Below are positions 1 through 55,224 of a stretch of DNA of 55,224 bases, one piece after another; the first letter of the stretch is position 1, and every line of letters starts with the position of its first letter. Location of the stretch: IMG/VR virus record IMGVR_UViG_3300046522_000750; one strand, written 5' to 3'. The stretch is from a virus. Lineage: Duplodnaviria; Heunggongvirae; Uroviricota; Caudoviricetes. A program made the position numbers and the translations under genes. The notes under the pieces were generated by a model. The model had not been told where the DNA came from. It did no database searches and was given only the letters and a program-made list of their open reading frames with translations.

Positions 1-1185
1 ATGTCCGTCAGCCCATCTGAATCTAAAGCCGCACCTGAAGACCTGAAAGAACTCGAGCACATTCCGCTCGACCTGCAAGGCTACGTCGACTACACGAACT
101 GGAAAGGCACCAAGCTCAACGTAGTCGGCTCGCCTGACATCCCAGGTTTTACGGGTGATGTGCCGGCCAACTTCAAGTGCGACACGGTGGCACTACTGCC
201 CAACGGCTGGCTTCCGGTGGGTTTCATGCCGGCGAGCGTTCAGATCCTGGCTGACCAGCATTTCATCCGCGACATGCAGCTGAAGTTCGCGCAGGGCCAG
301 GTCATGCCTGAGTATGCCTGCGGCTATCTGGATCTGATCAAGTTCGAGCACAACGCCCTCAACACCTCGCTGTACGCCATGCAATGCTCGAAAACCATAG
401 AGCCTGACCGGGAGTTGATGAAGGGGTCGATCCTGGAGTCGATCAAGATGATTCGTCACTGCCTGCCAGACGCTGAGATCGTGCCTAAGGGCCTTCAGTC
501 GCTGGAGGCGCTCTACACGGTGTCGAACTTCTCCAAAGCCCGCAGCGACAGCGAGATGTTGTTCCTGGCCGATGTGGCGCCCGCCCTCAAAGACCCGATC
601 AAACTGAAGAACCGGATGAAGGTCACCCAGTTTGTCGCCGAGTGGGCGATGATTCACGGCGTCACCCCCACTTCTCTGGTGTTCACCGCGTGCGTGAGCG
701 TGATCTGGTCAAGCGTCGAGTTCAACCCGGCGCGCAACATCCTAAAACCCAAAGCGGGCTACACCACACTCGACGCTGGCCTGACACTGGATGTGCTGCG
801 TGATATCGAGTTGTACATGCTGACCATTGCCGCGTTGGGCACCACCCGCATCGCCTACCTCACCAGAAACCGTGACCTGATTCACTTCTGGCTGGCGCTG
901 TCGCCCAACAACATCAGCCACAACGGCAAGACCCTCAAGTTTGAACTGCGACTGACCGGGGCTCTGTTCCAGGAAATGAAACCTGTGGATTACGCCGAGG
1001 TACAAGGCCTGTTCGTCGCAGCAGCGGCCCGTGAAGTCGACGATGAAATTCAGCGCCTGCCGGCTGAAGAACAACCCACCGTGGCCTTCAAGTTTGACCG
1101 CAAAATCGATACCCGGCTTGAGCAACGTTCGGCCAAGGCCAAGATCATGAATCTTCTCAAACGAACGAAATCGTCCGGGGACTAG
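1..1185 (+). CDS. hypothetical protein, possibly a degenerate PIN-like fold
   Basis: 394-aa ORF with typical GC-rich codon usage; motifs GWLP...LADQH, NPARNILK, YLTRNRDLIHFW; ATG is at position 1, so the 5' end cannot be verified. Confidence 0.75.
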   Translation: MSVSPSESKAAPEDLKELEHIPLDLQGYVDYTNWKGTKLNVVGSPDIPGFTGDVPANFKCDTVALLPNGWLPVGFMPASVQILADQHFIRDMQLKFAQGQVMPEYACGYLDLIKFEHNALNTSLYAMQCSKTIEPDRELMKGSILESIKMIRHCLPDAEIVPKGLQSLEALYTVSNFSKARSDSEMLFLADVAPALKDPIKLKNRMKVTQFVAEWAMIHGVTPTSLVFTACVSVIWSSVEFNPARNILKPKAGYTTLDAGLTLDVLRDIELYMLTIAALGTTRIAYLTRNRDLIHFWLALSPNNISHNGKTLKFELRLTGALFQEMKPVDYAEVQGLFVAAAAREVDDEIQRLPAEEQPTVAFKFDRKIDTRLEQRSAKAKIMNLLKRTKSSGD

Positions 1186-1278
1186 ACACAAGCATGATGA
1201 TGAATTGACTTAATTAGAGATTATGGCTCTAGCTAATTAGTCATAAAGAATCGCTACTTATTGACTAAGCACAGACTG

Positions 1279-1305
1279 CCCATTGATTCTTTATGAATCA
1301 ATGGG
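1279..1305. promoter_or_regulatory. inverted repeat, probable operator upstream of first Arc-Arc-XRE gene
   Basis: CCCATTGATTC-tttat-GAATCAATGGG, perfect 11-bp arms in an AT-rich intergenic region, just downstream of TTGACT at 1261. Confidence 0.55.
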
Positions 1306-1347
1306 TATGTTCAGCCATCAAATACATTCCATGACGGATGATTATCA

Positions 1348-2103
1348 ATGGCTGGTCGTCACCTAATTCCACATTTTTGCGTGCGCATGCCACAGACTTT
1401 GCGCGATCTGCTGGATGATCTGGCGCAAAACAGTGGCCAATCGCTCAACCGCTGGCTGCAAAGCACGCTGGAAAGGCAGTTCAACCCAGGATCGATAGAA
1501 AGCCGTGGCATCCCTGCGGCGAAACTCTCCGCTCGATACGCGCAGCTTTCCCATCCTGAAGCAGGTGAAACGTCGACCTACACCCTGCGCATGGATCTCG
1601 AACTTCGAATCAAGCTCGAAGAAGCCGCCAAGCGTTCCAACCGCAGCCTTAATAAAGAAATCATCAACCGGCTGGTCAGCGCCATTTCGGACGAAGATTT
1701 TCAAAAAATCGTGCTGGTCATCATGCAAAAAAGCGGCATTCAGAACCTGGATGAAATTGTCCTGGAAAATGATCAGGATGAGTCGGCGACCCAATCAGCC
1801 GCGACGAACCATGCCCTCTGCATTCGACTCAAAGCTGAGCGCAAGCGTCTTCGTCGAACCCAGGCTGAGATTGCCGCTGACTGCGGCATCTCAAGAGAGG
1901 TATGGTGCCGATACGAGCGCGGCATCACACTTCCAAGCTCGAAATTGTTGCAAGCCTTTGTTAAGGCAGGCGCAAACCCTGAGTTTTTGTTGACCGGTGA
2001 CGTCTCTCAAACGCGCTTGACCAAGGATGAGCAGCTACTGCTTGATCTTTACCGTAAAAGCCCTGAGGCCATTCAGGCTGCGGCCTTGCGGGTTTTGAAG
2101 TGA
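1348..2103 (+). CDS. transcriptional regulator with two Arc-like ribbon-helix-helix domains and a C-terminal XRE HTH
   Basis: HFCVRMPQTLRDLLDDLAQNSGQSLNRWL and YTLRMDLELRIKLEEAAKRSNRSLNKEIINRL (Arc-like); RLKAERKRLRRTQAEIAADCGISREVWCRYERG (XRE HTH). Confidence 0.85.
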   Translation: MAGRHLIPHFCVRMPQTLRDLLDDLAQNSGQSLNRWLQSTLERQFNPGSIESRGIPAAKLSARYAQLSHPEAGETSTYTLRMDLELRIKLEEAAKRSNRSLNKEIINRLVSAISDEDFQKIVLVIMQKSGIQNLDEIVLENDQDESATQSAATNHALCIRLKAERKRLRRTQAEIAADCGISREVWCRYERGITLPSSKLLQAFVKAGANPEFLLTGDVSQTRLTKDEQLLLDLYRKSPEAIQAAALRVLK

Positions 2104-2246
2104 AGGATAAGCTTAAGGCGCTCACGAGATTGCAGATCTAGCCATGAAATTGAATCATGTGATACATAGATCACATAATTCTTGACTTATACAGAGAATC
2201 AAAGCAACATTAGTCATAGAATTTTTCCCATGAAGGGTCGCTTGAA

Positions 2247-2999
2247 ATGCCTGCGGAATCTCTGCTGAAACCGTTTTCTTTACGCATGCCACAATCATTG
2301 CGTGACCTGCTTGAAAATTTAGCAGATGCAAGCGAGCAATCTCTGAATAGCTGGTTGCAAAGTTGTCTTGAAGCTCAATTCCACCCCGGATCTTCATCGG
2401 CCCTGACAAGCTGGGAAATACCTGTCCGCAACAGTGAAATGATCACCTATCCCTTTCGGATGAGCCTTGAGCTTCGAGGGCTCCTTGAGAAGGCCGCAGC
2501 AACTGCCAACCGTAGTTTGCAGAAAGAAGTTTTGAGTCGGATTCTTTGCGCTTTGTCTGTTGCTCAATTTCAGAAAGTAGCTGGATTGGTTTTGCCTGGA
2601 GGCCCTGTCAGGGTTATCAGCTTGACTCAGCTGGCAGTTGTTAAAGACGCATTAGTGCCTAAAAAAACTATCCCTGAACCGAACAATACGGGGCCTGGGC
2701 TTAATGTTCGTCTGAAGGCAGAGCGCAGGCTTCTCGCAAAGACTCAAGAACAAATTGCAGCTGCGTGTGGCGTATCCAGAGAAGTTTGGAACCGGTATGA
2801 GGCTGGCAGCGCTGTACCAGGTGCCAAAATACTTGAGGCCTTTGTCGGTGAGGGCGCTAACGCTCAATACCTGCTGTCCGGAATACGTGATGAGTTGATC
2901 TTGTCTGATAAGGAAATGCTGCTGGTTAAACGCTTCAGACTGTCCGAACCATCGGTATGCGCAGCAGCACTGAGAATGCTCGACACCGACCGAGACTAA
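2247..2999 (+). CDS. paralog of 1348-2103, Arc-Arc-XRE regulator
   Basis: PFSLRMPQSLRDLLENLA, YPFRMSLELRGLLEKAAATANRSLQKEVLSRI, RLKAERRLLAKTQEQIAAACGVSREVWNRYEAG. Confidence 0.85.
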   Translation: MPAESLLKPFSLRMPQSLRDLLENLADASEQSLNSWLQSCLEAQFHPGSSSALTSWEIPVRNSEMITYPFRMSLELRGLLEKAAATANRSLQKEVLSRILCALSVAQFQKVAGLVLPGGPVRVISLTQLAVVKDALVPKKTIPEPNNTGPGLNVRLKAERRLLAKTQEQIAAACGVSREVWNRYEAGSAVPGAKILEAFVGEGANAQYLLSGIRDELILSDKEMLLVKRFRLSEPSVCAAALRMLDTDRD

Positions 3000-3021
3000 C
3001 CGAAATAGAAAGGACTCCATT

Positions 3022-3222
3022 ATGGATAACACACGCAAGATTGAACAAATCGCCGCCATCAATCAGGTAATGGAAGGTGACGACACCAAGGAGAATTATC
3101 TTGTGGTCGTCGCCCGGTGCAACGACGGCACCGTTTGGACAATCTCCCCCAATGAGTATCACTCTTCCTGGCACCAGCTTCCAGACATCCCACAGCCAGA
3201 TCCGAACGGAGATAAGTCTTGA
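3022..3222 (+). CDS. small hypothetical (phage-like) protein
   Basis: 66 aa, AAGGA RBS upstream, GTGA overlap with next ORF. Confidence 0.65.
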   Translation: MDNTRKIEQIAAINQVMEGDDTKENYLVVVARCNDGTVWTISPNEYHSSWHQLPDIPQPDPNGDKS

Positions 3223-3626
3223 GTGCTCATCTGAATTTCTGGAAGCCCTCCCAGGAGCAGTGCAACATCATCAAGGCTGCGGCGGCGGTGGAGTGCGGCA
3301 TCAAGGCCAACCAGATACGGCTTGAGCCTGGCATGCGCTTGAACAGGCAGAATCATGAGATTCAGTCTTGCATCAACATTGCCATCGTGACGCGCCTTAC
3401 CGATGGTTCGTGGGAAGATACAGATCTCGATGATCGGGTGGGCTGGAATACCTTTAAGAGTGGCGTTCCGTTGACCGAGGATGGTCGGGCCATCGTGGAC
3501 TTCTACATCCATCGTTATGGCTATGCCAACGACGAGCTGCTTGGCAACGTCGTGGCGTTCTTCGAGAACGGCCAGCTGAGCCAGATCCGTGGCTACGGCG
3601 CTACCGCCCAACACGATATCAAGTAA
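3219..3626 (+). CDS. hypothetical protein
   Basis: 135 aa, coupled to upstream ORF. Confidence 0.7.
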   Translation: MSAHLNFWKPSQEQCNIIKAAAAVECGIKANQIRLEPGMRLNRQNHEIQSCINIAIVTRLTDGSWEDTDLDDRVGWNTFKSGVPLTEDGRAIVDFYIHRYGYANDELLGNVVAFFENGQLSQIRGYGATAQHDIK

Positions 3627-3687
3627 CCATGCGCACAGGGCCCACCTTGAAGCGTGGCCCTGCTTACAATTGAATGGAAATAAGCCG

Positions 3688-3891
3688 ATGCCGGATTTCA
3701 AGGTAATCACCGCACCCATGGACAGCCAGGCGCCAGCGCCTGAAAGTGCCGATCTCTCTGTACAGCCACGCCTCGACATCGATGAAGAACTGATCAAGGC
3801 CAGGGAGCTGTTGCAGGAAGTGCTCCTCGACAGCGGGTTCCGAAACCTGTTCGAGCCGCTGCAAGACAAGATCATCGACTTCGTAAACTAG
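3688..3891 (+). CDS. small hypothetical protein
   Basis: MPDFKVIT...; start chosen at ATG 3688. Confidence 0.55.
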   Translation: MPDFKVITAPMDSQAPAPESADLSVQPRLDIDEELIKARELLQEVLLDSGFRNLFEPLQDKIIDFVN

Positions 3892-3924
3892 GCGGCCCCG
3901 GAACTGCCCCATGGAGGGACACCC

Positions 3925-4320
3925 ATGACCGAGTTACCCGAAATCACCGATGAAATGTGGTGGAAGATGTGCGACGTCAATATGTGTCGCCCAGTTCCGC
4001 TGGCTGAGGCCGACCTGACCAAGCCTTTCATCTACGAGCGCTCATGGGGCGTGTCGTATGTACCGGGCGGCTACCACCAGGGCGCCATGTCGCTGTTGCT
4101 GGCCTTCCAGCATGGCCTGAGAAACGGTATCGCCGTCTCTGAGAAACTGCAGCTTCGTTACTCGGAAGGTACGGCGGACTACTGGCTGGAGCACTCTCCC
4201 GGCGCGGCCTTTCTGTCCTCGGTGGGCAAGAATATCCAGGTCGGCAACATCAAAGGACTGACCATCCAGGAAAGGCGCAAGTTTGGCGAGCACGGCGAAA
4301 TCGGCTGCCCGTTAGATTAA
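3925..4320 (+). CDS. hypothetical protein
   Basis: 131 aa, GGAGGG RBS. Confidence 0.7.
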   Translation: MTELPEITDEMWWKMCDVNMCRPVPLAEADLTKPFIYERSWGVSYVPGGYHQGAMSLLLAFQHGLRNGIAVSEKLQLRYSEGTADYWLEHSPGAAFLSSVGKNIQVGNIKGLTIQERRKFGEHGEIGCPLD

Positions 4321-4403
4321 TACCAGTGCGAAACCAAAAAAGGTTCAACCAGTGATATGGTCGAGGCAAGTCTACAAACACCGGCCTTAAAAGGAAAAAC
4401 ACC

Positions 4404-4895
4404 ATGGAACGCCTGAAAGGTTTTTACCAGGTCAAAAGAGACGGTAAGTGGTCAATCGCCGAATACATCCCTGCCGGATCTGACTGCCTGGATTGTCCTT
4501 CCGGCTTTTGGAAATGGGATGGCTGCCACGTAGGGTACGAAGGCTTTGAAGTGATCAGCGATGTTCGCATCTCACTTCCTGACGATCCTCAGGAACTCCA
4601 TGTCGCAACCCAGGCGATGGAGACAGTGCAGAACCTTGCCATCGCTGAGACGGCTAGAGAGGGCGAATTCATCCAACGTGAGTTCCGGTTCACCGACACG
4701 CAGATGCTCGATTATATGGAGCGCCACCAGACGCTCCACAAGCAGGTCGAAATCACCTATGTTGTTGATGGCTACTGGGCGCAAGTCACCTGGGATGAAG
4801 TACCACTGTCCCCGACGTACAAAGCCGAAACCTATCGAGGTGCGCTCGATGCCTTGATGCAGGGTGGTGACGTGTTCACCCCCAGCGGTCGCTGA
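4404..4895 (+). CDS. hypothetical protein
   Basis: 163 aa, AAGGA RBS. Confidence 0.7.
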   Translation: MERLKGFYQVKRDGKWSIAEYIPAGSDCLDCPSGFWKWDGCHVGYEGFEVISDVRISLPDDPQELHVATQAMETVQNLAIAETAREGEFIQREFRFTDTQMLDYMERHQTLHKQVEITYVVDGYWAQVTWDEVPLSPTYKAETYRGALDALMQGGDVFTPSGR

Positions 4896-4964
4896 GCTGT
4901 GAATAGGGCTTCCCTAAACGGCTAGCCCTGCCCTGCCCCAACTTTCTGATATAGCTCTACTCGA

Positions 4965-5936
4965 CTACAACCATCCAGACTTCTTAAAGCTCGCCCACAG
5001 GCCTACGCATCCGGTCGCAATGAAACCCAGGGCCGCAAAATAGCCGTAGTGCCAACTCAGCTCCGGCATGTTCTGAAAGTTCATGCCGTAGATCCATGCG
5101 ACCGCCGTAGGGAATGCAACTATCGCCGCCCACGACGCCAATTTGCGCTGCACCACACTTTGCCGTGACGCCTCCAGCAACACGCCGACTTCGATAGTTT
5201 GGCTGGCAATTTCGGACAACGATGTCAGGTCTTCAAGCTGACGGGTAACGTGAATCTGCACGTCACGAAAGTACGGGCGCATGGTTTTGTCGATGAAGGG
5301 AAAGTCCAGGTTTTGCAGCTCCTCGCTGATCTCCGTCATCGGCGCCACGTATCGACGCAGACGCAACACATCCCTGCGCAAGCAATGCAGTCTCTGGATA
5401 TCCTGCTCATTCAGCTCAGTGGCCAGGATGCTGCGTTCCAGCTCATCGATCTCGGCATGGATCGCCTCGCCCACCGGCTGGTAACTTTCAATCACGAAGT
5501 TCAGCAACGCATAGAGGACAAAATCCTCACCGTGCTCAAGCAGCAACGGACGCGCCTCGCAGCGCTGGCGCACATGGGCATAGGAGGCTGAGTGGCCGTT
5601 ACGGGCAGTGATGATGTAACCGTTACCGGCAAAGATATTCGTCTCGATGAACTCAAGCGTGCCTTCATGGCGAATCGGCGAGTAAGTCACGATAAACAGG
5701 GCATCGCCGAACGTTTCAAGCTTTGGTCGGCTGTGAACTTCCAAGGCATCCTGAATCGCCAGTTCGTGCAGGTTGAACTGGCTTTGCAGATCGGCTAACT
5801 CTTGGTTGTCGGGCTCCTCAAGACCAATCCATACAAAGTGGCCGGGCTTTGCGGCCCAGGCAGCGCCTTCGTCGAGCGTGATATTGGTGACTTTCTTACC
5901 GGCGTTGTAGACCGCAGCAGCAACAACTCGACCCAT
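4965..5936 (-). CDS. corA: CorA-family magnesium/cobalt transporter
   Basis: YGMNFQNMPEL (GMN signature), two C-terminal TM helices, N-terminal WIGL...FNLHELAI...SRPKLE typical of Pseudomonas CorA. Confidence 0.95.
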   Translation of the reverse strand: MGRVVAAAVYNAGKKVTNITLDEGAAWAAKPGHFVWIGLEEPDNQELADLQSQFNLHELAIQDALEVHSRPKLETFGDALFIVTYSPIRHEGTLEFIETNIFAGNGYIITARNGHSASYAHVRQRCEARPLLLEHGEDFVLYALLNFVIESYQPVGEAIHAEIDELERSILATELNEQDIQRLHCLRRDVLRLRRYVAPMTEISEELQNLDFPFIDKTMRPYFRDVQIHVTRQLEDLTSLSEIASQTIEVGVLLEASRQSVVQRKLASWAAIVAFPTAVAWIYGMNFQNMPELSWHYGYFAALGFIATGCVGLWASFKKSGWL

Positions 5937-6029
5937 GATGGTGGTTCACTTATTTTTGGCAATTTATGGGTTATTATCGACATCCTGAGCCTGCTTACCA
6001 GGCTATGTCGGCTGATTGAGAGGCACATC

Positions 6030-6440
6030 ATGCACATTGCTGTCCGAGAAGAACTGGTTCGTCAGCTTTCAAGCTTAAGACTGGCGGCGTCCGAGCTTGA
6101 GCAATACTTGGGTCAGCCTGATCAAGAAATCAATCAGGGGATTTTTTACGACTGGGTGGATAAAATTGAGCATTCATGCGTGCAATACCTACACCTGACG
6201 CCCGTGTTGCGCGAAGACATGGTGCTGGACATTGAGTGCAGCTTCTCCCGGCAGATTAAAGTACTTGAGATAGCAATTGCATCTGATGAACGCAACGCCA
6301 TCCTGCACACAGCAAGAGGCAACTCTAACAGAGCAAAGAACGCAAAGGACAGCGCCAGACGGATTCGGGACGCAATGAACGACATGATCGTTAGAGATCG
6401 CAGATCCAAAATGAAGCTGATCACACAGTCGAGAGATTAA
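6030..6440 (+). CDS. hypothetical helical protein
   Basis: start moved to MHIAVREEL after GAGG RBS; the longer ORF-track version overlaps corA. Confidence 0.7.
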   Translation: MHIAVREELVRQLSSLRLAASELEQYLGQPDQEINQGIFYDWVDKIEHSCVQYLHLTPVLREDMVLDIECSFSRQIKVLEIAIASDERNAILHTARGNSNRAKNAKDSARRIRDAMNDMIVRDRRSKMKLITQSRD

Positions 6441-6467
6441 GGACAAACTCAGGATAGGCAATCCGTG

Positions 6468-6501
6468 CACACCGGGGATGTTTTACGCACGCTCCGGTGT
6501 G
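6468..6501. repeat. hairpin copy 1 of a repeated structured element
   Basis: CACACCGG-GGATGTTTTACGCACGCT-CCGGTGTG. Confidence 0.7.
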
Positions 6502-6563
6502 ATCAAGCCAGAGTCGGATGTACAATCGTCCCACTTCCGTACCTTCAGATCACAAGACAGCCC

Positions 6564-6905
6564 ATGAATACTGACGACCAAGACAAGCTCAACCGCCAGC
6601 TAGACAGCCTGAAGGTGGCGGGACATCTGGTTCAGGGCTGGGTCGCCAAACTGGGTGAGACGCACCAAGAAGAAAACTATGGCCGTACGTTGGCGTACCT
6701 TGAACTCCAGCTGGAAAAAACCAAAGCCATGGTGAAGGAGCATCGAGAAAAGCTAATGACTTCCGTAGCGCCTCGAGACAGTCAACCTGTGGAATTTGTT
6801 CAGGCTGCCGGGGATGAGTCAACCCGCCGAGAACATCTTCCCGCATCACTGGGTAAAGTCGTTGACTTCAAGGATCGCCGGCCAGCCTTGAAAGTGATCA
6901 AGTAG
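6564..6905 (+). CDS. hypothetical coiled-coil protein ending in an SspB XB-like tail
   Basis: 113 aa from MNTDDQDK; C-terminus DRRPALKVIK. Confidence 0.7.
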   Translation: MNTDDQDKLNRQLDSLKVAGHLVQGWVAKLGETHQEENYGRTLAYLELQLEKTKAMVKEHREKLMTSVAPRDSQPVEFVQAAGDESTRREHLPASLGKVVDFKDRRPALKVIK

Positions 6906-6999
6906 CGCGCAAAACCCATTCGTTCACCTCGCTGGCGCACTCATTCATAAAATTAGAACCCCCGAATCTTGCGAAACGGGGGCGTGTGCACACTACCGC

Positions 7000-7031
7000 A
7001 CTTCGGGGATGTTTTAACGCACTCTCCGAGT
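7000..7031. repeat. hairpin copy 2 of a repeated structured element
   Basis: ACTTCGG-GGATGTTTTAACGCACTCT-CCGAGT; same core as 6473-6496. Confidence 0.7.
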
Positions 7032-7102
7032 AGATCTATCGATCTACCAGCTATCAGTCTAGATCAGGCCTCTCAGCCAGCCATGACTGTTCGTCAGATG
7101 GA

Positions 7103-7669
7103 TCAGGAATCCGCCCGCAGCTTCTTCTTCGTCACCCCGTTATCCGTCAGCACCGCCTTGGCTACATGAGTGAGAAAGTTGACAGTGTGCGTACCGTCCT
7201 TGCGAAAATCAGCCGCACCCATTTCCCGCAGCAGGCGAAGTTTGCGGCTAATGGTTTCAGGAGTGCTGTTGGTGAGCCTGGCCAGGTCAACACCGGTCAT
7301 GTCCTTGGCCAGCAAGTGCTTCAAGATGTCACGGTATTTTCGTTGCAACAGGGTGGGAACAAACGTGTCATCGGCGCGCCGGCTAAACATCGAGCTGATT
7401 ACGCTTTGCGCCAACGACAACTGGCCCATGACATAGGCCTGACGCAGCTCTGGCGAGGCATTCTCCATACCAATAATCGCGCTGCGTACCTCAGGCGATA
7501 CCGCTCGTAACTGATCGTGAACGACCTTTACCAAAAACTGCGAGAACGCCCCAAGGTCTGATTTTGTGCCGCCTTCGCAATCCTGGATCATCTGAGAAAG
7601 GATGCTGAAGTAACTCGACTCCAACTGCTCCATCGGCTTGTCGATGCGTAGATAATCGAAGATTTCCAT
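7103..7669 (-). CDS. protein with C-terminal winged HTH (ArsR/MarR-like) regulator domain
   Basis: MTGVDLARLTNSTPETISRKLRLLREMGAADFRKDG; AGGAGG RBS before MEIFDY. Confidence 0.75.
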   Translation of the reverse strand: MEIFDYLRIDKPMEQLESSYFSILSQMIQDCEGGTKSDLGAFSQFLVKVVHDQLRAVSPEVRSAIIGMENASPELRQAYVMGQLSLAQSVISSMFSRRADDTFVPTLLQRKYRDILKHLLAKDMTGVDLARLTNSTPETISRKLRLLREMGAADFRKDGTHTVNFLTHVAKAVLTDNGVTKKKLRADS

Positions 7670-7742
7670 GGGTGCCTCCTGCGGGTTTTGGTCAAGCATA
7701 CATCATTGACGCATACTTGACCATTTATACCCTGCTGGTCAG

Positions 7743-8324
7743 CTATTGCGGGGTTTTCGCGGAGAGGTTTCGCAGATCTTCAAGATGATGCTGTTCTTTG
7801 ATTTCGTCTTGCACCTTCTGATCAGCCAAACGATTTACCTCTATGCCTTGGGCTTCGAGAAAATTGACTGCATCATCCAGTTTCTGGAGGTTCAGACGCT
7901 TTTCTTCGAGTTCTTTTGCGTCCAGAGCATCCAGCGATTTTTGAATCTTTTCGTCTGCCTCTCGAACGTCTTGCCGACCCTGAGTGTTGCTGCAATGTAG
8001 CGTGCCAAGGACGCTTTGGCAGACATTATCCGAATAGGTTAGCCAGGTCATTGTGCAGGACATTCCTGCTGTGTTGGTGCTCGTGTCGGTATGAATGAAT
8101 GGGGAAGCATACTCTTTGCTCGCCGCCTTTACGGAGACGCCCACCACTTGAGGATCAATGGAAAACACCGCGCCCATCAGGCCGGCAGACAACTGCTTAA
8201 CACTCAGGCATTCCGGGCTGAGCGTTGCGCCTGAGCTCTGCGCAACCGTCGCGTTGGCGGGATAGGTTAGCGGAATTGCAATGGCCAATGAGGCTATTAA
8301 AAAAGCAATTTTCAACATGTGCAA
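7743..8324 (-). CDS. putative exported protein
   Basis: N-terminal signal-like peptide MLKIAFLIASLAIAIPLTYPANA; four Cys; coiled-coil C-terminus. Confidence 0.7.
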   Translation of the reverse strand: MHMLKIAFLIASLAIAIPLTYPANATVAQSSGATLSPECLSVKQLSAGLMGAVFSIDPQVVGVSVKAASKEYASPFIHTDTSTNTAGMSCTMTWLTYSDNVCQSVLGTLHCSNTQGRQDVREADEKIQKSLDALDAKELEEKRLNLQKLDDAVNFLEAQGIEVNRLADQKVQDEIKEQHHLEDLRNLSAKTPQ

Positions 8325-8358
8325 TATCTCAATATATAGTTGTTCGCAGCGGCCTGAG

Positions 8359-8793
8359 TTACGGATGAGTCATTGTTGTCGTGGATTGAGCCTGGGCGGC
8401 GTCAAAACCCTCTCGGAAACTCTCAAGGGACTTGCGCAGGATCTCTTTCCTTTGGCGATCTTCCTCTCTTTGCTGCGCCGTGCTGCAACTCAGATAACTC
8501 AACTCACTGAAACAGCCCATGACTGGGGTTTCCCACTCCATATCACAGACCATGTCGCCGTACTTGGTAACCACCTTGCTCGTAATCACACGCGAATCGG
8601 GAAACTTGGAGACGGAGGAGAAGCTCACATCGATGGCGGCAGTTTTCCCGAAGTCGAAGGCGTTAGACATGGTCATGATCGACATTCGCTTCACGGTTGG
8701 GCACTGGATAAAGTCATCGACAGTTTCTTTATTGACCGCCATTGCCGGCAGCGTCAGCATCAGGGTGCTCAGCAGCAATACATGCTTAATCAT
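8359..8793 (-). CDS. putative exported protein
   Basis: signal peptide MIKHVLLLSTLMLTLPAMA; four Cys. Confidence 0.75.
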   Translation of the reverse strand: MIKHVLLLSTLMLTLPAMAVNKETVDDFIQCPTVKRMSIMTMSNAFDFGKTAAIDVSFSSVSKFPDSRVITSKVVTKYGDMVCDMEWETPVMGCFSELSYLSCSTAQQREEDRQRKEILRKSLESFREGFDAAQAQSTTTMTHP

Positions 8794-8830
8794 TGGATAT
8801 TCCAGCCTTTATTTATAAAAATACGGTGCA

Positions 8831-9061
8831 TCAGCCGAACAGGAAACCGGAAATGATGCCGTCTTCATTGACCCGGATATTGAGCCTGCCCGCCTGGTGA
8901 TCCTGGGAGACCAGAAAATTCCCATACGGGCGCACTGCCCTACCGATTTTCTCGGCAATGGCCAGGCGCAGGCGCTCGGAATACTCGGTTCCCACCAGGG
9001 GGCCAACCTCATTCAGGATTTCATCGTTGGTCATGGTATCTGTCCACATTTGCCGATTCAC
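8831..9061 (-). CDS. peptidase inhibitor I78-like small protein
   Basis: LVG...RAVRPYG..VSQDHQAGRLNIRVNEDGIISGFLFG resembles the I78/potato inhibitor I pattern; start uncertain. Confidence 0.6.
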   Translation of the reverse strand: MNRQMWTDTMTNDEILNEVGPLVGTEYSERLRLAIAEKIGRAVRPYGNFLVSQDHQAGRLNIRVNEDGIISGFLFG

Positions 9062-9113
9062 CGCTGAAGGCGCCCCCAGCGGTGATCAGGGGCTTCAGGA
9101 TCAGGCCGCCTGC

Positions 9114-9764
9114 CTACCGGCAGAAGTTCCAGATACGATTGGCCACTTCCTTGATGTCCAGGCTGCCGTCGACATGCGCGACCAGCGGGCGTGAAGCCAG
9201 TGGAGCCTCCATGTAATAGGCCCGAATGGCGCTAATCTGCTCGGCATAAATTCCCAGCCGCTTCAGCACAACCTCGGGGGCATCATCAGGTCGCTGTATA
9301 AGGGGCTCACCAGAGAGATCGTCGACCCCTTCCACCGCAGGTGGGCTATAGCGGATATGGTAGGTGCGCCCGGAGGCTGGGTGAACGCGCCGGCCACTCA
9401 TGCGCTCAACAATCACCTGCGGATCGACCGCAATCTCCACGACCGTGTCGATCACCACGCCCTGCTCGCGCAGCATCACTGCTTGTGCCACGGTGCGCGG
9501 AAAGCCGTCGAGGAGAAAGCCCTTGGCGCAATCGGGTTGGGCCAGACGCTCCACCAGCAGCTGCATGACAATCTCATCGCCAATCAGCTGACCGGTCGGC
9601 ATCAGCGCTTCAACCTGCAAGCCGATGAGCGTGCGGTTGGCCACGGCCTCACGCAGCATGTCGCCCGTGGAAATCTTTGGGATGCCCTTGCTCGCGCACA
9701 AGAGTTCAGCCTGAGTGCCCTTTCCGGCGCCCGGTGCGCCCAACAAGACGATGCGGTTCTTCAT
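9114..9764 (-). CDS. adk: adenylate kinase
   Basis: P-loop GAPGAGKGTQA, ISTGDMLR, GFLLDGFPRT, LID GRRVHPASGRTYH. Confidence 0.97.
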   Translation of the reverse strand: MKNRIVLLGAPGAGKGTQAELLCASKGIPKISTGDMLREAVANRTLIGLQVEALMPTGQLIGDEIVMQLLVERLAQPDCAKGFLLDGFPRTVAQAVMLREQGVVIDTVVEIAVDPQVIVERMSGRRVHPASGRTYHIRYSPPAVEGVDDLSGEPLIQRPDDAPEVVLKRLGIYAEQISAIRAYYMEAPLASRPLVAHVDGSLDIKEVANRIWNFCR

Positions 9765-11839
9765 GAAACCTCCGTTATTTCATTACTTGGATTTGTATCT
9801 TCGGAAATCTGCTCAAGCTTTATCAGCATTGATTCTGGCGATGGCGCAATCGACAGCGAGCGCGCTTGTGCAAACAATTGAGCAAGGCCTGAGAGTTCGC
9901 CCAGTTGCTGAGTGGCCTCAATCGTTTTAAAACCGTACTTGCGCCCCTCGCGCATGGTCGATAACAACCAGGGTTCTTCCTTCACGGCACTGATCTTACC
10001 CCGCGCATACAGGAACTTCCCTGACGCCCTGACCTGGTCGACCTCTTTCATTTTCTCGCGCCAGCTCAACACCTTGGACAGATGCTCGTGCTGACGCTTT
10101 ACCGAATCAATGAAGTACGTCAGGGAGTAGAACGTAAGATTGAGTTCGTCCTCATGGCGTTTGCCGGCCAGAACCAGGTCAATGGCAATGCGCATGGCAT
10201 CGCTGTCACCGTGGTTACTGTGATTGGAAACCGATGTGCTCAACCTTTGAGAGCAATAATGAAAGGCCAGGAAGCTCAAGTACGCCCGGATCTCACTGCG
10301 TTTATTCGCGTCAAACCACGGCACCATGTACGCATCATGGCTTTCGTAGTATTCATCATGGTGTGAGTACCACAACCAACCCAGCGCCAAGGTGCCAAGA
10401 TGGCCTAGTGCTGGCAATGCTTGCACAATTTCCGCCCCCAGCTCGTTGTAGTGCGCCAGGGCCTGAGCCAACTCAACCTGCTCTTCATCCATCTGTTCCT
10501 GACTCATCTCCCAGTCAGGCTCTGGCTGACTGGTATGCATCCGGGTGATCTTGGGCAGATAGTCCAGATACTCAGGAGAAAGCTGGGTGGCGTAGCGGTT
10601 GACCAGCGCCAGCAAGCGACCATCGTCCATCGCGTCATTGATGCACTCTGAAGCCCGCTTGGAGTGGTCACTGAGCAACTGCCAGGTGCGGTCATGAAAT
10701 TCACGATGCCAAACCGGCACCGCCAGCTCGGACGCCGGCTCATGGACTGGGTTGGTCATGTCGTACCAGTTTTTTATGATCCCCGGCACGTCGTCCATGT
10801 CCAGCCAATCATAAGTTCTCAGGTACTGCTGACCACGCTCGGTAAAAGTTTTGGCAATGCCAGCCTTGGGAGAGGCGAATGAACTGGTCAGAAACGAAAC
10901 CGCTCTCCAGTCTTCACTGACGCTACGCGGGTCACTCCCCGGCATTTCCCATACATGATCAGAACCCACGATATAGGTATTGTCCTCGAGCTCCACCGGC
11001 AACCCCTGCATCAACAACGCTGCGGCATCGAAGATGCGTCGAGAGTGGTTGCTGTACACCACGGGGAGAACACCCCCCAGATGGGTGTTGTTAAGCACCA
11101 GGCCCTTTTTGTCGAAACCATACAGCTTGAGCTCGAAGCCCAAGGGCAGCTCCTTCGCCTCTTCAATGGCCACGCGAGCGGGCTCTGGAACCTCTGGCAG
11201 CAGCTCATCACGGTAGAAGGCGACCAGAACCTCATTGTCACCCTTGATCGCCTTATAACGGCCCTCAGTGCGCAAGCGAGAGACCAGGTCTTCAGGCAGC
11301 CGGTCGACCAACGTCTTGATCCGGCTCCAGCGGATGGCCTTCCCGTTGGGAAGAAGGACGAACTCATGGGCTGGCGCCCCTGCCCTTTGCAGTTCCGGGG
11401 TGCGTTCAAACCAGCCAGTACCCGCCATATAGTGGTGGTACTCATCCATGATCATCAAGATACCTTTCGCCGCCATCTCTTTGTCCCTGGCTTCTTGCCC
11501 GGCTTCTGAGGTGTGGGCATCGATATCAAGGACTTTCAGCGGCAGCGCATTGACCAGTTTGTGCGCTTGATCAAACCCCAGGCTGTGCTTGCGGAACAGT
11601 TCCCAGCACAACGAATCCTTAATCGTGGAGCGCGAAAGATTGGGGAAATCTGCGGGCGAAATGTACTTGAGCAAATGGGCCTGCAGGTCATGCAGGTCGC
11701 GATAACCCAATACGGTCGCCAGCAGATTTTGCGATTGCATGAGGGTCATTGGCGCCAGCGGCCAGTGTTTTTTCAGCGCTTTGGCGAGCTTTGACAGACG
11801 CTTGGAATCGACATCAGCATTGGTAATCAGAACACGCAT
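9761..11839 (-). CDS. large hypothetical protein
   Basis: 692-aa ORF, ATGA overlap with adk; N-terminal helical motif KLAKALKK...QNLLATVLGYRDLHDL. Confidence 0.85.
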   Translation of the reverse strand: MRVLITNADVDSKRLSKLAKALKKHWPLAPMTLMQSQNLLATVLGYRDLHDLQAHLLKYISPADFPNLSRSTIKDSLCWELFRKHSLGFDQAHKLVNALPLKVLDIDAHTSEAGQEARDKEMAAKGILMIMDEYHHYMAGTGWFERTPELQRAGAPAHEFVLLPNGKAIRWSRIKTLVDRLPEDLVSRLRTEGRYKAIKGDNEVLVAFYRDELLPEVPEPARVAIEEAKELPLGFELKLYGFDKKGLVLNNTHLGGVLPVVYSNHSRRIFDAAALLMQGLPVELEDNTYIVGSDHVWEMPGSDPRSVSEDWRAVSFLTSSFASPKAGIAKTFTERGQQYLRTYDWLDMDDVPGIIKNWYDMTNPVHEPASELAVPVWHREFHDRTWQLLSDHSKRASECINDAMDDGRLLALVNRYATQLSPEYLDYLPKITRMHTSQPEPDWEMSQEQMDEEQVELAQALAHYNELGAEIVQALPALGHLGTLALGWLWYSHHDEYYESHDAYMVPWFDANKRSEIRAYLSFLAFHYCSQRLSTSVSNHSNHGDSDAMRIAIDLVLAGKRHEDELNLTFYSLTYFIDSVKRQHEHLSKVLSWREKMKEVDQVRASGKFLYARGKISAVKEEPWLLSTMREGRKYGFKTIEATQQLGELSGLAQLFAQARSLSIAPSPESMLIKLEQISEDTNPSNEITEVS

Positions 11840-12089
11840 ACATACCCCTAAAGCAGCGCAGAGATCACGGGGGCTGGCTTGCCGTTGCGCGCCGCAAAGG
11901 AATGAATGCGTCCAACGAAGAGAGTCACTGCGTTCTCAGGCTCGGCCTTTACCAACGCCAGCGGTACGGACGAGAACGATCCGAAACGCGAGTATTGGCA
12001 ATTGTTCATATATTGTCAAATCAGCTAATGCAGCATTCGTTCTGCGGATAGGAGATAATGCCCAGATACCAGCAGAGGACGTTTCAACG

Positions 12090-12365
12090 ATGGATATCGC
12101 CCACAAGCAAATGCTCACTGATTCTATTGTGGACAAGATCATGTTGATTGGCCGCACCGCCGACAACCTGAAGGCCAGGGTCGCTGGAAAATTCTTGTCG
12201 GATGCGGACGTTGCCAGAGTAACTGCAGAGCTGAATGCCCTGCGCGACTTTGTCACTGAGATCGCCCATCTGTCGACACTCACCGAATTTAACTACGTTG
12301 AGATTTCAGCCGTCTACGAGCGTCTCGATGTGGTGATTGCACACGCCGATGCGGTCAGGCTTTAA
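12090..12365 (+). CDS. small helical hypothetical protein
   Basis: MDIAHKQML... after GAGGA RBS; followed by terminator. Confidence 0.6.
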   Translation: MDIAHKQMLTDSIVDKIMLIGRTADNLKARVAGKFLSDADVARVTAELNALRDFVTEIAHLSTLTEFNYVEISAVYERLDVVIAHADAVRL

Positions 12366-12368
12366 ACG

Positions 12369-12394
12369 AAAAATCGCCACGTCAGCGGCGATTT
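12369..12394. terminator. intrinsic terminator-like hairpin
   Basis: AAATCGCC-acgtcagc-GGCGATTT between convergent genes. Confidence 0.6.
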
Positions 12395-12418
12395 CTTAGA
12401 GTCCGGTATCTGTCCCGA

Positions 12419-12835
12419 TTAACGAAAGCCTGCAGGCTCGATCTCGAACGCACGCAGGTTTTTAGCATCCTCTGACACTGGCTGTGCTGGGTATACGCCC
12501 TGCGCCACTGCCTGAGCCCTGAAGAGGCCGGCCAGCGACACATCCCCGGTAATCAAAGCAACCAGTTGCATGGGCGACTCAAACAACGCTGACGCAACAA
12601 AAGTCTTTAGGCCGCCGTGCTGCCCAATCACCCGATCAATGGCCTCGGCATGAGTCTCAATCGAGTCCTGCAGGCTTGGCGACGAGTTGACCAAGGCCTG
12701 CAGAGAGCCTGTGCCTTTGGTCATGATGCTCTTGAAGCTGTCAGCCGGCGCCACGTCCACCAGAGGGTAGATGGGCAGCTCTTCGCGGGATGGACGCTCT
12801 GCCAAGGGTATATCTGCGACGATGTGTTGACTCAT
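12419..12835 (-). CDS. hypothetical protein
   Basis: MSQHIVADIP... after AAGGA RBS. Confidence 0.65.
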   Translation of the reverse strand: MSQHIVADIPLAERPSREELPIYPLVDVAPADSFKSIMTKGTGSLQALVNSSPSLQDSIETHAEAIDRVIGQHGGLKTFVASALFESPMQLVALITGDVSLAGLFRAQAVAQGVYPAQPVSEDAKNLRAFEIEPAGFR

Positions 12836-12915
12836 GCCGGGCGTTCCTTTGGTTTTAAACCAATCTTTAGTTATTAATTGACAGTAGCATTGATCAGTCC
12901 GTGGAAACAAGGCGC

Positions 12916-12941
12916 AAAAAAGCCCAGCAATGCTGGGCCTT
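12916..12941 (-). terminator. intrinsic terminator closing the membrane-protein array
   Basis: GCCCAGCA-a-TGCTGGGC stem with adjacent A/T tract. Confidence 0.7.
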
Positions 12942-12959
12942 CGCTGCAAATTGTGCGCG

Positions 12960-13439
12960 TTATCTTAAGGTATTTTTTTCTACAAAAACGACCAAGAGGC
13001 ACATCGCGTAAACGAATGTCGCAATGAAAACGATGAGGGGTACTGCCGCAAAGGGGGCGTACACGCACAACGACAATATTGAGACAAGGCGCATCCGCTT
13101 ATTGGCAGTGTCCAGCTTGGCGTACAAGGGACTGTAGCGCAGCCCTTGCTTGACCATCGAAGAGCACACGCAAGAGAGCCAGAGCTTCACCACCAGCATC
13201 GTGGCTGCGAAACCGAATGGCAGCCAGTCGTGAAGACGAATCCTGGCCCACAACACATCCTTGAGCCAGATAACCGCGCTCACCGACCAATGACACATCG
13301 CTACGATGGCTTCACCCACTGCATCGGCATAGGTGTAAATCAGCGCAATGGCCACCACCAACGCCAGCACCACCGATCCGCACTTGAGAAAGATCGACTG
13401 CACTGAGCGCTTGAATTCTTGAGGCGTGAGATTGCTCAT
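12960..13439 (-). CDS. array membrane protein (Cys/Trp family)
   Basis: FLKCGS...; LWLSCVCSSMVKQGL; about 4 hydrophobic segments. Confidence 0.85.
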   Translation of the reverse strand: MSNLTPQEFKRSVQSIFLKCGSVVLALVVAIALIYTYADAVGEAIVAMCHWSVSAVIWLKDVLWARIRLHDWLPFGFAATMLVVKLWLSCVCSSMVKQGLRYSPLYAKLDTANKRMRLVSILSLCVYAPFAAVPLIVFIATFVYAMCLLVVFVEKNTLR

Positions 13440-13501
13440 GTTTTCCCTTTTCTGTTCGACTGTACTGAGCGCCTGAATTCTTCAGGCGTAAGATCGCTCA
13501 T
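13436..13501 (-). pseudogene. 21-codon mini-ORF duplicating the N-terminus of 12960-13439
   Basis: MSDLTPEEFRRSVQSNRKGKT* versus MSNLTPQEFKRSVQSIFLK; ATGA overlap with downstream gene. Confidence 0.75.
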
Positions 13502-13502
13502 G

Positions 13503-14093
13503 TTATTCACTCTTTTGGGCTGGAGCGAATGCGTCTTGAAGACCTTCAGCATCTTTCAGGGCTTTTTCTCTTTCCTTCTTTTCTTCCTCAAGCCTTGCCT
13601 CAATACTAATCTTTGCCACTAGAATCACGGTGAAAAGAAAGAAGCGTCCGAATCCTGTATGAAAATCTTCGCTACCGCCAATAATCGCCAAATAGACAAG
13701 GACAACAAACCAGGCACCGAATTGTTCAGCGGCCTTGTCAAAAGCCTTGTAGACCTTCGTGGAAATGCCCTTTCTTTTCAAGTGATGGGCAATGCAGGAG
13801 CACCAGAGGTAAGCACCAAACAGAAAGATCCAGAAAAGCGCTGTGGCGCCGATGACCGCTTTGTACACAAAAACAAACGGATAGGTGACCACGCCAAAAA
13901 TGAATGTCGCCGCCGTACCAACAAAGGCCAGATTGGTACTCAAGAAGATCCACGCCGAAGTCATGAAATCCTCCAACTCGTGAGGATACTCATAACAGAA
14001 ATAAGCCAGGCTGCCGGCGAACAAAACGGCCAACCCACAGGTTAGGCAGGTGAGCAGATACTCACGCATGTACGAGGTATTACCATGTTCCAT
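13503..14093 (-). CDS. array membrane protein
   Basis: LTCLTCGL; LWCSCIAHHLKRKGI; start MEHGNT after GGAG RBS. Confidence 0.85.
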   Translation of the reverse strand: MEHGNTSYMREYLLTCLTCGLAVLFAGSLAYFCYEYPHELEDFMTSAWIFLSTNLAFVGTAATFIFGVVTYPFVFVYKAVIGATALFWIFLFGAYLWCSCIAHHLKRKGISTKVYKAFDKAAEQFGAWFVVLVYLAIIGGSEDFHTGFGRFFLFTVILVAKISIEARLEEEKKEREKALKDAEGLQDAFAPAQKSE

Positions 14094-14114
14094 GACAAAC
14101 TCCGGAGGGTGTAT

Positions 14115-14154
14115 TTGTATTCCGTGATTATGATCGCTTGTCAATATCTGTCAA
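14115..14154 (-). promoter_or_regulatory. 40-bp array promoter/operator copy
   Basis: minus strand TTGACAgataTTGACAagcgatCATAATcacGGAATACAA. Confidence 0.8.
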
Positions 14155-14197
14155 TTTGTTGTTATCAATAACACCGGTTCGCATATATGCGATGCAT

Positions 14198-14223
14198 AAA
14201 AAAGCCCTCATGCAGAGGGCTTT
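14198..14223 (-). terminator. intrinsic terminator
   Basis: AAAGCCCTC-atgca-GAGGGCTTT. Confidence 0.7.
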
Positions 14224-14253
14224 CGATCAAATCAATTATATATTGTCAGAAAG

Positions 14254-14706
14254 TCAACTTGCATTCACCGACTGGAAAACGTCGCAGAAGAAGAACTTGA
14301 GACATACAACAATCAGGAATGGCATAAACACAGTAGAAATTGCCTCTGGCTGAGCCCAGAAGACCGTAACGCCCTCCACCATCGCGGTCACCCCCAGGAT
14401 CATTCTGAGCTTGTACAAATCTTCCAGTACGTAAGCCTCTGCCTTGAGTTTCTTTAGGCGAGAACTGGCCAGTGAGATCCAGCCGTAGAACACAAATACG
14501 CCCAGGCTCACCCAGTAATGCAAGGTGATGAGGATAGCCTGCCAAGCCGCATTGCTGCCCTCGACTTCAATCGGAGCGCTTTGCACCGGGTGTTGACCTC
14601 CCCAGTACAGCACGAACACATGAAACAGCACGCCGGCGACCAGAGCCCAGATGGCGCTGCGAAGGAGCGTTTTTCTAACTTCGTTGACGGGAGCCGTAGT
14701 GAGCAT
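14254..14706 (-). CDS. membrane protein, divergent array member
   Basis: 4 hydrophobic segments; GWISLASSRLKKLK is a weak version of the family motif. Confidence 0.75.
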   Translation of the reverse strand: MLTTAPVNEVRKTLLRSAIWALVAGVLFHVFVLYWGGQHPVQSAPIEVEGSNAAWQAILITLHYWVSLGVFVFYGWISLASSRLKKLKAEAYVLEDLYKLRMILGVTAMVEGVTVFWAQPEAISTVFMPFLIVVCLKFFFCDVFQSVNAS

Positions 14707-14717
14707 TGGATCTTTCC

Positions 14718-14912
14718 TTAAACGTGAAAGTTGGCGCTTGAAGATTTATGTGACCAATCAACAATCGCCACGAAGCCAATGAGGAAGGTAACGCTGCCAA
14801 AACAAAATGGCGAAGGCGACAACGGGGTGTACAACACGAGCGCTAGCGTAGCCAGCAATCCCACGCACAAAGAAACCCTCTCCATGCGCGTGTACAGCGG
14901 TCGACCCGACAT
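14718..14912 (-). CDS. small 2-TM membrane protein, possible truncated array member
   Basis: 64 aa, VSLCVGLLATLALV. Confidence 0.55.
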   Translation of the reverse strand: MSGRPLYTRMERVSLCVGLLATLALVLYTPLSPSPFCFGSVTFLIGFVAIVDWSHKSSSANFHV

Positions 14913-15015
14913 TCCCTACCTCTCCATGGCCGTCAATACTGAGATAAATCAGACATAGACCACAGAGGAACCTGCACCGCCTTACGCATACATTCTTGTA
15001 TTCAGCAGATCTGAC

Positions 15016-15849
15016 TTACCACTCCGTCACGAGGCGGTAGTGAAGCTCTTCCTCGACCTGAATGTCGTCAGCTTCAGAGTTCAATCGGAACAGCGCAACA
15101 GTACCGTTACCCATAAACTGAGCCGACACCGGAATGCATGTGTGATCCGGGAAATTCTGCTGGCAATAAGCAATGTCCTGGCGGGTTTGGACGATGCTGT
15201 GTTTATCGTTATGCCCTTTAGCCTGAACAGGCACTACGTATTCGACGCCGTGCTTATCAATCGCAGTGTAGATTTCATCAATTTCGATCTGCCCGATGCC
15301 CTTCACGGTAGTTCGAAGATGATTCTGTCTAGACCAGGTCGTCAAGCCAAGGAAAATGGCAATAAGCCTGGAATCCCTGATCTTCGCAAGCATGAACTGT
15401 TCGTCGTCGCAGTCCTTGCGTCTATGGAATGGCGACGTGTCATCCGGAACGTTGATGACCTCAAGTTCAGGGTTCGGCGTCAAGCGAACTAGCTTGATGA
15501 GTCTTGCCTGGTAGCGCCCTAAGCCATTCCCATCAATGAGCCATTCCTTTCCTTCCGGAGCAAGATCCACGATCTGCTGTGGCAAGGGCCTTCTGTAACG
15601 GAAGGTATAGATCACGTCGCCTAGATTTTTAGGGATGTCGACCTCACGCTTTGTTGCGGCCTTTCGCATGCATTCACGAGTAAACTTTAGGCTGTAATCC
15701 TCTGCCAGGTAATCAACTGCATCAGGATTGTCAGTGATGACCGAGAAAATCTCAGTGATGACTGCGTCGTAACTACTGAATGTGCAGGTGCTATCTGAAT
15801 TAGACGAGTCCGCTTCGTAAAAATTTTCCACTTCGGATGCTTCAAGCAA
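15016..15849 (-). CDS. PD-(D/E)XK restriction-endonuclease-like protein, no cognate methyltransferase nearby
   Basis: DDEQ..LAKIR..RL, QNHLRTTVKGIGQIEIDEIY...VPVQAKG nuclease-like motif. Confidence 0.7.
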   Translation of the reverse strand: MLEASEVENFYEADSSNSDSTCTFSSYDAVITEIFSVITDNPDAVDYLAEDYSLKFTRECMRKAATKREVDIPKNLGDVIYTFRYRRPLPQQIVDLAPEGKEWLIDGNGLGRYQARLIKLVRLTPNPELEVINVPDDTSPFHRRKDCDDEQFMLAKIRDSRLIAIFLGLTTWSRQNHLRTTVKGIGQIEIDEIYTAIDKHGVEYVVPVQAKGHNDKHSIVQTRQDIAYCQQNFPDHTCIPVSAQFMGNGTVALFRLNSEADDIQVEEELHYRLVTEW

Positions 15850-16206
15850 AAATCACCGCCTAATTTTTATAGATCAAGTCATCAAGCTGTCAATATATCA
15901 CATATTATTGAAGTGTAAATATTCTGAATTTGCATAATTCAGCAAAGTGGCTGGTGCGCGGAAATCACTGAAATTACTGAGGTCAGGTGGGTCAGCATCG
16001 GAAATTTCCTTGGCGTGGGCGTCGATCATTTCGACAAGTGACTTGCGAGTGACCCGTCCAAAAAATGCTTCTGTGATGAGACAGGAGGCAGATCACACCT
16101 TCGGCTTTAGGTGCTTTCTGCTGTTGCGCCTAGAGCGCCCTACGAAGCCATCCTGAGAGATTCAGCTTCGAGACGCCCTCTTCCATAGCGTTGATGATCA
16201 TTGAAA

Positions 16207-16809
16207 TCAGGTTGTCTCTGGGTCATGAGACTTCTTAACTTCATTCATCAAACCGGCCTCTTCAGTGGCTTCAGTCGGTGATTGTGCATTCTGACGCTGT
16301 TTTTTGTCAAAATCGTCATACCAATTTCTTTCCATCAACATCTTTATAACTGTAGAAGCCGTGAAGGTAATAAACGCCAGGAGGTCGGGGCCGTGTCCTA
16401 AAAGAGGAAGTACCTTGAGGTAGATGAGCAAGCACACGAAGACGCCCAGAAAGCTTCTAGCCGTAGCGACGGTAGTCGTATACCGGTTACGGATGCCTTT
16501 TACCCGCAGCTTGTGGGCCACGCTGTAGCACCAAGCATAGAGCGGGACAGACACGCAAAGCGCGGTCATGGGTAGGCTTAACAACCAGAAAAACAGGTCA
16601 TAACAGGGCAGCAACAACGGGTGTAGGATGGCTGCATTCGGCTGATACAGCGCCGCCAGGATAGCCCCCACCGATGTTAGAAAAACACCTGACTCATCAG
16701 GGAAATTGACTAGGGTGTAAAGCATCGACAGTGCAATCAAGACCGCCACACCACAGGTCACGGTCGTGAACACTGACTGCCTTACGACGGATGGATGGTT
16801 AATGCTCAT
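16207..16809 (-). CDS. array membrane protein
   Basis: VTCGVAV; WCYSVAHKLRVKGI; start MSINHP with ATGA coupling. Confidence 0.85.
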   Translation of the reverse strand: MSINHPSVVRQSVFTTVTCGVAVLIALSMLYTLVNFPDESGVFLTSVGAILAALYQPNAAILHPLLLPCYDLFFWLLSLPMTALCVSVPLYAWCYSVAHKLRVKGIRNRYTTTVATARSFLGVFVCLLIYLKVLPLLGHGPDLLAFITFTASTVIKMLMERNWYDDFDKKQRQNAQSPTEATEEAGLMNEVKKSHDPETT

Positions 16810-17330
16810 TGGCCTGCCCCTTGCGCTTGAACCGCGTCTTCTTCGGATTGTTCGAGAGCTTGATTTTTCACTCGATCTTCCTCGAGCTTCGCCTCCATTT
16901 TTAAGCACAAAAAGAGCAGGATAACCGTAAGGACTAATCCCATAACCAGCCCAAAGCGCCAGGCTTTTTCCGCCTCTATTACCAACTGCACCAGCCAATA
17001 GAGACCAAATCCACACATGATGACGTTCCTGGTGCGATTGACCACCGTCGCATAGCAACCCGTCACACCCTTCTTGTTTAGGTTGTGACTGATACAGAAA
17101 GACCAGAGAAAGACGCCGGCCAGGATCCACTTCACTGCCGAAGGAATGTCCTGCGACAGCCAGAGCGCGACCGGCCCAAACGCTGCGGCCAGATACCCAC
17201 TGAACGCTATGAGTTCTTGAAGGTACACCACAATCGCGCACACCACGGATGAAACACCACCGATCACCAGCGCGCAGGTGACAGAGGTTACAACGCATTC
17301 TTTGACGACTGAGGGTTGATCAACATTCAT
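16806..17330 (-). CDS. array membrane protein
   Basis: VTCALV; LWSFCISHNLNKKGV. Confidence 0.85.
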   Translation of the reverse strand: MNVDQPSVVKECVVTSVTCALVIGGVSSVVCAIVVYLQELIAFSGYLAAAFGPVALWLSQDIPSAVKWILAGVFLWSFCISHNLNKKGVTGCYATVVNRTRNVIMCGFGLYWLVQLVIEAEKAWRFGLVMGLVLTVILLFLCLKMEAKLEEDRVKNQALEQSEEDAVQAQGAGQ

Positions 17331-17895
17331 TGTGCTGTTCCTTGAGCGCTTGAGCGGGTTCATCTTCAGCACACCGATGTGCCTCCCGGACTGCTTTCAA
17401 ATGGGCTTCAGAAAATTTAACCGCCAACTTGAAAACGCATACGGACATGAAGACATAAATGAGCGCGATAGCCATTGCTGCGAATGATACCAACGGGTCG
17501 TCTCGATTCAGGCAATAGGCAAAAAGGATCCCGATGATGAGCGCGCCACTGCCACGTTTGGTGTATTTGACAATTTTTGAAAAACCACCATCGTTCCCTT
17601 TGCCCTTGAGTTTGTGGCTCACACAGAGGCTCCATAGGAAAACAGCGGGCACGATCCACTTGACCAGCTCGGGCAACTCAACCACTTGGCTTGCGAGGGG
17701 TTTGATCAATCCTATGAGGAATGCGGAAAGCGCCACCGCCCCGCTTGCGATGCTCAGGGCAAGGAACTCAATCCCGTTGATGAGCACCTGATGATAATGG
17801 GTTAGGCCATACAGCAATGCCACCAGCGCGCCAACCGTCAAGGCACATTGCACACTGGTTGCCATATATTCTTTTGTCGACGATTCAGCACTCAT
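17320..17895 (-). CDS. array membrane protein
   Basis: VQCALT; LWSLCVSHKLKGKG. Confidence 0.85.
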   Translation of the reverse strand: MSAESSTKEYMATSVQCALTVGALVALLYGLTHYHQVLINGIEFLALSIASGAVALSAFLIGLIKPLASQVVELPELVKWIVPAVFLWSLCVSHKLKGKGNDGGFSKIVKYTKRGSGALIIGILFAYCLNRDDPLVSFAAMAIALIYVFMSVCVFKLAVKFSEAHLKAVREAHRCAEDEPAQALKEQHNEC

Positions 17896-18386
17896 AGAGC
17901 AGTCTCCTTGTTTTTCGACCTTTTAATATCGTCTTTGATCATCTGGATTAATATCCCAATCAAAAACAACCCCGTGAAGACCGGCATAAACAGGCCTTTC
18001 TTTATTAGCACCATACTGAAAATTGTCACGAACACCGTCAGAAAGCTGTGTTTGGTGATGGTCATGTTCTGGTAGGCGGGGCCGTTGACCCCGTATTTGT
18101 CGAGTTTTTTGCAAACACACCACGCCCACAGCCAGGCGCACAGCGAAGCTATCTGCACACCCAGCGGTAAGTCAGCAACGAAGTGGTACGTCGCCTCAAC
18201 GGGGATGAACGCGATCAGCGCCATCGATACGAGCCACTCCCAAGAAGCCGCCAGTACCTCAAATGTTTTCGATGGATCCAGCAGGGACACGTACAGCAAC
18301 GCGCCCAATACCAACGCGCAGAGGCCGCAGGTAAGGCCGGCCCAGATCACTTTTTGGGATTGATCAATGGACGAATAATCACGCAT
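17892..18386 (-). CDS. array membrane protein
   Basis: LTCGLC; LWAWCVCKKLDKYGV; start MRDYSS. Confidence 0.85.
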   Translation of the reverse strand: MRDYSSIDQSQKVIWAGLTCGLCALVLGALLYVSLLDPSKTFEVLAASWEWLVSMALIAFIPVEATYHFVADLPLGVQIASLCAWLWAWCVCKKLDKYGVNGPAYQNMTITKHSFLTVFVTIFSMVLIKKGLFMPVFTGLFLIGILIQMIKDDIKRSKNKETAL

Positions 18387-18591
18387 CCTTTTCACCCTCG
18401 CCGAGGGCCTTAGCCTGCGGATCTTCAAGATCAGGCTTTTCGCCTTCGCTTTTCTTGCCGGCCTTAATAGATGCCTCAAACTTCTTTGTCGAAATATAGA
18501 AATAGACCATCGCAGGCCCACTGGCGATACCTAGAGAAACAAATAGAACCTGCATCCAGTACCCAATATCAACGGGATTATTAAAGTCCAT
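18379..18591 (-). CDS. small single-TM protein within array
   Basis: MDFNNPV..., one hydrophobic segment, overlaps both neighbours. Confidence 0.6.
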   Translation of the reverse strand: MDFNNPVDIGYWMQVLFVSLGIASGPAMVYFYISTKKFEASIKAGKKSEGEKPDLEDPQAKALGEGEKDA

Positions 18592-19165
18592 TGCTACGCC
18601 CCTTTTTATACAAGTCGCCATTAACTTTTTCAACGCGATGTAATGTCAGATTCAACAAAAGAGCGCCGAACGTTAGAAAAAGATATTTCAATACCGTGGT
18701 TGAATAACTTTGATCAACATTGGTTTCCGCAACCAAACTAAGCACGAGTAGAATCGAGGGCAAAATAGTGATTGGCCGATATATAGTCACTAATCTTTCA
18801 AATCTGTAGTCAGTAATATTTCTAAGTTTCAATTTATTGATTGCGCAACCGCAAATCATCGATCCACACACCAGCAACAAACTCAATGGAAAGACGACAG
18901 GCCTGATCGGCATAAGAAAGTATTCAACCACACCTCGCCAAAAGGAGCTGTCATTGATTGCTTCCACTAGCGGAAAGGTATTCCAAAAAACCGTATCCAG
19001 CCATTTGAAAATGAAATCCTTGGTGACTAAAAAGCAGTCGACAGCCTGGTCTGTCCAATAGATAACAAACACGCCAAGAAGCGCCATAAGAAGAACGGGT
19101 AAGCCACATTTCAATAAGATGTTTCGCACAACGTTATTTTGGTGAAGCGAGGAATCAAAGTTCAT
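18581..19165 (-). CDS. array membrane protein
   Basis: LKCGLP; ICGCAINKLKLRNI; AT-rich. Confidence 0.85.
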   Translation of the reverse strand: MNFDSSLHQNNVVRNILLKCGLPVLLMALLGVFVIYWTDQAVDCFLVTKDFIFKWLDTVFWNTFPLVEAINDSSFWRGVVEYFLMPIRPVVFPLSLLLVCGSMICGCAINKLKLRNITDYRFERLVTIYRPITILPSILLVLSLVAETNVDQSYSTTVLKYLFLTFGALLLNLTLHRVEKVNGDLYKKGRSNGL

Positions 19166-19692
19166 TTATTTACACCCTCATCACATAATATTTCTTTGTT
19201 TTTTAAAAGTGTGTATAAGGCAATAGGCGATATAACAAATCCAAAAAACGCCAAGCACCACAGCGAAGTTTTTTCAGAGCTTCTCTGGGGAATCATGCTA
19301 AACCAAATTAAAGCCGCCAGAACTACAGTGGCCAATACGCTAAATAAACAAGCGGTATACACCCTGCCCATCTGCACATACACGTTTCCTGTCTGTCCTT
19401 TTGATTTAAGGTGGTTAAGTGCACAGGCACTCCAGAGGAAAGCCAGAATGACAATGACAGTGATAGGAAAAATCACGCTGTCGAGGGCACGCAAAACATT
19501 GCCTGCACCGTAATAGGCAAAGGTCAGCCCTGACAAGAAGTAATCAAAAATCACGCCCAGAGCGCCCAAGGAGGCTTCTGGGTTCAAGAAAACGACCAGG
19601 CCAAACACCCCAAATGTGGCAACCGGAATTCCACATTTTAGTACTGTCTTTATCGCCGCCTTGTTGACGTCATTCGTTCCATCATCTTGCAT
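19162..19692 (-). CDS. array membrane protein
   Basis: LKCGIP; LWSACALNHLKSKG. Confidence 0.85.
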   Translation of the reverse strand: MQDDGTNDVNKAAIKTVLKCGIPVATFGVFGLVVFLNPEASLGALGVIFDYFLSGLTFAYYGAGNVLRALDSVIFPITVIVILAFLWSACALNHLKSKGQTGNVYVQMGRVYTACLFSVLATVVLAALIWFSMIPQRSSEKTSLWCLAFFGFVISPIALYTLLKNKEILCDEGVNK

Positions 19693-19712
19693 AAGGTGCA
19701 ATCCAGGTGGGT

Positions 19713-19752
19713 TTGTATTCCCGGATTATCCGCTTTTGTCAATTTGTGTCAA
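19713..19752 (-). promoter_or_regulatory. 40-bp array promoter/operator copy
   Basis: minus strand TTGACAcaaaTTGACAaaagcgGATAATccgGGAATACAA; identical to 21119-21158. Confidence 0.85.
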
Positions 19753-19939
19753 ATGATTGATAAATGAGGGGGTCTATGCAGGATATTGTTGAATAACTGA
19801 TTTATTGCCTGTACCAACGCACCACCCACAATACCCGTGGATTTGGGAACCTCTGGCGTATCGGTGTTCATCAAGGAGCAATTCGTGACGGCAGCTTTTG
19901 TACCTTGCCTGCTGGAAGGGATAACATTTTCAGCAGGCG

Positions 19940-19968
19940 AAAAAAACCTGCGACCAAAAGGCCGCAGG
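19940..19968 (-). terminator. intrinsic terminator
   Basis: CCTGCG.CC-aaaa-GG.CGCAGG stem with T-tract on minus strand. Confidence 0.6.
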
Positions 19969-19986
19969 CAGAGACAAAACCAACGC

Positions 19987-20535
19987 CTAGGGATTGGTTA
20001 TATCGGCAACCTTTTCACTTTCTAGCCTTCTCTCAAGGTTGGTGCAATAGACATAACCATTGCCAACACACAGCACCACAAGTGATGTCAGGAAAAATAA
20101 TGCGGCGAAGTCTGTTTTGTTTGGCGATTGACCCATTTGCATAATTAATAAAATCGTTACTACAAAGATTACTGCATTTGTTTTCAAAACGAATCCGGTG
20201 TGAACTCCACCTTGAATCATTTTCACATTAATACAGGTAAGCCAGAGGCTGATGCAGGTAACAACAGCCACTACTGAAGGATATTCGACAATATAGTTCA
20301 ACAGCGCCGTAATATTTACAAGTTGATCTAACCAAGCACCAGCATAATCTACAGCGGATACTATAGCCTTAACGAAATAAGCCAAACCACCAACAATCAT
20401 CAAAACAATATCTGATGATTCTTTTGGAAAGGAAAAGGCGATCAACGATACAACCAATGCGACAGCCACCGGAATACCACACTTGATCGCAGTTGTTCGA
20501 ATATCTATATTTGCCTTGACTGCAGTATTCATCAT
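19987..20535 (-). CDS. array membrane protein
   Basis: IKCGIP; LWLTCINVKMIQGGV; TAATG coupling to upstream gene. Confidence 0.85.
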   Translation of the reverse strand: MMNTAVKANIDIRTTAIKCGIPVAVALVVSLIAFSFPKESSDIVLMIVGGLAYFVKAIVSAVDYAGAWLDQLVNITALLNYIVEYPSVVAVVTCISLWLTCINVKMIQGGVHTGFVLKTNAVIFVVTILLIMQMGQSPNKTDFAALFFLTSLVVLCVGNGYVYCTNLERRLESEKVADITNP

Positions 20536-21077
20536 TAAATCCACTTTGACTTAAGGTTCAGTTTATGTTCAGCGTACGTTGAAAAAATGACAAGTAATAT
20601 TCCATAAAACTCAGTCCAGATCAGCCATTCAATGCTTTGGACAGCACCTGGAAATAACAACAGTGTCGCAGTAGCAAGATTGAAGAAAAATAATACTCTC
20701 CAGCAAGATATAAGGTACATGCACGAGTTTCTCAATCTTGTTGCACAAGCCTCGCTACCTTCTTTTGTGCTCAGATGGCGTACTGCGCAAATTTGCCAAA
20801 TAACCAGACCGGCTACCAAAATACTGACAGCAATAGCCACACTCCCGAACCACCCCGCCGAATACCCCTGAACAAACACCTGAGCAGCAGATCCAGCAAT
20901 GGCGATCAGCACGACATCAATCGATGCGACAACCAACTCAATCAGCGGCTTGAACAAATTGTAGGCTTGTTCCTGGAACAGGAAGCAAAACAGAAAGAGC
21001 CCCGTTACCAGTGCAACGGGAATGCCGCACTTGAGTGCCGCTTTGCAGCCTTCGTTGGGAACGGTGCTATCAGACAT
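20535..21077 (-). CDS. array membrane protein
   Basis: LKCGIP; IWQICAVRHLSTKEG. Confidence 0.85.
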   Translation of the reverse strand: MSDSTVPNEGCKAALKCGIPVALVTGLFLFCFLFQEQAYNLFKPLIELVVASIDVVLIAIAGSAAQVFVQGYSAGWFGSVAIAVSILVAGLVIWQICAVRHLSTKEGSEACATRLRNSCMYLISCWRVLFFFNLATATLLLFPGAVQSIEWLIWTEFYGILLVIFSTYAEHKLNLKSKWI

Positions 21078-21118
21078 TTTCAGTTTCTCCACTCTTGGAT
21101 ATTTTGATTTTACTGGTC

Positions 21119-21158
21119 TTGTATTCCCGGATTATCCGCTTTTGTCAATTTGTGTCAA
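21119..21158 (-). promoter_or_regulatory. 40-bp array promoter/operator copy
   Basis: exact 40/40 match to 19713-19752. Confidence 0.85.
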
Positions 21159-21202
21159 TTTATAGAAACAAAATCGAACGCCAACCTGGTCATCAGATAA
21201 AA

Positions 21203-21233
21203 ACAAAAAACCCATCGATGATGGGTCTTTGTT
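21203..21233 (-). terminator. intrinsic terminator
   Basis: CCCATC-gat-GATGGG with T-tract on minus strand. Confidence 0.6.
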
Positions 21234-21262
21234 GGCTGTCTATGCCGAAAGTACTGAGCTTT

Positions 21263-21769
21263 TTATTCAGCCGATAGCAGTTTTTTGATTTTTTCATCTT
21301 CCTGCATTTCAATGACTCTCATGAACATCAACACCACCATGTAGAAAAGGCCCACTAAAAAAAAGCCTTCTGGAGCGTTTGACGCTGGCACGTACATCAT
21401 CACCGCTGCGATAGAGAGGAACGTAAACCAGTTTCTTACGTTGTCTAGCCGGGCATACAGATTACTCTGAAGGTGTTTCTTCTTCATCGAAGCGCAGATG
21501 CACGTGAGCCATAGATAAGCCGCGATAAACACGCCAGGAACCACAATTGGCAACCATGACCAATAGGCATAGACCGAATAAAAAACTTTTACAGCCAGGG
21601 TCAGGTTTTCGAAAGTCCACTTCAATGCAACGAGAGTGGCTGCAACTACCTCGGTGGAGAAAACAACCAAAAAGCTCACAAGCAGCATCGCCGCCACAAT
21701 ACATGAACCACATTTAATGGCATTGGATACGAGGTCGTTTTTGAAATTTTCCGCTGAATTGGTGCTCAT
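21263..21769 (-). CDS. array membrane protein
   Basis: IKCGSC; LWLTCICASMKKKHL. Confidence 0.85.
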   Translation of the reverse strand: MSTNSAENFKNDLVSNAIKCGSCIVAAMLLVSFLVVFSTEVVAATLVALKWTFENLTLAVKVFYSVYAYWSWLPIVVPGVFIAAYLWLTCICASMKKKHLQSNLYARLDNVRNWFTFLSIAAVMMYVPASNAPEGFFLVGLFYMVVLMFMRVIEMQEDEKIKKLLSAE

Positions 21770-21821
21770 ATCATCATCCTTATATTTTGAATTATCGCCA
21801 GCGGCTGGACTACCCATCGGC

Positions 21822-21861
21822 GTGTATTCGCGGATTATGAGCTTTTGTCAAAAACTGTCAA
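21822..21861 (-). promoter_or_regulatory. 40-bp array promoter/operator copy
   Basis: minus strand TTGACAgtttTTGACAaaagctCATAATccgCGAATACAC. Confidence 0.8.
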
Positions 21862-21885
21862 TTAAGAGTTATTAACGCACTCAAT

Positions 21886-22047
21886 TCAGGCCGCCAGGCC
21901 CATAAAACAAAACCCTTCCGAGGAAGGGTTTTTGGTGTGCTTCTCTTTTCGAGAGTAGCCAGTTTTGTCGGTGACGACGCGCTGTCGGTACAGCGGGATC
22001 ATGACCATCGATTTAGCTTTGCTTTTCTTGCCAGGGCCTTTTTTCAT
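21886..22047 (-). CDS. arfA: alternative ribosome-rescue factor A-like protein (53 aa), absent from ORF track
   Basis: MKKGPGKKSKAKSMVMIPLYRQRVVTDKTGYSRKEKHTKNPSSEGFCFMGLAA*; PL(F/Y)RQRV...SRK.KH core resembles ArfA; GGAG RBS 6 nt upstream. Confidence 0.75.
   Translation of the reverse strand: MKKGPGKKSKAKSMVMIPLYRQRVVTDKTGYSRKEKHTKNPSSEGFCFMGLAA
21909..21932 (-). terminator. terminator/RNase III-type hairpin inside the arfA-like ORF
   Basis: AAAACCCTTCC-tc-GGAAGGGTTTT followed by GTTTT on minus strand, upstream of the stop codon. Confidence 0.8.
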
Positions 22048-22104
22048 GATGAGCTCCAGTGAATGAGCCTACATGATAAGGCATTTTGACATCATTTGCA
22101 ATAT

Positions 22105-23700
22105 CTACAGGCCCAACGCGTCCGAAAGCATCGCTCCTTTCATCAGATTGATCTCCCTGGGGCTGAAGAAGGATTCAACCCCCAGGTCTTTGACAATCTG
22201 CAGGTGATGCTCAACCGCCATGATCGCCCGCAATGTTTTCCTGAATTCACCACGATTGAAACGCTCTGAGAGCCCAAGGGGCCACGCCGTTGGCCGATCT
22301 TTGTTCACATGGCTCAAGTAAATGAACGAGGCTTCGCTCAGGGTGGCCGGCGCATACGGACTCAGTGCTTTGGTGTAGTTGTTCAGGCGTACAATGATCG
22401 ACGTAAGAGGCTCAGTCGACTCCAGCACCTCACGTGCGGCTTTGAGATCTGCTGCATACGCAGGCACCACAGAAGATTGAGCTGCACCCTCCTCCAGAGC
22501 CAATACCAGTTGCCAAAGCACCCCGCGAAAAGGATTTAGGTTGTGCAACTCGGCTTGGCTGTAAAAGCTCTCGACACCCAGGATCTGAATGATGTCGGTG
22601 TGAGGCTTGAACGGTGAAGAGCTACGATGGCGCTTACGAAATGCCAGTCGATCAAGCACCGTATCTAGTTTCAGTCCCTTGAAGACCTCCGGCTCGCCAG
22701 ACACCGTGCCAAGTACCATGTAGCCCTCAAGGTCAATGTTGGTTTCGGCGCAAGGCATCAGCGCTTTCACCATCGTTGAACAGCCCTTGGCGTGCCGGCC
22801 ACGAGCCGGCTGTTTTTCCAATAGCTTTCGCAGCTTGCTCAGCGTTCTGTTCTTGAGTGTATGGACTTGCTCCTCACTGATTTTGTCCTCAAATCGCAAG
22901 CGAACAATCATCTCCTCGAGCATTTCATGCATGTTCAGAAAGTGACCAAGATTGGCGTGATCAAGATCGCCCACCAGCGATTTGCAGAACTGGTGACCAT
23001 CAATGCCCTTTTCCAGCAACGCAGGTACGCCACCATGGCGCTCAACCATCGCAAGCTTGCCCTCGTCTATCCGGTAATGATGGAACTCGCGACCCATTTT
23101 GGGCAGTTGATTCACCAGGCTTACGCCGCGTTTGGCCTCTTCAATCAGCTTGAGCTCTGCTTCAAGTTCAGCCAGGCGCTCACCGCCTTCGAATGCGATG
23201 CAGCCGATTTTGTCGCGAATACTGTGCGTGGTAATCCAGTGATCTGGGGCTGGCTTTTGCGTGGACAGGTAAAACACCGCCGCTAACAGGTTTTGGTTCT
23301 TAACTTCACTCCACGCCACGTACAGCCAAACCCGGTCATGCCCCTTGAGGTTCGCGTTGACCCAACCAAAGGTTTGCTCCAGGAGGTGCAGAAGATCCAG
23401 GGTGCCAATGTCCTCAGCCTGAAGCTGTAAAATCTTGCTCGACATCAGTTTTTCGTAAAGCTCATGAATGTTCGACGCGGGGCCACTGCCATGCGAATGA
23501 ACACTCAAGGCGATGGCACGGCTCATGGCGGTCAGCCTGTACCTGTCTTCTACATCCAGCACTTCAAAACACTTGTCGATCACTGTCTTGTAGGGCTGGA
23601 AGGCAGCCTGTGGATCATCGAAGCCGGAAGTAGCACCTACGCGCACGAGACAGTTCCTCTGTAAAGCGATTCTGGATTGACTATTTGTCAATTTATACAT
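22105..23700 (-). CDS. large hypothetical protein
   Basis: 531-aa ORF ending LSDALGL; true start probably a little downstream of 23700. Confidence 0.8.
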   Translation of the reverse strand: MYKLTNSQSRIALQRNCLVRVGATSGFDDPQAAFQPYKTVIDKCFEVLDVEDRYRLTAMSRAIALSVHSHGSGPASNIHELYEKLMSSKILQLQAEDIGTLDLLHLLEQTFGWVNANLKGHDRVWLYVAWSEVKNQNLLAAVFYLSTQKPAPDHWITTHSIRDKIGCIAFEGGERLAELEAELKLIEEAKRGVSLVNQLPKMGREFHHYRIDEGKLAMVERHGGVPALLEKGIDGHQFCKSLVGDLDHANLGHFLNMHEMLEEMIVRLRFEDKISEEQVHTLKNRTLSKLRKLLEKQPARGRHAKGCSTMVKALMPCAETNIDLEGYMVLGTVSGEPEVFKGLKLDTVLDRLAFRKRHRSSSPFKPHTDIIQILGVESFYSQAELHNLNPFRGVLWQLVLALEEGAAQSSVVPAYAADLKAAREVLESTEPLTSIIVRLNNYTKALSPYAPATLSEASFIYLSHVNKDRPTAWPLGLSERFNRGEFRKTLRAIMAVEHHLQIVKDLGVESFFSPREINLMKGAMLSDALGL

Positions 23701-23776
23701 AATATTTTGAATAATGTCTATGATTACCAGCGCGATTGGATTGCCCGTCGCTCATCCGGTACAGAACGGAGTCTTT

Positions 23777-24466
23777 ATGTCCACCACCAGCCCTGATTTG
23801 TCTGTCGATACCAAACAAACCCTCATTGAAGTCGAGCAGGATGAGCGTGCGATTTTCGAGAAGGTTTGCCGGGATGGCGATACCCGTGGTGTTGAGTTTG
23901 ATCCGGTGCATAACCGCTACGTCGGCGCCGATCACAAAATTCAATGGAACATCGACAAGGCCAAGCATATCAACGCAGCTTGGTACGGATGGTTGATGTC
24001 TATTGCCAATCGCCAGGACAAAGCCAAGATTAAACAGCTGCAAAAGCAAGTCGCTGAACTGACGCATGAGAAGGCTGTGCTGCAAGAGCAGCTCCCTGAT
24101 CAGCCACGCACCGATAATCCGGCGCACACCGATCACGCCAAGGCCCTGCTGCTCAACCCGAGCAAAGAACCCGCCATTGCCGGTTACGGCGCCTTCTGGA
24201 AAGAGCGAGGGCATGATTGCTCGCAACTCGCCGGTGGGCACCCAGGCGAGCTGGCATTCGGCATCAGCTACATAAGATCGCTGGGCTTTGAGTGCCAGGA
24301 GCATGCCTTGATCCGTTTGGCAGACTACCGCATCGACATGAGCGCCCTGCGTGCCCACGTGACCAAGGTTGAAGGCGTTCTGCTGGATGTCTACAACCAG
24401 AACGAGCTCAGCCTTGGCGATGATGAACGCATCCTGGCTGTCCTCGACCACAAGATCAAAACCTAA
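23777..24466 (+). CDS. phage-like hypothetical protein
   Basis: MSTTSPDL after GGAG; AAWYGW motif and coiled coil. Confidence 0.7.
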   Translation: MSTTSPDLSVDTKQTLIEVEQDERAIFEKVCRDGDTRGVEFDPVHNRYVGADHKIQWNIDKAKHINAAWYGWLMSIANRQDKAKIKQLQKQVAELTHEKAVLQEQLPDQPRTDNPAHTDHAKALLLNPSKEPAIAGYGAFWKERGHDCSQLAGGHPGELAFGISYIRSLGFECQEHALIRLADYRIDMSALRAHVTKVEGVLLDVYNQNELSLGDDERILAVLDHKIKT

Positions 24467-24479
24467 GGCTGAGTCGATC

Positions 24480-24707
24480 ATGAGCACTGCACGCAAGGCA
24501 CACCGCACTCGCAAGAATTTCGTTGCACGACAGGAAAAGCGAGGGCCTAGCGCGGTAATGCGCGAAGGCGCCTACCAGGAAAACGGTCGACGATTCTGGG
24601 TGGTCATGAGTCGTGTCGGCCTGTCGATCAGCAGCACGCCCAAGAAAGCCAAAGCTGAATGGCGTCGGTTGAATGCCCGCGCCTGGCAGAAGAAGGTGAT
24701 TGCATGA
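24480..24707 (+). CDS. small basic hypothetical protein
   Basis: 75 aa, K/R-rich, ATGA coupling to next gene. Confidence 0.6.
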   Translation: MSTARKAHRTRKNFVARQEKRGPSAVMREGAYQENGRRFWVVMSRVGLSISSTPKKAKAEWRRLNARAWQKKVIA

Positions 24708-25462
24708 GCTCTGTAAAAAGCGGTTACGACGTACTCAACGTCATGCGCGAAGTACTGGAAATGGCCGTCATGCAGATAGAGCATGATGTGCCTGAAACCA
24801 AGGACTACGTCCTCAGCCGGCTGCGCGAACTTATCGACCGGCCTGCTCCGCAAGTGCCTGCCGTGGGCGAGGTTGTGCTGCCCGCCGATCTTCGCCCCCG
24901 CCTGGATAAAGTCGTGGACGATATTCGTGATCTGATCAGCGATGGCTTCACGTGCGATGACGATGATGAGACCTTTCTGCTGGATCTGCATGCCAGGCTA
25001 GCCAAGGCCGATCAGCCAATGGATGAGCGGGGTCTGTTCGAAGATACTTACCCCCTTTCCTATATCGTCGAGTTCGACCCTGAGACCAATCTTTACAAGG
25101 AAGTGGTCAGATCCGGTGATTCTGAAGCTTTAACCGAACTCGCCAACGTGCGCTGGAAGGTCTGGCAAGACCGCGCCGCCCTGCCCCAGCGTAAGGTGAC
25201 CGTGAGCGGTGATGTCCGCACATTCGAAGAAGGCATTCGTCGTGCCTACGACCTGGTCAACATGGTCGCCGCCAATCGCGAAACCGATGAAGTCGTCAGG
25301 GAGATGGAAGACCTTGCTCTGTCCATCATTGATGAGGCGCCACGCTACAAGACTCAGTGGCGCGTCGTGAGCAAGGTTGGGACTGAATTGCGGCTGGCGC
25401 GCAAGGAATTAAACGAGGTGAAAATTAAATTGCAGGCCATGGGCGGGACACTGCCGGAATGA
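24704..25462 (+). CDS. hypothetical protein
   Basis: MSSVKSGY..., ATGA overlaps at both ends. Confidence 0.75.
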   Translation: MSSVKSGYDVLNVMREVLEMAVMQIEHDVPETKDYVLSRLRELIDRPAPQVPAVGEVVLPADLRPRLDKVVDDIRDLISDGFTCDDDDETFLLDLHARLAKADQPMDERGLFEDTYPLSYIVEFDPETNLYKEVVRSGDSEALTELANVRWKVWQDRAALPQRKVTVSGDVRTFEEGIRRAYDLVNMVAANRETDEVVREMEDLALSIIDEAPRYKTQWRVVSKVGTELRLARKELNEVKIKLQAMGGTLPE

Positions 25463-26097
25463 CCCCGCATGAAGCGCTGCTCTTTGCCGCTTCCTCGGTG
25501 GGCATCACCCGCAAGCCCTGGTGCTCTGTGTTGGATCAAGTGCACGCCGGCGCTTACTGGGAAACCCAGGTGCTGATGGATGATTCAACGACCATTTGGG
25601 TCGCGGACAATCACCCTGGCTTCCCAATGCCCGCCAGCAAAGGCGTTAGCATGCATCGCATGCAACAGGGCGGTTACGGCTGGGAGTGGAACTCGTGGAA
25701 GTTTGACGACGATGCCATGCGTTTGGCCGTTGCCCTTGGTATGACCATCGACATCAATCGCAAGGTGGGTCAGGTGACGGTGTTTTACCGGCTGACGGAA
25801 GACGCCCCTCGTGCATTTTTGACCCAAAACAGCGAAGGGGATTTGGCGACCTGTGCCCGGCACGCAATCACCCGCGCCGCCGCGTTCATTGGGCAGCATC
25901 TCAACGGCCAGCATGTCGTGATCAACCTAGACGTGCTCTATCGCCCTGAAGACGACGAGAGCGACTCCTACAAAGGCATGATGCCGGTTATGCGTTGCGA
26001 ACTGAAGGACGAGAAAGCCGCACTGTCGCGTGAAGTCTGCCTACTTAAGCAAATGCTCGACGCAAAAACCCCTTACTTTGTCGAACATGAGGCATAG
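25459..26097 (+). CDS. phage-like hypothetical protein
   Basis: 212 aa; WNSW..DDDAMRLAV.L motif. Confidence 0.75.
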   Translation: MTPHEALLFAASSVGITRKPWCSVLDQVHAGAYWETQVLMDDSTTIWVADNHPGFPMPASKGVSMHRMQQGGYGWEWNSWKFDDDAMRLAVALGMTIDINRKVGQVTVFYRLTEDAPRAFLTQNSEGDLATCARHAITRAAAFIGQHLNGQHVVINLDVLYRPEDDESDSYKGMMPVMRCELKDEKAALSREVCLLKQMLDAKTPYFVEHEA

Positions 26098-26329
26098 AAA
26101 AAGCGGGCCCAGCTTGCGCCGGATCCCGCCTTGTTTTGTGCCGATCTGATTTACTGGCCGTTGCAGGCGGTAGTCAGTGATAGCCGCGCTATAACCGTGA
26201 GGCTCTGGCGACGTTCCCAACTACAGACCAGCACCAGCCCGGCAGACAACCCATCGAGTGATCTCGGCCACCGGGACAGCCAACAAACTTAGTCCGCACA
26301 TCAACTCTACCTCACACAGAAGCCGCCAA

Positions 26330-26695
26330 TCAAACGGCTGGCGCTTCTTCCTGCTCTTCGCCCAGGGTATAGGCAATCACTTCGTCTTCGCTGGCCGTCG
26401 ACAACTCGACCGCGATGTAAATGTCATCCGCCGTCAGCGTATCCACGTGCATCGGGAAGTCGGCTTCTTCAATGCCGCGCAGACGCATCGTGTAGTAAAT
26501 TGCATCCATCTCTTGCTTGTGCGACTCAAGACCGATTTCCAGGATCTTGATGTCATCCAGAATGGCTCGCGCTTCATCCTCGCTCATGTGGCCACCGCCC
26601 TGAGGCTTTGGCATCAGGCCCGCTTTGGCGAACTCAATCGCGTCGGTCAAACGCTCACGAGTGGTTTCAATGCGATACGGTTCTATGTTACTCAT
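26330..26695 (-). CDS. acidic hypothetical protein
   Basis: 121-aa ORF. Confidence 0.7.
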   Translation of the reverse strand: MSNIEPYRIETTRERLTDAIEFAKAGLMPKPQGGGHMSEDEARAILDDIKILEIGLESHKQEMDAIYYTMRLRGIEEADFPMHVDTLTADDIYIAVELSTASEDEVIAYTLGEEQEEAPAV

Positions 26696-26793
26696 GGTAC
26701 GTGTCTCGCTTCAGTGGTGTGATCAAGCATTTTGTTCGCAAACCGAGACGTTTCAGCCTCGGCCTGCCTAACAGGTTAAGTATTCATCCCGCC

Positions 26794-27264
26794 TCAAGAA
26801 CTGTAGGAGACCTGGGCGCCGGCAGCTGCTGCCGAATGATCGACTTGCTCCAGCATTTCCTCGGGGAACACCACCGGGCGTTTGACCACCAGGCCCTCCC
26901 GCGCCATCTGCTGATGGGTACTGCGTAGCTGCTGGCGTACTGCATCGAGCTGCACAGTGTCCTGGGAAAGGATCAGCTCATGCATCAGCGCTTCGAGGTT
27001 GTCGGCCTTCTCGCGCAACTCAATCTTTCGCTTGTTGAGCCGGATCGTCGAGATATAGGCGTCATCCAGCCACTGCAGACGCCTTGGCAGGTGCTTCCAG
27101 TGGTGCGTACGGGCGCAAGACGGGCATACCGGGGTGTTGCTCTTGGCACTCCAGAAGCGGGTTTCCTTGTCACAGAAATAGCAGACTTCCAACGTCTGAG
27201 CTGCATCGAAAAACTCGATCAGGCTCAGGTTACAGTCATCCTCATGTACCAACTGGATCGGCAT
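26794..27264 (-). CDS. Zn-finger plus coiled-coil hypothetical protein
   Basis: CYFC...CPSC. Confidence 0.7.
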   Translation of the reverse strand: MPIQLVHEDDCNLSLIEFFDAAQTLEVCYFCDKETRFWSAKSNTPVCPSCARTHHWKHLPRRLQWLDDAYISTIRLNKRKIELREKADNLEALMHELILSQDTVQLDAVRQQLRSTHQQMAREGLVVKRPVVFPEEMLEQVDHSAAAAGAQVSYSS

Positions 27265-27877
27265 CTTGCGTCCCTTTTTTTATGCGGCAGCTCTTCTTAT
27301 CCGAAAAATACGCGTAGCGGTTCTGCAGCTTGCCGTTGTCTTGACTGAAGGTGTCATTCAGAGTCTTGAAGCAGTCCCTGAGGCGTTGCAGGTCATTACC
27401 TTGCAAATGGGTTGGCATGGAGTGTGAAAGTTTCTGGATCGCGCTTGTATTGCTGTTGGCAGCTTCCAGATAAGCGACTGCGCTTTTTTCATTCCCGTCG
27501 AAGGTTGGCGCCATGACCGTCAGAAAGCCCAGCAGGTCTGGGTCAGTCATGGTGTCCATGGATTCAAGGAGCAACGCATCGCGCTGGTCGGTCTGCCCCT
27601 GTTTCTCATAGGCCCAGGCCAGCAGGGTTGATGATAATGGAAGCCCTTGTTCAGCCAATGCTTTGAGCTTTGACATCTGATACTCATCGGTGCCCTGCCC
27701 CAATGCCCGGTACGCTTGGGTGCCAATGGCTTCGAACAGCTGGCGATTCTTGATCTTGTCGGAGACCACGTTGTCGACGTGACGGGCCGTCAGGAACGAG
27801 GCCAGAAAGCAGACCACTGCGATGACAGCAGCGCCGAGTAAGCCACCAAAGATGTAGGAGCGCAGCTGACGAGACAT
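27242..27877 (-). CDS. membrane-anchored helical protein
   Basis: single N-terminal TM (IFGGLLGAAVIAVVCFLASFL). Confidence 0.7.
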   Translation of the reverse strand: MSRQLRSYIFGGLLGAAVIAVVCFLASFLTARHVDNVVSDKIKNRQLFEAIGTQAYRALGQGTDEYQMSKLKALAEQGLPLSSTLLAWAYEKQGQTDQRDALLLESMDTMTDPDLLGFLTVMAPTFDGNEKSAVAYLEAANSNTSAIQKLSHSMPTHLQGNDLQRLRDCFKTLNDTFSQDNGKLQNRYAYFSDKKSCRIKKGTQDADPVGT

Positions 27878-28208
27878 AGGGGTGTCCAATGACGGTAGCG
27901 GGCCAGTATAGGGGCTTGAACATTTCACATCAATTGTCATTGCCAAAACAGGCCAGAATCAAGCAAAACAGCGAAATTGAGCACCTTCATGGCTGCATTT
28001 CATGGGATTTCCTGCTTGGGACACCAGAAATCAAACTTGAAACCGTCATTATCTCGCAAGGCCAACAGGTTAGGGTATTCACTGAGTATATCTTCACATA
28101 ATAATTGTCAACAGAATTGCCGATAAATAAAGGAATATTTGAATATGCATTGACAATTTGATAGTGGCTTATTTATATTTCAATCTCACTCAAAAACAAG
28201 GCTGTTTT

Positions 28209-28571
28209 ATGAAACGTACCCCTCTGCTGGTTGTTGGTCTGCTTGCTGCCTCCCTGCTGTCCGGCTGCGCCGGTGTTCAGAAGGTCGCCGACAAGCTCGA
28301 TGCGAAGTCCGGTACTCACATCACCCAGGAACAACTGAACACCTTCGTCAAGGGCAAGACCCGCCAGGAAGACGTGATCAAGGCCATCGGTTACCCGCCA
28401 ACCAAAAACGAAGTGGCTGGCAAGGAAGTGTGGAGCTACCCGTACTCGCTGATCACGGCCATCCCCTTCGTTGGCCAAAATCAGTCCGAGACGACCGTGC
28501 TGGAATTCAACAAAGCCGGCGTCCTGACCAACGCGTACAAAGCAGTGGGCAGCACCAACGGTATCCTGTAA
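28209..28571 (+). CDS. SmpA/OmlA (BamE-like) lipoprotein
   Basis: lipobox LSGC; GKTRQEDVIKAIGYP...WSY...VLEFNKAGVL. Confidence 0.8.
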   Translation: MKRTPLLVVGLLAASLLSGCAGVQKVADKLDAKSGTHITQEQLNTFVKGKTRQEDVIKAIGYPPTKNEVAGKEVWSYPYSLITAIPFVGQNQSETTVLEFNKAGVLTNAYKAVGSTNGIL

Positions 28572-28587
28572 TCGATCCCGGTGCCAG

Positions 28588-28618
28588 AAAAAGCCGAGGC
28601 TAAGTCCTCGGCTTTTTT
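28588..28618. terminator. bidirectional intrinsic terminator
   Basis: AAAAAGCCGAGG-ctaagt-CCTCGGCTTTTTT. Confidence 0.85.
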
Positions 28619-28650
28619 GTGTCTGGAGTTTGACTCAATGTGCTAGGAAA

Positions 28651-29127
28651 TCAGCGGGAAAGTCCTTCATCCACAGCTTTCGCTTGTGGAGTTCTTTGGT
28701 AGTCCGGATGCATCGAGATCAGGCTTTCGTAGATCAGATGCTTGGCGGATTTAAGCTCTGCATCAAGCCCATCCCGGAAACCTTGGGCACTCACTGCCTC
28801 CCCGTCAATCCTGTGATCCTGTGGGCCTTTGCCGAACATTCGCTCTGTGTGGAGAAGCCTGGAAAAGGCCTTCCCATTGAGGGTGAAATCGACCTTTTCA
28901 TCGAAAACCGTCTCCATGCGCTTTCCCCAAAGAAAGTGCGAATGCAGATGCTCGCGAAGCAGCAACGCAGCCGGGCCGGCCACTTCTCGAATCTTCAAGT
29001 CAAACGCGTCTTTATCCATGGACTTCTTGTCGACCATGTAGATTGCACAGCCGGAGCCGTGGCTGTCGCGAGCGCGGTAGTGCCAGAATTCCGAGCCGTT
29101 GAGATTAAATTCGATAGTGTTGTGCAT
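28651..29127 (-). CDS. hypothetical protein
   Basis: 158-aa ORF converging on the terminator. Confidence 0.65.
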   Translation of the reverse strand: MHNTIEFNLNGSEFWHYRARDSHGSGCAIYMVDKKSMDKDAFDLKIREVAGPAALLLREHLHSHFLWGKRMETVFDEKVDFTLNGKAFSRLLHTERMFGKGPQDHRIDGEAVSAQGFRDGLDAELKSAKHLIYESLISMHPDYQRTPQAKAVDEGLSR

Positions 29128-29331
29128 TTCAGATCCCTGGATTGAGCTAATACCTTCAATTTACAGGATGAGCTTCCACCAACAGAAGCGTTGCTCAGGA
29201 TGCGGCACGAGGTTAAGCGCCGTCGCTATTCGCGCCGAACAAGACGATGTCGTCGAGGGATGCCGCAATAGAAAAGCCGGGGACAATGCCTCGGCTTCTC
29301 TGTATCTGCTGAATGTATGCTGCTCGGGCGG

Positions 29332-30117
29332 TTATTTCGCAGTGGCTTCGCTTAAGGCTTTAACCGCCTCTTCAACCGTGTCGCTATGACCCAGCCAGGT
29401 GCAAGCCATCATCAGGTTGCGAGGGAGACCAAAGTCTTCAACGTTCATGCCGTCTGCGTCGATACCGTCGACGTTGGGAACCTGCTCCAACAGCGTTCCT
29501 TCGTTGCTGAAGTAAGCCCAGATCTTCTTTTTCAGAGCCAGGGCCATGCCGAATTCAAACACGGTGCCCGAATCAGGCTCCTTGCCACGGAAGTGATTGA
29601 GGTTGATCAACACCCCCGTGCAATTTCGGATCATGTCCATGTTGGCCTGGCTGATGACCTTGGCCGCGTCAGGGCCTGTGAGGCCTTCAGGAATGGCGTT
29701 GTCGAACGGGTACAGGCCGATCATGCCATGCTCGGCGCACAGCGCCTTAAGGTACTCGCCACGGGCCACGCCGTCTTGGCGGAAAACGTCAGGGCCGGCC
29801 AAGTAAATTCGTTCCTTTCCCTCACGCTTGAGCAGCAGAGCGTTGATCTCAGCCTGAGCCTTGTTAATGATCGCTTGTTGCTGGGCAATCAACTTGGTGA
29901 TGTCGTTGCTGTCGTTCCAGATACGGATCAGGGTCATCTTGTCGACGTCCCAGGTACAGCCCTGAATCACTTCATGCTTGCAGGTTTTGCATTTACCGCC
30001 GCCCAGGTTGGGGTTGCTGTAACCCATGTCTTCAATGCTGATGTCAGTGCCACTGCATTTGATGCAGGGTGCGACATAGACATCCACGGTGGTCTTTACG
30101 GTTTTTTCAATGCGCAT
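29332..30117 (-). CDS. nucleoside 2-deoxyribosyltransferase-family domain fused to an N-terminal Zn-ribbon
   Basis: IYLAGPDVF...LYPFDN...FRGKEPDSGTVFEFGMA; N-terminus CIKC...CKTC...IWN. Confidence 0.85.
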   Translation of the reverse strand: MRIEKTVKTTVDVYVAPCIKCSGTDISIEDMGYSNPNLGGGKCKTCKHEVIQGCTWDVDKMTLIRIWNDSNDITKLIAQQQAIINKAQAEINALLLKREGKERIYLAGPDVFRQDGVARGEYLKALCAEHGMIGLYPFDNAIPEGLTGPDAAKVISQANMDMIRNCTGVLINLNHFRGKEPDSGTVFEFGMALALKKKIWAYFSNEGTLLEQVPNVDGIDADGMNVEDFGLPRNLMMACTWLGHSDTVEEAVKALSEATAK

Positions 30118-30276
30118 GTCGAGCTTCCTGCTGGTGATTTCAGTATCCTTATTATATACCCTTTGAGGCTATAGTCCAGTTTTTGGCCATAGTTTTCTTC
30201 ACTTTTTATAGCAATATTGACAAAGAAACTGACGAAAGCATAAGGTCACTGAACCATTATTCGCTTCAGGTGCGCC

Positions 30277-30474
30277 ATGTCCCACGCAAAAACGCTAGAA
30301 ACCCTCATGACCTTGGGAATGCTGCCAGGTCTCACCAAAGACGCCCAGCTGCACACCTTTGATGAGCCACCGGTTGACGGTGAATGGTCGACCATCATGC
30401 AAGACGCTTTCGCCAAGGCCCAGGTTGCGGCTTCGAAAAAGAAGTCGGGCCAGCCGGCGCAAAACGGGCAGTGA
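30277..30474 (+). CDS. small hypothetical protein
   Basis: 65 aa, GTGA coupling. Confidence 0.55.
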   Translation: MSHAKTLETLMTLGMLPGLTKDAQLHTFDEPPVDGEWSTIMQDAFAKAQVAASKKKSGQPAQNGQ

Positions 30475-30644
30475 GTCTTCAAAAACTCATTGAGCTTTCG
30501 CAGATCCGCGAGCTCGATCAGGCAGGCCTTTTACGGCTTGAGCAAGCCCGCCAGCGCCAGCGTGACTTCGACCGGGCCATCGAAAAACAGGTGGCCAACA
30601 AGGCGGTCGGCCATGAGCTGCTGGCCAAGACCTGCAGTATCTAG
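30471..30644 (+). CDS. small helical hypothetical protein
   Basis: GTG start, MSLQKLIEL...KTCSI. Confidence 0.5.
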   Translation: MSLQKLIELSQIRELDQAGLLRLEQARQRQRDFDRAIEKQVANKAVGHELLAKTCSI

Positions 30645-30664
30645 GCGCCTGATCGTTTCTGAAA

Positions 30665-30964
30665 TTAAGCGTCGGGTTTTGCTGGCTTATCCGCAATGCC
30701 CAGTGACTTGAAGAGCTCTGCGCTATTGGCGAACCTCTGCGTGGGCATTTCGCCGCGATCCATTGCATCGGCTACCGCCTGGGAACGTGCATTGAGCTTC
30801 AATGAGCCTTCAATAGGGAAAGGCAGCTTGCCTTGATAGACCACTTGGCGAAGCATCATGTGAATGGCGCTGGACATGGTGAAACCTTCTTCGTTCAGGA
30901 TTTTCTCTGCCTGCTCTTTGAGTTCGGTTTCGATGCGGGCGCGTACTACTTCGGTTTTGGCCAA
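30665..30964 (-). CDS. RelB/DinJ-family antitoxin (orphan)
   Basis: VRARIETELKEQAEKILNEEGFTMSSAIHMMLRQVVYQGKLPF...RFANSAELFKSL; TTG start after GGAG. Confidence 0.85.
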   Translation of the reverse strand: MAKTEVVRARIETELKEQAEKILNEEGFTMSSAIHMMLRQVVYQGKLPFPIEGSLKLNARSQAVADAMDRGEMPTQRFANSAELFKSLGIADKPAKPDA

Positions 30965-30980
30965 GATGAATTCTCCACGG

Positions 30981-31008
30981 GTTGTAGCTACATTGTAGCT
31001 ACGACAAC
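30981..31008. promoter_or_regulatory. tandem palindromic operator upstream of relB/dinJ-like gene
   Basis: TGTAGCTACA (30983-30992) and TGTAGCTACG (30994-31003). Confidence 0.7.
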
Positions 31009-31114
31009 TCAGTGAAAGCAAGTCATGAAAATCAGTAGTCAACTTTAAGTTGACCACTGGCCACCGCTGGCGCTGATACGCGTAGAATAGAGATATACAA
31101 AAGGAGCACTGATT

Positions 31115-31615
31115 GTGTTGTCACCCGAAGAAATCTCACAGAAACGCCAAAGACTCGTCCGCCAGCATATCGCTGAGAGCGGCATCAGCATTCAATTCAT
31201 CAGCGGCAGCCCATCCTTTATCTACACGGTGGGTATGACCATCATCGGTGCACCAGAGCTGATTTGTTTTGGCCTCTCGCCTGAATCTGTTGTGGATGCT
31301 TTCAACACGTTTTATGAGCAGATTCGCCTGGGCACTCGCAAGAAAGACTTCTCGAGAGAGGACGACATCTGGGCACTCCCCTTTTATGTCGACCCAGTTG
31401 AAACGTCCAAAATGGATGAGTTCGCCACCGCCACCTTTGAGTACTTCGAAGGCTCCGGCATGACACCGACCTTCAAGCAGCTGGTTTGGCCGGATCCAAG
31501 AGGATTCTATCCCTTCGAAGCACAGTTCGATGAGGCCCGCCGAGCCCGCCAGCCGTATTTTGGGACGCGCAAGCGCCGGGACGCTGACCACGACATGTCT
31601 CACGGCTTGAACTGA
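31115..31615 (+). CDS. DUF4262-like protein
   Basis: FIYTVGM...PELICFGL...KQLVWPDPRGFYPFE. Confidence 0.75.
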   Translation: MLSPEEISQKRQRLVRQHIAESGISIQFISGSPSFIYTVGMTIIGAPELICFGLSPESVVDAFNTFYEQIRLGTRKKDFSREDDIWALPFYVDPVETSKMDEFATATFEYFEGSGMTPTFKQLVWPDPRGFYPFEAQFDEARRARQPYFGTRKRRDADHDMSHGLN

Positions 31616-31756
31616 TCCAGCAAGCCCTCAGTGCATCATCGAAGGCCTTCAATATGAAGGCCTTTTTTACGACTTCCAGATGCTGGCTCATTGACTTATT
31701 AAGGATATTGTAATAGAATACCGTTACAAAACATTGACCTTGGTAGGTTCATAAAT

Positions 31757-32761
31757 ATGGCAGCCCTCTATCGAGTGGTGTGGTTTTTCGTGATGGTGCT
31801 GGTCGCTGCACCAGCATTCCTTATGGCGGGTTTTGTCGACGGGGTTTCATACCAAGAAGCCGCCGACATCGTCGCCTCAGGTGTTGATCGACAATTTCCG
31901 CTGCCCACTGGCCTGATCTATTTTCTGACGCCGGCCATCACAATTTTGGCCCGCTTGTTTCCAGCCTCGAGCCTGGTCGCGGTATTCCCTGGGCAAATGC
32001 TCTGGGAGGGCATTGGGATCATCCTCGTGGTTATCTTCTTTGCACTGGTTAAGCCACCGTTCTACGCCGCTGTCGAGCGCAAGTATGGCGCGGTGAGTAA
32101 TGCCAAATACGTAGGCGGAATGAGATCAATGACCTTTGGCCGTGCTGCGGCCATGCTGGTCTGCTTTTGGCTGGTCATGGAAATCTTCTACGGGTTCGCC
32201 CGAAATCCGTTGGATGACCGCTGGGTTGGCGAGGTTAATCTGGTCAAGCCATTGGCCCGAGACCCTAAGCCACTCGACATCAAACTGACCCTTGAAATGC
32301 TTGATCCTGGGTTTGTAATGAATCGTCGCGACGATGTGCGCGAACGCGGTGTCCGGCTGACGTTTGATGGGCCTCAGGTAAGCGTGCTGCGCCAGCGAGG
32401 TATTTCTGAATCGCTGTTTGCCAGTCCCGAGCGCTGGAAGTTTTCGCAAGGTTACTGCGAGTTTCATTCGGAAGAAGCCACTCACGCGGCCATGACTTCC
32501 TACATGAAAGATTACACCTACAACAAAGCCGTCCTTGACCTCATTCCTAAGGGCACCGAATGCCCTCGTTTCGAGTTGGGCGTGGTCAGCTTCAATGAAA
32601 TCAACTACAGGATCATCCGTCCCGGTGAAGATGTGTTCAGCAAAAAAGATCAGGTGTATGCACAACTCAAACGCGACAGTCGTGTAAGCCCTATTCAACG
32701 CCTGATCATGTGGGCAAGGTTCTCTTCGTGGGCTGACCACGCCACCTTCCGCAAAAGCTGA
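31757..32761 (+). CDS. membrane protein with C-terminal soluble domain
   Basis: about 4 N-terminal hydrophobic segments. Confidence 0.75.
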   Translation: MAALYRVVWFFVMVLVAAPAFLMAGFVDGVSYQEAADIVASGVDRQFPLPTGLIYFLTPAITILARLFPASSLVAVFPGQMLWEGIGIILVVIFFALVKPPFYAAVERKYGAVSNAKYVGGMRSMTFGRAAAMLVCFWLVMEIFYGFARNPLDDRWVGEVNLVKPLARDPKPLDIKLTLEMLDPGFVMNRRDDVRERGVRLTFDGPQVSVLRQRGISESLFASPERWKFSQGYCEFHSEEATHAAMTSYMKDYTYNKAVLDLIPKGTECPRFELGVVSFNEINYRIIRPGEDVFSKKDQVYAQLKRDSRVSPIQRLIMWARFSSWADHATFRKS

Positions 32762-32850
32762 TCAGGCGCACGGCTTAAGGCCCTGCGGGGCCTTTTCTCT
32801 CTTATCCAGATCCTGCTAATTTCAATCTCATGCTTCAGGAACCGCCGACA

Positions 32851-33369
32851 ATGACCAAGGATCAGCAATCCTCGCGCCTTCCCTTCATATGCGATGACGG
32901 TGGACGGGCCCAGGCTGGCTTCAAAGGCAAGACCGGCGACTGCGTGGTGCGTGCCCTCGCTATCACCGCCTCCCTGCCCTACAGCGAGGTTTACGCGGCC
33001 ATCGCCAAGGGTGTCGGGAGCGAGCGCAAGAGCAAAGGTGCCACCGCCAGAAAGGGCGTGAATACCCGGCGCAAATGGTTTCAGGATCTGATGGGCGAAC
33101 TCGGCTTTACTTGGGTGCCCACCATGAAGGTCGGCCAAGGTTGCAAGACCCACCTGGCACAGGGAGAATTGCCGTCAGGTCGTCTTGTGGTAGAAGTCAG
33201 CAAACACAGAGTGGCCGTTATCGATGGCGTCATACATGACACCTTCGATCCCTCGCGGGAAACGCAGGTCATCAACCCGGATGGCAGTGTCCGCATCGCT
33301 CACCGCTGTGTGTACGGGTACTGGATGTACAACGAACCATCGACTCGAACATCCGATAGATCGAATTAA
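32851..33369 (+). CDS. phage-type hypothetical protein with putative Cys-His-Asp peptidase-like triad
   Basis: DGGR..AG.KG..GDCVVRA, VSKH..AVIDG..HDTFD. Confidence 0.7.
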   Translation: MTKDQQSSRLPFICDDGGRAQAGFKGKTGDCVVRALAITASLPYSEVYAAIAKGVGSERKSKGATARKGVNTRRKWFQDLMGELGFTWVPTMKVGQGCKTHLAQGELPSGRLVVEVSKHRVAVIDGVIHDTFDPSRETQVINPDGSVRIAHRCVYGYWMYNEPSTRTSDRSN

Positions 33370-33395
33370 CAAGGAAGCGTATTTTGAAAGCAAAA

Positions 33396-33704
33396 ATGAA
33401 GTTTGATCGACTACTTATCTGGGTAGCTCTAACACTCGCCGTTTGCTACATGGCAGTCGTAGCAGATGATGTCAGAATTTATCGAATCTTAACCTCCGAG
33501 CAACATGGGTGCTGCGGCTTTGTCTCAGAAAATCGCCTGGCTCGGCCTGTGACCTATGCCATGGTCGATGAATGGACGACGCCGGTCTGGTCTGAAAACG
33601 CGGTCAGGTCAGAGCGCTGGCTCACCGTGGATGGCTTGGTCAACGGCGAACGTAAGTTCTGGAGGATTCTGGAGCGAGAGCCCATCGTCGCCGTCACTCA
33701 GTAA
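33396..33704 (+). CDS. membrane-anchored hypothetical protein
   Basis: N-terminal hydrophobic segment. Confidence 0.6.
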   Translation: MKFDRLLIWVALTLAVCYMAVVADDVRIYRILTSEQHGCCGFVSENRLARPVTYAMVDEWTTPVWSENAVRSERWLTVDGLVNGERKFWRILEREPIVAVTQ

Positions 33705-33716
33705 TCTGGACAAAAC

Positions 33717-33749
33717 AAAAAGCACCTGGTTTGAGCCAAGTGCTTTTTT
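33717..33749. terminator. terminator of cassette A
   Basis: AAAAAGCAC.TGG-tttgag-CCA.GTGCTTTTT. Confidence 0.8.
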
Positions 33750-33762
33750 AATGGCTTGCGAA

Positions 33763-35082
33763 TCAGTGGCCAGGCCCGTGCGCAAAGTCATGATCAAATT
33801 GAGGCTTGAAACCCCTGAATCCTCGATCATTCTTTTCTTGAGGCTTAGGCATCACTTCTGGCAGTTGATCAACCAGGTCAACGGCTTCATTCATCCGCAC
33901 AACCATCATGTCTTTAACCAGTGTCAGCATGGCCTTCAGGTTTTTTGTCGCGCCGTGATTTTCGATGTCGTTTTGTGCTAATTTGGCTACATCACCATAC
34001 AAACCGTCAAAAATGTCTTTGCTGGACGTAACTGGATGTGCAACAACAGCTTCTTTTAGAACTCTAGAAAACTCGTCGTAGTTGTCGGCGATGAACGCAC
34101 TCATCAATGCGTCACGGATAAACTTGTATCTGTTATAAAGAGAGGTACTTGTGTCGCCTGCAATCATTTCAGACGTGTATGCCTTAAGTGCCTCTCTGAA
34201 TGAATTCTGCATTTGTGTCTGTACAGCAGTAACTTCCGTCCCTTCCGGGAGAAAAAACAAAGCCCTCAAATCTGACGACTGACCGATGTTATGCGCATCA
34301 CTGGCTATGAACAGCTGTGGGAGTAATTTTTTAAATGTATCTAGGCGACCTTCCTTGTACACATCAGAAATAGCACAGTGTCTGATGATCCATGGATTTG
34401 GAGCAAATCCACTGTCCAACTTGGCCGAAAAATAATCTGAGGCATAAAAACCTTTCGGGGCGTATTTAAGCATCTGATCAATTTCAGTCTCAGGAACGGC
34501 ATCAAAAAATTGCTCAAATGATTCCTGGCTAAACTTGAATCCACCATTAAACAAGAACGGCGAATGAAACTTTTCATTAAATGCATTATACCCGTACAGC
34601 GTTTCTCCTAGCTTCGCCTTCTCAATGACAAACCGAACATCATCACTCTGGGCAACGCCTGCTGTAAGTGCATGATGAAGAGAATTCCATATGCTGAAAT
34701 CTTTTGGATCAAGCATGTGTGGCGCAAGGTCTCCTCCGATGCCAAATCGGGCGACGAAATCATCGTACTCCAAGGTAGCGCCGACCATCAGCATCGCCAG
34801 TGCTTTAGACGCATTGGTGATCGACGGTGTGGCGTAGATCGCCTGAAGGATGATCGCCCCACGTTCACTCTCGATTTTGCATTGGCGATGATTAGCGGCG
34901 ATTTCAGCCAGTAGCTTTGTGTAAGCATCACCTTCTTCTGGCTTATGCTTGTAAACCGAGGGGTCTTTCGCCTGCAGGTAAAGCTGTACGAAATCATCAG
35001 CTCTCAGCTGTTCCAGTGCAGTAAGAACCGAAACAAGAAACTTTTTGTTGCCGTACGAAGCTTCAACGTAACTGCTGTTCAT
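33763..35082 (-). CDS. five-paralog array member A
   Basis: ASYGNKKF..SVL.AL..LRADDF..L, GATLEYDDF, QSDDVRF. Confidence 0.9.
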   Translation of the reverse strand: MNSSYVEASYGNKKFLVSVLTALEQLRADDFVQLYLQAKDPSVYKHKPEEGDAYTKLLAEIAANHRQCKIESERGAIILQAIYATPSITNASKALAMLMVGATLEYDDFVARFGIGGDLAPHMLDPKDFSIWNSLHHALTAGVAQSDDVRFVIEKAKLGETLYGYNAFNEKFHSPFLFNGGFKFSQESFEQFFDAVPETEIDQMLKYAPKGFYASDYFSAKLDSGFAPNPWIIRHCAISDVYKEGRLDTFKKLLPQLFIASDAHNIGQSSDLRALFFLPEGTEVTAVQTQMQNSFREALKAYTSEMIAGDTSTSLYNRYKFIRDALMSAFIADNYDEFSRVLKEAVVAHPVTSSKDIFDGLYGDVAKLAQNDIENHGATKNLKAMLTLVKDMMVVRMNEAVDLVDQLPEVMPKPQEKNDRGFRGFKPQFDHDFAHGPGH

Positions 35083-35084
35083 CA

Positions 35085-35111
35085 AAAATCCCTCTGGTTT
35101 CGTACATTATG
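35085..35111 (-). promoter_or_regulatory. repeated -10/RBS leader of cassette A
   Basis: minus strand CATAATgtacgaaaccAGAGGGATttt; 26/27 identical to 38000-38026. Confidence 0.75.
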
Positions 35112-35172
35112 GTGTTTGAGCTGAAGGTGCTGCAATCCGGCCATGGCGCTCAGCCCGCCACTGGTAGCCAAG

Positions 35173-35205
35173 AAAAAAGCACCCGGCGTGATCCAGGTGC
35201 TTTTT
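35173..35205. terminator. terminator of cassette B
   Basis: AAAAAAGCACC.GG-cgtgat-CC.GGTGCTTTTT. Confidence 0.8.
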
Positions 35206-35221
35206 CTGAAACCCCGATTAA

Positions 35222-36544
35222 TCAGAGGCTCAATTCGTCCGATCCAGCCATTCGAGCTTTTTCAATAAAACCCTTGACCCTGTCATCGCGCTTGTTTCGC
35301 TTGTGCTCCTCATACGTAACCTCAGGCATCTGGCACGCCATGTCGACTGCGTCATTCATCCTCGAAACGACAGTGTCTTTTAGAAGCACCAGCATGGATT
35401 TCATATTGGCGGTCGCGCCCTCCTGACGCATTTCCCTTATAAGATAACCGGCAAGGTGAGAATAAAGCTCATCGAACGGATCTCTTCCATCAGTAACCGG
35501 GGTAGCATCCGTCGCTTCCTTCAAAACACTTGAGAAGTGATCGAGATCATTGGCTTTGAAGCTGTTTCTCAGCGTGTCTTTGACGAAAGCAAAGGCGATG
35601 CCAGGCTTCGTTTTGCTAACCTCATTGATAACGGACGAAGCGTAATTATCAAAGGCTTCTTTATAAATCGATTTTATCTCGATTTGTTCCGCCGTGATAT
35701 CCGACTCTTGTTCTCCTGACAAAATCTTAGTGAGCGCTGGCGAACGCACTATGTTGTGATAGTCTGCGTGTTCGATAAACTTAGACAGTAATGACCTGAA
35801 CACTTCCACGCGACCAGACCTGTAAAGCTCAGGGAGAACTTCATAAAGAGTATCAGCATCAGGAATTATATTACTTTCTACAAGTCCGATAAAATAATCA
35901 GTCTCAAAAAAACCTTTGGGAGCAAATGATAGCAGATCAACTTTATGCTCATCTAAAGATGAATCAAGAAATTGAGAGAAGCCTTCATTGGTGAACTTGA
36001 AACCACCGCTATAAAGTTGTGGAATATATACTCCACCAGCTCTTTCATTATTTTTGAATATCTCTTTTGAGATACCCGCTTTGTCAATTAGGAATCGCAC
36101 ATCATCACTGTGAACAAGGCCTGCACGATAGGCTCGGTAAATATTAGTAGACTCTTTGATTTCGTGTTTTTCAAACGCCTTTGGTTCCAGATCGCCACCC
36201 TTCCCGAACCGACTTACAAAATCCTCGTAATCCAGAGTGGCGCCCATCATCAGCATTGCCACGGCTTTCGTTGGATTTGAGATTGACGGGGCAGCATACA
36301 TCGCCTGGATGATGATTTCGGCGTGATCATTACTAAGGTGAATCACGTTCTCATGATACGCGATCTCACCCAGGAGTTTGGTGTGAGGATCGCCATCATC
36401 TTGCGTGAGTTTATAAACCGCAGGGTCTTGCGCCTTAAGGTAGAGCTGGACGAAATCGTCGGCCTTCAATTTGTTTAGTGCAGTGAGCACGGACATGATA
36501 AATTTCTTGTTTCCGCGTGACGCTTCCACGTGATAGCTGAGCAT
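35222..36544 (-). CDS. five-paralog array member B
   Basis: ASRGNKKF, KADDF, GATLDYEDF, HSDDVRF; start MLSYHV after AGAGGG. Confidence 0.9.
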   Translation of the reverse strand: MLSYHVEASRGNKKFIMSVLTALNKLKADDFVQLYLKAQDPAVYKLTQDDGDPHTKLLGEIAYHENVIHLSNDHAEIIIQAMYAAPSISNPTKAVAMLMMGATLDYEDFVSRFGKGGDLEPKAFEKHEIKESTNIYRAYRAGLVHSDDVRFLIDKAGISKEIFKNNERAGGVYIPQLYSGGFKFTNEGFSQFLDSSLDEHKVDLLSFAPKGFFETDYFIGLVESNIIPDADTLYEVLPELYRSGRVEVFRSLLSKFIEHADYHNIVRSPALTKILSGEQESDITAEQIEIKSIYKEAFDNYASSVINEVSKTKPGIAFAFVKDTLRNSFKANDLDHFSSVLKEATDATPVTDGRDPFDELYSHLAGYLIREMRQEGATANMKSMLVLLKDTVVSRMNDAVDMACQMPEVTYEEHKRNKRDDRVKGFIEKARMAGSDELSL

Positions 36545-36622
36545 AATAATCCCTCTGATTTTAGACATTATCCGTGTTGATCATCAATCGACACAACGAC
36601 CTTGAGTTTGATAAATGCAAAG

Positions 36623-36651
36623 AAAAAGCACCGGGTTTTGGCCAGGTGCTT
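36623..36651. terminator. terminator of cassette C
   Basis: AAAAAGCACC.GG-ttttgg-CC.GGTGCTT. Confidence 0.75.
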
Positions 36652-36671
36652 GTGACTCAGGTCGCAGTTGA

Positions 36672-37997
36672 TCAGTGGCGAGGGCCGTGTGATAGTTCGC
36701 GGTGATATTGGGGGCCACTACCCTGAAACTTCCGATCTTCCTTTTCTAGGCTTTCAGGCGTCAAGGCAGGAAGCTGATTCACCAGGTCAATCGATGCATT
36801 CATCCTTTCAACCACTGCGTCTTTCACCAAGTTGAGCATGGACTTTAAGTTTTCGCTCGCGCCACGGTGAGCAATTTCGCGGCGTGCGAAGCGGATGACG
36901 TTAAGGTACAGTGCCTCAAGCATGTCCTGCCCATCTTTAACTGGATTGGCATCAACTGCCTCCTTGAGCACTCGGGAAAAATCGTCATAGCCATCGACGA
37001 TCAGCGCATTGAGCAAGAAATCCCTGATGAATCCGTAACGGGTTTCCTCCAGCATGTTTGTTGGAGACTGCTCACCCTTGATGATCGATGACATGTAGCC
37101 ATTGAAAGCTAATCTGAAAGAAGCTTGCATTTGTGCTTGATCTTCGGTCAGTTCCTTACCGGCCTGCCCAAAAAACAAGTTCATCGCGCCAGCCGAGAGC
37201 AGCGTGTCGTACGCACCATTGCTGGTGAACAAGTGGGGAAGCAATGTTTCGAAGGCATCGACACGACCCGCTTTGAAAAGTGCGGTTATGTGCTCAAGCT
37301 CAACATTCGGCACGAACCCATTGGCTACGATGCCTGCGAAGTAGTCTGAGCTAAGGAAGCCTTGCGGAGCTGCACCAACAAGTTTTGCCTTGTATTCATC
37401 CTCGACGGACTCAAAAAACTGGACAAATGAATCCTGAGTGAAATTGAACTGCTTCGCAGCCAGAAACAACGGCATAGTGTCGCGAGATTGAGCTGCATTG
37501 ATATCCCTAAACAGGGTCTTACTCATGTTTACCTTGTCGATCAGGAATCTGACATCATCACTCTGACTCAGGTTAGCTTTAAAGGCATGATAAATAACAT
37601 TGAACTGACTGAAGGATTTTGGATCTAGTGGCTGTGCTTCCAGATCACCGCCACTGCCGAATCGACTGACGAAATCGTCATACTCAAGCGTTGCCCCGAC
37701 CATGAGCATGACCAAGGCCTTGGTCGAGTTGGCAATCGAAGGTGCCGAATAGACCGCCTGGAGAATGATCGCTCCTCGCTCCTTTTCGATTTGGAAAAGC
37801 CTGGCGTTGTCGGAAATCTCAGCCAAAAGAGCGGTGTGAACATCGCCTACTTCTGGCTTATGCTTGTAGATTGATGGGTTTTGCGCTTGCAGGTAGAGCT
37901 GAACGAAATCATCGGCTCGAAGTTCTTCAAGTGCCGACAGCACTGAGACGATAAATTTTTTGTTGCCGTATGAAGCGTTAACGTAGGTGCTATCCAT
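36672..37997 (-). CDS. five-paralog array member C
   Basis: ASYGNKKF, RADDF, GATLEYDDF, QSDDVRF. Confidence 0.9.
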   Translation of the reverse strand: MDSTYVNASYGNKKFIVSVLSALEELRADDFVQLYLQAQNPSIYKHKPEVGDVHTALLAEISDNARLFQIEKERGAIILQAVYSAPSIANSTKALVMLMVGATLEYDDFVSRFGSGGDLEAQPLDPKSFSQFNVIYHAFKANLSQSDDVRFLIDKVNMSKTLFRDINAAQSRDTMPLFLAAKQFNFTQDSFVQFFESVEDEYKAKLVGAAPQGFLSSDYFAGIVANGFVPNVELEHITALFKAGRVDAFETLLPHLFTSNGAYDTLLSAGAMNLFFGQAGKELTEDQAQMQASFRLAFNGYMSSIIKGEQSPTNMLEETRYGFIRDFLLNALIVDGYDDFSRVLKEAVDANPVKDGQDMLEALYLNVIRFARREIAHRGASENLKSMLNLVKDAVVERMNASIDLVNQLPALTPESLEKEDRKFQGSGPQYHRELSHGPRH

Positions 37998-37999
37998 CG

Positions 38000-38026
38000 A
38001 AAATCCCTCTGGTTTCGTCCATTATG
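38000..38026 (-). promoter_or_regulatory. repeated -10/RBS leader of cassette C
   Basis: minus strand CATAATggacgaaaccAGAGGGATttt. Confidence 0.75.
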
Positions 38027-38141
38027 CTGGTTGAGACGATTGGGCAACAACCGTCGCAGGCCAAGAAAAAGGAGCCCCTACTGTGTAGAAACTCCCTCAG
38101 TTATCACCAGTCGCTTGATCTGGCCGCTGATCTGTCAGACA

Positions 38142-39404
38142 TCAAGACCTTGGGCCGAAATCCACTTCCCTCCTCACTGGATGGCGACCATGTCTTTCTG
38201 GCTTAGAATCCTTGGCACCTACCTTGACTGTGTCAGCAAGGCCGCTCATCCACTCGAACACCTTCTCTTTAAGAAGCGAAACCATTTTCACATGGTCTTC
38301 AGTGATGTCGATTCGTTGCTCACCATCCACAATCTCCATGAAGACGCCCATAACATTGCCTCTTCTACCTAAATCATCATTCACGGCCAGAAGAATATTA
38401 GTGAAATGATCCAAATGTCCAAGGTTATAAGCCCTTAATAAATAGCCTGGAACATTCGAGTTAAACATGACTGGATGCGTCTTGGCGATGTCGAGTTCAT
38501 GAGCATTGATCTGCTTGATCAGCTCATTTTTGATCAATACCTGGCGATCAGTGAGGTTCCCCATATTAATTCGAAGCAATAAATCATTTAATTGATCATG
38601 GCCGCGCCCACTAGAGCCATCGCCAAGGATCTGATCAGCTGCTTTCGTAACAAGGACGCCGTTCTCTGCGTTGAACGCCCTGGTCAAAATCGGCGTCATG
38701 TCGCCGCAAGATCTTATGTAGCCACGGTCAAACAGATCCAGCACTCTTTCCGAAGCGAACACGCTGGCTGGGGCATAATGCATTAACGAAGGTCTTTTAT
38801 GCTCTGGAAGCGCATCCAGCAACTGAAAAAACGGATCTGCATCTAAGTTAGATGCAAATAAGTTAATATGCGGAAGCGACAGGAACTTTTCAATAGAGTC
38901 AGTGCTGAATGCTTTTTCAATAATTTTGAATTTATCAATTAAAAAGCGAACATCATCACTCTGCATCAGGCCAACGGTGAATGCATACCGAGCGCATTCA
39001 ATCTCTTCCTGAATCTTATAAGTTCGATTCTTTTTTGAGGATAATGAAAAATCACCACCTTTGCCAAAGAGAGGGGCGAAATCTTTATATTCGAGGGTGG
39101 CGCCCACTGATAAAGTTGCCATCAATTTGCTCAACTCTGAAATCGAAGGTGCTGCACAGAGGGCCTGAAGAATGAGCTCACCATGGTCTCTTTCAAGACC
39201 CATGCCTGACAAATTGTGAATAATTTCAATAAAAAGCCGGGTTTGTGGGTCTTTTTCGCCTTTCGAAATTTTGTAGATGGACTGATCTTCAGCCTTCAGG
39301 AATAGGTTGATGAATTCGTCTGCCCTCAACTCGAACAGTGCAGCCATGACCGAGTGTATGTAATCCTTGTTGCCGAATGAAGCCCGAATGTTGTAGTTGA
39401 TCAT
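38142..39404 (-). CDS. five-paralog array member D
   Basis: ASFGNKDY, RADEF, GATLEYKDF, QSDDVRF. Confidence 0.9.
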   Translation of the reverse strand: MINYNIRASFGNKDYIHSVMAALFELRADEFINLFLKAEDQSIYKISKGEKDPQTRLFIEIIHNLSGMGLERDHGELILQALCAAPSISELSKLMATLSVGATLEYKDFAPLFGKGGDFSLSSKKNRTYKIQEEIECARYAFTVGLMQSDDVRFLIDKFKIIEKAFSTDSIEKFLSLPHINLFASNLDADPFFQLLDALPEHKRPSLMHYAPASVFASERVLDLFDRGYIRSCGDMTPILTRAFNAENGVLVTKAADQILGDGSSGRGHDQLNDLLLRINMGNLTDRQVLIKNELIKQINAHELDIAKTHPVMFNSNVPGYLLRAYNLGHLDHFTNILLAVNDDLGRRGNVMGVFMEIVDGEQRIDITEDHVKMVSLLKEKVFEWMSGLADTVKVGAKDSKPERHGRHPVRREVDFGPRS

Positions 39405-39517
39405 GCACTTATCCCTGTTAGTTTTTTCCAAATTTAGCTTTGGAAGGCAATCATATTCAAGAAAGACCGGCCACTGCGTGAATAGCCGATCCTTCGATCA
39501 AAGACTTCTACTCCGGA

Positions 39518-40756
39518 TCAGAATCTGTTCCCTGGGTATTCATCAAACCAGCTTCGCTCTCTCGAATCCCTTTTCTGAGGAGGGGTAGGCTGAGAATGTT
39601 CGATTAGATTGTTCATCTGCTCGGTAACACTGTCCCTCAACAAAGACAACATTTGTTTGCGATCATCCGTAATGACCAAACCACGTAAAATCTTGTCATT
39701 GATATCCATGAACACCGGCATGAAAGCATGGCGAGCTTCTTCGGTTTTTCTAGCAGCGGTTATTAACTTTGAAAATTGATCAAGATCACCAGACTCAAAT
39801 GCCCGAGTCAGGTTTAGCATGGCGGAATCACCAAACAGAACTGGATTACGTTCAGCGGTCGCCACGTCATTATCATTCATTACCTCAATGAAGGCTTTTT
39901 TAATCGAGAGTTCACCCTCACTCAGTTGAAGTGTCATATAACAATCGAAAAATTCCTTCAATTCTTCACGGCCACGATTATCCCTACTCTTCTCAAGCAC
40001 TTTTTTTGTTAGTTTTATAAATGCATCGACATCACCACCCCTAAAGAAGCCTAACAAAGTCATCTCGATATCTGATGATGATGGAACGAATCCGTTATCC
40101 ACCAAGTCAGTGAGGAAATTAGGCTGAACAAGTCCCTCTTGAACATTGTACATAACCATTGGCCTACACTGTTCACTTGACGCTTCATAAAACTCAGTAA
40201 ATGAACTTTGGGTGAAGTTAAAATTCCTCAATGCACAGACAAATGATTCAACATGATGACGTGAATAAACAGTTTCAATTGACTCCATCTTGTCAATTAA
40301 ATATCGAACATCATCGCTCTGATTGATCCCAGCACTGAACGCACTGCGAGCATCATCTAACTCTTCAAAAAAATCAGATGACGTATTACGACGAGGGTAA
40401 AGTTCCCCACCGTCGCAAAACCTGGTTTTGAAGTCATCATATTCAAGTGTTGATCCAATCAAGAGCATCGCCAACAACTTGTTGGTATTTGATACTTCGG
40501 GTGTGGCATACAGCGCCTGCAGAATGATTTCGCCATGTTCTTTCCCGATAGGGAATAGGTGGCAGTTAGAAACAATTTCTCTAAACAAACGTGTGTGAGC
40601 ATCTTTATCAGACTTGGTTATCTGATAAACCTCTGGCTTATCAGCCTGCTGGAACAAATTGATAAATTCATCAGCTTTAAGCTGCTCCAGCGCTTGCATG
40701 ATTGATACGACGAACTTCTTGTTGCGGTGCGTGGCGTTAATGTCGTTGGGTTGCAT
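39518..40756 (-). CDS. five-paralog array member E
   Basis: ATHRNKKF, KADEF, GSTLEYDDF, QSDDVRY; leader CATAAT...GAGGGAT. Confidence 0.9.
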   Translation of the reverse strand: MQPNDINATHRNKKFVVSIMQALEQLKADEFINLFQQADKPEVYQITKSDKDAHTRLFREIVSNCHLFPIGKEHGEIILQALYATPEVSNTNKLLAMLLIGSTLEYDDFKTRFCDGGELYPRRNTSSDFFEELDDARSAFSAGINQSDDVRYLIDKMESIETVYSRHHVESFVCALRNFNFTQSSFTEFYEASSEQCRPMVMYNVQEGLVQPNFLTDLVDNGFVPSSSDIEMTLLGFFRGGDVDAFIKLTKKVLEKSRDNRGREELKEFFDCYMTLQLSEGELSIKKAFIEVMNDNDVATAERNPVLFGDSAMLNLTRAFESGDLDQFSKLITAARKTEEARHAFMPVFMDINDKILRGLVITDDRKQMLSLLRDSVTEQMNNLIEHSQPTPPQKRDSRERSWFDEYPGNRF

Positions 40757-40850
40757 GCCTGATCCCTCAAGGTTTTTTACATTATGGCGCTGGAGTTGCC
40801 GGGTATTCAAGAAATGTACAAAGCCCGGAATAACGACGGGCCTTGGCTGG

Positions 40851-41279
40851 TTACAGTGAAATTGGGCGCGGCTCGACGTGCTGATAGCTTAGTACCGTTG
40901 ACGAATCGCTCGGTGAGGGACGCCAGTTTCTTGCTCCAGGCCACCGCCAGAAAGCTTCTCGACCGTCGATCTTGATCCAGGCAACTTTGGCACTGCCCGG
41001 CGAGCGCATTACGTGGGTGGTGCCCTCAGGCGCCTGCGACCAATCAGCCTCAGGTCGCAATTTGCTCTCCAGGTCTTTGGCAATCCATGCCTGGCCAGCT
41101 TCAGTCAGTTCTTCGCGATGGTCGATCAGCCCGCGCTGCTTCAACCCGGCCAGTGTTCCGTTGCGACCACCGTACTCGCTTCGGCCATTGCAACCGTAGT
41201 AACCACCATGTCCTTTGGAAATATCGATCATCACCTGCTTCATCAGGTCGGTCAGGCGTAGGGGTTTCTTTGCTGCCAT
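40851..41279 (-). CDS. phage-like hypothetical protein
   Basis: LKQRGLI...LTEAG winged-helix-like segment and DWSQAPEGTTH motif. Confidence 0.65.
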   Translation of the reverse strand: MAAKKPLRLTDLMKQVMIDISKGHGGYYGCNGRSEYGGRNGTLAGLKQRGLIDHREELTEAGQAWIAKDLESKLRPEADWSQAPEGTTHVMRSPGSAKVAWIKIDGREAFWRWPGARNWRPSPSDSSTVLSYQHVEPRPISL

Positions 41280-41384
41280 CGTGGCTACTCCTATTAACTT
41301 CGTCCGCTAAATTTGTCTTGGCTGAAGCTAGTGTAAAAACCATCCCCTTCGGGAAGGTGCGACCCTGCTCTCCAAAGGCAGCAC

Positions 41385-41828
41385 TCAACCCGAGGCTTTT
41401 TCTAACACCATCGGATCGAGAATGTACTTACCGTCAGGCCGGCGCAGCCTGATCCCCGAATCTCCGCGCTCAACCGTCCATGTCTCCTGGGCAGGTGGCT
41501 GCCCTTGCGGAAAATACTTAACGCTCACTGAGGTCGTATCGGGCCTGATCACCAAGCAACCGCCTTTATCCAGTTCATCTGACCCGGAGGTCTGCACCGT
41601 GAATTGGCCACGCGGCTGATCTTTAAGACAGTCGTCGAAACCCTGGATGCGCGTAGCCTTACCATCCAACACCACGTAACTGTTTGGCCGAAACACAATT
41701 GGAATGCCAAACGAGTAAACCTTTGCCACATCTATAGCGATGTCTGTGATGGTTTGTTTTACCTGGTCACAACCGGACAGCAAGACCAGCGCCATCCCCA
41801 GGGTGATCGGTTTCAACCAACGGCTCAT
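41385..41828 (-). CDS. lipoprotein, paralog 1
   Basis: lipobox LSGC; RIQGFDDCLK...GCLVIRPD...ETWTVER...LRRPDG. Confidence 0.85.
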   Translation of the reverse strand: MSRWLKPITLGMALVLLSGCDQVKQTITDIAIDVAKVYSFGIPIVFRPNSYVVLDGKATRIQGFDDCLKDQPRGQFTVQTSGSDELDKGGCLVIRPDTTSVSVKYFPQGQPPAQETWTVERGDSGIRLRRPDGKYILDPMVLEKASG

Positions 41829-42259
41829 AACACGGCCTTCGCATCCAGAATGTATTCACCGTTTGGTCGACGTAAGGCAATGACGTGCTTACGCGGGCGC
41901 TCAACCGTCCATGTCTCTGGAATTGGGCGTCCCTCAGGGAAGTACATCACCTCTACCGAGGCGGTATCTGGCTTGATCACGATGCACCCATCGTCAGGGC
42001 CGTTGTCGGGCCCGAAGAGCATTTCCATCACGATACCGCGTTGTTCCTTCAGGCAATCGTCGAAACCTTGGATGCGTGTGCGCTTGCCATCCATCAGCAC
42101 GTAACTGTCAGGCAGGAACTCAATAGGGATGCTGGGAAGGTCGGCATTCTTGATTACGGCCTCACCAATGTCGGTAAGGGTCTGCTTGGCGTTGTCACAG
42201 CCGGACAACAACACAGCCATGGCCAACGGCGCCAGCAGAGCGACTTTGATTTGTTTCAT
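41825..42259 (-). CDS. lipoprotein, paralog 2
   Basis: lipobox LSGC; RIQGFDDCLK...GCIVIKPD...ETWTVER...LRRPNG. Confidence 0.85.
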   Translation of the reverse strand: MKQIKVALLAPLAMAVLLSGCDNAKQTLTDIGEAVIKNADLPSIPIEFLPDSYVLMDGKRTRIQGFDDCLKEQRGIVMEMLFGPDNGPDDGCIVIKPDTASVEVMYFPEGRPIPETWTVERPRKHVIALRRPNGEYILDAKAVL

Positions 42260-42373
42260 GGGGTCGAATGCTCTTCCTAGAAATTTTGCGTAAATTGACA
42301 CCGAACAGGCCGGCGCGTAAAGTGATTTGTGTTGGCCGCAAGGCAAGAATCAGACTCTCGCCGCAAGGCAATT

Positions 42374-42399
42374 AAAAGCCCGTTAATCGCGGGCTTTTT
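42374..42399. terminator. intrinsic terminator
   Basis: AAAAGCCCG-ttaatcg-CGGGCTTTTT. Confidence 0.8.
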
Positions 42400-42428
42400 C
42401 ATGCCTGTCGAAAAAAAATCCCTGTGAA

Positions 42429-44255
42429 TCATTTAATCGTAGCGCTGCGACCCAGCGGGTGACTCATGTGATTGAAGTACACTTGGCCTTCGTAATAGCA
42501 GCTCGCATTACGATAACCCTTGGTACGATCCGAGAAGATCCAGCGAAGGCGTGTCGGCCTTGTTGATGCTTGCGAATCGTAACCATCAGCCGTCCGCCAG
42601 CCCATGGTACGACTCCAGCCGTGAAGGTAGTCCGGCAGTGCTGCTTCATTCTTTAGGCCAAGGATCTCCACCAGGTCTTTCGAGTCTTTTGGATACAAAT
42701 GCCCTTTGACGTCAGCCATCACATTGTCACGGAAGTAGCAGACCGCCTTGAATTCCTTGTGCTTAGGGCTCTGCTTGAAAACTTTGGCAACCTTGTTTGA
42801 ATGGAAGTCGTCGATGGGCTTGATGGATGCCACGTGCGAGCTCAGCGCTTTCTCGGCGTTCTTGGCCAAGCGCTTCTTGAACCACTCCGTATCGTTTTCC
42901 CAGAGGGTTTCGAACTTGTCGTTACCCCATTCCATCAGCCATTCAGCGAGGTTGTGCTGATAGATCTTGAAAATGACCCCCTCCACTTCTTCCTTGGTGC
43001 CGGCGATGCCGTTGGAGATGGCCGTCATTTTTACGCAGTTTTCGGTGATAGCTTTGGCCTGGAACCAGTCGTATTCAGGGTCGTTGTCCTTCGGATAGCG
43101 AATCTGGGTCTTGTCCTTCAGGTGAATCGACATGGCGTCTTCACCGAACGGCATGAAGAACTCTGGGTTCACGCCCACCAGCGCGTCCGCCAGGAATTTG
43201 TTTTCCCACTCGGAAAACTCAAGAGTCGCATAAACGTCTTCAAGTTTTGGCAACTCAAGCGTCCAGCTTGGCTTGTAGGGTACTGGCAAGGTTGGACGGG
43301 TGGCAGAATCATGCGACAGCGCCGAACGCGCCGACTCCGTCAGGCAAATGTCAGCCGGGTTGGCGCGAGCCATTTCCTGATTGGACAGCTCGATGATCAT
43401 CGCCAGCCAGATCATCCGGTCGCGGGACAATTCGCTGATGTGAATCGTCCCGGTATCGACGTCACCTGGTTTGGCTTGACGACTGTGATTAATGGCAACC
43501 CAGTCTGGGTATCGATCAGCGTACCCGTCCAGGTCGAGTTTTTCCTTCATGTGGGCGTCATGCTGCCCGCTTTGGGCCATTTTCCCGGTGTGCAGATCGA
43601 TGTACAGGGAAGACAGGTAGGCGATACGCCCCGGTTTCTTGATGCCGATAGCGGTTGTGCCGGTGCCGATACGACCCACATGGATGCCAAACGGCAGGGT
43701 GTTTTTCAGCTCTTGCACGAAGTCCGCCAACGATGGGCTCAACACCACATTGGAATGCAGCCCTACCGCCTGAGTAGCACCGTCATGTTCGCACTGCAGC
43801 CAGCGCAGCTTCATGCCTTTGTTGATACTGTAGATCGCATCGCGCAGGCAGACCGCTACTTCACGCGTAGTGGGCTCGCCGAAGTCTTTGGAGACAGCTC
43901 CAATCATCGTCTCGATCCGGTCTTTGAAGGCCATCATAGGGCCTTGCAGCACAGCGCCCAGTTCAGCCTTGGTGGCCAGGATTTCGCGCAGGCTCTCCAG
44001 GTAGCCGTCCTCAAGCAGGACACGCTCCAGATTGACCTTGCAGATCTTGATTGTCGCTTCGATTTTCTCGTGAATCAGCATGGCCGCCGACAGACCGGTA
44101 AGGTCGGTCGTTTTCAGCATCTCGAAGGTACGCGGCCATTCATAATCACTGAAATTGCCATGGTCGCGGTCGTCGTGAATGACAATTTTGCGCTGCTGGG
44201 AGCGGTAGTCAGTCAGCCGGTCGTTGATGGTCTTGAGAAAATCGTAGCTGATCAT
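42429..44255 (-). CDS. large hypothetical protein, paralog of 53848-55224
   Basis: TAIGIKKPGRI.Y.SSL, D..IWL.M..EL..QEM; start chosen at MISYDF (ORF track extends to 44381). Confidence 0.85.
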   Translation of the reverse strand: MISYDFLKTINDRLTDYRSQQRKIVIHDDRDHGNFSDYEWPRTFEMLKTTDLTGLSAAMLIHEKIEATIKICKVNLERVLLEDGYLESLREILATKAELGAVLQGPMMAFKDRIETMIGAVSKDFGEPTTREVAVCLRDAIYSINKGMKLRWLQCEHDGATQAVGLHSNVVLSPSLADFVQELKNTLPFGIHVGRIGTGTTAIGIKKPGRIAYLSSLYIDLHTGKMAQSGQHDAHMKEKLDLDGYADRYPDWVAINHSRQAKPGDVDTGTIHISELSRDRMIWLAMIIELSNQEMARANPADICLTESARSALSHDSATRPTLPVPYKPSWTLELPKLEDVYATLEFSEWENKFLADALVGVNPEFFMPFGEDAMSIHLKDKTQIRYPKDNDPEYDWFQAKAITENCVKMTAISNGIAGTKEEVEGVIFKIYQHNLAEWLMEWGNDKFETLWENDTEWFKKRLAKNAEKALSSHVASIKPIDDFHSNKVAKVFKQSPKHKEFKAVCYFRDNVMADVKGHLYPKDSKDLVEILGLKNEAALPDYLHGWSRTMGWRTADGYDSQASTRPTRLRWIFSDRTKGYRNASCYYEGQVYFNHMSHPLGRSATIK

Positions 44256-44463
44256 GGGCGAGAATCCTTTTCGGTATGCTTTGAATATACCCATATACGG
44301 GTAATTCGTCAACTCGATACCCGAAAATATCGGCCTGTAACGTAGTTTTTGCTCTGTAACATGCCTTCTGTTACAGGCCATAAAACAGCGTTACAAGCGC
44401 TGATCCTGATTTGAAAATCCCTCACAGCGCCAGCCCATCAAGTGACCGCCACGACTGTCGACA

Positions 44464-44973
44464 TCAGATAGCTGGATCAAAGTATTCCTGGGTCTCGTAA
44501 TTGAAGCGCATGTTCATGGCGTTGCGCACTGCTTCCTTGTAGCCATTACCAGGTTTTGCATGAATCCAGCCGATCTTCGCATCGTGGTAAACGACCACGT
44601 GCTCACGGTACACGCCGTCGTTGTCGAAATTGGCACTGACCGACACCCAGCGTTCACGCTCATTCATCCAGGCAAACATTGCCGCGTCTTCGCGCTGCTC
44701 CGCTTTCAGGCGTGCCTGCATTGCTTCCAGGTAATCCAGAACGATACCGCCACCACACGTGGCGTAAACAAGTGATCGGTTATTGTCTTTGCCCTGATAG
44801 GCCAGCTGGTAAGATTCCATGGTTTCGGAGTGCACGACAAACACGCCGACATCTTTTATCGCATCGACATCTGCGCCTTTTTGTCGCTCATCGCGCATGA
44901 ACGCTTGGACAGCTTGCTCTCTGTTCGCGTAAACCGTTGGCAATACATTATTGCCGACATGAATTTTCCACAT
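44464..44973 (-). CDS. hypothetical protein
   Basis: 169-aa ORF. Confidence 0.7.
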   Translation of the reverse strand: MWKIHVGNNVLPTVYANREQAVQAFMRDERQKGADVDAIKDVGVFVVHSETMESYQLAYQGKDNNRSLVYATCGGGIVLDYLEAMQARLKAEQREDAAMFAWMNERERWVSVSANFDNDGVYREHVVVYHDAKIGWIHAKPGNGYKEAVRNAMNMRFNYETQEYFDPAI

Positions 44974-45033
44974 GGTCTGATCCCTTAATCGCCTGGTTCA
45001 CGTAAACTCGACGGCAATAATGAGGTTAAAAAT

Positions 45034-45249
45034 ATGAGCTGCTGGTTACCGATTGACACCGTGGACTTGAGTCTCGAATCCGTCGACCTGTTCGGCTACA
45101 TCGATTACGACTTGATTGAAACCCGCCTGACCGACTGTGCGTTCATTAATGGCGCATGGCACTACTTCTGCTGTGGCGAGATGAAGCACATCGACACCAT
45201 CGGCTTTCACCCAACCCACTGGATGCCTTTACCAAAAAATCCGGACTAG
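45034..45249 (+). CDS. DUF551-like phage small protein
   Basis: C-terminal PTHWMPLP motif. Confidence 0.65.
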   Translation: MSCWLPIDTVDLSLESVDLFGYIDYDLIETRLTDCAFINGAWHYFCCGEMKHIDTIGFHPTHWMPLPKNPD

Positions 45250-45332
45250 CGTCTGCATCCCATCTGTAACAGCATTTTCGCACGCTAACAGAAGGCCTGA
45301 TACCGTGCGAAAATCGTGTTACGACGTCAGAA

Positions 45333-46217
45333 TTAAAGCCCGACAGCCCAGCGCTGTTTCAATCCGATCTGATCCCAGGCCATATCATCCAGCGCATTGA
45401 GCTTCGCCTCATAATCGAAAGCCACCAGGTAAACATTCGCCGGTTCTTCAAGCACACCGGGTGAGGCAAAAGCTTCGACGTTGGCTCCAAATTGCTCGGC
45501 CAGCTTGTCCATGTCTTCTTTGACCGGCACCGCACGCGGATCAACCATCATTATTTGGATGAAGCAATATTGGCTCGCCTCGTTATCAAAAGCGATGCGT
45601 ATGGAGCGATTCAACCGTGATTCCTGAGTATGGAGGCCGGCTACCTTGCGCCAATTCATCGGCACTTCGGCATTCTCGCCTTCCATAAGGTCGCCGTGGT
45701 TATCTGTGCAAAACCGGAAACGATTCTTCAGCAAAGGAAGACCATGCAGGCCGCGCTCGCTCTTTCCTATGGGCGTATCGAACAGCGAGCGATTAGGATC
45801 AACCTCCAGCATCATCTCGAAGAACACGTCGATATCGCAGTCCATGCAGATCCTGTTCAACTCGACCATGTCGACAGGAGTTTTCTGATCCATGTGAAAA
45901 TCGTAAAGCTTCTGGAGCTTGATCTTCAGCAGATCCTTGCGCAGGTTGGCATTGAGCAGTGTCATCTGACTGACGTCGACAGACTCGCGGACACGCTCAA
46001 GGTCATAACTCGCTTGCTGCGCCAGCAGAGTTTCAGCCTTTTCGCCCAGTGCCGCTTCGAAGCGAATGGCCGCCTCTGGCGAAATAGGCAACTCGCCGCT
46101 CAGGATTCGGTTGATGCACGCCGTCGACATCCAGGTGGCCAGAGCAAGATCTTCTGGCCGGATATTCAACGGTTCAAGGACTTCACGCAGCAGGGTTTCA
46201 CCGGGCGACAAGGTCAT
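45333..46217 (-). CDS. HigA-like HTH antitoxin domain fused to ~200-aa unknown domain
   Basis: SPGETLLREVLEPLNI...INRILSGELPISPEAAIRFEAALG...QQASYDL. Confidence 0.8.
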   Translation of the reverse strand: MTLSPGETLLREVLEPLNIRPEDLALATWMSTACINRILSGELPISPEAAIRFEAALGEKAETLLAQQASYDLERVRESVDVSQMTLLNANLRKDLLKIKLQKLYDFHMDQKTPVDMVELNRICMDCDIDVFFEMMLEVDPNRSLFDTPIGKSERGLHGLPLLKNRFRFCTDNHGDLMEGENAEVPMNWRKVAGLHTQESRLNRSIRIAFDNEASQYCFIQIMMVDPRAVPVKEDMDKLAEQFGANVEAFASPGVLEEPANVYLVAFDYEAKLNALDDMAWDQIGLKQRWAVGL

Positions 46218-46229
46218 GATCGATTCCCC

Positions 46230-46505
46230 TTATTCTGCGCTGTCGGCGTTAGTCAGGCCGGCGACCGCAGCATTGACAGCTTTGTGAGCCGGAAACAGGA
46301 TCGCGGTCAGGTCTTTCTCGTTAACGTCCAGCTCAACGATTTCGACGCTGTCGAATTCGCCCGACTTGCGCGCTTTAACCAGCTCACCCTTGAGGTATTC
46401 CGGGTTGTCGCTGTATTCGTATTCCGACATGCAAGCGATGGCTTCAATGCCGTATTCACCTTGATAGGCACATTTACGTTGAGCAACGACGACGTGAATT
46501 TTCAT
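46230..46505 (-). CDS. small acidic hypothetical protein
   Basis: 91 aa between the two HigA fusions. Confidence 0.65.
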   Translation of the reverse strand: MKIHVVVAQRKCAYQGEYGIEAIACMSEYEYSDNPEYLKGELVKARKSGEFDSVEIVELDVNEKDLTAILFPAHKAVNAAVAGLTNADSAE

Positions 46506-46565
46506 TTTCGCTTCCTGCTTTATGGGTGATTACGCAATGTTGGATTAAGGCCAAAATCGGTTGGC

Positions 46566-47453
46566 TTAGGCAACCCATTTCGCTGCTAGGCCCTTAAGTT
46601 CGTCGCGGATGACGTTCAAATTACGTGGGCTTAGACGCTTCGTATCGGCAATAAAAGCGGTCAGCAGAAACCCCTCCCCGAACCATTTGTGTCCGGGCTT
46701 GACGTAGCAAGAAACCGGAGCATTGATTGTCTCTTGAAGAGCCAGCATGTCAGCCGAGACAGGAACATACTTCTTGTTCAATAGAACCCAAACAAGAACA
46801 CCCTCAGTCTTCAGCTGGTAATCATAAGCAACCAGTGCATGACCATGGAAATTTCCACTGAAAGTTTTGTAGACCGAGGCGATAAACTCCTGAGAAAGCA
46901 GATTATCCTCATCCAAAATCTCGCAATCTTCGGAAAACGAGAAGATCTTGAAATGGCCTTCCAGCAGCGGCAATCCGTGAATGCCTCGATCCATTTGAGT
47001 CGCCGGGTAATCGAAAAGCTTGCGCTCCGGATCCACCTGGCGCATCAGCATGAACAACGGCTCGACGCCACACAGTTCAGTGACCTCCACAAGATCGGTC
47101 AGCGGAATACTCCGGTCAGTGCCCACGTAACGCTCGAAAATCGTCTTCAGCAAAGCCCTGGCGCTGTGAAGGCCTGGTTTTGCCTCCAACTGCGCAAGCG
47201 AGGTCACATCCACCGTAGTTCTAGCCCTGGCGAGATCATAGGAGGTCTGCAGGCTCATCCAGTAATCAGCCTTCTCGTTGAGTACCTTCTCGAGGCGGAT
47301 GGCTGTCTCCGGGGTGATTGCGGCCTTGCCGGTCAGAATCCGACTGATACTGGCTGGCGACATGCCCATGGCCACGGCCAATTCCGAAGGCCGGACATTA
47401 ATATGGGGCAGGATTTCAGAAGAGATAATTTCGCCGGGGGATCTGATCGTCAT
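46566..47453 (-). CDS. HigA-like HTH fusion, paralog of 45333-46217
   Basis: SPGEIISSEIL...ISRILTGKAAITPETAIRLEKVL...WMSLQTSYDL; shared VDP.R.LFD.P...RG.HGLPLL. Confidence 0.8.
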   Translation of the reverse strand: MTIRSPGEIISSEILPHINVRPSELAVAMGMSPASISRILTGKAAITPETAIRLEKVLNEKADYWMSLQTSYDLARARTTVDVTSLAQLEAKPGLHSARALLKTIFERYVGTDRSIPLTDLVEVTELCGVEPLFMLMRQVDPERKLFDYPATQMDRGIHGLPLLEGHFKIFSFSEDCEILDEDNLLSQEFIASVYKTFSGNFHGHALVAYDYQLKTEGVLVWVLLNKKYVPVSADMLALQETINAPVSCYVKPGHKWFGEGFLLTAFIADTKRLSPRNLNVIRDELKGLAAKWVA

Positions 47454-47490
47454 GATGAGGCTTATCCTGAGGTAATGACCTGATTGTAGC

Positions 47491-47510
47491 TGCGCCTTGC
47501 GCAAGGCGCA
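47491..47510. promoter_or_regulatory. perfect 20-bp palindrome upstream of HigA fusion
   Basis: TGCGCCTTGC|GCAAGGCGCA. Confidence 0.6.
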
Positions 47511-47538
47511 ACTAAATAGTCAATACTCAGTAAATATC

Positions 47539-47883
47539 TCAGTGAAAGTCATCCATCTCTTTCAGTGCTTCCTCTACCGCTTCGCGAAGCTTGCCGTGAT
47601 CCATTTCCTTATGATCTTTGATCAGCTTGCGCACGCGGTTGATGCAGTCTTGCAGCGTCTCGCTGCTGGCTTCGTAGCTGGTGCATGAGCAACAGGCCGT
47701 CTCCTCCTGTCGCTGATACTCCAGAACTTGGGCCTCCAGGTCGACGACATGATCGCAGAGTTCAAGCCCGGTGGACGATGCCAGCCGCCTGGCCAGCTCA
47801 CCTTTAGCGTCATCATCGATGGTCGCATAATGAATCAATTCAAGATCGCTGAGTGCAGAGACAGGTAAGCCCATCGTATTCAT
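47539..47883 (-). CDS. coiled-coil hypothetical protein
   Basis: 114 aa, LSDLELI.YA motif. Confidence 0.65.
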   Translation of the reverse strand: MNTMGLPVSALSDLELIHYATIDDDAKGELARRLASSTGLELCDHVVDLEAQVLEYQRQEETACCSCTSYEASSETLQDCINRVRKLIKDHKEMDHGKLREAVEEALKEMDDFH

Positions 47884-48273
47884 CCAAGAAGTTTAGGCAC
47901 CTGCAAATGCGGCGCCACGTCAATATCCTGATAATACTACGCTGATTTCGTCGTTTTTAAAGCCTGACTGACGATGAAGCCACTGCTTTTTGAGCAAAAT
48001 CACTTCTCAAGCAAACCTGGCATCGTCGCCGAAACTGCATTTCAGCACGACAGCCTGAGCAGCGAGGAAGGAAAGATCTCTGATCGAGAGGGTCGCCACT
48101 TCATCGCGCAGCGATGGCTATTTTTTTGCCATCAAACCACCCTGCTCAAGGCCCGTCGACATGTAAAGGCACCGCACGGCGCGCCCTTGCGTTAGCGATG
48201 AAAGCCCGAAGGGCCGAGACGCCGCAAGCGGCTCGGTTCACGCCAGCGCGGGCCTTAAGGCAACGTCCAGGAC

Positions 48274-48291
48274 ATGACCAAATTTGGTCAT
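48274..48291. other. perfect 18-bp palindrome
   Basis: ATGACCAAA|TTTGGTCAT. Confidence 0.6.
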
Positions 48292-48332
48292 ATTTCTTAA
48301 GATTATCTCCTTTCTCTCCAGTACCCGACCAT

Positions 48333-48758
48333 TCACTTTCTTTTGATGTTGTACTCCAACATCAGCGCATAAAAGGTGCCGAAAACGAATATCATCGTAA
48401 AGTTGTCCATCTGATCTGTAGACGCGGCCACCTGCAGGAGAACAACCGTACAGAGAGCAACCGATAGAGGAATACGAGACAAGGCAAGAAAAGACGACAG
48501 GTCACTACTTATCCGTTTCCTCCTCAAGGATCCGCAAACGAGGTAACACCAGAGGTGGACGCTGAACAGCACCACATTCACGTAGGCAGATCGATTGAGG
48601 ATGAATTGATGAAGAGACTCCAAGCCTGCGTACCAGTCAAAACCCTGGGCGGTCAGATACAGAGGAGCGGACGCCAGCAGAAAAACGATCAAGGCGAACT
48701 TCAAGCACAGGCTTGCCGTCTTGTTAGAGTTAATCTTTAACCAGAATGAGTTCATCAA
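48333..48758 (-). CDS. membrane protein, dispersed member of the Cys/Trp array family
   Basis: HLWCYLVCGSLRRKRI; 4 hydrophobic segments; AT-rich. Confidence 0.75.
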   Translation of the reverse strand: MMNSFWLKINSNKTASLCLKFALIVFLLASAPLYLTAQGFDWYAGLESLHQFILNRSAYVNVVLFSVHLWCYLVCGSLRRKRISSDLSSFLALSRIPLSVALCTVVLLQVAASTDQMDNFTMIFVFGTFYALMLEYNIKRK

Positions 48759-48932
48759 TTATATCCTGTTAGGGGAATAGATAGGGGGGGGGCGCCGAGG
48801 AAAGTGAGCCGGCAACAATATATCACTTTCCTGGCTAACCTCATTCTCTTTAAAGAAGTAAAAGATATCTGCCAATTCAACAAAAAAGACGCCGGAGCGC
48901 CTTTTGTTCACAACCAGCCAATCACCGCCTTC

Positions 48933-49133
48933 TCACTCGTCTTTTCGTATGTCTGGCACTGCGTCAGGTGTAGGCTTTTGCACCAGGGGCTCAACAACCT
49001 CTTGTTCACTGAACCTCACTGCCGCCGCCGAGGCAGAGGTCATGTACCCACAAGAACATAGGACATACATCTTGTAAGGAGCGGGAGGGTCTGTTTTCTC
49101 TCTGCATTTGCTGCAGCGGTACTCAATAGTCAT
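48933..49133 (-). CDS. small Zn-ribbon protein
   Basis: YRCSKC...LCSCG. Confidence 0.6.
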   Translation of the reverse strand: MTIEYRCSKCREKTDPPAPYKMYVLCSCGYMTSASAAAVRFSEQEVVEPLVQKPTPDAVPDIRKDE

Positions 49134-49176
49134 CGGAGGTGTTGCCTATGCCAAAGTGCTTAAGGATTAACGCTGA

Positions 49177-49497
49177 TCACGGGGTGCAGTCGGAGGAATC
49201 TTCAGCACGGCGCTGGCCAGCTTCCACTGGAGGGAAGTCTATAACTCGCTGCTTGAGCAGATCAAACACCTGGCCGGCGAACTCAGGTGCTTCTTTGCGC
49301 GCTTGGGCCATATCTTCGAACCCGGTGGCCTTGTAGCCCATGTAGAAGAGGAATACCTTGCCTTCCTCTTTGCAGGCGATCATCTGCTGGCCGGCAATGG
49401 AGGTGTAGGAGTAGGAAAGATCTTCATGTTCATGCCGCCAGCTCAGGGATTTGTCGACGTATTGTTGCTTACCGCCTTTGCTCAGTTGGATTTTCAT
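49177..49497 (-). CDS. hypothetical protein
   Basis: MKIQLSKG after AGAGG. Confidence 0.65.
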   Translation of the reverse strand: MKIQLSKGGKQQYVDKSLSWRHEHEDLSYSYTSIAGQQMIACKEEGKVFLFYMGYKATGFEDMAQARKEAPEFAGQVFDLLKQRVIDFPPVEAGQRRAEDSSDCTP

Positions 49498-49661
49498 TCT
49501 GATGAACCTCTGATTCGGCCTGGGTCGCAACCAAGGCATTGGATGGGTATCAACCTAGCTTCGCATGAGCGATATTGAAAGGACTACCGCACTTCCTTAT
49601 GCATGAACATCTGGCCGCAGTGCCTGCGAAGCATCGAGGGGGTCATTTTACCAAGGCATGC

Positions 49662-50105
49662 CTATTCTACAGGCCGCTTGATCCATGATTCGACGCGGTT
49701 TGTGTCGTAGTACTTTTTCTTCTTGTAGTCGTAACCGATGTAATCGTAAAACTCGAACACGTTGTCGAAATGCACGAGATCAAACATCTGCGTTTCGTAC
49801 CGCAGCGTGTGATTACCATCACCTCGCTCTGGAATAGCCTTGTTAATATGATTCACCACCGAATCGAAGCCGTCTTGCCTTAACTGATATTCTTGCTCAT
49901 CCTCAAGATAGAAACGCCACGGCGCCGGATCTTTATGGGACATGCCATAGAGGTGAGGAAAGGATCGTTTTAGCTCGTTATTTTTGAATGCCGCCAGCGA
50001 CAGAGTGTTCCAGCGGAAACCCAGCTCGCCAAAGGTCGGCAGATCCAGCGCAATGATTTTGTGGTAGCGTCCGCCGCTCTGAAAAATCGCGTAGGTCGTT
50101 TTCAT
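49662..50105 (-). CDS. hypothetical protein
   Basis: 147-aa ORF. Confidence 0.7.
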   Translation of the reverse strand: MKTTYAIFQSGGRYHKIIALDLPTFGELGFRWNTLSLAAFKNNELKRSFPHLYGMSHKDPAPWRFYLEDEQEYQLRQDGFDSVVNHINKAIPERGDGNHTLRYETQMFDLVHFDNVFEFYDYIGYDYKKKKYYDTNRVESWIKRPVE

Positions 50106-50144
50106 CCGCTGATTTCCCTGGCAATCACCAAGACAATGGTGGTC

Positions 50145-50294
50145 TCAAGAATCTGAATCATCTTCTTCCTCAGGTTCTTCCTCGTCGGACTTGAACGCAC
50201 ACTCACCGCATTAAAGTTGATGGGGCGGCCTGTCGAAGGCATAGGCCAGATGGCAGCCGCAGCCGGCGCAAAGAATTTGCCAGGGCTTGCTCAT
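50145..50294 (-). pseudogene. Zn-ribbon mini-gene interrupted by in-frame TAA
   Basis: MSKPWQILCAGCGCHLAYAFDRPPHQL*CGECAFKSDEEEPEEEDDSDS*; ATGA coupling to upstream gene. Confidence 0.6.
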
Positions 50295-51106
50295 GCAACG
50301 ACTCCTGGCTTCTCGGCTCTTTCGGCGTCAATAGCCACGCGCAGGCGATTGGATGGAAACGGCCCAAAGGTCAGCATCACCGCGTCATCGTCCTTGCCAT
50401 TTTTGGCCCAATCAACATGGCAGAACATCAGGTGGCGGAAGCGTTCGCCATCTTCTTGCAGCGTTTGTTCTTTACCAAGCTGGCGCTGGGTGTTTTCCAG
50501 TTGCTGCTTGAGCGCTTGCACCACAGCATGACCAAAGACGACACCGTCTTGATCGGCCTTAGCCTTCCAGGTCACCCATTGAAGCTCGATATCGGGGCGA
50601 TGGTATTGACCGTCGAGACTCTCGTAGCGGTCAAACAGGCATGGCATGAGATGAAGCATTTCTTTTTCGCTGCCAGGCGATTGCTGACTGAGATACCAAT
50701 GCTCGAACTCCGCACGCGTTTCAGCTTCTGGACGTGAGAATGATTGGTCTTGAAGCTCTTTGAGCTCAACCGCCCAGTCCAGCCAGGCATCCAGGCTGTA
50801 ATCACCTTTCATGCCATGGCGTAGCATCTCGTTTTCACGGCGAAGTTCCGCCAGCTCTTGCTCAGCGGCCAGGCGAAGGCTGCGCTCTTGCGAAAGGTCA
50901 TCGACCAGACCCACGATTTTTTGTGGGTGGGCAGCCTTGATGAAAGCCGCGTTGGCCGGGCTGACGTTGTCGGCGACGTGATGGCGCTCACCGTCGTGAA
51001 TCCAAGAACCAATGCTGCTACCAGGCTCAGGCTTTTCAGCTTCCCACTGGCCTTTGCTGGCAAACAGCGCAGCGGATTTCAGGGGGCTGTAATCGGTGGG
51101 AGTCAT
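50291..51106 (-). CDS. Ead/Ea22-like phage protein
   Basis: NAAFIKAAHPQKIVGLVDDL; RAEFEHWY; Q.QW..WKA. Confidence 0.65.
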   Translation of the reverse strand: MTPTDYSPLKSAALFASKGQWEAEKPEPGSSIGSWIHDGERHHVADNVSPANAAFIKAAHPQKIVGLVDDLSQERSLRLAAEQELAELRRENEMLRHGMKGDYSLDAWLDWAVELKELQDQSFSRPEAETRAEFEHWYLSQQSPGSEKEMLHLMPCLFDRYESLDGQYHRPDIELQWVTWKAKADQDGVVFGHAVVQALKQQLENTQRQLGKEQTLQEDGERFRHLMFCHVDWAKNGKDDDAVMLTFGPFPSNRLRVAIDAERAEKPGVVA

Positions 51107-51354
51107 TTGATTTTCTTCTCCAGTTTCTCAAAATCGCGCAGGTAGCTTTCGATCTCGATGAAATACGCCCGATCATCTTCAGACAGCTTGGCCAGCGCTT
51201 GCTCGCGGGGCATCGTCCAAAAGTTTGGCACCTGGCTGGTGATCGACTCGTGCATGGCTTCCCGGTCGCGAATAGCGCACTGCATGGCGTAACGCAGAAT
51301 CTCGTTCCGGCTGCCATTTTCGTACATCGGGAGTTTTTGCTTCGGTTCTGGCAT
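51103..51354 (-). CDS. small hypothetical protein
   Basis: 83 aa, ATGA coupling. Confidence 0.65.
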   Translation of the reverse strand: MPEPKQKLPMYENGSRNEILRYAMQCAIRDREAMHESITSQVPNFWTMPREQALAKLSEDDRAYFIEIESYLRDFEKLEKKIK

Positions 51355-51389
51355 CTCGCCCCCTGCATCCTTTCTGAATTTTCGCGAGT

Positions 51390-51608
51390 TTACCCAGGTA
51401 TGGCCATGGCCTGGATTTTATCGAACACATCAGAAGCAATGGCCGAATACAACATCATCATAAGCCCACACGTAAACGACATCGCGAAAATACGGCCCCA
51501 ATCCATGTTGGTGCGAGGCCACCAGAATGCGGTAAGCACAATGAAGATGCCAATCATTGGAAAAAACATCCACAACGCGGCGAGAAGAGTTTGCAGCATG
51601 TTATTCAT
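51390..51608 (-). CDS. small 2-TM membrane protein
   Basis: two hydrophobic segments. Confidence 0.6.
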   Translation of the reverse strand: MNNMLQTLLAALWMFFPMIGIFIVLTAFWWPRTNMDWGRIFAMSFTCGLMMMLYSAIASDVFDKIQAMAIPG

Positions 51609-51999
51609 CACTCCCTGTCTTATTTTCCGCGTCTTTCGCCGCCTTGATGACACCAATCCGCAAACCGTTTTCACCTTCGACGGGGTCTAGCTCACCCAGC
51701 AGCGCTGTCATGAACGCACTCGTAAGAAGGTCACCAAGCAGCACGTTACGTATGTGGTCGATGCCTTCTTGGGTGTAATAGGTGTTTTCGTTGTCACCGC
51801 CATGTACGTATTTGACCATCATCCGGACATTTTCACCGGAGGCATTCGGGCCGAAATACGAAAGGATGCCGAAGTCTCCCTCTTCGTTGTCGACGACCAC
51901 ATAATCATCGTCGTTGGTCTCAAGGGAATTTTCCCAGGCCTCGATAGGCGCATTCAGCGCCGGGATGAAGGTGTGAGCAAAAAAGGTTGAGCCGATCAT
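51601..51999 (-). CDS. acidic hypothetical protein
   Basis: 132-aa ORF, AAGGA RBS. Confidence 0.7.
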   Translation of the reverse strand: MIGSTFFAHTFIPALNAPIEAWENSLETNDDDYVVVDNEEGDFGILSYFGPNASGENVRMMVKYVHGGDNENTYYTQEGIDHIRNVLLGDLLTSAFMTALLGELDPVEGENGLRIGVIKAAKDAENKTGSDE

Positions 52000-52065
52000 T
52001 TGATTTCCTTACTAGCGTGGCTTATTGGCCCCGGTTGAGTGGCTGGCGAACAGGCGAGGCATCCC

Positions 52066-52923
52066 TTAGCAGATTAAGCCACTGCCTACGGATTGAGCGT
52101 GAGGCAAACTCAACTGCTGATCAACCGTCAATTCCTTCAAAGCTTTCGTAACGCTTTTTGGAACCGAAAGGCGCTTGCCAATTGGAAGGTAGATCCGCCC
52201 GGTTATATTATTTCCGAACCAGCGAGGCTCATCGACACTCGAGTTACCCATGAACACCACGTGCCCTTCGGTAACGTTATGTGGATCAAGCAGAAAAACA
52301 GTATCGGGTTCTTTGGTATGAGTCGTCGGCTGAGACGCATGCGAAACCACTACGGATTTGCTGGAAGACCTTGCAGAGTTACCCAACAAAGGAACTCCCG
52401 AGTCGCTAACTCCTTTTTCAATACGGATATCATCGACAGTGACTTCTCGACGAAGATGCTTTGCCAGCTTTTTTTTGTCGAAACCAGGGTGATCACTCTT
52501 CGTGCACCCGTAGTAACCATTTTCCCAGCCGGCTTTAGAGATAACAAACTCATCACCAGGCTTCAGCCCATAAAAGTGATTGTCATAGAAACGTGTGTCT
52601 TCCTCGTACCAAGAGACTTTCACGACCTTCCAGACGTCTCCCGGCATAAACAATGTATGAAACATGCTATGTCCGCCGCTACGCTTCTTACCTTTCAGAA
52701 TCTGAACGACATCGTCTAAGTGCCCCTTAAGGCGAGATGCTGCTTCAGCTTCTTCTGCCTGAAGGGCAAGATCCTGGTCTCGCTGGTAAATCTCGAACTC
52801 TGGAACGTCCGGATATTTGATCCGAACAATCCCATTTTCGCTTGCGATGGCGTAAGTGTAGGAGCCTGGATCGCAGTTAAGATTTACCCGCTGACCTTGG
52901 ATTGTCGTGAAATTGACGGGCAT
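52066..52923 (-). CDS. hypothetical protein
   Basis: MPVNF start just after upstream stop. Confidence 0.75.
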   Translation of the reverse strand: MPVNFTTIQGQRVNLNCDPGSYTYAIASENGIVRIKYPDVPEFEIYQRDQDLALQAEEAEAASRLKGHLDDVVQILKGKKRSGGHSMFHTLFMPGDVWKVVKVSWYEEDTRFYDNHFYGLKPGDEFVISKAGWENGYYGCTKSDHPGFDKKKLAKHLRREVTVDDIRIEKGVSDSGVPLLGNSARSSSKSVVVSHASQPTTHTKEPDTVFLLDPHNVTEGHVVFMGNSSVDEPRWFGNNITGRIYLPIGKRLSVPKSVTKALKELTVDQQLSLPHAQSVGSGLIC

Positions 52924-52924
52924 T

Positions 52925-53401
52925 TTAGGCCCCAAATTCGAGGGTGATACCCGTCAGCTCGGTGAAGCGCTGAACCTTATCCTTGAATGCATCCAGCATG
53001 GGCATATCGACCAGCAAAAGGGTCTTGGACGTATTCATGAAACTGAATGCCTTGGTTACGTGCGCTTGCATGCTCGCCTGGGCGATGTAATCTTGCATGA
53101 GGTCGATACCGCCGTAACCGTCAAAACCCTTGCTCTCGGTACGCTGGAGGGAGTGAATCAGCGTTCCGATGTTTTCAACCAGATCTTCCCAGGAGCCATT
53201 TTCAGGAATCTCCGGGAGGTCATGATCACGGACGGTTTGATGCCGAGAACCCATCTTGGCACTCAGGATACCGAAAAGTGCGGCAATCGATTTCGAGTCA
53301 GTCCCAAGCGTTTCGACGAAAAGGATGGTCTGGAGGCGATCAAATTTGATTGTCATGGCGAAAAGGCTCGTCTTTAAGGTGGTCGGAATATTCGTCAGCA
53401 T
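52925..53401 (-). CDS. hypothetical protein
   Basis: MLTNIP after GAGG. Confidence 0.65.
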   Translation of the reverse strand: MLTNIPTTLKTSLFAMTIKFDRLQTILFVETLGTDSKSIAALFGILSAKMGSRHQTVRDHDLPEIPENGSWEDLVENIGTLIHSLQRTESKGFDGYGGIDLMQDYIAQASMQAHVTKAFSFMNTSKTLLLVDMPMLDAFKDKVQRFTELTGITLEFGA

Positions 53402-53631
53402 GAAAACCTCACGGGCTTTTGTCCGTGCAGGCCATTGCTCATGCAGTGAAATATAGGCCATCTTACGGTATTCTGTCAATATACCGTTTAATATTTTTGA
53501 GCCATGAGCGAGTTGATTTCGATCTGACGAGGCTGCGGTCGGCTGGGAGACTTCTCTACGTGGGTGATAAAAGCAGGACGCCTGGGCTGTTCAGGCCCAG
53601 GACTTGGTTTCGCAATGATTCCGTCTGTTGG

Positions 53632-53796
53632 TTACGCCTTATCTGCGGCAGAACCTGCCTGCTCCCCAGCAACGGGCGAAGCAGAGCTTTGGGTCAACGC
53701 CTCATCAATATCCAGGTCGAGGGAAACCGCAACAACGTGCTCTTCTGAGGCGCCAAGCTCACGATTGTCCCAGCTGTCTTCGTTCTGATTAGCCAT
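53632..53796 (-). pseudogene. 54-aa ORF resembling the N-terminus of a CopG/BrnA-type antitoxin, lacking the RHH domain
   Basis: MANQNEDSWDNRELGASEEHVVAVSLDLDIDEAL...; absent from ORF track. Confidence 0.45.
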
Positions 53797-53847
53797 GAAA
53801 TCACCTGCACTTAAAATGTTGGTCTTAGCTGATAGTTTAAGACATTT

Positions 53848-55224
53848 TTACCAGCGTGGCTTGCTCGCGCCAGTCGGATGATTGGCACTGTTGAAGTAAA
53901 TGAATGCCTCGTAGGCAGAATACGGTTCATCAATGTGATCGTCGTCATCAATGCCGAAGAACCAGCGAGTCTGGCATGGCGCGGGGTTTTGCTGGGTGAC
54001 GCCAGTTCCAGTGGCCCAGCTTAGTTTTCGGCTCCAGCCATGCAAGTATTCAGGGAGATCACTGACCCCGGAAAGCCCCAGCACGCCGGCCATCTCTTGG
54101 TCGTTAATCGGGTATACGTGAGACTTCACGTCGCACTCGCCCTTCCCCTTGATGAAGCACAGCGGCTTGAACCCTTTGTGTTTGGCGCTCTGCTTGTACA
54201 CAGAAGGGATAGACCAGCGAGAGAAATCAAGGTTGTGAACTTTGGTGCAGGGTGCGTCCAAAGCCGCCATTGCGTTCGCGGTCAGTTTTTCCTTGAACCA
54301 ATCCGTATCCTGCTTCCAGAGCGACATGAATTTCTGGTTACCGAACGTAATGAGGTAATCGGCAAGGTTAGTCCGATAGATCGTGGTCACAAACTTGCGG
54401 ACTTCTTCCTCAGTACCGGCAATGCCCTCATCAATTGAGACGAATCGCACCACCTTGCTCGCGTCATCGTGTTCATGCAGATTGCTACGTCTGTCTGGCA
54501 TAGGAATCAACTTCTTGCTGGCAAGGCTCATGCCTACAGCCTTGTTGGAGACCGGCATGAACTCCAGCGGATCAACGCTCTCAAGCGCCTCAGCGACGAA
54601 CCTCAGCTCCCAAGCAGACAACCCAAGGCTCGCGACCATGTCAGTCAGTAACGGTGCCTCAAGCGTCCAGTTTGGCTTGTAGGGCACTGGCAACGTGCTG
54701 CGCACGATAGAGTCATGCGACAGCGCAAGGCGAGCCGATTCCGAAAGACGAATAGTGCCTGGATCAACACGCCCCATTTCCTGGCTTGCCAGCTCCATCA
54801 TCATGACGAGCCAGATAATCGAATCACGGCCAATGTCTGCCACCTTTAGCAAGTTCACATCAGTGTGCTTGACCTGACTGCCCTTCCAGGTTTTATCGAC
54901 CCATTGCGGATAGCGATGGGCAAACCCATCAAGGTCAAATTTCTCCCCCAGGTTTTCGCTACCGTGTGCTTCTTGCTTCATGCTGCCCGAGAGGGTGCTC
55001 ATTTTCAGTGATGACATGTACAGGATGCGGCCAGGCTTCTTGATCCCGATAGCAGTGCTGTCATAACCGATTCGGGCCAAGTGCACGCCATTGGGCAGTG
55101 CGTACTTCAAATCTTCCACAAACTGCGCGATGGTCGGCGCGATGACAATGTCAGGTTGCAAACCTATCGCGTGGTTTTCAAAACCTGGCTCACACTGGAT
55201 CCAGCGGATGGCCATGCCCTTGTC
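53848..55224 (-). CDS. large hypothetical protein, 5' end outside window; paralog of 42429-44255
   Basis: frame open to the window edge (DKGMAIRWIQCE versus NKGMKLRWLQCE). Confidence 0.85.
   Translation of the reverse strand, partial: DKGMAIRWIQCEPGFENHAIGLQPDIVIAPTIAQFVEDLKYALPNGVHLARIGYDSTAIGIKKPGRILYMSSLKMSTLSGSMKQEAHGSENLGEKFDLDGFAHRYPQWVDKTWKGSQVKHTDVNLLKVADIGRDSIIWLVMMMELASQEMGRVDPGTIRLSESARLALSHDSIVRSTLPVPYKPNWTLEAPLLTDMVASLGLSAWELRFVAEALESVDPLEFMPVSNKAVGMSLASKKLIPMPDRRSNLHEHDDASKVVRFVSIDEGIAGTEEEVRKFVTTIYRTNLADYLITFGNQKFMSLWKQDTDWFKEKLTANAMAALDAPCTKVHNLDFSRWSIPSVYKQSAKHKGFKPLCFIKGKGECDVKSHVYPINDQEMAGVLGLSGVSDLPEYLHGWSRKLSWATGTGVTQQNPAPCQTRWFFGIDDDDHIDEPYSAYEAFIYFNSANHPTGASKPRW

Follow-up and report, generated by a model that had tools for sequence, protein, structure and literature searches.

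The poly-immunity arrays of polymorphic toxins (T6SS, CDI, Rhs) consist of tandem, co-oriented, diverged small paralogs and vary in copy number. Among the immunity proteins of pore-forming colicins, the A-type has four transmembrane (TM) helices and the E1-type three (PMC9018753). Entry-exclusion factors are small, poorly conserved membrane proteins of the recipient; TraS/Eex use cytoplasmic regions to act on TraG of the donor, a VirB6 homolog, and known exclusion genes adjoin their target (traG/VirB6 or traY) and are present in one or two copies (PMC11493245). In the window analyzed here, the whole stretch of 55,224 nt, a paralog array occupies positions 12960–21817 of the minus strand; it was compared with the array loci of three relatives (L001, L007, and L009), for which up to 10 kb were fetched on each side.

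The initial annotation described about 12 small multi-TM proteins with shared Cys and Trp residues. Such an array was confirmed, with 11 intact members of 159–200 aa, and the 11 N-terminal and six W-x-x-C...K-G motifs listed at the time are all present in minus-strand ORFs. The count was revised to 11 canonical members (m01, m02, and m05 to m13), to which are added a divergent one (m03), a truncated remnant, and a singleton outside the array. Pairwise identities are mostly 20–30%, with BLASTP E values down to 2e-18. A test HMM of 27 members, drawn solely from two other plasmids, L001 and L009, recovered 11 of 11 window members (E 8e-14 to 3e-39) and, family-related ORFs apart, no further ORF at E<10 among the 366 in the window. 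By these comparisons, the 11 array proteins are true paralogs. The Cys-less m03 (14254–14706), with RSA for KCG and W-I-S-L for W-x-x-C, was found in the HMM search at E 1e-4 to 2e-3, and its orthologs are 71–81% identical, with a dN/dS of 0.18. The singleton (48333–48758, minus strand) is a distant member of 141 aa (E 1e-8 to 2e-9). Two genes in the array interval are not members: a type II restriction endonuclease (REase; 15016–15849; PADLOC REase_II, 7.4e-87) and a small ORF with one TM helix (18379–18633; 70–84 aa), whose position is kept in relatives and whose product is 84% identical to its counterpart in L007 and 31–44% to those in L001 and L009. The remnant (14721–14915; HMM E 1.5e-8), the 3' portion of a 167-aa-type member cut by the REase insertion, aligns with the 3' part of L007 10545–11048.

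All of these features, and those that follow in the direction of transcription, lie on the minus strand. The ORF directly upstream of the array (22105–23700) encodes a 513/531-aa soluble all-alpha protein with the C-terminus ...SDALGL. Next is a 53-aa ORF (21886–22047) resembling ArfA and DUF7230 (Pfam E 8e-4 and 5e-4, both under the cut-off); it reads through a terminator hairpin that sits within it (21909–21932), and a 53–63-aa gene occupies the same place in all three relatives. Promoter cassette 1 (21834–21861; TTGACA-N4-TTGACA...CATAAT) drives m13 (21263–21769; IKCGS; LWLTCICASMKKK), a monocistronic unit with an intrinsic terminator at 21206–21230. Cassette 2 (21131–21158) drives m12 (20535–21077) and m11 (19987–20535), followed by a terminator at 19946–19969. 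Cassette 3 (19725–19752) drives m10 through m05, comprising m10 (19162–19692), m09 (18581–19165; ATGA overlap with m10, Trp replaced, and a C-G-C motif), the small one-TM ORF, m08 (17892–18386), m07 (17320–17895), m06 (16806–17330), and m05 (16207–16809), which has Ser at the canonical second Cys and Cys at W+1. Beyond the REase and the remnant, a terminator follows m03 (14200–14224; −16.2 kcal/mol, z −3.7, then U6). Cassette 4 (14127–14154) drives m02 (13503–14093) and m01 (12960–13439), the closest paralog of m13, and the terminator 3' of m01 (12918–12942; −21.4 kcal/mol, z −3.0, then U6) marks the end of the array.

The stop-start coupling noted earlier is borne out by overlaps of 1 (m12/m11), 4, 8, and 11 nt, as is the division into promoter-terminator units, with four near-identical TTGACA-16-(C/G)ATAAT promoters and five hairpin-plus-U terminators. 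Intergenic gaps in the array hold terminators and the promoter cassette only. The 40-bp promoter, of a strong sigma-70 type, is dedicated to the array: it is present in four copies in the window and in L001, two in L007, and five in L009, with no copy elsewhere in the window or beside the singletons.

Hydropathy and charge analysis, together with an AF2 model of m07 (all-helical, pLDDT 79.5), predict an inner-membrane protein with four TM helices and cytoplasmic N- and C-termini. TM1 is predicted to open with an invariant Cys and to be followed by a variable, acidic periplasmic or interfacial segment of 26–53 aa; TM2 would end in W-x-x-C, leading into a short Lys/Arg-rich cytoplasmic loop (L-K-x-K-G), and a variable TM3–TM4 hairpin and a variable charged tail would complete the protein. 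In the alignment, the Cys at the start of TM1 is invariant in the family, and the Trp and the second Cys are found in at least 90% of members. Lys and Arg together average 1.9 (N-tail), 4.2 (loop 2), and 3.5 residues (C-tail) in three segments, compared with 1.5 (loop 1) and 0.4 (TM3–TM4 turn) in the other two; both conserved Cys, single residues at the ends of TM1 and TM2, are therefore placed at the cytoplasmic face, side by side on the TM1/TM2 hairpin in the predicted anatomy. Both are lost together, with the Trp kept, in the m03 type and the 167-aa type, and two family members have no other Cys, which suggests that the conserved residues work together as a pair. Within the protein, conservation is concentrated in the hairpin (26% pairwise identity). 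An earlier description of the periplasmic parts as hypervariable holds for loop 1, the segment most variable in length (13% pairwise identity), but the same degree of variability is seen in TM3, TM4, and the cytoplasmic tail (11%).

The Cys pair raises the alternative that these are thiol-based small membrane proteins, active in metal binding or trafficking or in redox sensing or transfer at the cytoplasmic leaflet, with the two conserved Cys as the active site, joined in some members by a third Cys or His close by. Retention of both Cys despite about 20% overall identity, and their joint loss in two subfamilies, agree with such a role, as does corA as a conserved neighbor a few genes away. 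A possible third ligand, either an extra Cys within three residues (24 members) or a His 2–5 residues after the second Cys (18), or both, is present in 35 of 59 members, but the other 24 have none. The Cys-less subfamilies are strongly conserved nonetheless, as the dN/dS of m03 illustrates, and the fold therefore has a Cys-independent role. In addition, there is no recurrent or significant Pfam match, Cys-containing membrane families included, and 10–15 diverged metal or redox copies per array would have no obvious rationale. We consider this alternative quite improbable.

The family has no match in Pfam, NCBIfam, PHROG, PADLOC, or the PDB. A scan of 59 members gave no recurrent Pfam family, the best single-member matches being unrelated DUFs; families past the 25 listed each match a single member and rank behind a best E of 0.083. 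Structure searches brought out no known fold, and no member resembles known immunity or exclusion families in sequence. Membership in the DsbB, VKOR, or MerT/MerC-like families was considered and rejected, given no Pfam match and, at the predicted cytoplasmic ends of TM1 and TM2, single Cys residues rather than periplasmic or intramembrane CxxC or vicinal pairs. Among 1.84 billion (1.84e9) representatives, 55 family clusters were found, all of 154–199 aa except two (66 and 102 aa), with no longer fused forms. The family was not found in pMPPla107 or pPL1, nor in PLSDB by tblastn. Contexts examined are all megaplasmid-like contigs of about 1 Mb or unplaced metagenome contigs; singleton genes also occur on other elements. 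The array family is thus lineage-restricted and without a match in the libraries searched. The terms "undescribed" and "diversified" from the initial annotation both stand, because the members align in one HMM, match neither a transporter nor any other known family, and form arrays whose content differs among relatives.

The carrier appears to be a giant, megaplasmid-like rhizosphere plasmid. The carrying contig is 1.13 Mb and was counted toward a megaplasmid replicon type, and the window adk is closest to the adk genes of the 1.17-Mb pPL1 and of pMPPla107, the link to the latter, an MPF_I megaplasmid, being adk only. Gene order is syntenic in relatives, running from the 513-aa LGL-tailed protein through the ArfA-like ORF and the array to a 692-aa protein and adk. 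Pfam-annotated neighbors are limited to adk, corA, a nucleoside deoxyribosyltransferase, an OmpA-like lipoprotein, HNH, and NADAR. Around every array and singleton examined, the adjoining sequence (about 10 kb) encodes no recognizable toxin, pore-former, or T4SS component, and no T4SS or transfer gene was found among the window ORFs scanned. The 513-aa protein has five homolog clusters among 5.8 billion proteins and none in PLSDB; loci were fetched for four of the five, and all four adjoin arrays. Its AF2 model (pLDDT 50) is too poor for use. It is the only candidate partner identified.

Comparison among relatives indicates how the array evolves. Copy number ranges from eight (L007) to 15 (L009); L007 lacks m13, m12, m11, and most of m09, whereas L009 and L001 have extra family copies. 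Whole cassettes are gained or lost at the AT-rich, promoter-proximal end, with indels coinciding with promoter repeats. On the tree the labels change 31 times, so the paralogs group by subfamily rather than by plasmid; roughly ten subfamilies are older than the split of the plasmids that carry them, and most plasmids examined have kept each of them under purifying selection. The dN/dS values of array members (0.23–0.64) mark them as real, constrained genes; three of four flanking genes compared gave 0.02–0.16, and the fourth, w176, gave 0.42. Positive selection left no gene-wide signal in the array orthologs, whose periplasmic loop is not enriched in substitutions. The array family is real and under selection. 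The right half is AT-richer, as first noted (GC 0.40–0.46 for m13–m09 versus 0.50–0.53 for most others, with m02 at 0.47), but the accompanying suggestion that members come from different sources was not demonstrated: the subfamilies concerned have this composition in every relative, which puts any foreign origin before the plasmid split.

Conservation of this kind could also reflect a hetero-oligomeric inner-membrane assembly, such as a membrane platform for LGL-tagged proteins, that serves machinery of the plasmid itself; the paralogs would then be its subunits or alternative subunits, and the array would supply components rather than alternatives. Translational coupling of m08-m07-m06-m05, in an order that L007 and L001 keep and that L009, without an m07 ortholog, largely keeps, the purifying selection on the subfamilies, the common cytoplasmic-face motif, and co-occurrence with the 513-aa tagged protein at the four loci fetched all fit such an assembly. 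The range in copy number, the dispensability of four subfamilies (m13, m12, m11, and m09) in L007, and the singletons on other elements do not, and strict stoichiometry is disfavored by the division into four separate promoter-terminator units. On this evidence, a set of subunits seems unlikely.

The REase bears on a further alternative. Its insertion is absent from L007, L001, and L009, and it stands without an adjacent methylase, since the gaps between it and the flanking array genes hold no ORF of at least 80 aa. Together with the cassette indels at promoter repeats, the insertion shows that the locus tolerates accessory or defense cargo. The members might be membrane effectors or sensors of anti-phage or abortive-infection systems, or phage superinfection-exclusion proteins, diversified to counter different phages; small membrane proteins in an accessory locus, a restriction enzyme within the array, and cassette turnover at one array end would suit this role. 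However, none matches PADLOC or PHROG, associated sensor or enzyme genes are absent, the promoters are of a strong, constitutive type, and the giant-plasmid-like or unplaced metagenome contexts examined contain no phage genes. A role in phage defense is accordingly very improbable.

We tentatively favor a different reading, which we regard as possible rather than probable: that the array supplies variants of differing specificity, for self-protection linked to the plasmid or for exclusion. All proteins would share a cytoplasmic-face "handle," the Cys pair and basic loop, and differ in their membrane and periplasmic parts, from which we propose that each recognizes or neutralizes a different membrane-acting partner. 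Self-protection could take the form of immunity to membrane-targeting proteins exported by the same plasmid family or of exclusion of related plasmids, and the LGL-tailed protein may be the partner in such a protective role. Against immunity or exclusion, the subfamilies are old and under purifying selection without an obvious arms race, and, against immunity, the cytoplasmic-face Cys pair suggests a chemical role (metal, redox, or acylation) of a kind we do not know from immunity proteins.

This reading can be set against the systems described above. Like A-type colicin or pyocin immunity proteins (Cai-like), which are integral inner-membrane proteins of about 170–180 aa, the members have about 160–200 aa, four predicted TM helices, an inner-membrane location, and their own promoter, and specificity would be expected in the membrane-embedded parts. 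They differ in having no sequence similarity to A-type proteins, in the cytoplasmic-face Cys pair and W-x-x-C motif, in occurring as eight to 15 tandem copies rather than one, and in the contigs that carry them, which are giant-plasmid-like and apparently of one clade, or unplaced; no pore-forming toxin gene adjoins the four arrays or the singletons. We know of no such Cys pair in known immunity proteins against pore-formers. With TraS, Eex, and ExcA they share small size, poor conservation, and a predicted membrane location; the carrier is related by adk only to an MPF_I megaplasmid, and the cytoplasmic interacting regions of TraS/Eex are echoed by the conserved cytoplasmic motif and variable tails. 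Unlike exclusion genes, they are multicopy, show no detected sequence similarity, and have no T4SS gene within up to 10 kb on each side at the four array loci. In contrast to polymorphic-toxin arrays, the members are neither interspersed with nor flanked by toxin genes, C-terminal toxin fragments, or secretion markers, and the REase is the only foreign gene. The tandem, co-oriented, strongly diverged paralogs, in numbers that differ between relatives, nevertheless resemble orphan or poly-immunity arrays, from which this one is set apart by subfamilies that are ancient and positionally conserved.

Eleven canonical genes encoding proteins of 159–200 residues were identified on the minus strand by ORF listing and start-site inspection (m13, m12, m11, m10, m09, m08, m07, m06, m05, m02, and m01, in an array spanning 12960–21817), and all of the motifs quoted in the initial annotation are present in these ORFs. 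The array interval contains three further genes that had not been separated there: a divergent member without cysteines, m03 (14254–14706, minus strand), a conserved mini-ORF predicted to encode a single transmembrane (TM) helix (18379–18633, minus strand), and the restriction endonuclease gene described below. In pairwise BLASTP comparisons the 11 members share mostly 20–30% identity, with E values down to 2e-18. Alignments of the 11 window members and of 59 family members show an invariant cysteine at the start of TM1; in ≥90% of the members, TM2 ends with a tryptophan and, three residues on, a second cysteine. To prevent circularity, a profile hidden Markov model (HMM) was built with the window members left out, on 27 sequences taken only from two other plasmids. 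This model recovered 11/11 canonical genes (E values of 8e-14 to 3e-39) and also matched a distant singleton at 48333–48758, a gene remnant at 14721–14915 (minus strand) and, weakly, m03; no other ORF in the window matched at E < 10 (366 ORFs).

An AF2 model calculated from the 59-sequence alignment is all-helical (pLDDT 79.5). Across the family, lysine and arginine residues average 1.9 in the N-terminal tail, 4.2 in the loop after the W-x-x-C motif, and 3.5 in the C-terminal tail; the acidic TM1–TM2 segment has a mean of 1.5 and the TM3–TM4 turn one of 0.4. By the positive-inside rule, this pattern predicts an N-in/C-in topology that would place both conserved cysteines in the TM1/TM2 hairpin, at its cytoplasmic ends. 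The hairpin is the best conserved part of the protein (26% pairwise identity); high variability (11–13%) marks the TM1–TM2 segment (26–53 residues), TM3 and TM4, and the tail.

Two subfamilies, the m03 type and a type of 167 residues, have lost both cysteines together while keeping the tryptophan, and in two family members these two cysteines are the only ones, which indicates that they work as a pair. Both cysteine-free subfamilies are still conserved, and the fold also has a cysteine-independent role. A universal three-ligand metal site (Cys, Cys, and Cys or His) was considered and rejected, because 24 of the 59 members lack a third ligand. More generally, a function in thiol or metal chemistry is regarded as rather unlikely; a pair that did bind metal or act in redox reactions would represent a new small membrane cofactor site. 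The loss of both cysteines in two retained subfamilies provides a natural control for experiments, whether an immunity/exclusion or a metal/redox reading holds.

Four near-identical promoter cassettes of 40 bp precede m13, m12, m10, and m02 (21834–21861, 21131–21158, 19725–19752, and 14127–14154; minus strand). Each consists of TTGACA, four nucleotides, a second, nested TTGACA, (C/G)ATAAT at 16 nt from the first hexamer, and then CC-GGAATAC. Five hairpin-plus-U terminators follow an ArfA-like ORF upstream of the array, m13, m11, m03, and m01. The cassette recurs in the arrays of three related loci (four copies in L001, two in L007, and five in L009) and is absent from the rest of the window and from the flanks of singleton family members, which identifies it as a dedicated and conserved regulatory element. 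It is conserved among plasmids whose proteins share only ~64% identity. Since it is confined to arrays, it may double as an operator; with its nested TTGACA and downstream GGAATAC, it is a candidate binding site for a regulator besides its promoter role. The sequencing runs listed as carrying the locus are DNA runs of rhizosphere metagenomes, with no RNA run among them, and their contigs break at the promoter repeats. Within transcription units, neighboring genes overlap by 1–11 nt. The members might form a hetero-oligomeric assembly, a reading that is considered unlikely.

Upstream of the array lies a gene for a soluble protein of 513 residues with the C-terminus ...LGL (22105–23700, minus strand). 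Only five clusters of homologs were found among 5.8 billion proteins, with none in PLSDB, and 4/4 of those with fetched loci adjoin arrays; this is the one strictly co-occurring gene of the array. Its AF2 model, from 5 sequences, was too poor to search with (pLDDT 50). The start of its tail motif, LGVESF(Y/F)S, is duplicated within the protein, at about residues 356–363 and again at 488–495 (numbering of the 513-residue form). Many other large plasmids encode distant homologs of the 692-residue protein downstream of the array; single-sequence tblastn detected no array-family member on them, and the protein is therefore not array-specific. The 53-residue ArfA-like ORF (21886–22047, minus strand) has weak matches to ArfA (E 8e-4) and DUF7230 (E 5e-4), and an intrinsic terminator hairpin (21909–21932) lies within its reading frame. 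Regulation of arfA involves a terminator hairpin within the reading frame and a truncated, non-stop mRNA. A gene of 53–63 codons occupies the same position in related plasmids.

The order of a 513–515-residue protein, the 53–63-residue ORF, the array, a protein of about 690 residues, adk and, further on, corA is common to the contigs of relatives, whose arrays hold 13 (L001), 8 (L007), and 15 (L009) family members. The flanks of L007 are ~90% identical to the window at the DNA level; compared with L007, the window has m13, m12, and m11 in addition, as well as an intact m09. A type II restriction endonuclease gene (15016–15849, minus strand; PADLOC REase_II, 7e-87), intact and equipped with a promoter-like site of its own at 15892–15919, sits where the 5′ part of a 167-residue-type member would be in the L007 arrangement. 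This insertion, missing in L007, L001, and L009, truncated that member in the window and left the 3′ remnant at 14721–14915. The gaps on either side hold no ORF of at least 80 residues, and thus no methyltransferase gene adjoins the endonuclease. The breakpoints that separate the window from L007 fall at the promoter cassette repeats.

In a maximum-likelihood tree of 47 members, proteins group by subfamily and not by plasmid, most subfamilies are represented in three or four plasmids, and lineage-specific duplications are few, which indicates that the diversification is old. A core (mini-ORF, m08, m07, m06, m05, the 167-residue type, m03, and m02) keeps its position in both L007 and L001 but only in part in L009. 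In all relatives, the m09, m11, and m12 types have a high AT content. In the comparison of the window with L007, dN/dS is 0.23–0.64 for the members, compared to 0.02–0.16 for the flanking genes w531, w692, and adk and 0.42 for w176, and member substitutions are spread beyond the periplasmic loop. The members are real genes, and purifying selection acts on them clearly, though in relaxed form.

The array proteins are encoded on a 1.13-Mb contig from a rhizosphere metagenome, with near-identical copies in other rhizosphere runs. The adjoining adk (9114–9764, minus strand), 100% identical to that of L007, is nearest among PLSDB plasmids to genes of the 1.17-Mb P. silesiensis plasmid pPL1 (64%) and of pMPPla107 (60%, MPF_I), both of which lack the family. 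Other housekeeping-type genes on the plasmid encode a nucleoside 2-deoxyribosyltransferase (29332–30117, minus strand) and CorA (4965–5936, minus strand). Megaplasmids of ~1 Mb consist mostly of ORFans. Searches of plasmids by tblastn with one family member and with the 513-residue protein matched neither, and a scan of genome contigs anchored on the 692-residue protein found no relative. No near-identical DNA was detected among PLSDB plasmids or INPHARED phages. When 1.84 billion representatives were searched exhaustively with a profile, only 55 clusters were found, all of 154–199 residues except two (66 and 102 residues). A search for longer fused forms found none, which is weak evidence.

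Outside arrays, family members occur as singletons (for example at L012, with ~33% GC, and L018) or as a tandem pair (L019). At L013 (9254–10528), L014/L015 (9137–10495), and L020 (9327–10471), on contigs of 70 kb to ~1 Mb, a gene for an OmpA-type lipoprotein with a Gly-zipper directly precedes a singleton. The lipoprotein was rejected as a general partner, being restricted to one closely related lineage (83–88% identical) and absent beside other singletons. The window also encodes five tandem soluble paralogs of 429–448 residues (33763–40810, minus strand) with a conserved N-terminal half, divergent C-terminal halves, and basic tails; as cognate pore-formers they were rejected, with no long hydrophobic stretch seen by eye and no Pfam match for the one scanned. 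The window further encodes two fusions of an Arc/HicB-like part with HTH_3 (1348–2103 and 2247–2999, plus strand) and two HigA-like HTH proteins that carry long extensions at the C-terminus (45333–46217 and 46566–47504, minus strand); no adjoining toxin partner was noticed for any of them.

The initial annotation had proposed a diversified immunity or exclusion repertoire, and this proposal was not refuted by the analyses: one HMM joins the members, no known family matches them, and the array varies among relatives. Tentatively, the array could be a plasmid-linked protective panel, providing self-immunity to membrane-acting exports of the plasmid family or excluding related plasmids. Such proteins would combine a common cytoplasmic Cys-pair handle with membrane and periplasmic parts that vary and confer specificity. 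A panel of this kind would tie the plasmid's presumed secretion arsenal to self-protection and show in what way giant plasmids keep one another in check. A role of the members in phage-related exclusion is considered highly improbable. A bolder proposal, distinctly unlikely, sees in the family a new class of inner-membrane recognition proteins, dependent on the Cys pair, with which giant (~1 Mb) Pseudomonas-type plasmids would tell self from non-self. Each subtype would neutralize either a single class of LGL-tailed proteins arriving by type IVB delivery or a particular variant of the transfer channel of a rival plasmid. In that case, the array would be the first description of a "poly-exclusion/immunity" locus belonging to a megaplasmid secretion arsenal. 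The family now has defined motifs, a predicted topology, orthogroups, its own promoter, and a neighbor that strictly co-occurs with it, which makes it a testable family.

The family has no match in Pfam, NCBIfam, PHROGs, PADLOC, PDB, AlphaFold DB, or ESM Atlas. Searches of the first four yielded nothing significant or recurrent, a PDB sequence profile search gave no match, and a language-model atlas search gave no usable one; an SdpI/YfhL match of a single member (E 2.4e-4) was judged hydrophobic noise. With the m07 model as query, fold searches by Foldseek (pdb, afdb_clusters, and afdb_swissprot), VIA wide, and ESM Atlas returned nothing above helical-bundle background, the best matches being a de novo TM design (Z 7.8) and fragments of large transporters (TM-scores ≤0.51). 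A-type immunity proteins of pore-forming colicins also have four TM helices (PMC9018753), and TraS, Eex, and ExcA are small exclusion proteins, of which TraS and Eex act via cytoplasmic regions, with genes that abut the target gene (PMC11493245). In logic, these systems and orphan-immunity arrays are the closest known to the array, but it differs in the defining features tested: it has neither sequence homology to A-type immunity proteins nor the adjacent toxin gene expected of these and of orphan-immunity arrays, and it lacks the adjacent T4SS gene of the TraS/Eex/ExcA systems. The array is thus not a member of any of these three classes, although it may work like them.

Follow-up and report, generated by a model that had tools for sequence, protein, structure and literature searches.

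A putative megaplasmid-borne ArfA gene with a predicted in-frame terminator and a conserved Ala-Ala tail

The window, that is, the whole 55,224-nt stretch of DNA analyzed here, carries on its minus strand at 21886–22047 a 53-aa open reading frame (MKKGPGKKSKAKSMVMIPLYRQRVVTDKTGYSRKEKHTKNPSSEGFCFMGLAA; TGA at 21886–21888, read-through tail included) that, judged by sequence comparison, represents a genuine gene for a diverged ArfA. It probably encodes a tmRNA-gated, RF2-dependent back-up ribosome-rescue factor with an Ala-Ala fail-safe, borne on a megaplasmid of the pMPPla107 type. In the proposed mechanism, transcription would start from the gene's own promoter, or read in from the upstream gene, and would stop at an in-frame terminator, yielding an mRNA without a stop codon at whose 3′ end ribosomes would stall. 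As long as trans-translation, by host or plasmid tmRNA–SmpB, has capacity to spare, the resulting peptide of about 47–49 residues would be tagged and degraded; once that capacity is saturated, or trans-translation is missing, the peptide would escape tagging and accumulate. Its basic segment (K28...RKEKH37) would then enter the mRNA tunnel that stands empty in a stalled ribosome, and host RF2, recruited by the hydrophobic patch (M14, L19, Y20), would release the nascent chain. Rare read-through of the terminator would give the full-length protein ending in GLAA, a likely ClpXP substrate, and expression would stay gated. What the sequences show directly is the homology, the layout of the gene, and the retention of both the terminator and the Ala-Ala end; from these we infer rescue activity, tmRNA gating, the role of the Ala-Ala end as a degron, and any benefit to the plasmid. 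Gene, regulation, and family all belong to a known kind, and JGI labels three close relatives "stalled ribosome alternative rescue factor ArfA".

By sequence, membership of the window protein in the ArfA family is a matter of remote homology only, both Pfam models concerned staying below their cut-offs. A match to Pfam ArfA (PF03889), which the earlier note had proposed as a check, does exist (19.2 bits, E 8.2e-4, window residues 3–37 aligned to model positions 6–43 of 44), but it does not reach the gathering cut-off of 25.5. Among Pfam models, DUF7230 (PF23876) gives the window protein its highest score, 20.6 bits at E 5e-4, likewise short of its gathering cut-off of 27; the relatives P0002, P0004, and P0005 have precomputed PF23876 matches, marked weak, and NCBIfam gave no match to the window protein. 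A word-index search returned 11 relatives, and an exhaustive profile search 101 cluster representatives at E ≤ 1e-3. When the profile of the 11 relatives (alignment A1) was compared with the PDB, all six matches were ArfA (best E 2.8e-4), with PLYrqRvvtdkt---sYSRKeKH matched to E. coli ArfA and the core of the window protein aligned to E. coli residues 24–53. The common core PL(F/Y)RQRV...Y.RK.KH thereby aligns directly with E. coli ArfA (YhdL), which has been solved on the ribosome with RF2 (5mdv, 5u4i, 5h5u). A profile–profile comparison by hhalign with 30 canonical Pseudomonas ArfAs gave a probability of 85% and E 6.3e-6. Together with the PDB matches, this bears out the central claim of the earlier note, an ArfA homologue on a mobile element.

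Between the window protein and canonical ArfA, the family members form a continuous gradation. DUF7230 is matched by 71 and PF03889 by 38 of the 108 family sequences (best PF03889 E 8e-12), and intermediates pair an AKxxVMxPLYRQRV (AKxLVMTPLYRQRV) head with the canonical KGKGSY loop. DUF7230 itself has no function assigned to it in Pfam; here it is tied to ArfA by shared members, by the PDB profile search, and by the non-stop gene design, a link that is modestly new. Chromosomal Pseudomonas ArfA (PA3990 type, PF03889) is likewise small and basic and has the head ...KAKS(I/M)V.QPL(F/Y)R.R, but its copies score 33–42 bits against PF03889, whereas the window protein falls below the cut-off. The two also differ in that the window protein keeps RKEKH where the chromosomal protein has RREA, and in that it lacks three residues of the KGKGS loop, having KTG instead. 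The replacement of GKGS by KTG had been put forward as the possible mark of a variant subfamily, and the comparison with canonical ArfA confirms a loop three residues shorter. Lying between the RF2-binding and tunnel parts, the shorter loop could alter their geometry, its reach from the A site to the tunnel included. On the phage side, the RVxxDKTKYSRKxKH core (queries P0001 and P0028) is matched by three PHROGs of unknown function, phrog_2701, phrog_6310, and phrog_18092, with E between 2e-4 and 3e-6, and phages may commonly encode ArfA-like peptides. The 53-aa protein itself matched no phage record by tblastn, and a scan of viral_contigs returned no relative.

The conserved core, residues 11–37 (AKSMVMIPLYRQRVVTDKTGYSRKEKH; 21937–22017, minus strand), consists of a putative hydrophobic RF2-contact patch followed by a putative basic mRNA-tunnel segment. 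In E. coli ArfA, Leu19, Leu24, and Phe25 contact Trp319 of RF2 (PMC5378476). M14, L19, and Y20 of the window protein align with these three residues, and all lie in invariant columns of alignment A1. The basic segment DKTGYSRKEKHTK retains K28, R33, K34, K36, H37, and K39, and is three residues shorter than E. coli residues 31–48. Since E. coli ArfA is still active when cut at Asn47 (PMC5378476), which aligns with K39, and the predicted 3′ end falls about 8–10 residues beyond the Asn47 equivalent, the truncated window product would keep everything needed. A predicted complex with E. coli RF2 scored 0.40, against 0.01 for the best of three controls; at least 69% of contacts agreed between runs, and partner pLDDT was at least 49. 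Of 80 solved complexes, 58 clear the mark used for such predictions, as do 2 of 110 mismatched pairs; passes at scores of 0.60 or under came from only 7 of the 80 solved complexes and from both of those mismatched pairs. The prediction weakly supports RF2 binding, and its pass may reflect the model's memory of solved ArfA–RF2 complexes.

An altered job is one alternative: an ArfA-derived peptide might still bind stalled ribosomes through its basic segment but, owing to the shortened loop and a changed head, fail to activate RF2, and act as a modulator that, for example, competes with host ArfA or steers stalled ribosomes to plasmid tmRNA–SmpB. In its favor are the linker three residues shorter and the score below the threshold of the ArfA model, and the weak RF2 complex prediction points the same way, as does the presence of arfA in the host and of a separate tmRNA–SmpB, with distinct tags, on the megaplasmids. 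We nevertheless consider it unlikely, because the RF2-contact patch (M14, L19, Y20) is conserved in kind and occupies invariant columns, the family grades without a break into canonical ArfA, and the canonical regulatory design is retained, as befits a back-up factor. A counterpoint to the preferred reading of a back-up rescue factor does stand: canonical chromosomal arfA is found in 80 of the 81 sampled genomes of the host genus, one copy each, which leaves no clear reason for a second one.

The element that would confer gating is a stem-loop inside the frame, at 21909–21932 on the minus strand, detected both by a terminator scan and by folding. It covers codons 39–47, and its arms, 21909–21919 and 21922–21932 (AAAACCCTTCC / GGAAGGGTTTT), form a stem of 10–11 bp; the conserved peptide PSSEGF is nothing other than the translation of the two arms. 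Immediately after the hairpin, the coding strand reads GTTTTATGG (21900–21908), giving the U-tract GUUUUAUGG in which, from the way intrinsic terminators work, the transcript would be expected to end. The stem end lies 20 nt (6–7 codons) ahead of the TGA, and a transcript ending at 21900–21908 would encode 47–49 residues. The single-sequence statistics are moderate only. The scan that calls this hairpin found five sites in a 1.6-kb region, against 1.7 ± 1.6 in shuffled versions, and the 42-nt hairpin stretch folds at −16 kcal/mol with a z of −2.6, 2 of 200 shuffles folding as well. What lifts the hairpin beyond chance is that it recurs, both in canonical arfA and in all of the close relatives examined. 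Rfam, searched over the whole window, returned nothing at gathering score; the only weak match, to rnk_pseudo over the hairpin (27.5 bits, cut-off 55), was taken as chance.

All eight distinct close sequences have a GC-rich stem followed by a T-rich run in frame, and the 11-bp-arm hairpin with its U-tract ahead of the stop, as first noticed in the window, is therefore both present and conserved. The stem sequences differ, with CCCTTCC/GGAAGGG, CCCTC/GAGGG, GCCCTC/GAGGGC, and CCCTCC/GGAGGG among the relatives, and the stem end stays 19–21 nt 5′ of the stop wherever the scan measured it (the window, L009, L013, and L015). Covariation is modest: RNAalifold found two of nine aligned pairs changed on both sides, in an alignment blurred by register shifts. 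In a further relative, L021 (P0010, about 2590–2680), such a terminator is absent, and a perfect 24-bp hairpin spans the stop codon, resembling the RNase III-type substrate of E. coli arfA. In-frame terminators also occur in distant family members from Alphaproteobacteria, Endozoicomonas, and Fibrobacteraceae. The means of removing the stop codon thus vary within one protein clade, from a terminator to a long hairpin to none, which offers a natural comparison set for tmRNA gating. Metagenome contigs from the deep sea and other marine settings (L029–L081) encode a large clade of 50- to 70-aa proteins (...DLSDGRYHQRVVKDKTKYSRKEKHGQTDRHYEHSDSSETST) with an ArfA-like core, whose genes have ordinary stop codons and no in-frame terminator.

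The same layout is found in chromosomal arfA of the host genus. Among 31 canonical loci, each from a different host-genus genome (L016 and L083–L112), 27 have an in-frame hairpin GAAGCCTYCCAG...CTGGGAGGCTTC and then a T-rich run, with the stem ending 16 nt before the stop in most loci (about 16–20), and 24 of the 30 distinct proteins end in (L/M/I/V/Q)AA. The window gene copies this standard design, Ala-Ala tail included, differing in its cleaner U-tract and its plasmid location. The built-in non-stop switch that the earlier note ascribed to the element accordingly stands at the sequence level, but it is not special to the element, being the design of chromosomal Pseudomonas arfA. Further afield, E. 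coli ArfA is made from non-stop mRNA and held down by tmRNA tagging, its full-length form being unstable (PMC8012679). There the stop codon is lost mainly through RNase III cleavage of a long hairpin, whereas the window gene has an intrinsic terminator, and the full-length E. coli protein has a hydrophobic, aggregation-prone tail in place of the ssrA-like Ala-Ala tail of the window protein. The mRNAs of arfA and brfA lose their stop codons in these ways, and tmRNA tagging limits the factor (PMC8012679). BrfA of Bacillus subtilis, which is RF2-dependent and whose non-stop mRNA arises from a rho-independent terminator before the stop (PMC8012679; PMC6881298), shares its RF2 dependence and terminator-before-stop design with what is proposed for the window gene, but it is chromosomal and of a different lineage; no search gave a significant sequence match to it.

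If the terminator is read through, the last four codons (21889–21900, minus strand) encode GLAA, which resembles the end of the ssrA tag; the LAA ending of the read-through product had been pointed out beforehand and is indeed there. The tmRNA tags of these bacteria, whether encoded on a chromosome or on a plasmid, end in LAA, and it is the C-terminal LAA of the ssrA tag that ClpX recognizes. By analogy, the read-through product would naturally be expected to be degraded like the tagged product. The Ala-Ala end is found in seven of the eight distinct close relatives with varying codons (GCG GCC, GCG GCT, GCA GCC, and GCA GCG), and retention of the residues despite this variation argues that selection sees the read-through protein. 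Across the family, 9 of 101 representatives end in AA, against about 0.5–1 expected; the corresponding P of 1e-6 to 1e-9 is indicative only, the representatives being related to one another. In the reviews consulted, PMC8012679 among them, a hydrophobic tail is all that is described. The occurrence of (L/M/I/V)AA behind an in-frame hairpin in most Pseudomonas ArfAs, chromosomal and plasmid, points to a further level of control that is simple and open to testing, and the wide spread of this tail is modestly new.

Gating can also be denied altogether, by supposing that the gene specifies a functional ArfA-like factor made constitutively and that the hairpin is the terminator of the upstream operon, overlapping the last codons. 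The scan of the region found no terminator between the upstream 531-aa gene and the ArfA-like frame, and the hairpin would therefore end the transcript of that gene as well. Moreover, the tail codons conserve their amino acids, which implies that translation runs to the stop codon at least on occasion, and on the plasmids pPLMAXa and pPL1 the homologues close with an ordinary stop codon, which a terminator follows about 40 nt later. Against constitutive expression, all members of the clade to which the window gene belongs have the terminator ahead of the stop, as does canonical Pseudomonas arfA, a transcript ended at the hairpin necessarily lacks the stop codon, GUUUUAU is a good U-tract, and an Ala-Ala end fits removal of a leak product better than it fits a functional C-terminus. 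We regard this ungated alternative as improbable. The non-stop design is, all the same, not shared by the whole megaplasmid clade, and gating, or the function itself, may be dispensable, given the ordinary stops of the pPLMAXa and pPL1 genes and the pMPPla107 copy, which has lost the YSRKxKH motif.

The gene has candidate expression signals of its own. A GGAG ribosome-binding site (22054–22057, minus strand, as read from the sequence) lies 6 nt 5′ of the ATG and is kept in all close relatives, in agreement with the frame and site as originally described. In the 57-nt gap between the upstream gene and the ArfA-like frame sits a σ70-like candidate promoter, TTGCAA-17-TATCAT (22073–22101, minus strand; 9 of 12 matches), and TTGCAA/TTGAAA-17-TAnnnT also precedes the homologues in L011, L013, L015, and L113–L116. 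A three-block promoter design around GCTCA was rejected by eye for its misfitting spacing. The next gene past the stop, which encodes a 184-aa membrane protein (21263–21817), has a strong promoter-like site of its own, TTGACA-16-CATAAT (21834–21861, minus strand; 11 of 12 matches), which suggests that the ArfA-like frame is a separate transcription unit. Within the frame, the 19 invariant columns among the 11 close relatives in A1 all fall in residues 8–37, and comparison with the 91%-identical copy in L009 over codons 1–37 shows seven synonymous and no non-synonymous differences, a pattern indicating that purifying selection acts on the core. The notion that there is no protein-coding gene here, merely an intergenic terminator region with a chance frame, can draw on the shortness of the frame and its scores under the family cut-offs, but is very improbable: the exhaustive search yields 101 cluster representatives at E ≤ 1e-3, the close relatives have 19 invariant residues in common, change in the core relative to L009 is exclusively synonymous, and ribosome-binding site and promoter are conserved.

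The longest contig encoding the protein measures 1,131,278 bp, and the replicon is a megaplasmid of roughly 1.1 Mb of the pMPPla107 type. The best plasmid matches of the window's adenylate kinase (9114–9764, minus strand) are those of pPL1 (64%) and pMPPla107 (60%). Most of the forty other window frames scanned with Pfam fall in no family, and housekeeping-type genes are among them; a CorA magnesium transporter is encoded at 4965–5936 on the minus strand. Megablast of 20000–24000 against plasmids gave no match, and tblastn of the 53-aa protein against plasmids found one plasmid record. With the family profile, one ArfA-like gene each was detected on pMPPla107, pBASL58, pPL1, and pPLMAXa, the pBASL58 protein ending in AQAA. 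Pseudomonas sp. PLMAX has canonical arfA on its chromosome and the variant on its plasmid. A 1.11-Mb metagenomic contig, Ga0495597_0000001 (L126), carries a 91%-identical ArfA-like gene in the same gene neighborhood as the window.

Searches for tmRNA, SmpB, and release factors covered the related megaplasmids and this contig. Every sequenced relative of the replicon has, beside its ArfA-like gene, a tmRNA and an SmpB of its own. On pPLMAXa (L117, 438432–439364), pMPPla107 (L119), and pBASL58 (L120), smpB lies adjacent to a full-length tmRNA gene, the plasmid tags being ANDNTFEGARLAA, ANNDNFDAPVALAA, and ANDNAFEGARLAA, all of which differ from the PLMAX chromosomal tag ANDENYGQEFALAA; the metagenomic contig likewise has its own smpB and a tmRNA with the tag ANDSQYALAA. 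No gene of the RF-1/RF-2 family was found on pPLMAXa, the one related megaplasmid searched for it, so that RF2 would have to come from the host. The earlier note's description of a complete back-up rescue module is to that extent overstated, since ArfA needs host RF2. What this family of 1-Mb conjugative megaplasmids does carry is all of the transferable parts of ribosome rescue, namely tmRNA, SmpB, and ArfA, and such a set, beside a host that has all three, is modestly new. A 2014 survey recorded smpB on only one plasmid (PMC4131195), and the debate over horizontal transfer of translation genes has been raised for pMPPla107 (PMC6482414); the plasmid set bears on that question and on how such plasmids limit the cost to their hosts. 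A bolder proposal, which we put forward tentatively and would not hold to be the likelier outcome, is that the megaplasmids have a private rescue set of distinctly tagged tmRNA, SmpB, and diverged ArfA, in which the plasmid ArfA senses joint host and plasmid trans-translation capacity and protects the host from the translational load of, or the mRNA damage caused by, a 1-Mb plasmid, and that the Ala-Ala behind the terminator is a general, previously undescribed ClpXP degron, a second safety catch of Pseudomonas-type arfA. Buffering against mRNA-cleaving toxins by the ArfA-like gene, which the earlier note had linked to orphan antitoxins nearby, is possible but gained no support from the analysis. 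Elsewhere in the window, two adjacent paralogous genes on the plus strand (1348–2103 and 2247–2999) encode 250-aa proteins with an Arc/HicB-like ribbon–helix–helix and an HTH_3/HTH_31 domain, with no toxin gene evident beside the pair.

The immediate upstream neighbor (22105–23700, minus strand) encodes a 531-aa protein ending in ...MLSDALGL, and in five relatives (L009, L013, L015, L113, and L116) the ArfA-like gene is immediately preceded by a gene for a homologue of 512–540 aa. The protein has no match in Pfam, PHROG, or the Atlas, nor by tblastn against plasmids; its AlphaFold model (pLDDT 77) is an all-α solenoid for which Foldseek returned only generic helical repeats at TM <0.27. A functional link of this neighbor to ribosome rescue was considered and set aside, there being no ground for it beyond partial synteny. 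The window's ArfA-like copy lacks the structured leader that pBASL58 (L124) and pMPPla107 (L125) share about 90 nt 5′ of the ArfA-like start. That leader comprises a hairpin CGGGT...ACCCG, then CGTACAAC, and then a terminator-like GGGGCC...GGCCC with a T-run just before the ribosome-binding site, an arrangement that could constitute an attenuator.

Follow-up and report, generated by a model that had tools for sequence, protein, structure and literature searches.

Five tandem paralogs on a giant rhizosphere megaplasmid encode an undescribed family of predicted helical-repeat proteins with clade-specific C-terminal tails

The window, by which we mean the whole 55,224-nucleotide stretch of DNA analysed here, carries five co-oriented, intact genes on its minus strand (33763-40756, ORF calls), each encoding a protein of 412-441 aa. 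The ATG starts of paralogs A to E (35082, 36544, 37997, 39404, and 40756), set from the leaders and spaced 4-6 nt from the ribosome site, give lengths of 439, 440, 441, 420, and 412 aa, the same sizes that a sequence-only reading had assigned to five tandem ORFs. That reading also called the ORFs AT-rich, which holds to a modest degree (GC 42-49% vs. ~51-52% for the window). Each gene is a monocistronic unit with its own promoter and terminator, and the elements are arranged as follows.

33717..33748, minus strand: terminator-like hairpin and U-tract after A, 13-bp stem AAAAAGCACTTGG..CCAGGTGCTTTTT, then GTTTTG
33763..35082, minus strand: paralog A, 439 aa, A/C subfamily, tail ...HDFAHGPGH (ORF; ATG set from the conserved leader)
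35083..35135, minus strand: promoter and leader of A, TTGCAG-N8-GCTCA-N5-CATAAT-N10-AGAGGGAT-N5-ATG
35160..35205 (approximate), minus strand: terminator-like hairpin and U-tract after B, 14-bp stem GAAAAAGCACCTGG..CCGGGTGCTTTTTT
35222..36544, minus strand: paralog B, 440 aa, B subfamily, tail ...VKGFIEKARMAGSDELSL (ORF, ortholog and tree comparison)
36545..36596, minus strand: promoter and leader of B, TTGTGT-N8-GATCA-N5-GATAAT-N10-AGAGGGAT-N4-ATG, kept in L007_3
36672..37997, minus strand: paralog C, 441 aa, A/C subfamily, tail ...RELSHGPRH; the copy used for modelling
37998..38050, minus strand: promoter and leader of C, TTGTTG-N8-TCTCA-N5-CATAAT-N10-AGAGGGAT-N5-ATG
38142..39404, minus strand: paralog D, 420 aa, D subfamily, tail ...REVDFGPRS (ORF, tree)
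39405..39462 (approximate), minus strand: promoter and leader of D, TTGAAT-N18-TAAATT-N14-AGGGAT-N6-ATG
39518..40756, minus strand: paralog E, 412 aa, E subfamily, tail ...SWFDEYPGNRF (ORF, ortholog comparison)
40757..40810, minus strand: promoter and leader of E, TTGAAT-N8-ACTCC-N5-CATAAT-N10-TGAGGGAT-N5-ATG, kept in L007_1

The related leaders described earlier, with (C/G)ATAAT (TAAATT in D) and (G)AGGGAT, are present at all five genes and share the layout TTGnnn-N18-(C/G)ATAAT, 10-14 nt, (G)AGGGAT, 4-6 nt, ATG, in which the ribosome site of A, B, and C is AGAGGGAT. Counting both strands, the 55-kb window contains a stricter pattern, TTG-N21-NATAAT, six times; four of these matches precede array genes. 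The layout seen at A also precedes orthologs in L001 and L007, and footprinting finds the array leader retained in orthologs on plasmids with only 68-91% DNA identity. A hairpin and U-tract lie downstream of every gene, five in all rather than the three noted before: A, B, and C do share a sequence (AAAAAGCACC..GGTGCTTTTT), while the stems of D and E differ and are 14-15 bp long. Predicted folding energies are -18.8 kcal/mol (z -3.2) for terminator A and -27.2 kcal/mol (z -2.7) for terminator B, and the -35 box of the D promoter overlaps the U-tract of the E terminator. With leader and terminator at each gene, the proposal that promoter, gene, and terminator form the duplicated unit is borne out, and the five genes are probably transcribed independently and co-regulated.

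The paralogs can be aligned over their full length. Mean pairwise identity among the five is 0.48 in the N-terminal 160 residues vs. 0.23 in the remainder, and the break near residue 160 gives a circular-shift p of 0.006, with none of 10,000 column shuffles equalling the contrast; divergence is thus not uniform but differs between domains. The motifs quoted from the N-terminal part (GNKKF, LRADDF, IILQA, GATLEYDDF..RFG.GGDL, and QSDDVRFLIDK) are found in alignments A1 and A2. The contrast between a constant N-terminal part and a variable C-terminal half therefore stands, except that the variable part is the middle of a single solenoid: the middle third (161-320) is the most variable stretch, contains indels, and evolves two to four times faster than the N-terminal module, and residues ~322-411 form a second conserved block close to the C-terminus. 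Among 29 superfamily members the invariant or near-invariant N-domain residues are hydrophobic only (F31, L34, F113), which argues against an enzymatic role.

Synonymous sites are saturated in every region of the paralog pairs, and the five genes are, by this measure, ancient paralogs. This saturation also excludes gene conversion as the cause of the constant N-terminus. Rather than the polymorphic family first proposed, the tree and ortholog comparisons point to four stable subfamilies (A/C, B, D, E), all of them starred clades (ultrafast bootstrap of at least 95 and SH-aLRT of at least 80); orthologs are recognisable on diverged plasmids, in loci L001, L006, and L007. Between orthologs, omega ranges over 0.09-0.16 for the N part and 0.13-0.62 for the middle; for the C part most values fall within 0.09-0.45. 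It is lowest in the N-terminal module and lies below 1 in every region. Purifying selection acts throughout these proteins; no region having enough substitutions reaches an omega above 1 in the ortholog comparisons, and nothing points to an arms-race interface.

The family is known only from giant (~1.1 Mb) Pseudomonas-type rhizosphere megaplasmids, and related plasmids of this kind carry three to five copies each. Paralog A has a 97% identical ortholog in L006 and is absent from L007, as is paralog D. Between plasmids paralog E has diverged fastest, with 63% identity to L007_1 and an omega of 0.59 in the middle region, and its stretch of DNA shows 77% DNA identity between plasmids vs. ~91% in the flanks. 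Searches of billions of proteins returned 15 and 25 matches, all unnamed and all metagenomic (25 representatives among 1.84 billion proteins), and the family was not found in the PLSDB plasmid collection at the sensitivity tried. The earlier reading had recognised no known family, and likewise Pfam, NCBIfam, and PHROGs give no family match and PADLOC no convincing one; the protein family is previously undescribed.

Structure prediction for paralog C, which rests on a shallow alignment of 18 sequences, gives an all-helical model (pLDDT 82.5, pTM 0.72; 91 pLDDT for the N-domain alone), with the tail (421-441) below pLDDT 50. The predicted fold is an all-alpha solenoid, an elongated scaffold of stacked antiparallel helical hairpins of ~35 residues. 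Residues 1-160 make up a strongly conserved helical-hairpin module, from which the modelled solenoid continues through residues 161-320; long helices follow (~330-412), the final hairpin of which would pair two chains, and the last 20-40 residues are an Arg/Lys-rich disordered tail with a short, clade-specific terminal motif of acidic, hydrophobic, and Gly/Pro residues. Modelling supports a symmetric homodimer joined by the last two helices (residues 356-412): the homodimer model scores 0.60 (best control 0.01), a mark that 20 of 30 proteins solved as pairs attain, against one of 23 solved as single chains. Its runs agree in at least 51% of contacts, with a partner pLDDT of at least 76, and the modelled interface residues are no more conserved than their neighbours. 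With net charges of -8 to -19 and pI 5.0-6.0, the five proteins are all acidic, and they are cytoplasmic. The structural comparison suggested at the outset yields an all-alpha solenoid, with a conserved hairpin at the C-terminus as modelled dimer contact, but Foldseek and shape matches are generic only (ARM, HEAT, TPR, and PPR, all TM <0.45), and the solenoid fold is uninformative as to function.

Even members that are only ~20% identical have, close to the C-terminus, an Arg-rich stretch and after it the motif [DE]-hydrophobic-[GE]-P, and tail type follows clade. Endings outside clade B are H[GE]P[GR]H, GPRS, and EYPGNRF, while every clade B member ends DE[LIFM][GS][LF], as in SDELSL (paralog B), DELGL (P0008), and DEIGLG. 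This clade B motif, judged by its letters, resembles the ending of a 531-aa protein in the same window (22105-23700) that is unrelated to the array and terminates in KGAMLSDALGL.

The anatomy of the array is solid, and its function is what we infer. The best explanation, advanced tentatively, is that these proteins may be a dimeric adaptor or substrate family of a putative tag-reading plasmid machine. A binding adaptor is favoured because no catalytic signature is present. In this reading all paralogs would attach through the conserved N-terminal module to a common partner encoded by the plasmid, clients would differ between subfamilies by way of the diverged central groove, and the C-terminal tail would serve as an address label. 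The clade B tail may be a variant of a DxLGL-COOH tag, a likeness which suggests that the machine reading this tag also receives the array proteins or cooperates with them. A plasmid type IV secretion apparatus would be the most plausible candidate; if it reads the tag, the array proteins would be translocated substrates or substrate adaptors. No type IV secretion gene lies within the window, and the link rests on resemblance.

It is unlikely, though well within reason, that the proteins are instead intracellular scaffolds or regulators of plasmid housekeeping, with the tail, the LGL-like end of clade B included, acting as a degron or as a protease or chaperone docking peptide that tunes their level. 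The disordered tail lies exposed at the very end of the chain, the usual site of protease recognition tags, and has clade-specific ends, but an Arg-rich stretch and terminal motif kept at ~20% identity are more elaborate than typical degrons, and the array has no linked protease or adaptor gene. Such a role would also fit the purifying selection and stable orthology, the acidic, cytoplasmic, modelled dimers, and the window's lack of secretion genes.

A role in conflict, as anti-defence decoys, antidote binders like CidA of Wolbachia, or standalone defence sensors, is improbable. Paralog diversification would here track different host or phage targets. The absence of any region with omega above 1, of an adjoining toxin, nuclease, NTPase, or other effector gene (each gene being monocistronic), and of a credible PADLOC match weighs against a family whose multi-copy, diverged helical repeats on a mobile element, variable copy number (3-5 between plasmids with 91% identical flanks), and copy E, far more diverged than those flanks, would otherwise suit it. 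Acidic proteins can be mimics, and a CidA cluster ranks second in the ESM feature search; its score of 0.80, however, is noise level by the tool's own calibration, and CidA and defence proteins are absent from all fold lists.

Fainter still is the prospect of PPR-like, sequence-specific RNA binders that regulate plasmid or host transcripts, with variable central repeats setting RNA specificity. Residues 217-272 of the family profile match designed PPR proteins (E 6e-12) and resemble the PPR consensus G..P[DN]...aGrvd.a..ll, yet this E-value is inflated by one segment re-matched to nine identical designed repeats at ~8 bits each (per-stretch E 7-22), and none of the 18 members is matched by a Pfam PPR model, even with E allowed to rise to 10. 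In ESM-Atlas the whole model and the N-domain both come closest in shape to plant PPR proteins (TM 0.37-0.45), and the Foldseek lists include designed PPR chains too, but TM scores stay below 0.5. The acidity of all five proteins is unlike known PPR RNA binders. That the array is decaying, functionless duplicated DNA is scarcely credible: the family is very rare, but all five copies are intact, four subfamilies are retained, promoter, ribosome site, and terminator are kept across diverged plasmids, and the selection analysis (whole-gene omega 0.1-0.3 despite saturated synonymous divergence) already contradicts it.

Returning to the proposed dimeric adaptor, its nearest known parallels can be compared part by part. 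Among solved structures the N-terminal 160-aa module has no counterpart (Foldseek E ≥0.27, Z ≤5.6). The only database structure that shares this module, in the same position, is the AlphaFold DB cluster A0A3M5I557 (504 aa, unnamed), with TM 0.63 over residues 2-168 (E 1.8e-3) and a nearly full-length alignment to the array protein (E 7.8e-6). This protein differs in being 60 residues longer, at 16% identity, and has no assigned name or function. Alpha-solenoids (TPR, PPR, HEAT, ARM) likewise stack antiparallel hairpins of ~35 residues, as modelled here; the top neighbours are designed ARM and PPR proteins, the TSC2 N-terminus, importin-alpha, and plant PPR proteins, and one 56-residue array segment resembles the PPR consensus. 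By contrast, the array proteins match no Pfam repeat HMM, no match stands out (TM ≤0.45, Z ≤9.3), and they are acidic and carry a modelled dimerisation hairpin near the C-terminus as well as a conserved peptide at the very end.

The LGL-tagged proteins are alike in their ends (SDELSL, DELGL, and DEIGLG of clade B vs. KG..LSDALGL), but the other four of the five array tails are not LGL-type, and no sequence relation between array and tagged proteins was found in the window. Type IV secretion substrates (Legionella/Coxiella Dot/Icm; Agrobacterium Arg-rich VirB/D4 signals) have disordered charged C-terminal tails. The array shares with them a disordered, charged tail with conserved ends on a helical-repeat protein, and paralog expansion on a conjugative-type element. 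It differs in having no type IV secretion component linked in the window, and in its motif, [DE]-hydrophobic-[GE]-P, which is not a described signal; its likely target would be another bacterium rather than a eukaryotic cell.

Five co-oriented open reading frames occupy positions 33763-40810 on the minus strand of the window. The array is well supported as five genes, each monocistronic and under similar control, that encode old, non-redundant, orphan and acidic solenoid paralogs. Their start codons were set by reading the upstream regions, and the resulting lengths match those of the sequence-only reading, whose five-paralog observation is confirmed.

Paralogs of the array (start codons set from the upstream reading)
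Paralog A: ATG start at 35082, minus strand, 439 aa
Paralog B: ATG start at 36544, minus strand, 440 aa
Paralog C: ATG start at 37997, minus strand, 441 aa
Paralog D: ATG start at 39404, minus strand, 420 aa
Paralog E: ATG start at 40756, minus strand, 412 aa

Each of these ATG codons sits 4-6 nt past a conserved (G)AGGGAT ribosome site. Upstream of all five genes lies TTGnnn-N18-(C/G)ATAAT, in which D has TAAATT instead, and 10-14 nt separate the -10-like box from the ribosome site. A stricter pattern, TTG-N21-NATAAT, has only six occurrences when both strands of the 55-kb window are counted; four of these precede array genes. The conserved leader of the array genes includes GAAACCAGAGGGAT. 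A hairpin with a U-tract follows each gene (5/5). The sequence-only reading had listed related terminators in three copies; A, B and C do have the stem AAAAAGCACC..GGTGCTTTTT in common, but the restriction to three falls, as D and E also have terminators, with unrelated stems of 14-15 bp. The spacers between the genes (86-144 bp) contain a terminator and a promoter only, and no small gene. Judged by these signals, the repeated unit is indeed a promoter-leader-gene-terminator module, complete in all five copies, in line with the duplicated promoter-gene-terminator unit that had been proposed.

On other plasmids the leader of the orthologs reads TTGnnn-N8-(G)CTCA-N5-CATAAT-N10-AGAGGGAT-N4-5-ATG, and the promoter layout TTGnnn-N8-GCTCA-N5-(-10) is seen at A and at the orthologs of the related locus L001. 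As this leader is kept at a DNA identity of only 68-91%, it represents a phylogenetic footprint, and the leader and promoter signals of the array are therefore probably functional. The conserved leader is absent before distant single-copy relatives. The leader G(G/T)A(C/A)GAAA(C/T)CAGAGGGAT is present on the minus strand at 35083-35120, 36545-36580 and 37998-38035, and in the orthologs of L001 and of a second related locus, L007. Its conservation far exceeds the needs of a ribosome site, and its core, A-N-GGA, may, speculatively, be a candidate site for a translational regulator, for example an Rsm/Csr-type protein.

Directly upstream of the array lie two small genes that adjoin and overlap; they are paralogs of each other (~68% DNA identity), each has a signal of the lipoprotein type (..LLSGCD..), and both are syntenic with the array in the related loci L006, L007 and L001. 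An intergenic segment sits between these lipoprotein genes and a 650-aa gene; it is found on separate contigs in four of four metagenome runs, with unrelated flanks, and resembles a short dispersed repeat, perhaps of the REP kind.

Features upstream of the array
41385-41828, minus strand, small lipoprotein-type gene
41825-42346, minus strand, small lipoprotein-type gene, paralog of the former
42365-42406, 42-bp intergenic segment

The window belongs to a contig of 1,131,278 bp, and its sequence is present in four rhizosphere metagenome runs, the contigs of which show no joints or copy-number variants. No RNA run is listed among the sequencing runs containing the window sequence. Syntenic arrays occur in three related records:

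Related loci with syntenic arrays
L006: five copies, 97-100% identity
L007: three copies, without A and D
L001: three copies, 1.11-Mb contig, IS605 element adjoining

The element in L001 (5009-6772) is an IS200/IS605 with a Y1 transposase and a TnpB/Cas12f-like OrfB, located directly upstream of the three-copy array. Among 5.8 billion protein clusters, a word-indexed search recovered 15 family proteins; among 1.84 billion representatives, an exhaustive profile search gave 25 at E below 1e-3 (10/25 below 1e-30). The matches from both searches are all unnamed and derive from metagenomes or Logan assemblies. Of 185,579 species genomes scanned, none had a confirmed relative, and the array, copy C and the distant member P0025 had no DNA or protein match in PLSDB plasmids, phage records or E. 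coli genomes. When every ORF of 100 aa or more in the window and nine loci was searched by HMM, no further hidden members came to light. The neighbouring 650-aa protein has relatives (42% and 37%) on two Pseudomonas plasmids (1.17 and 0.91 Mb). In the related Pseudomonas silesiensis plasmid pPL1 (1.17 Mb) a profile search did not find the family, an empty result that shows little. A word search of the comparative paper on pMPPla107 gave no mention of the family or of secretion terms.

Two distant members have settings of their own. P0025 (558 aa; L009, 1-21677) lies within a flagellar region (FliD, FliS, FliT, FlhDC, MotAB, FlhB, FlhA, FlhF) in which unknown genes and one gene of phage type are interspersed; for the solenoid family this is an odd setting. 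P0022 (L008, 1-21452) lies amid runs of similar-sized unknown genes (444, 469, 483, 439 aa; 428, 406, 405 aa; 423, 384, 424 aa), for which an HMM detected no relation to P0022. By their arrangement, these runs look like more orphan paralog arrays on another large element.

The five proteins align end to end at 28-53% identity. Averaged over pairs, identity is 0.48 in residues 1-160 (the N-module) vs 0.23 in the rest, with a sharp fall near residue 160 (circular-shift p 0.006), and the modular conservation described earlier is thereby borne out. Conservation is lowest in the middle region (161-320), and a second conserved block covers residues ~322-411, so the 'variable C-terminal half' of the sequence-only reading fails as worded. 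Synonymous sites are saturated between every paralog pair and in all three regions (pS 0.67-0.94), which indicates that the duplications are old; gene conversion was rejected as the source of the constant N-terminus, since synonymous sites are saturated there as well. The maximum-likelihood tree divides the core family into four starred clades, with E and D in one group and B and A/C in the other; every clade includes orthologs from different plasmids. The dN/dS ratio (omega) between orthologs is 0.09-0.16 in the N-module, 0.13-0.62 in the middle and mostly 0.09-0.45 in the C part, and region-level ortholog comparisons with enough substitutions gave no value above 1. Constraint is graded along the protein, and nothing in these comparisons indicates positive selection. 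The term 'polymorphic' likewise does not suit old paralogs that fall into four clades.

Between the window and L007, DNA identity is ~91% in the flanks and in C and B but only 77% in E, which implies that copies differ in evolutionary rate or were exchanged. Compared with L006, the closest relative (run X2), A and B show a dS of 0.05-0.08, and C, D and E a dS below 0.01. The differences from L006 are concentrated in the A and B genes (window positions 35241-35804 as against 36600-40800), a distribution that suggests a recombination boundary within the array.

No credible family was found for the solenoid paralogs in Pfam, NCBIfam or PHROGs, which agrees with the novelty claimed at the outset, and the DMP19-like Pfam match is weak (12.7 bits vs a cutoff of 25, in two members). 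The AlphaFold2 model of copy C, built on the alignment of 18 sequences, is all helical (pLDDT 82.5, pTM 0.72), with 23 helices and zero strands. Its order is about eight helical hairpins, five long helices and a disordered tail (421-441); the N-module modelled alone reaches a pLDDT of 91. Stacked antiparallel hairpins of a TPR/HEAT/ARM-type superhelix are present in the model and all top structural matches are solenoids; the TPR, HEAT, ARM and Sel1 HMMs of Pfam and NCBIfam gave no match. Searches with PDB Foldseek, VIA-align wide, BFVD, AFDB and ESM Atlas returned generic solenoids only (designed ARM/PPR, TSC2, importins, TPR), with TM at most 0.45 and Z at most 9.3. No solved structure corresponds to the N-module (Foldseek E at least 0.27, Z at most 5.6); it is found at TM 0.63 in A0A3M5I557, an unnamed AlphaFold DB cluster, far ahead of the next match (0.39). 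The N-module residues that are invariant or nearly so among 29 superfamily members are all hydrophobic, which favours a structural or binding role over catalysis. Paralogs A-E are acidic (pI 4.96-5.98), with a net charge of -8 to -19 that is negative in every third of each copy.

The second conserved block coincides with a predicted dimer interface. In two-copy prediction the median score of three runs was 0.60, compared with 0.01 for the best control; the homodimer runs have at least 51% of contacts in common, and partner pLDDT is at least 76. The calibration of this mark (20/30 proteins solved as pairs vs 1/23 single chains) is only roughly valid here, as the family's own alignment was used. 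In the model the two chains pack symmetrically through residues 356-412, which make up the last two long helices. The model supports dimerisation of copy C but falls short of a demonstration, and the solenoid paralogs as a group are probably dimeric. Interface positions are no better conserved among paralogs than their neighbours, for which reason heterodimers cannot be inferred.

The end of every member, even at ~20% identity, consists of a disordered Arg/Lys-rich stretch followed by an acidic-hydrophobic-Gly/Glu-Pro motif in the last 3-10 residues (VDFGPRS, DDIGPRM, SHGPRH, SHEPGH, DGFEPSR, FDEYPGNRF). The tail type tracks the tree, and the entire B clade ends instead in DE[LIFM][GS][LF], with SDELSL, LDELGL, SDEFGL and RDEIGLG as endings and DELGL, DEFGL, DELGF and DEIGLG in orthologs. 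A similar ending, ...DxLGL, is carried by another protein of the same plasmid:

22105-23700, minus strand, 531-aa protein with the C-terminus ...LMKGAMLSDALGL (KGAMLSDALGL)

This protein is unrelated to the paralogs and has no Pfam or PHROGs match. The C-terminus of B, VKGFIEKARMAGSDELSL, differs from the ...DxLGL pattern in that S replaces G and the KG spacing is longer, and the ...[DE]-x-L-G-L ending is absent from A (HGPGH), C (HGPRH), D (FGPRS) and E (YPGNRF).

In the proposed mechanism, all copies would share one binding partner through the conserved N-module, the clients bound in the faster-evolving central groove would differ between copies, and the tail would act as an address label. 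A link between these proteins and a tag-reading machine of the plasmid, with a type IV secretion system (T4SS) as the leading candidate, is favoured because clade B carries a variant of the ...DxLGL-type tag, and is a serious possibility, if still short of probable. The disordered Arg-rich tail and conserved terminal motif resemble those of T4SS substrates; the window itself contains no T4SS genes. The main rival keeps the proteins inside the cell, where the same tail would serve as a degron or docking peptide, and is fairly unlikely. A more ambitious form of the favoured link is improbable: a machine of these ~1-Mb plasmids would read a single new code, for export or recognition, of which the conserved terminal peptide and the ...DxLGL ending would be two versions. 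The paralogs would then work as solenoid dimers, either as effectors or as adaptors for substrates, and each copy would have its own target to deliver or capture in the recipient or a neighbouring bacterium. If true, the bacterial plasmid would possess an 'effector repertoire' aimed at other bacteria and guided by a hitherto undescribed signal.

In the Mb-scale megaplasmids of soil pseudomonads most genes have no known function, and they often stand in paralog arrays. One such orphan family now has a defined anatomy (a conserved module proposed for docking, a fast-evolving region proposed for binding, a hairpin predicted to dimerise, a peptide at the C-terminal end, and a footprinted promoter and leader), and one of its clades (B) is tied to a C-terminal tag seen on an unrelated protein of the same plasmid. 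Its structure and evolution are clear, and the connection between tail and tag offers an experimental route to function. If the tails are an address code, the proteins would be compact reporters with which to find the machine that reads it, and would help to explain the coding capacity invested by giant plasmids; otherwise, the family stays an orphan among solenoids, well characterised and narrowly distributed.

A conflict role, in which the paralogs would act as decoy, antidote or sensor, is quite improbable. Polymorphic toxin systems have an immunity gene beside each toxin, whereas the array has no small gene between copies; this effector-immunity arrangement was rejected because the C-terminal parts are mutually homologous and without domain swaps. 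No toxin domain was found in A-E by Pfam, NCBIfam or PADLOC, and the sole PADLOC match, Cas11f in copy E (E 0.002), is taken as a chance match. The only link to CidA of Wolbachia is an ESM-feature score of 0.80, which is at noise level; CidA entries are absent from the fold lists shown, and no large partner gene adjoins the array. Integron gene cassettes, which are promoterless ORFs with attC and an adjacent integrase, were also rejected, each unit having its own promoter-like box and U-tract terminator. No integrase was found among the Pfam-scanned ORFs of the window (most ORFs of 150 aa or more).

RNA binding of the PPR type, the other weaker rival, is highly doubtful. The family profile matches designed PPR proteins at E 6e-12, but the alignment re-matches one 56-residue segment (217-272), the only one similar to the PPR consensus, to nine identical designed repeats at ~8 bits each, and the match is judged inflated for this reason. 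The Pfam PPR models PF01535, PF13041, PF12854 and PF13812 are found in none of the 18 members (E up to 10), nor is any Pfam PPR model found in the five window copies (E up to 1). PPR clusters are the nearest ESM-Atlas shapes, at a TM of only 0.37-0.45, and designed PPR chains appear in Foldseek at E 0.012-0.023 and TM about 0.2. PPR proteins have a basic RNA-binding surface, whereas A-E are acidic by whole-protein charge. The inflated match, the lack of Pfam PPR models and the acidic proteins together argue against PPR membership, and the model is read as having a PPR-like hairpin geometry only. Non-function is contradicted by the selection data. The solenoid family is a new, narrowly distributed variant in the broad class of alpha-solenoid binding proteins.
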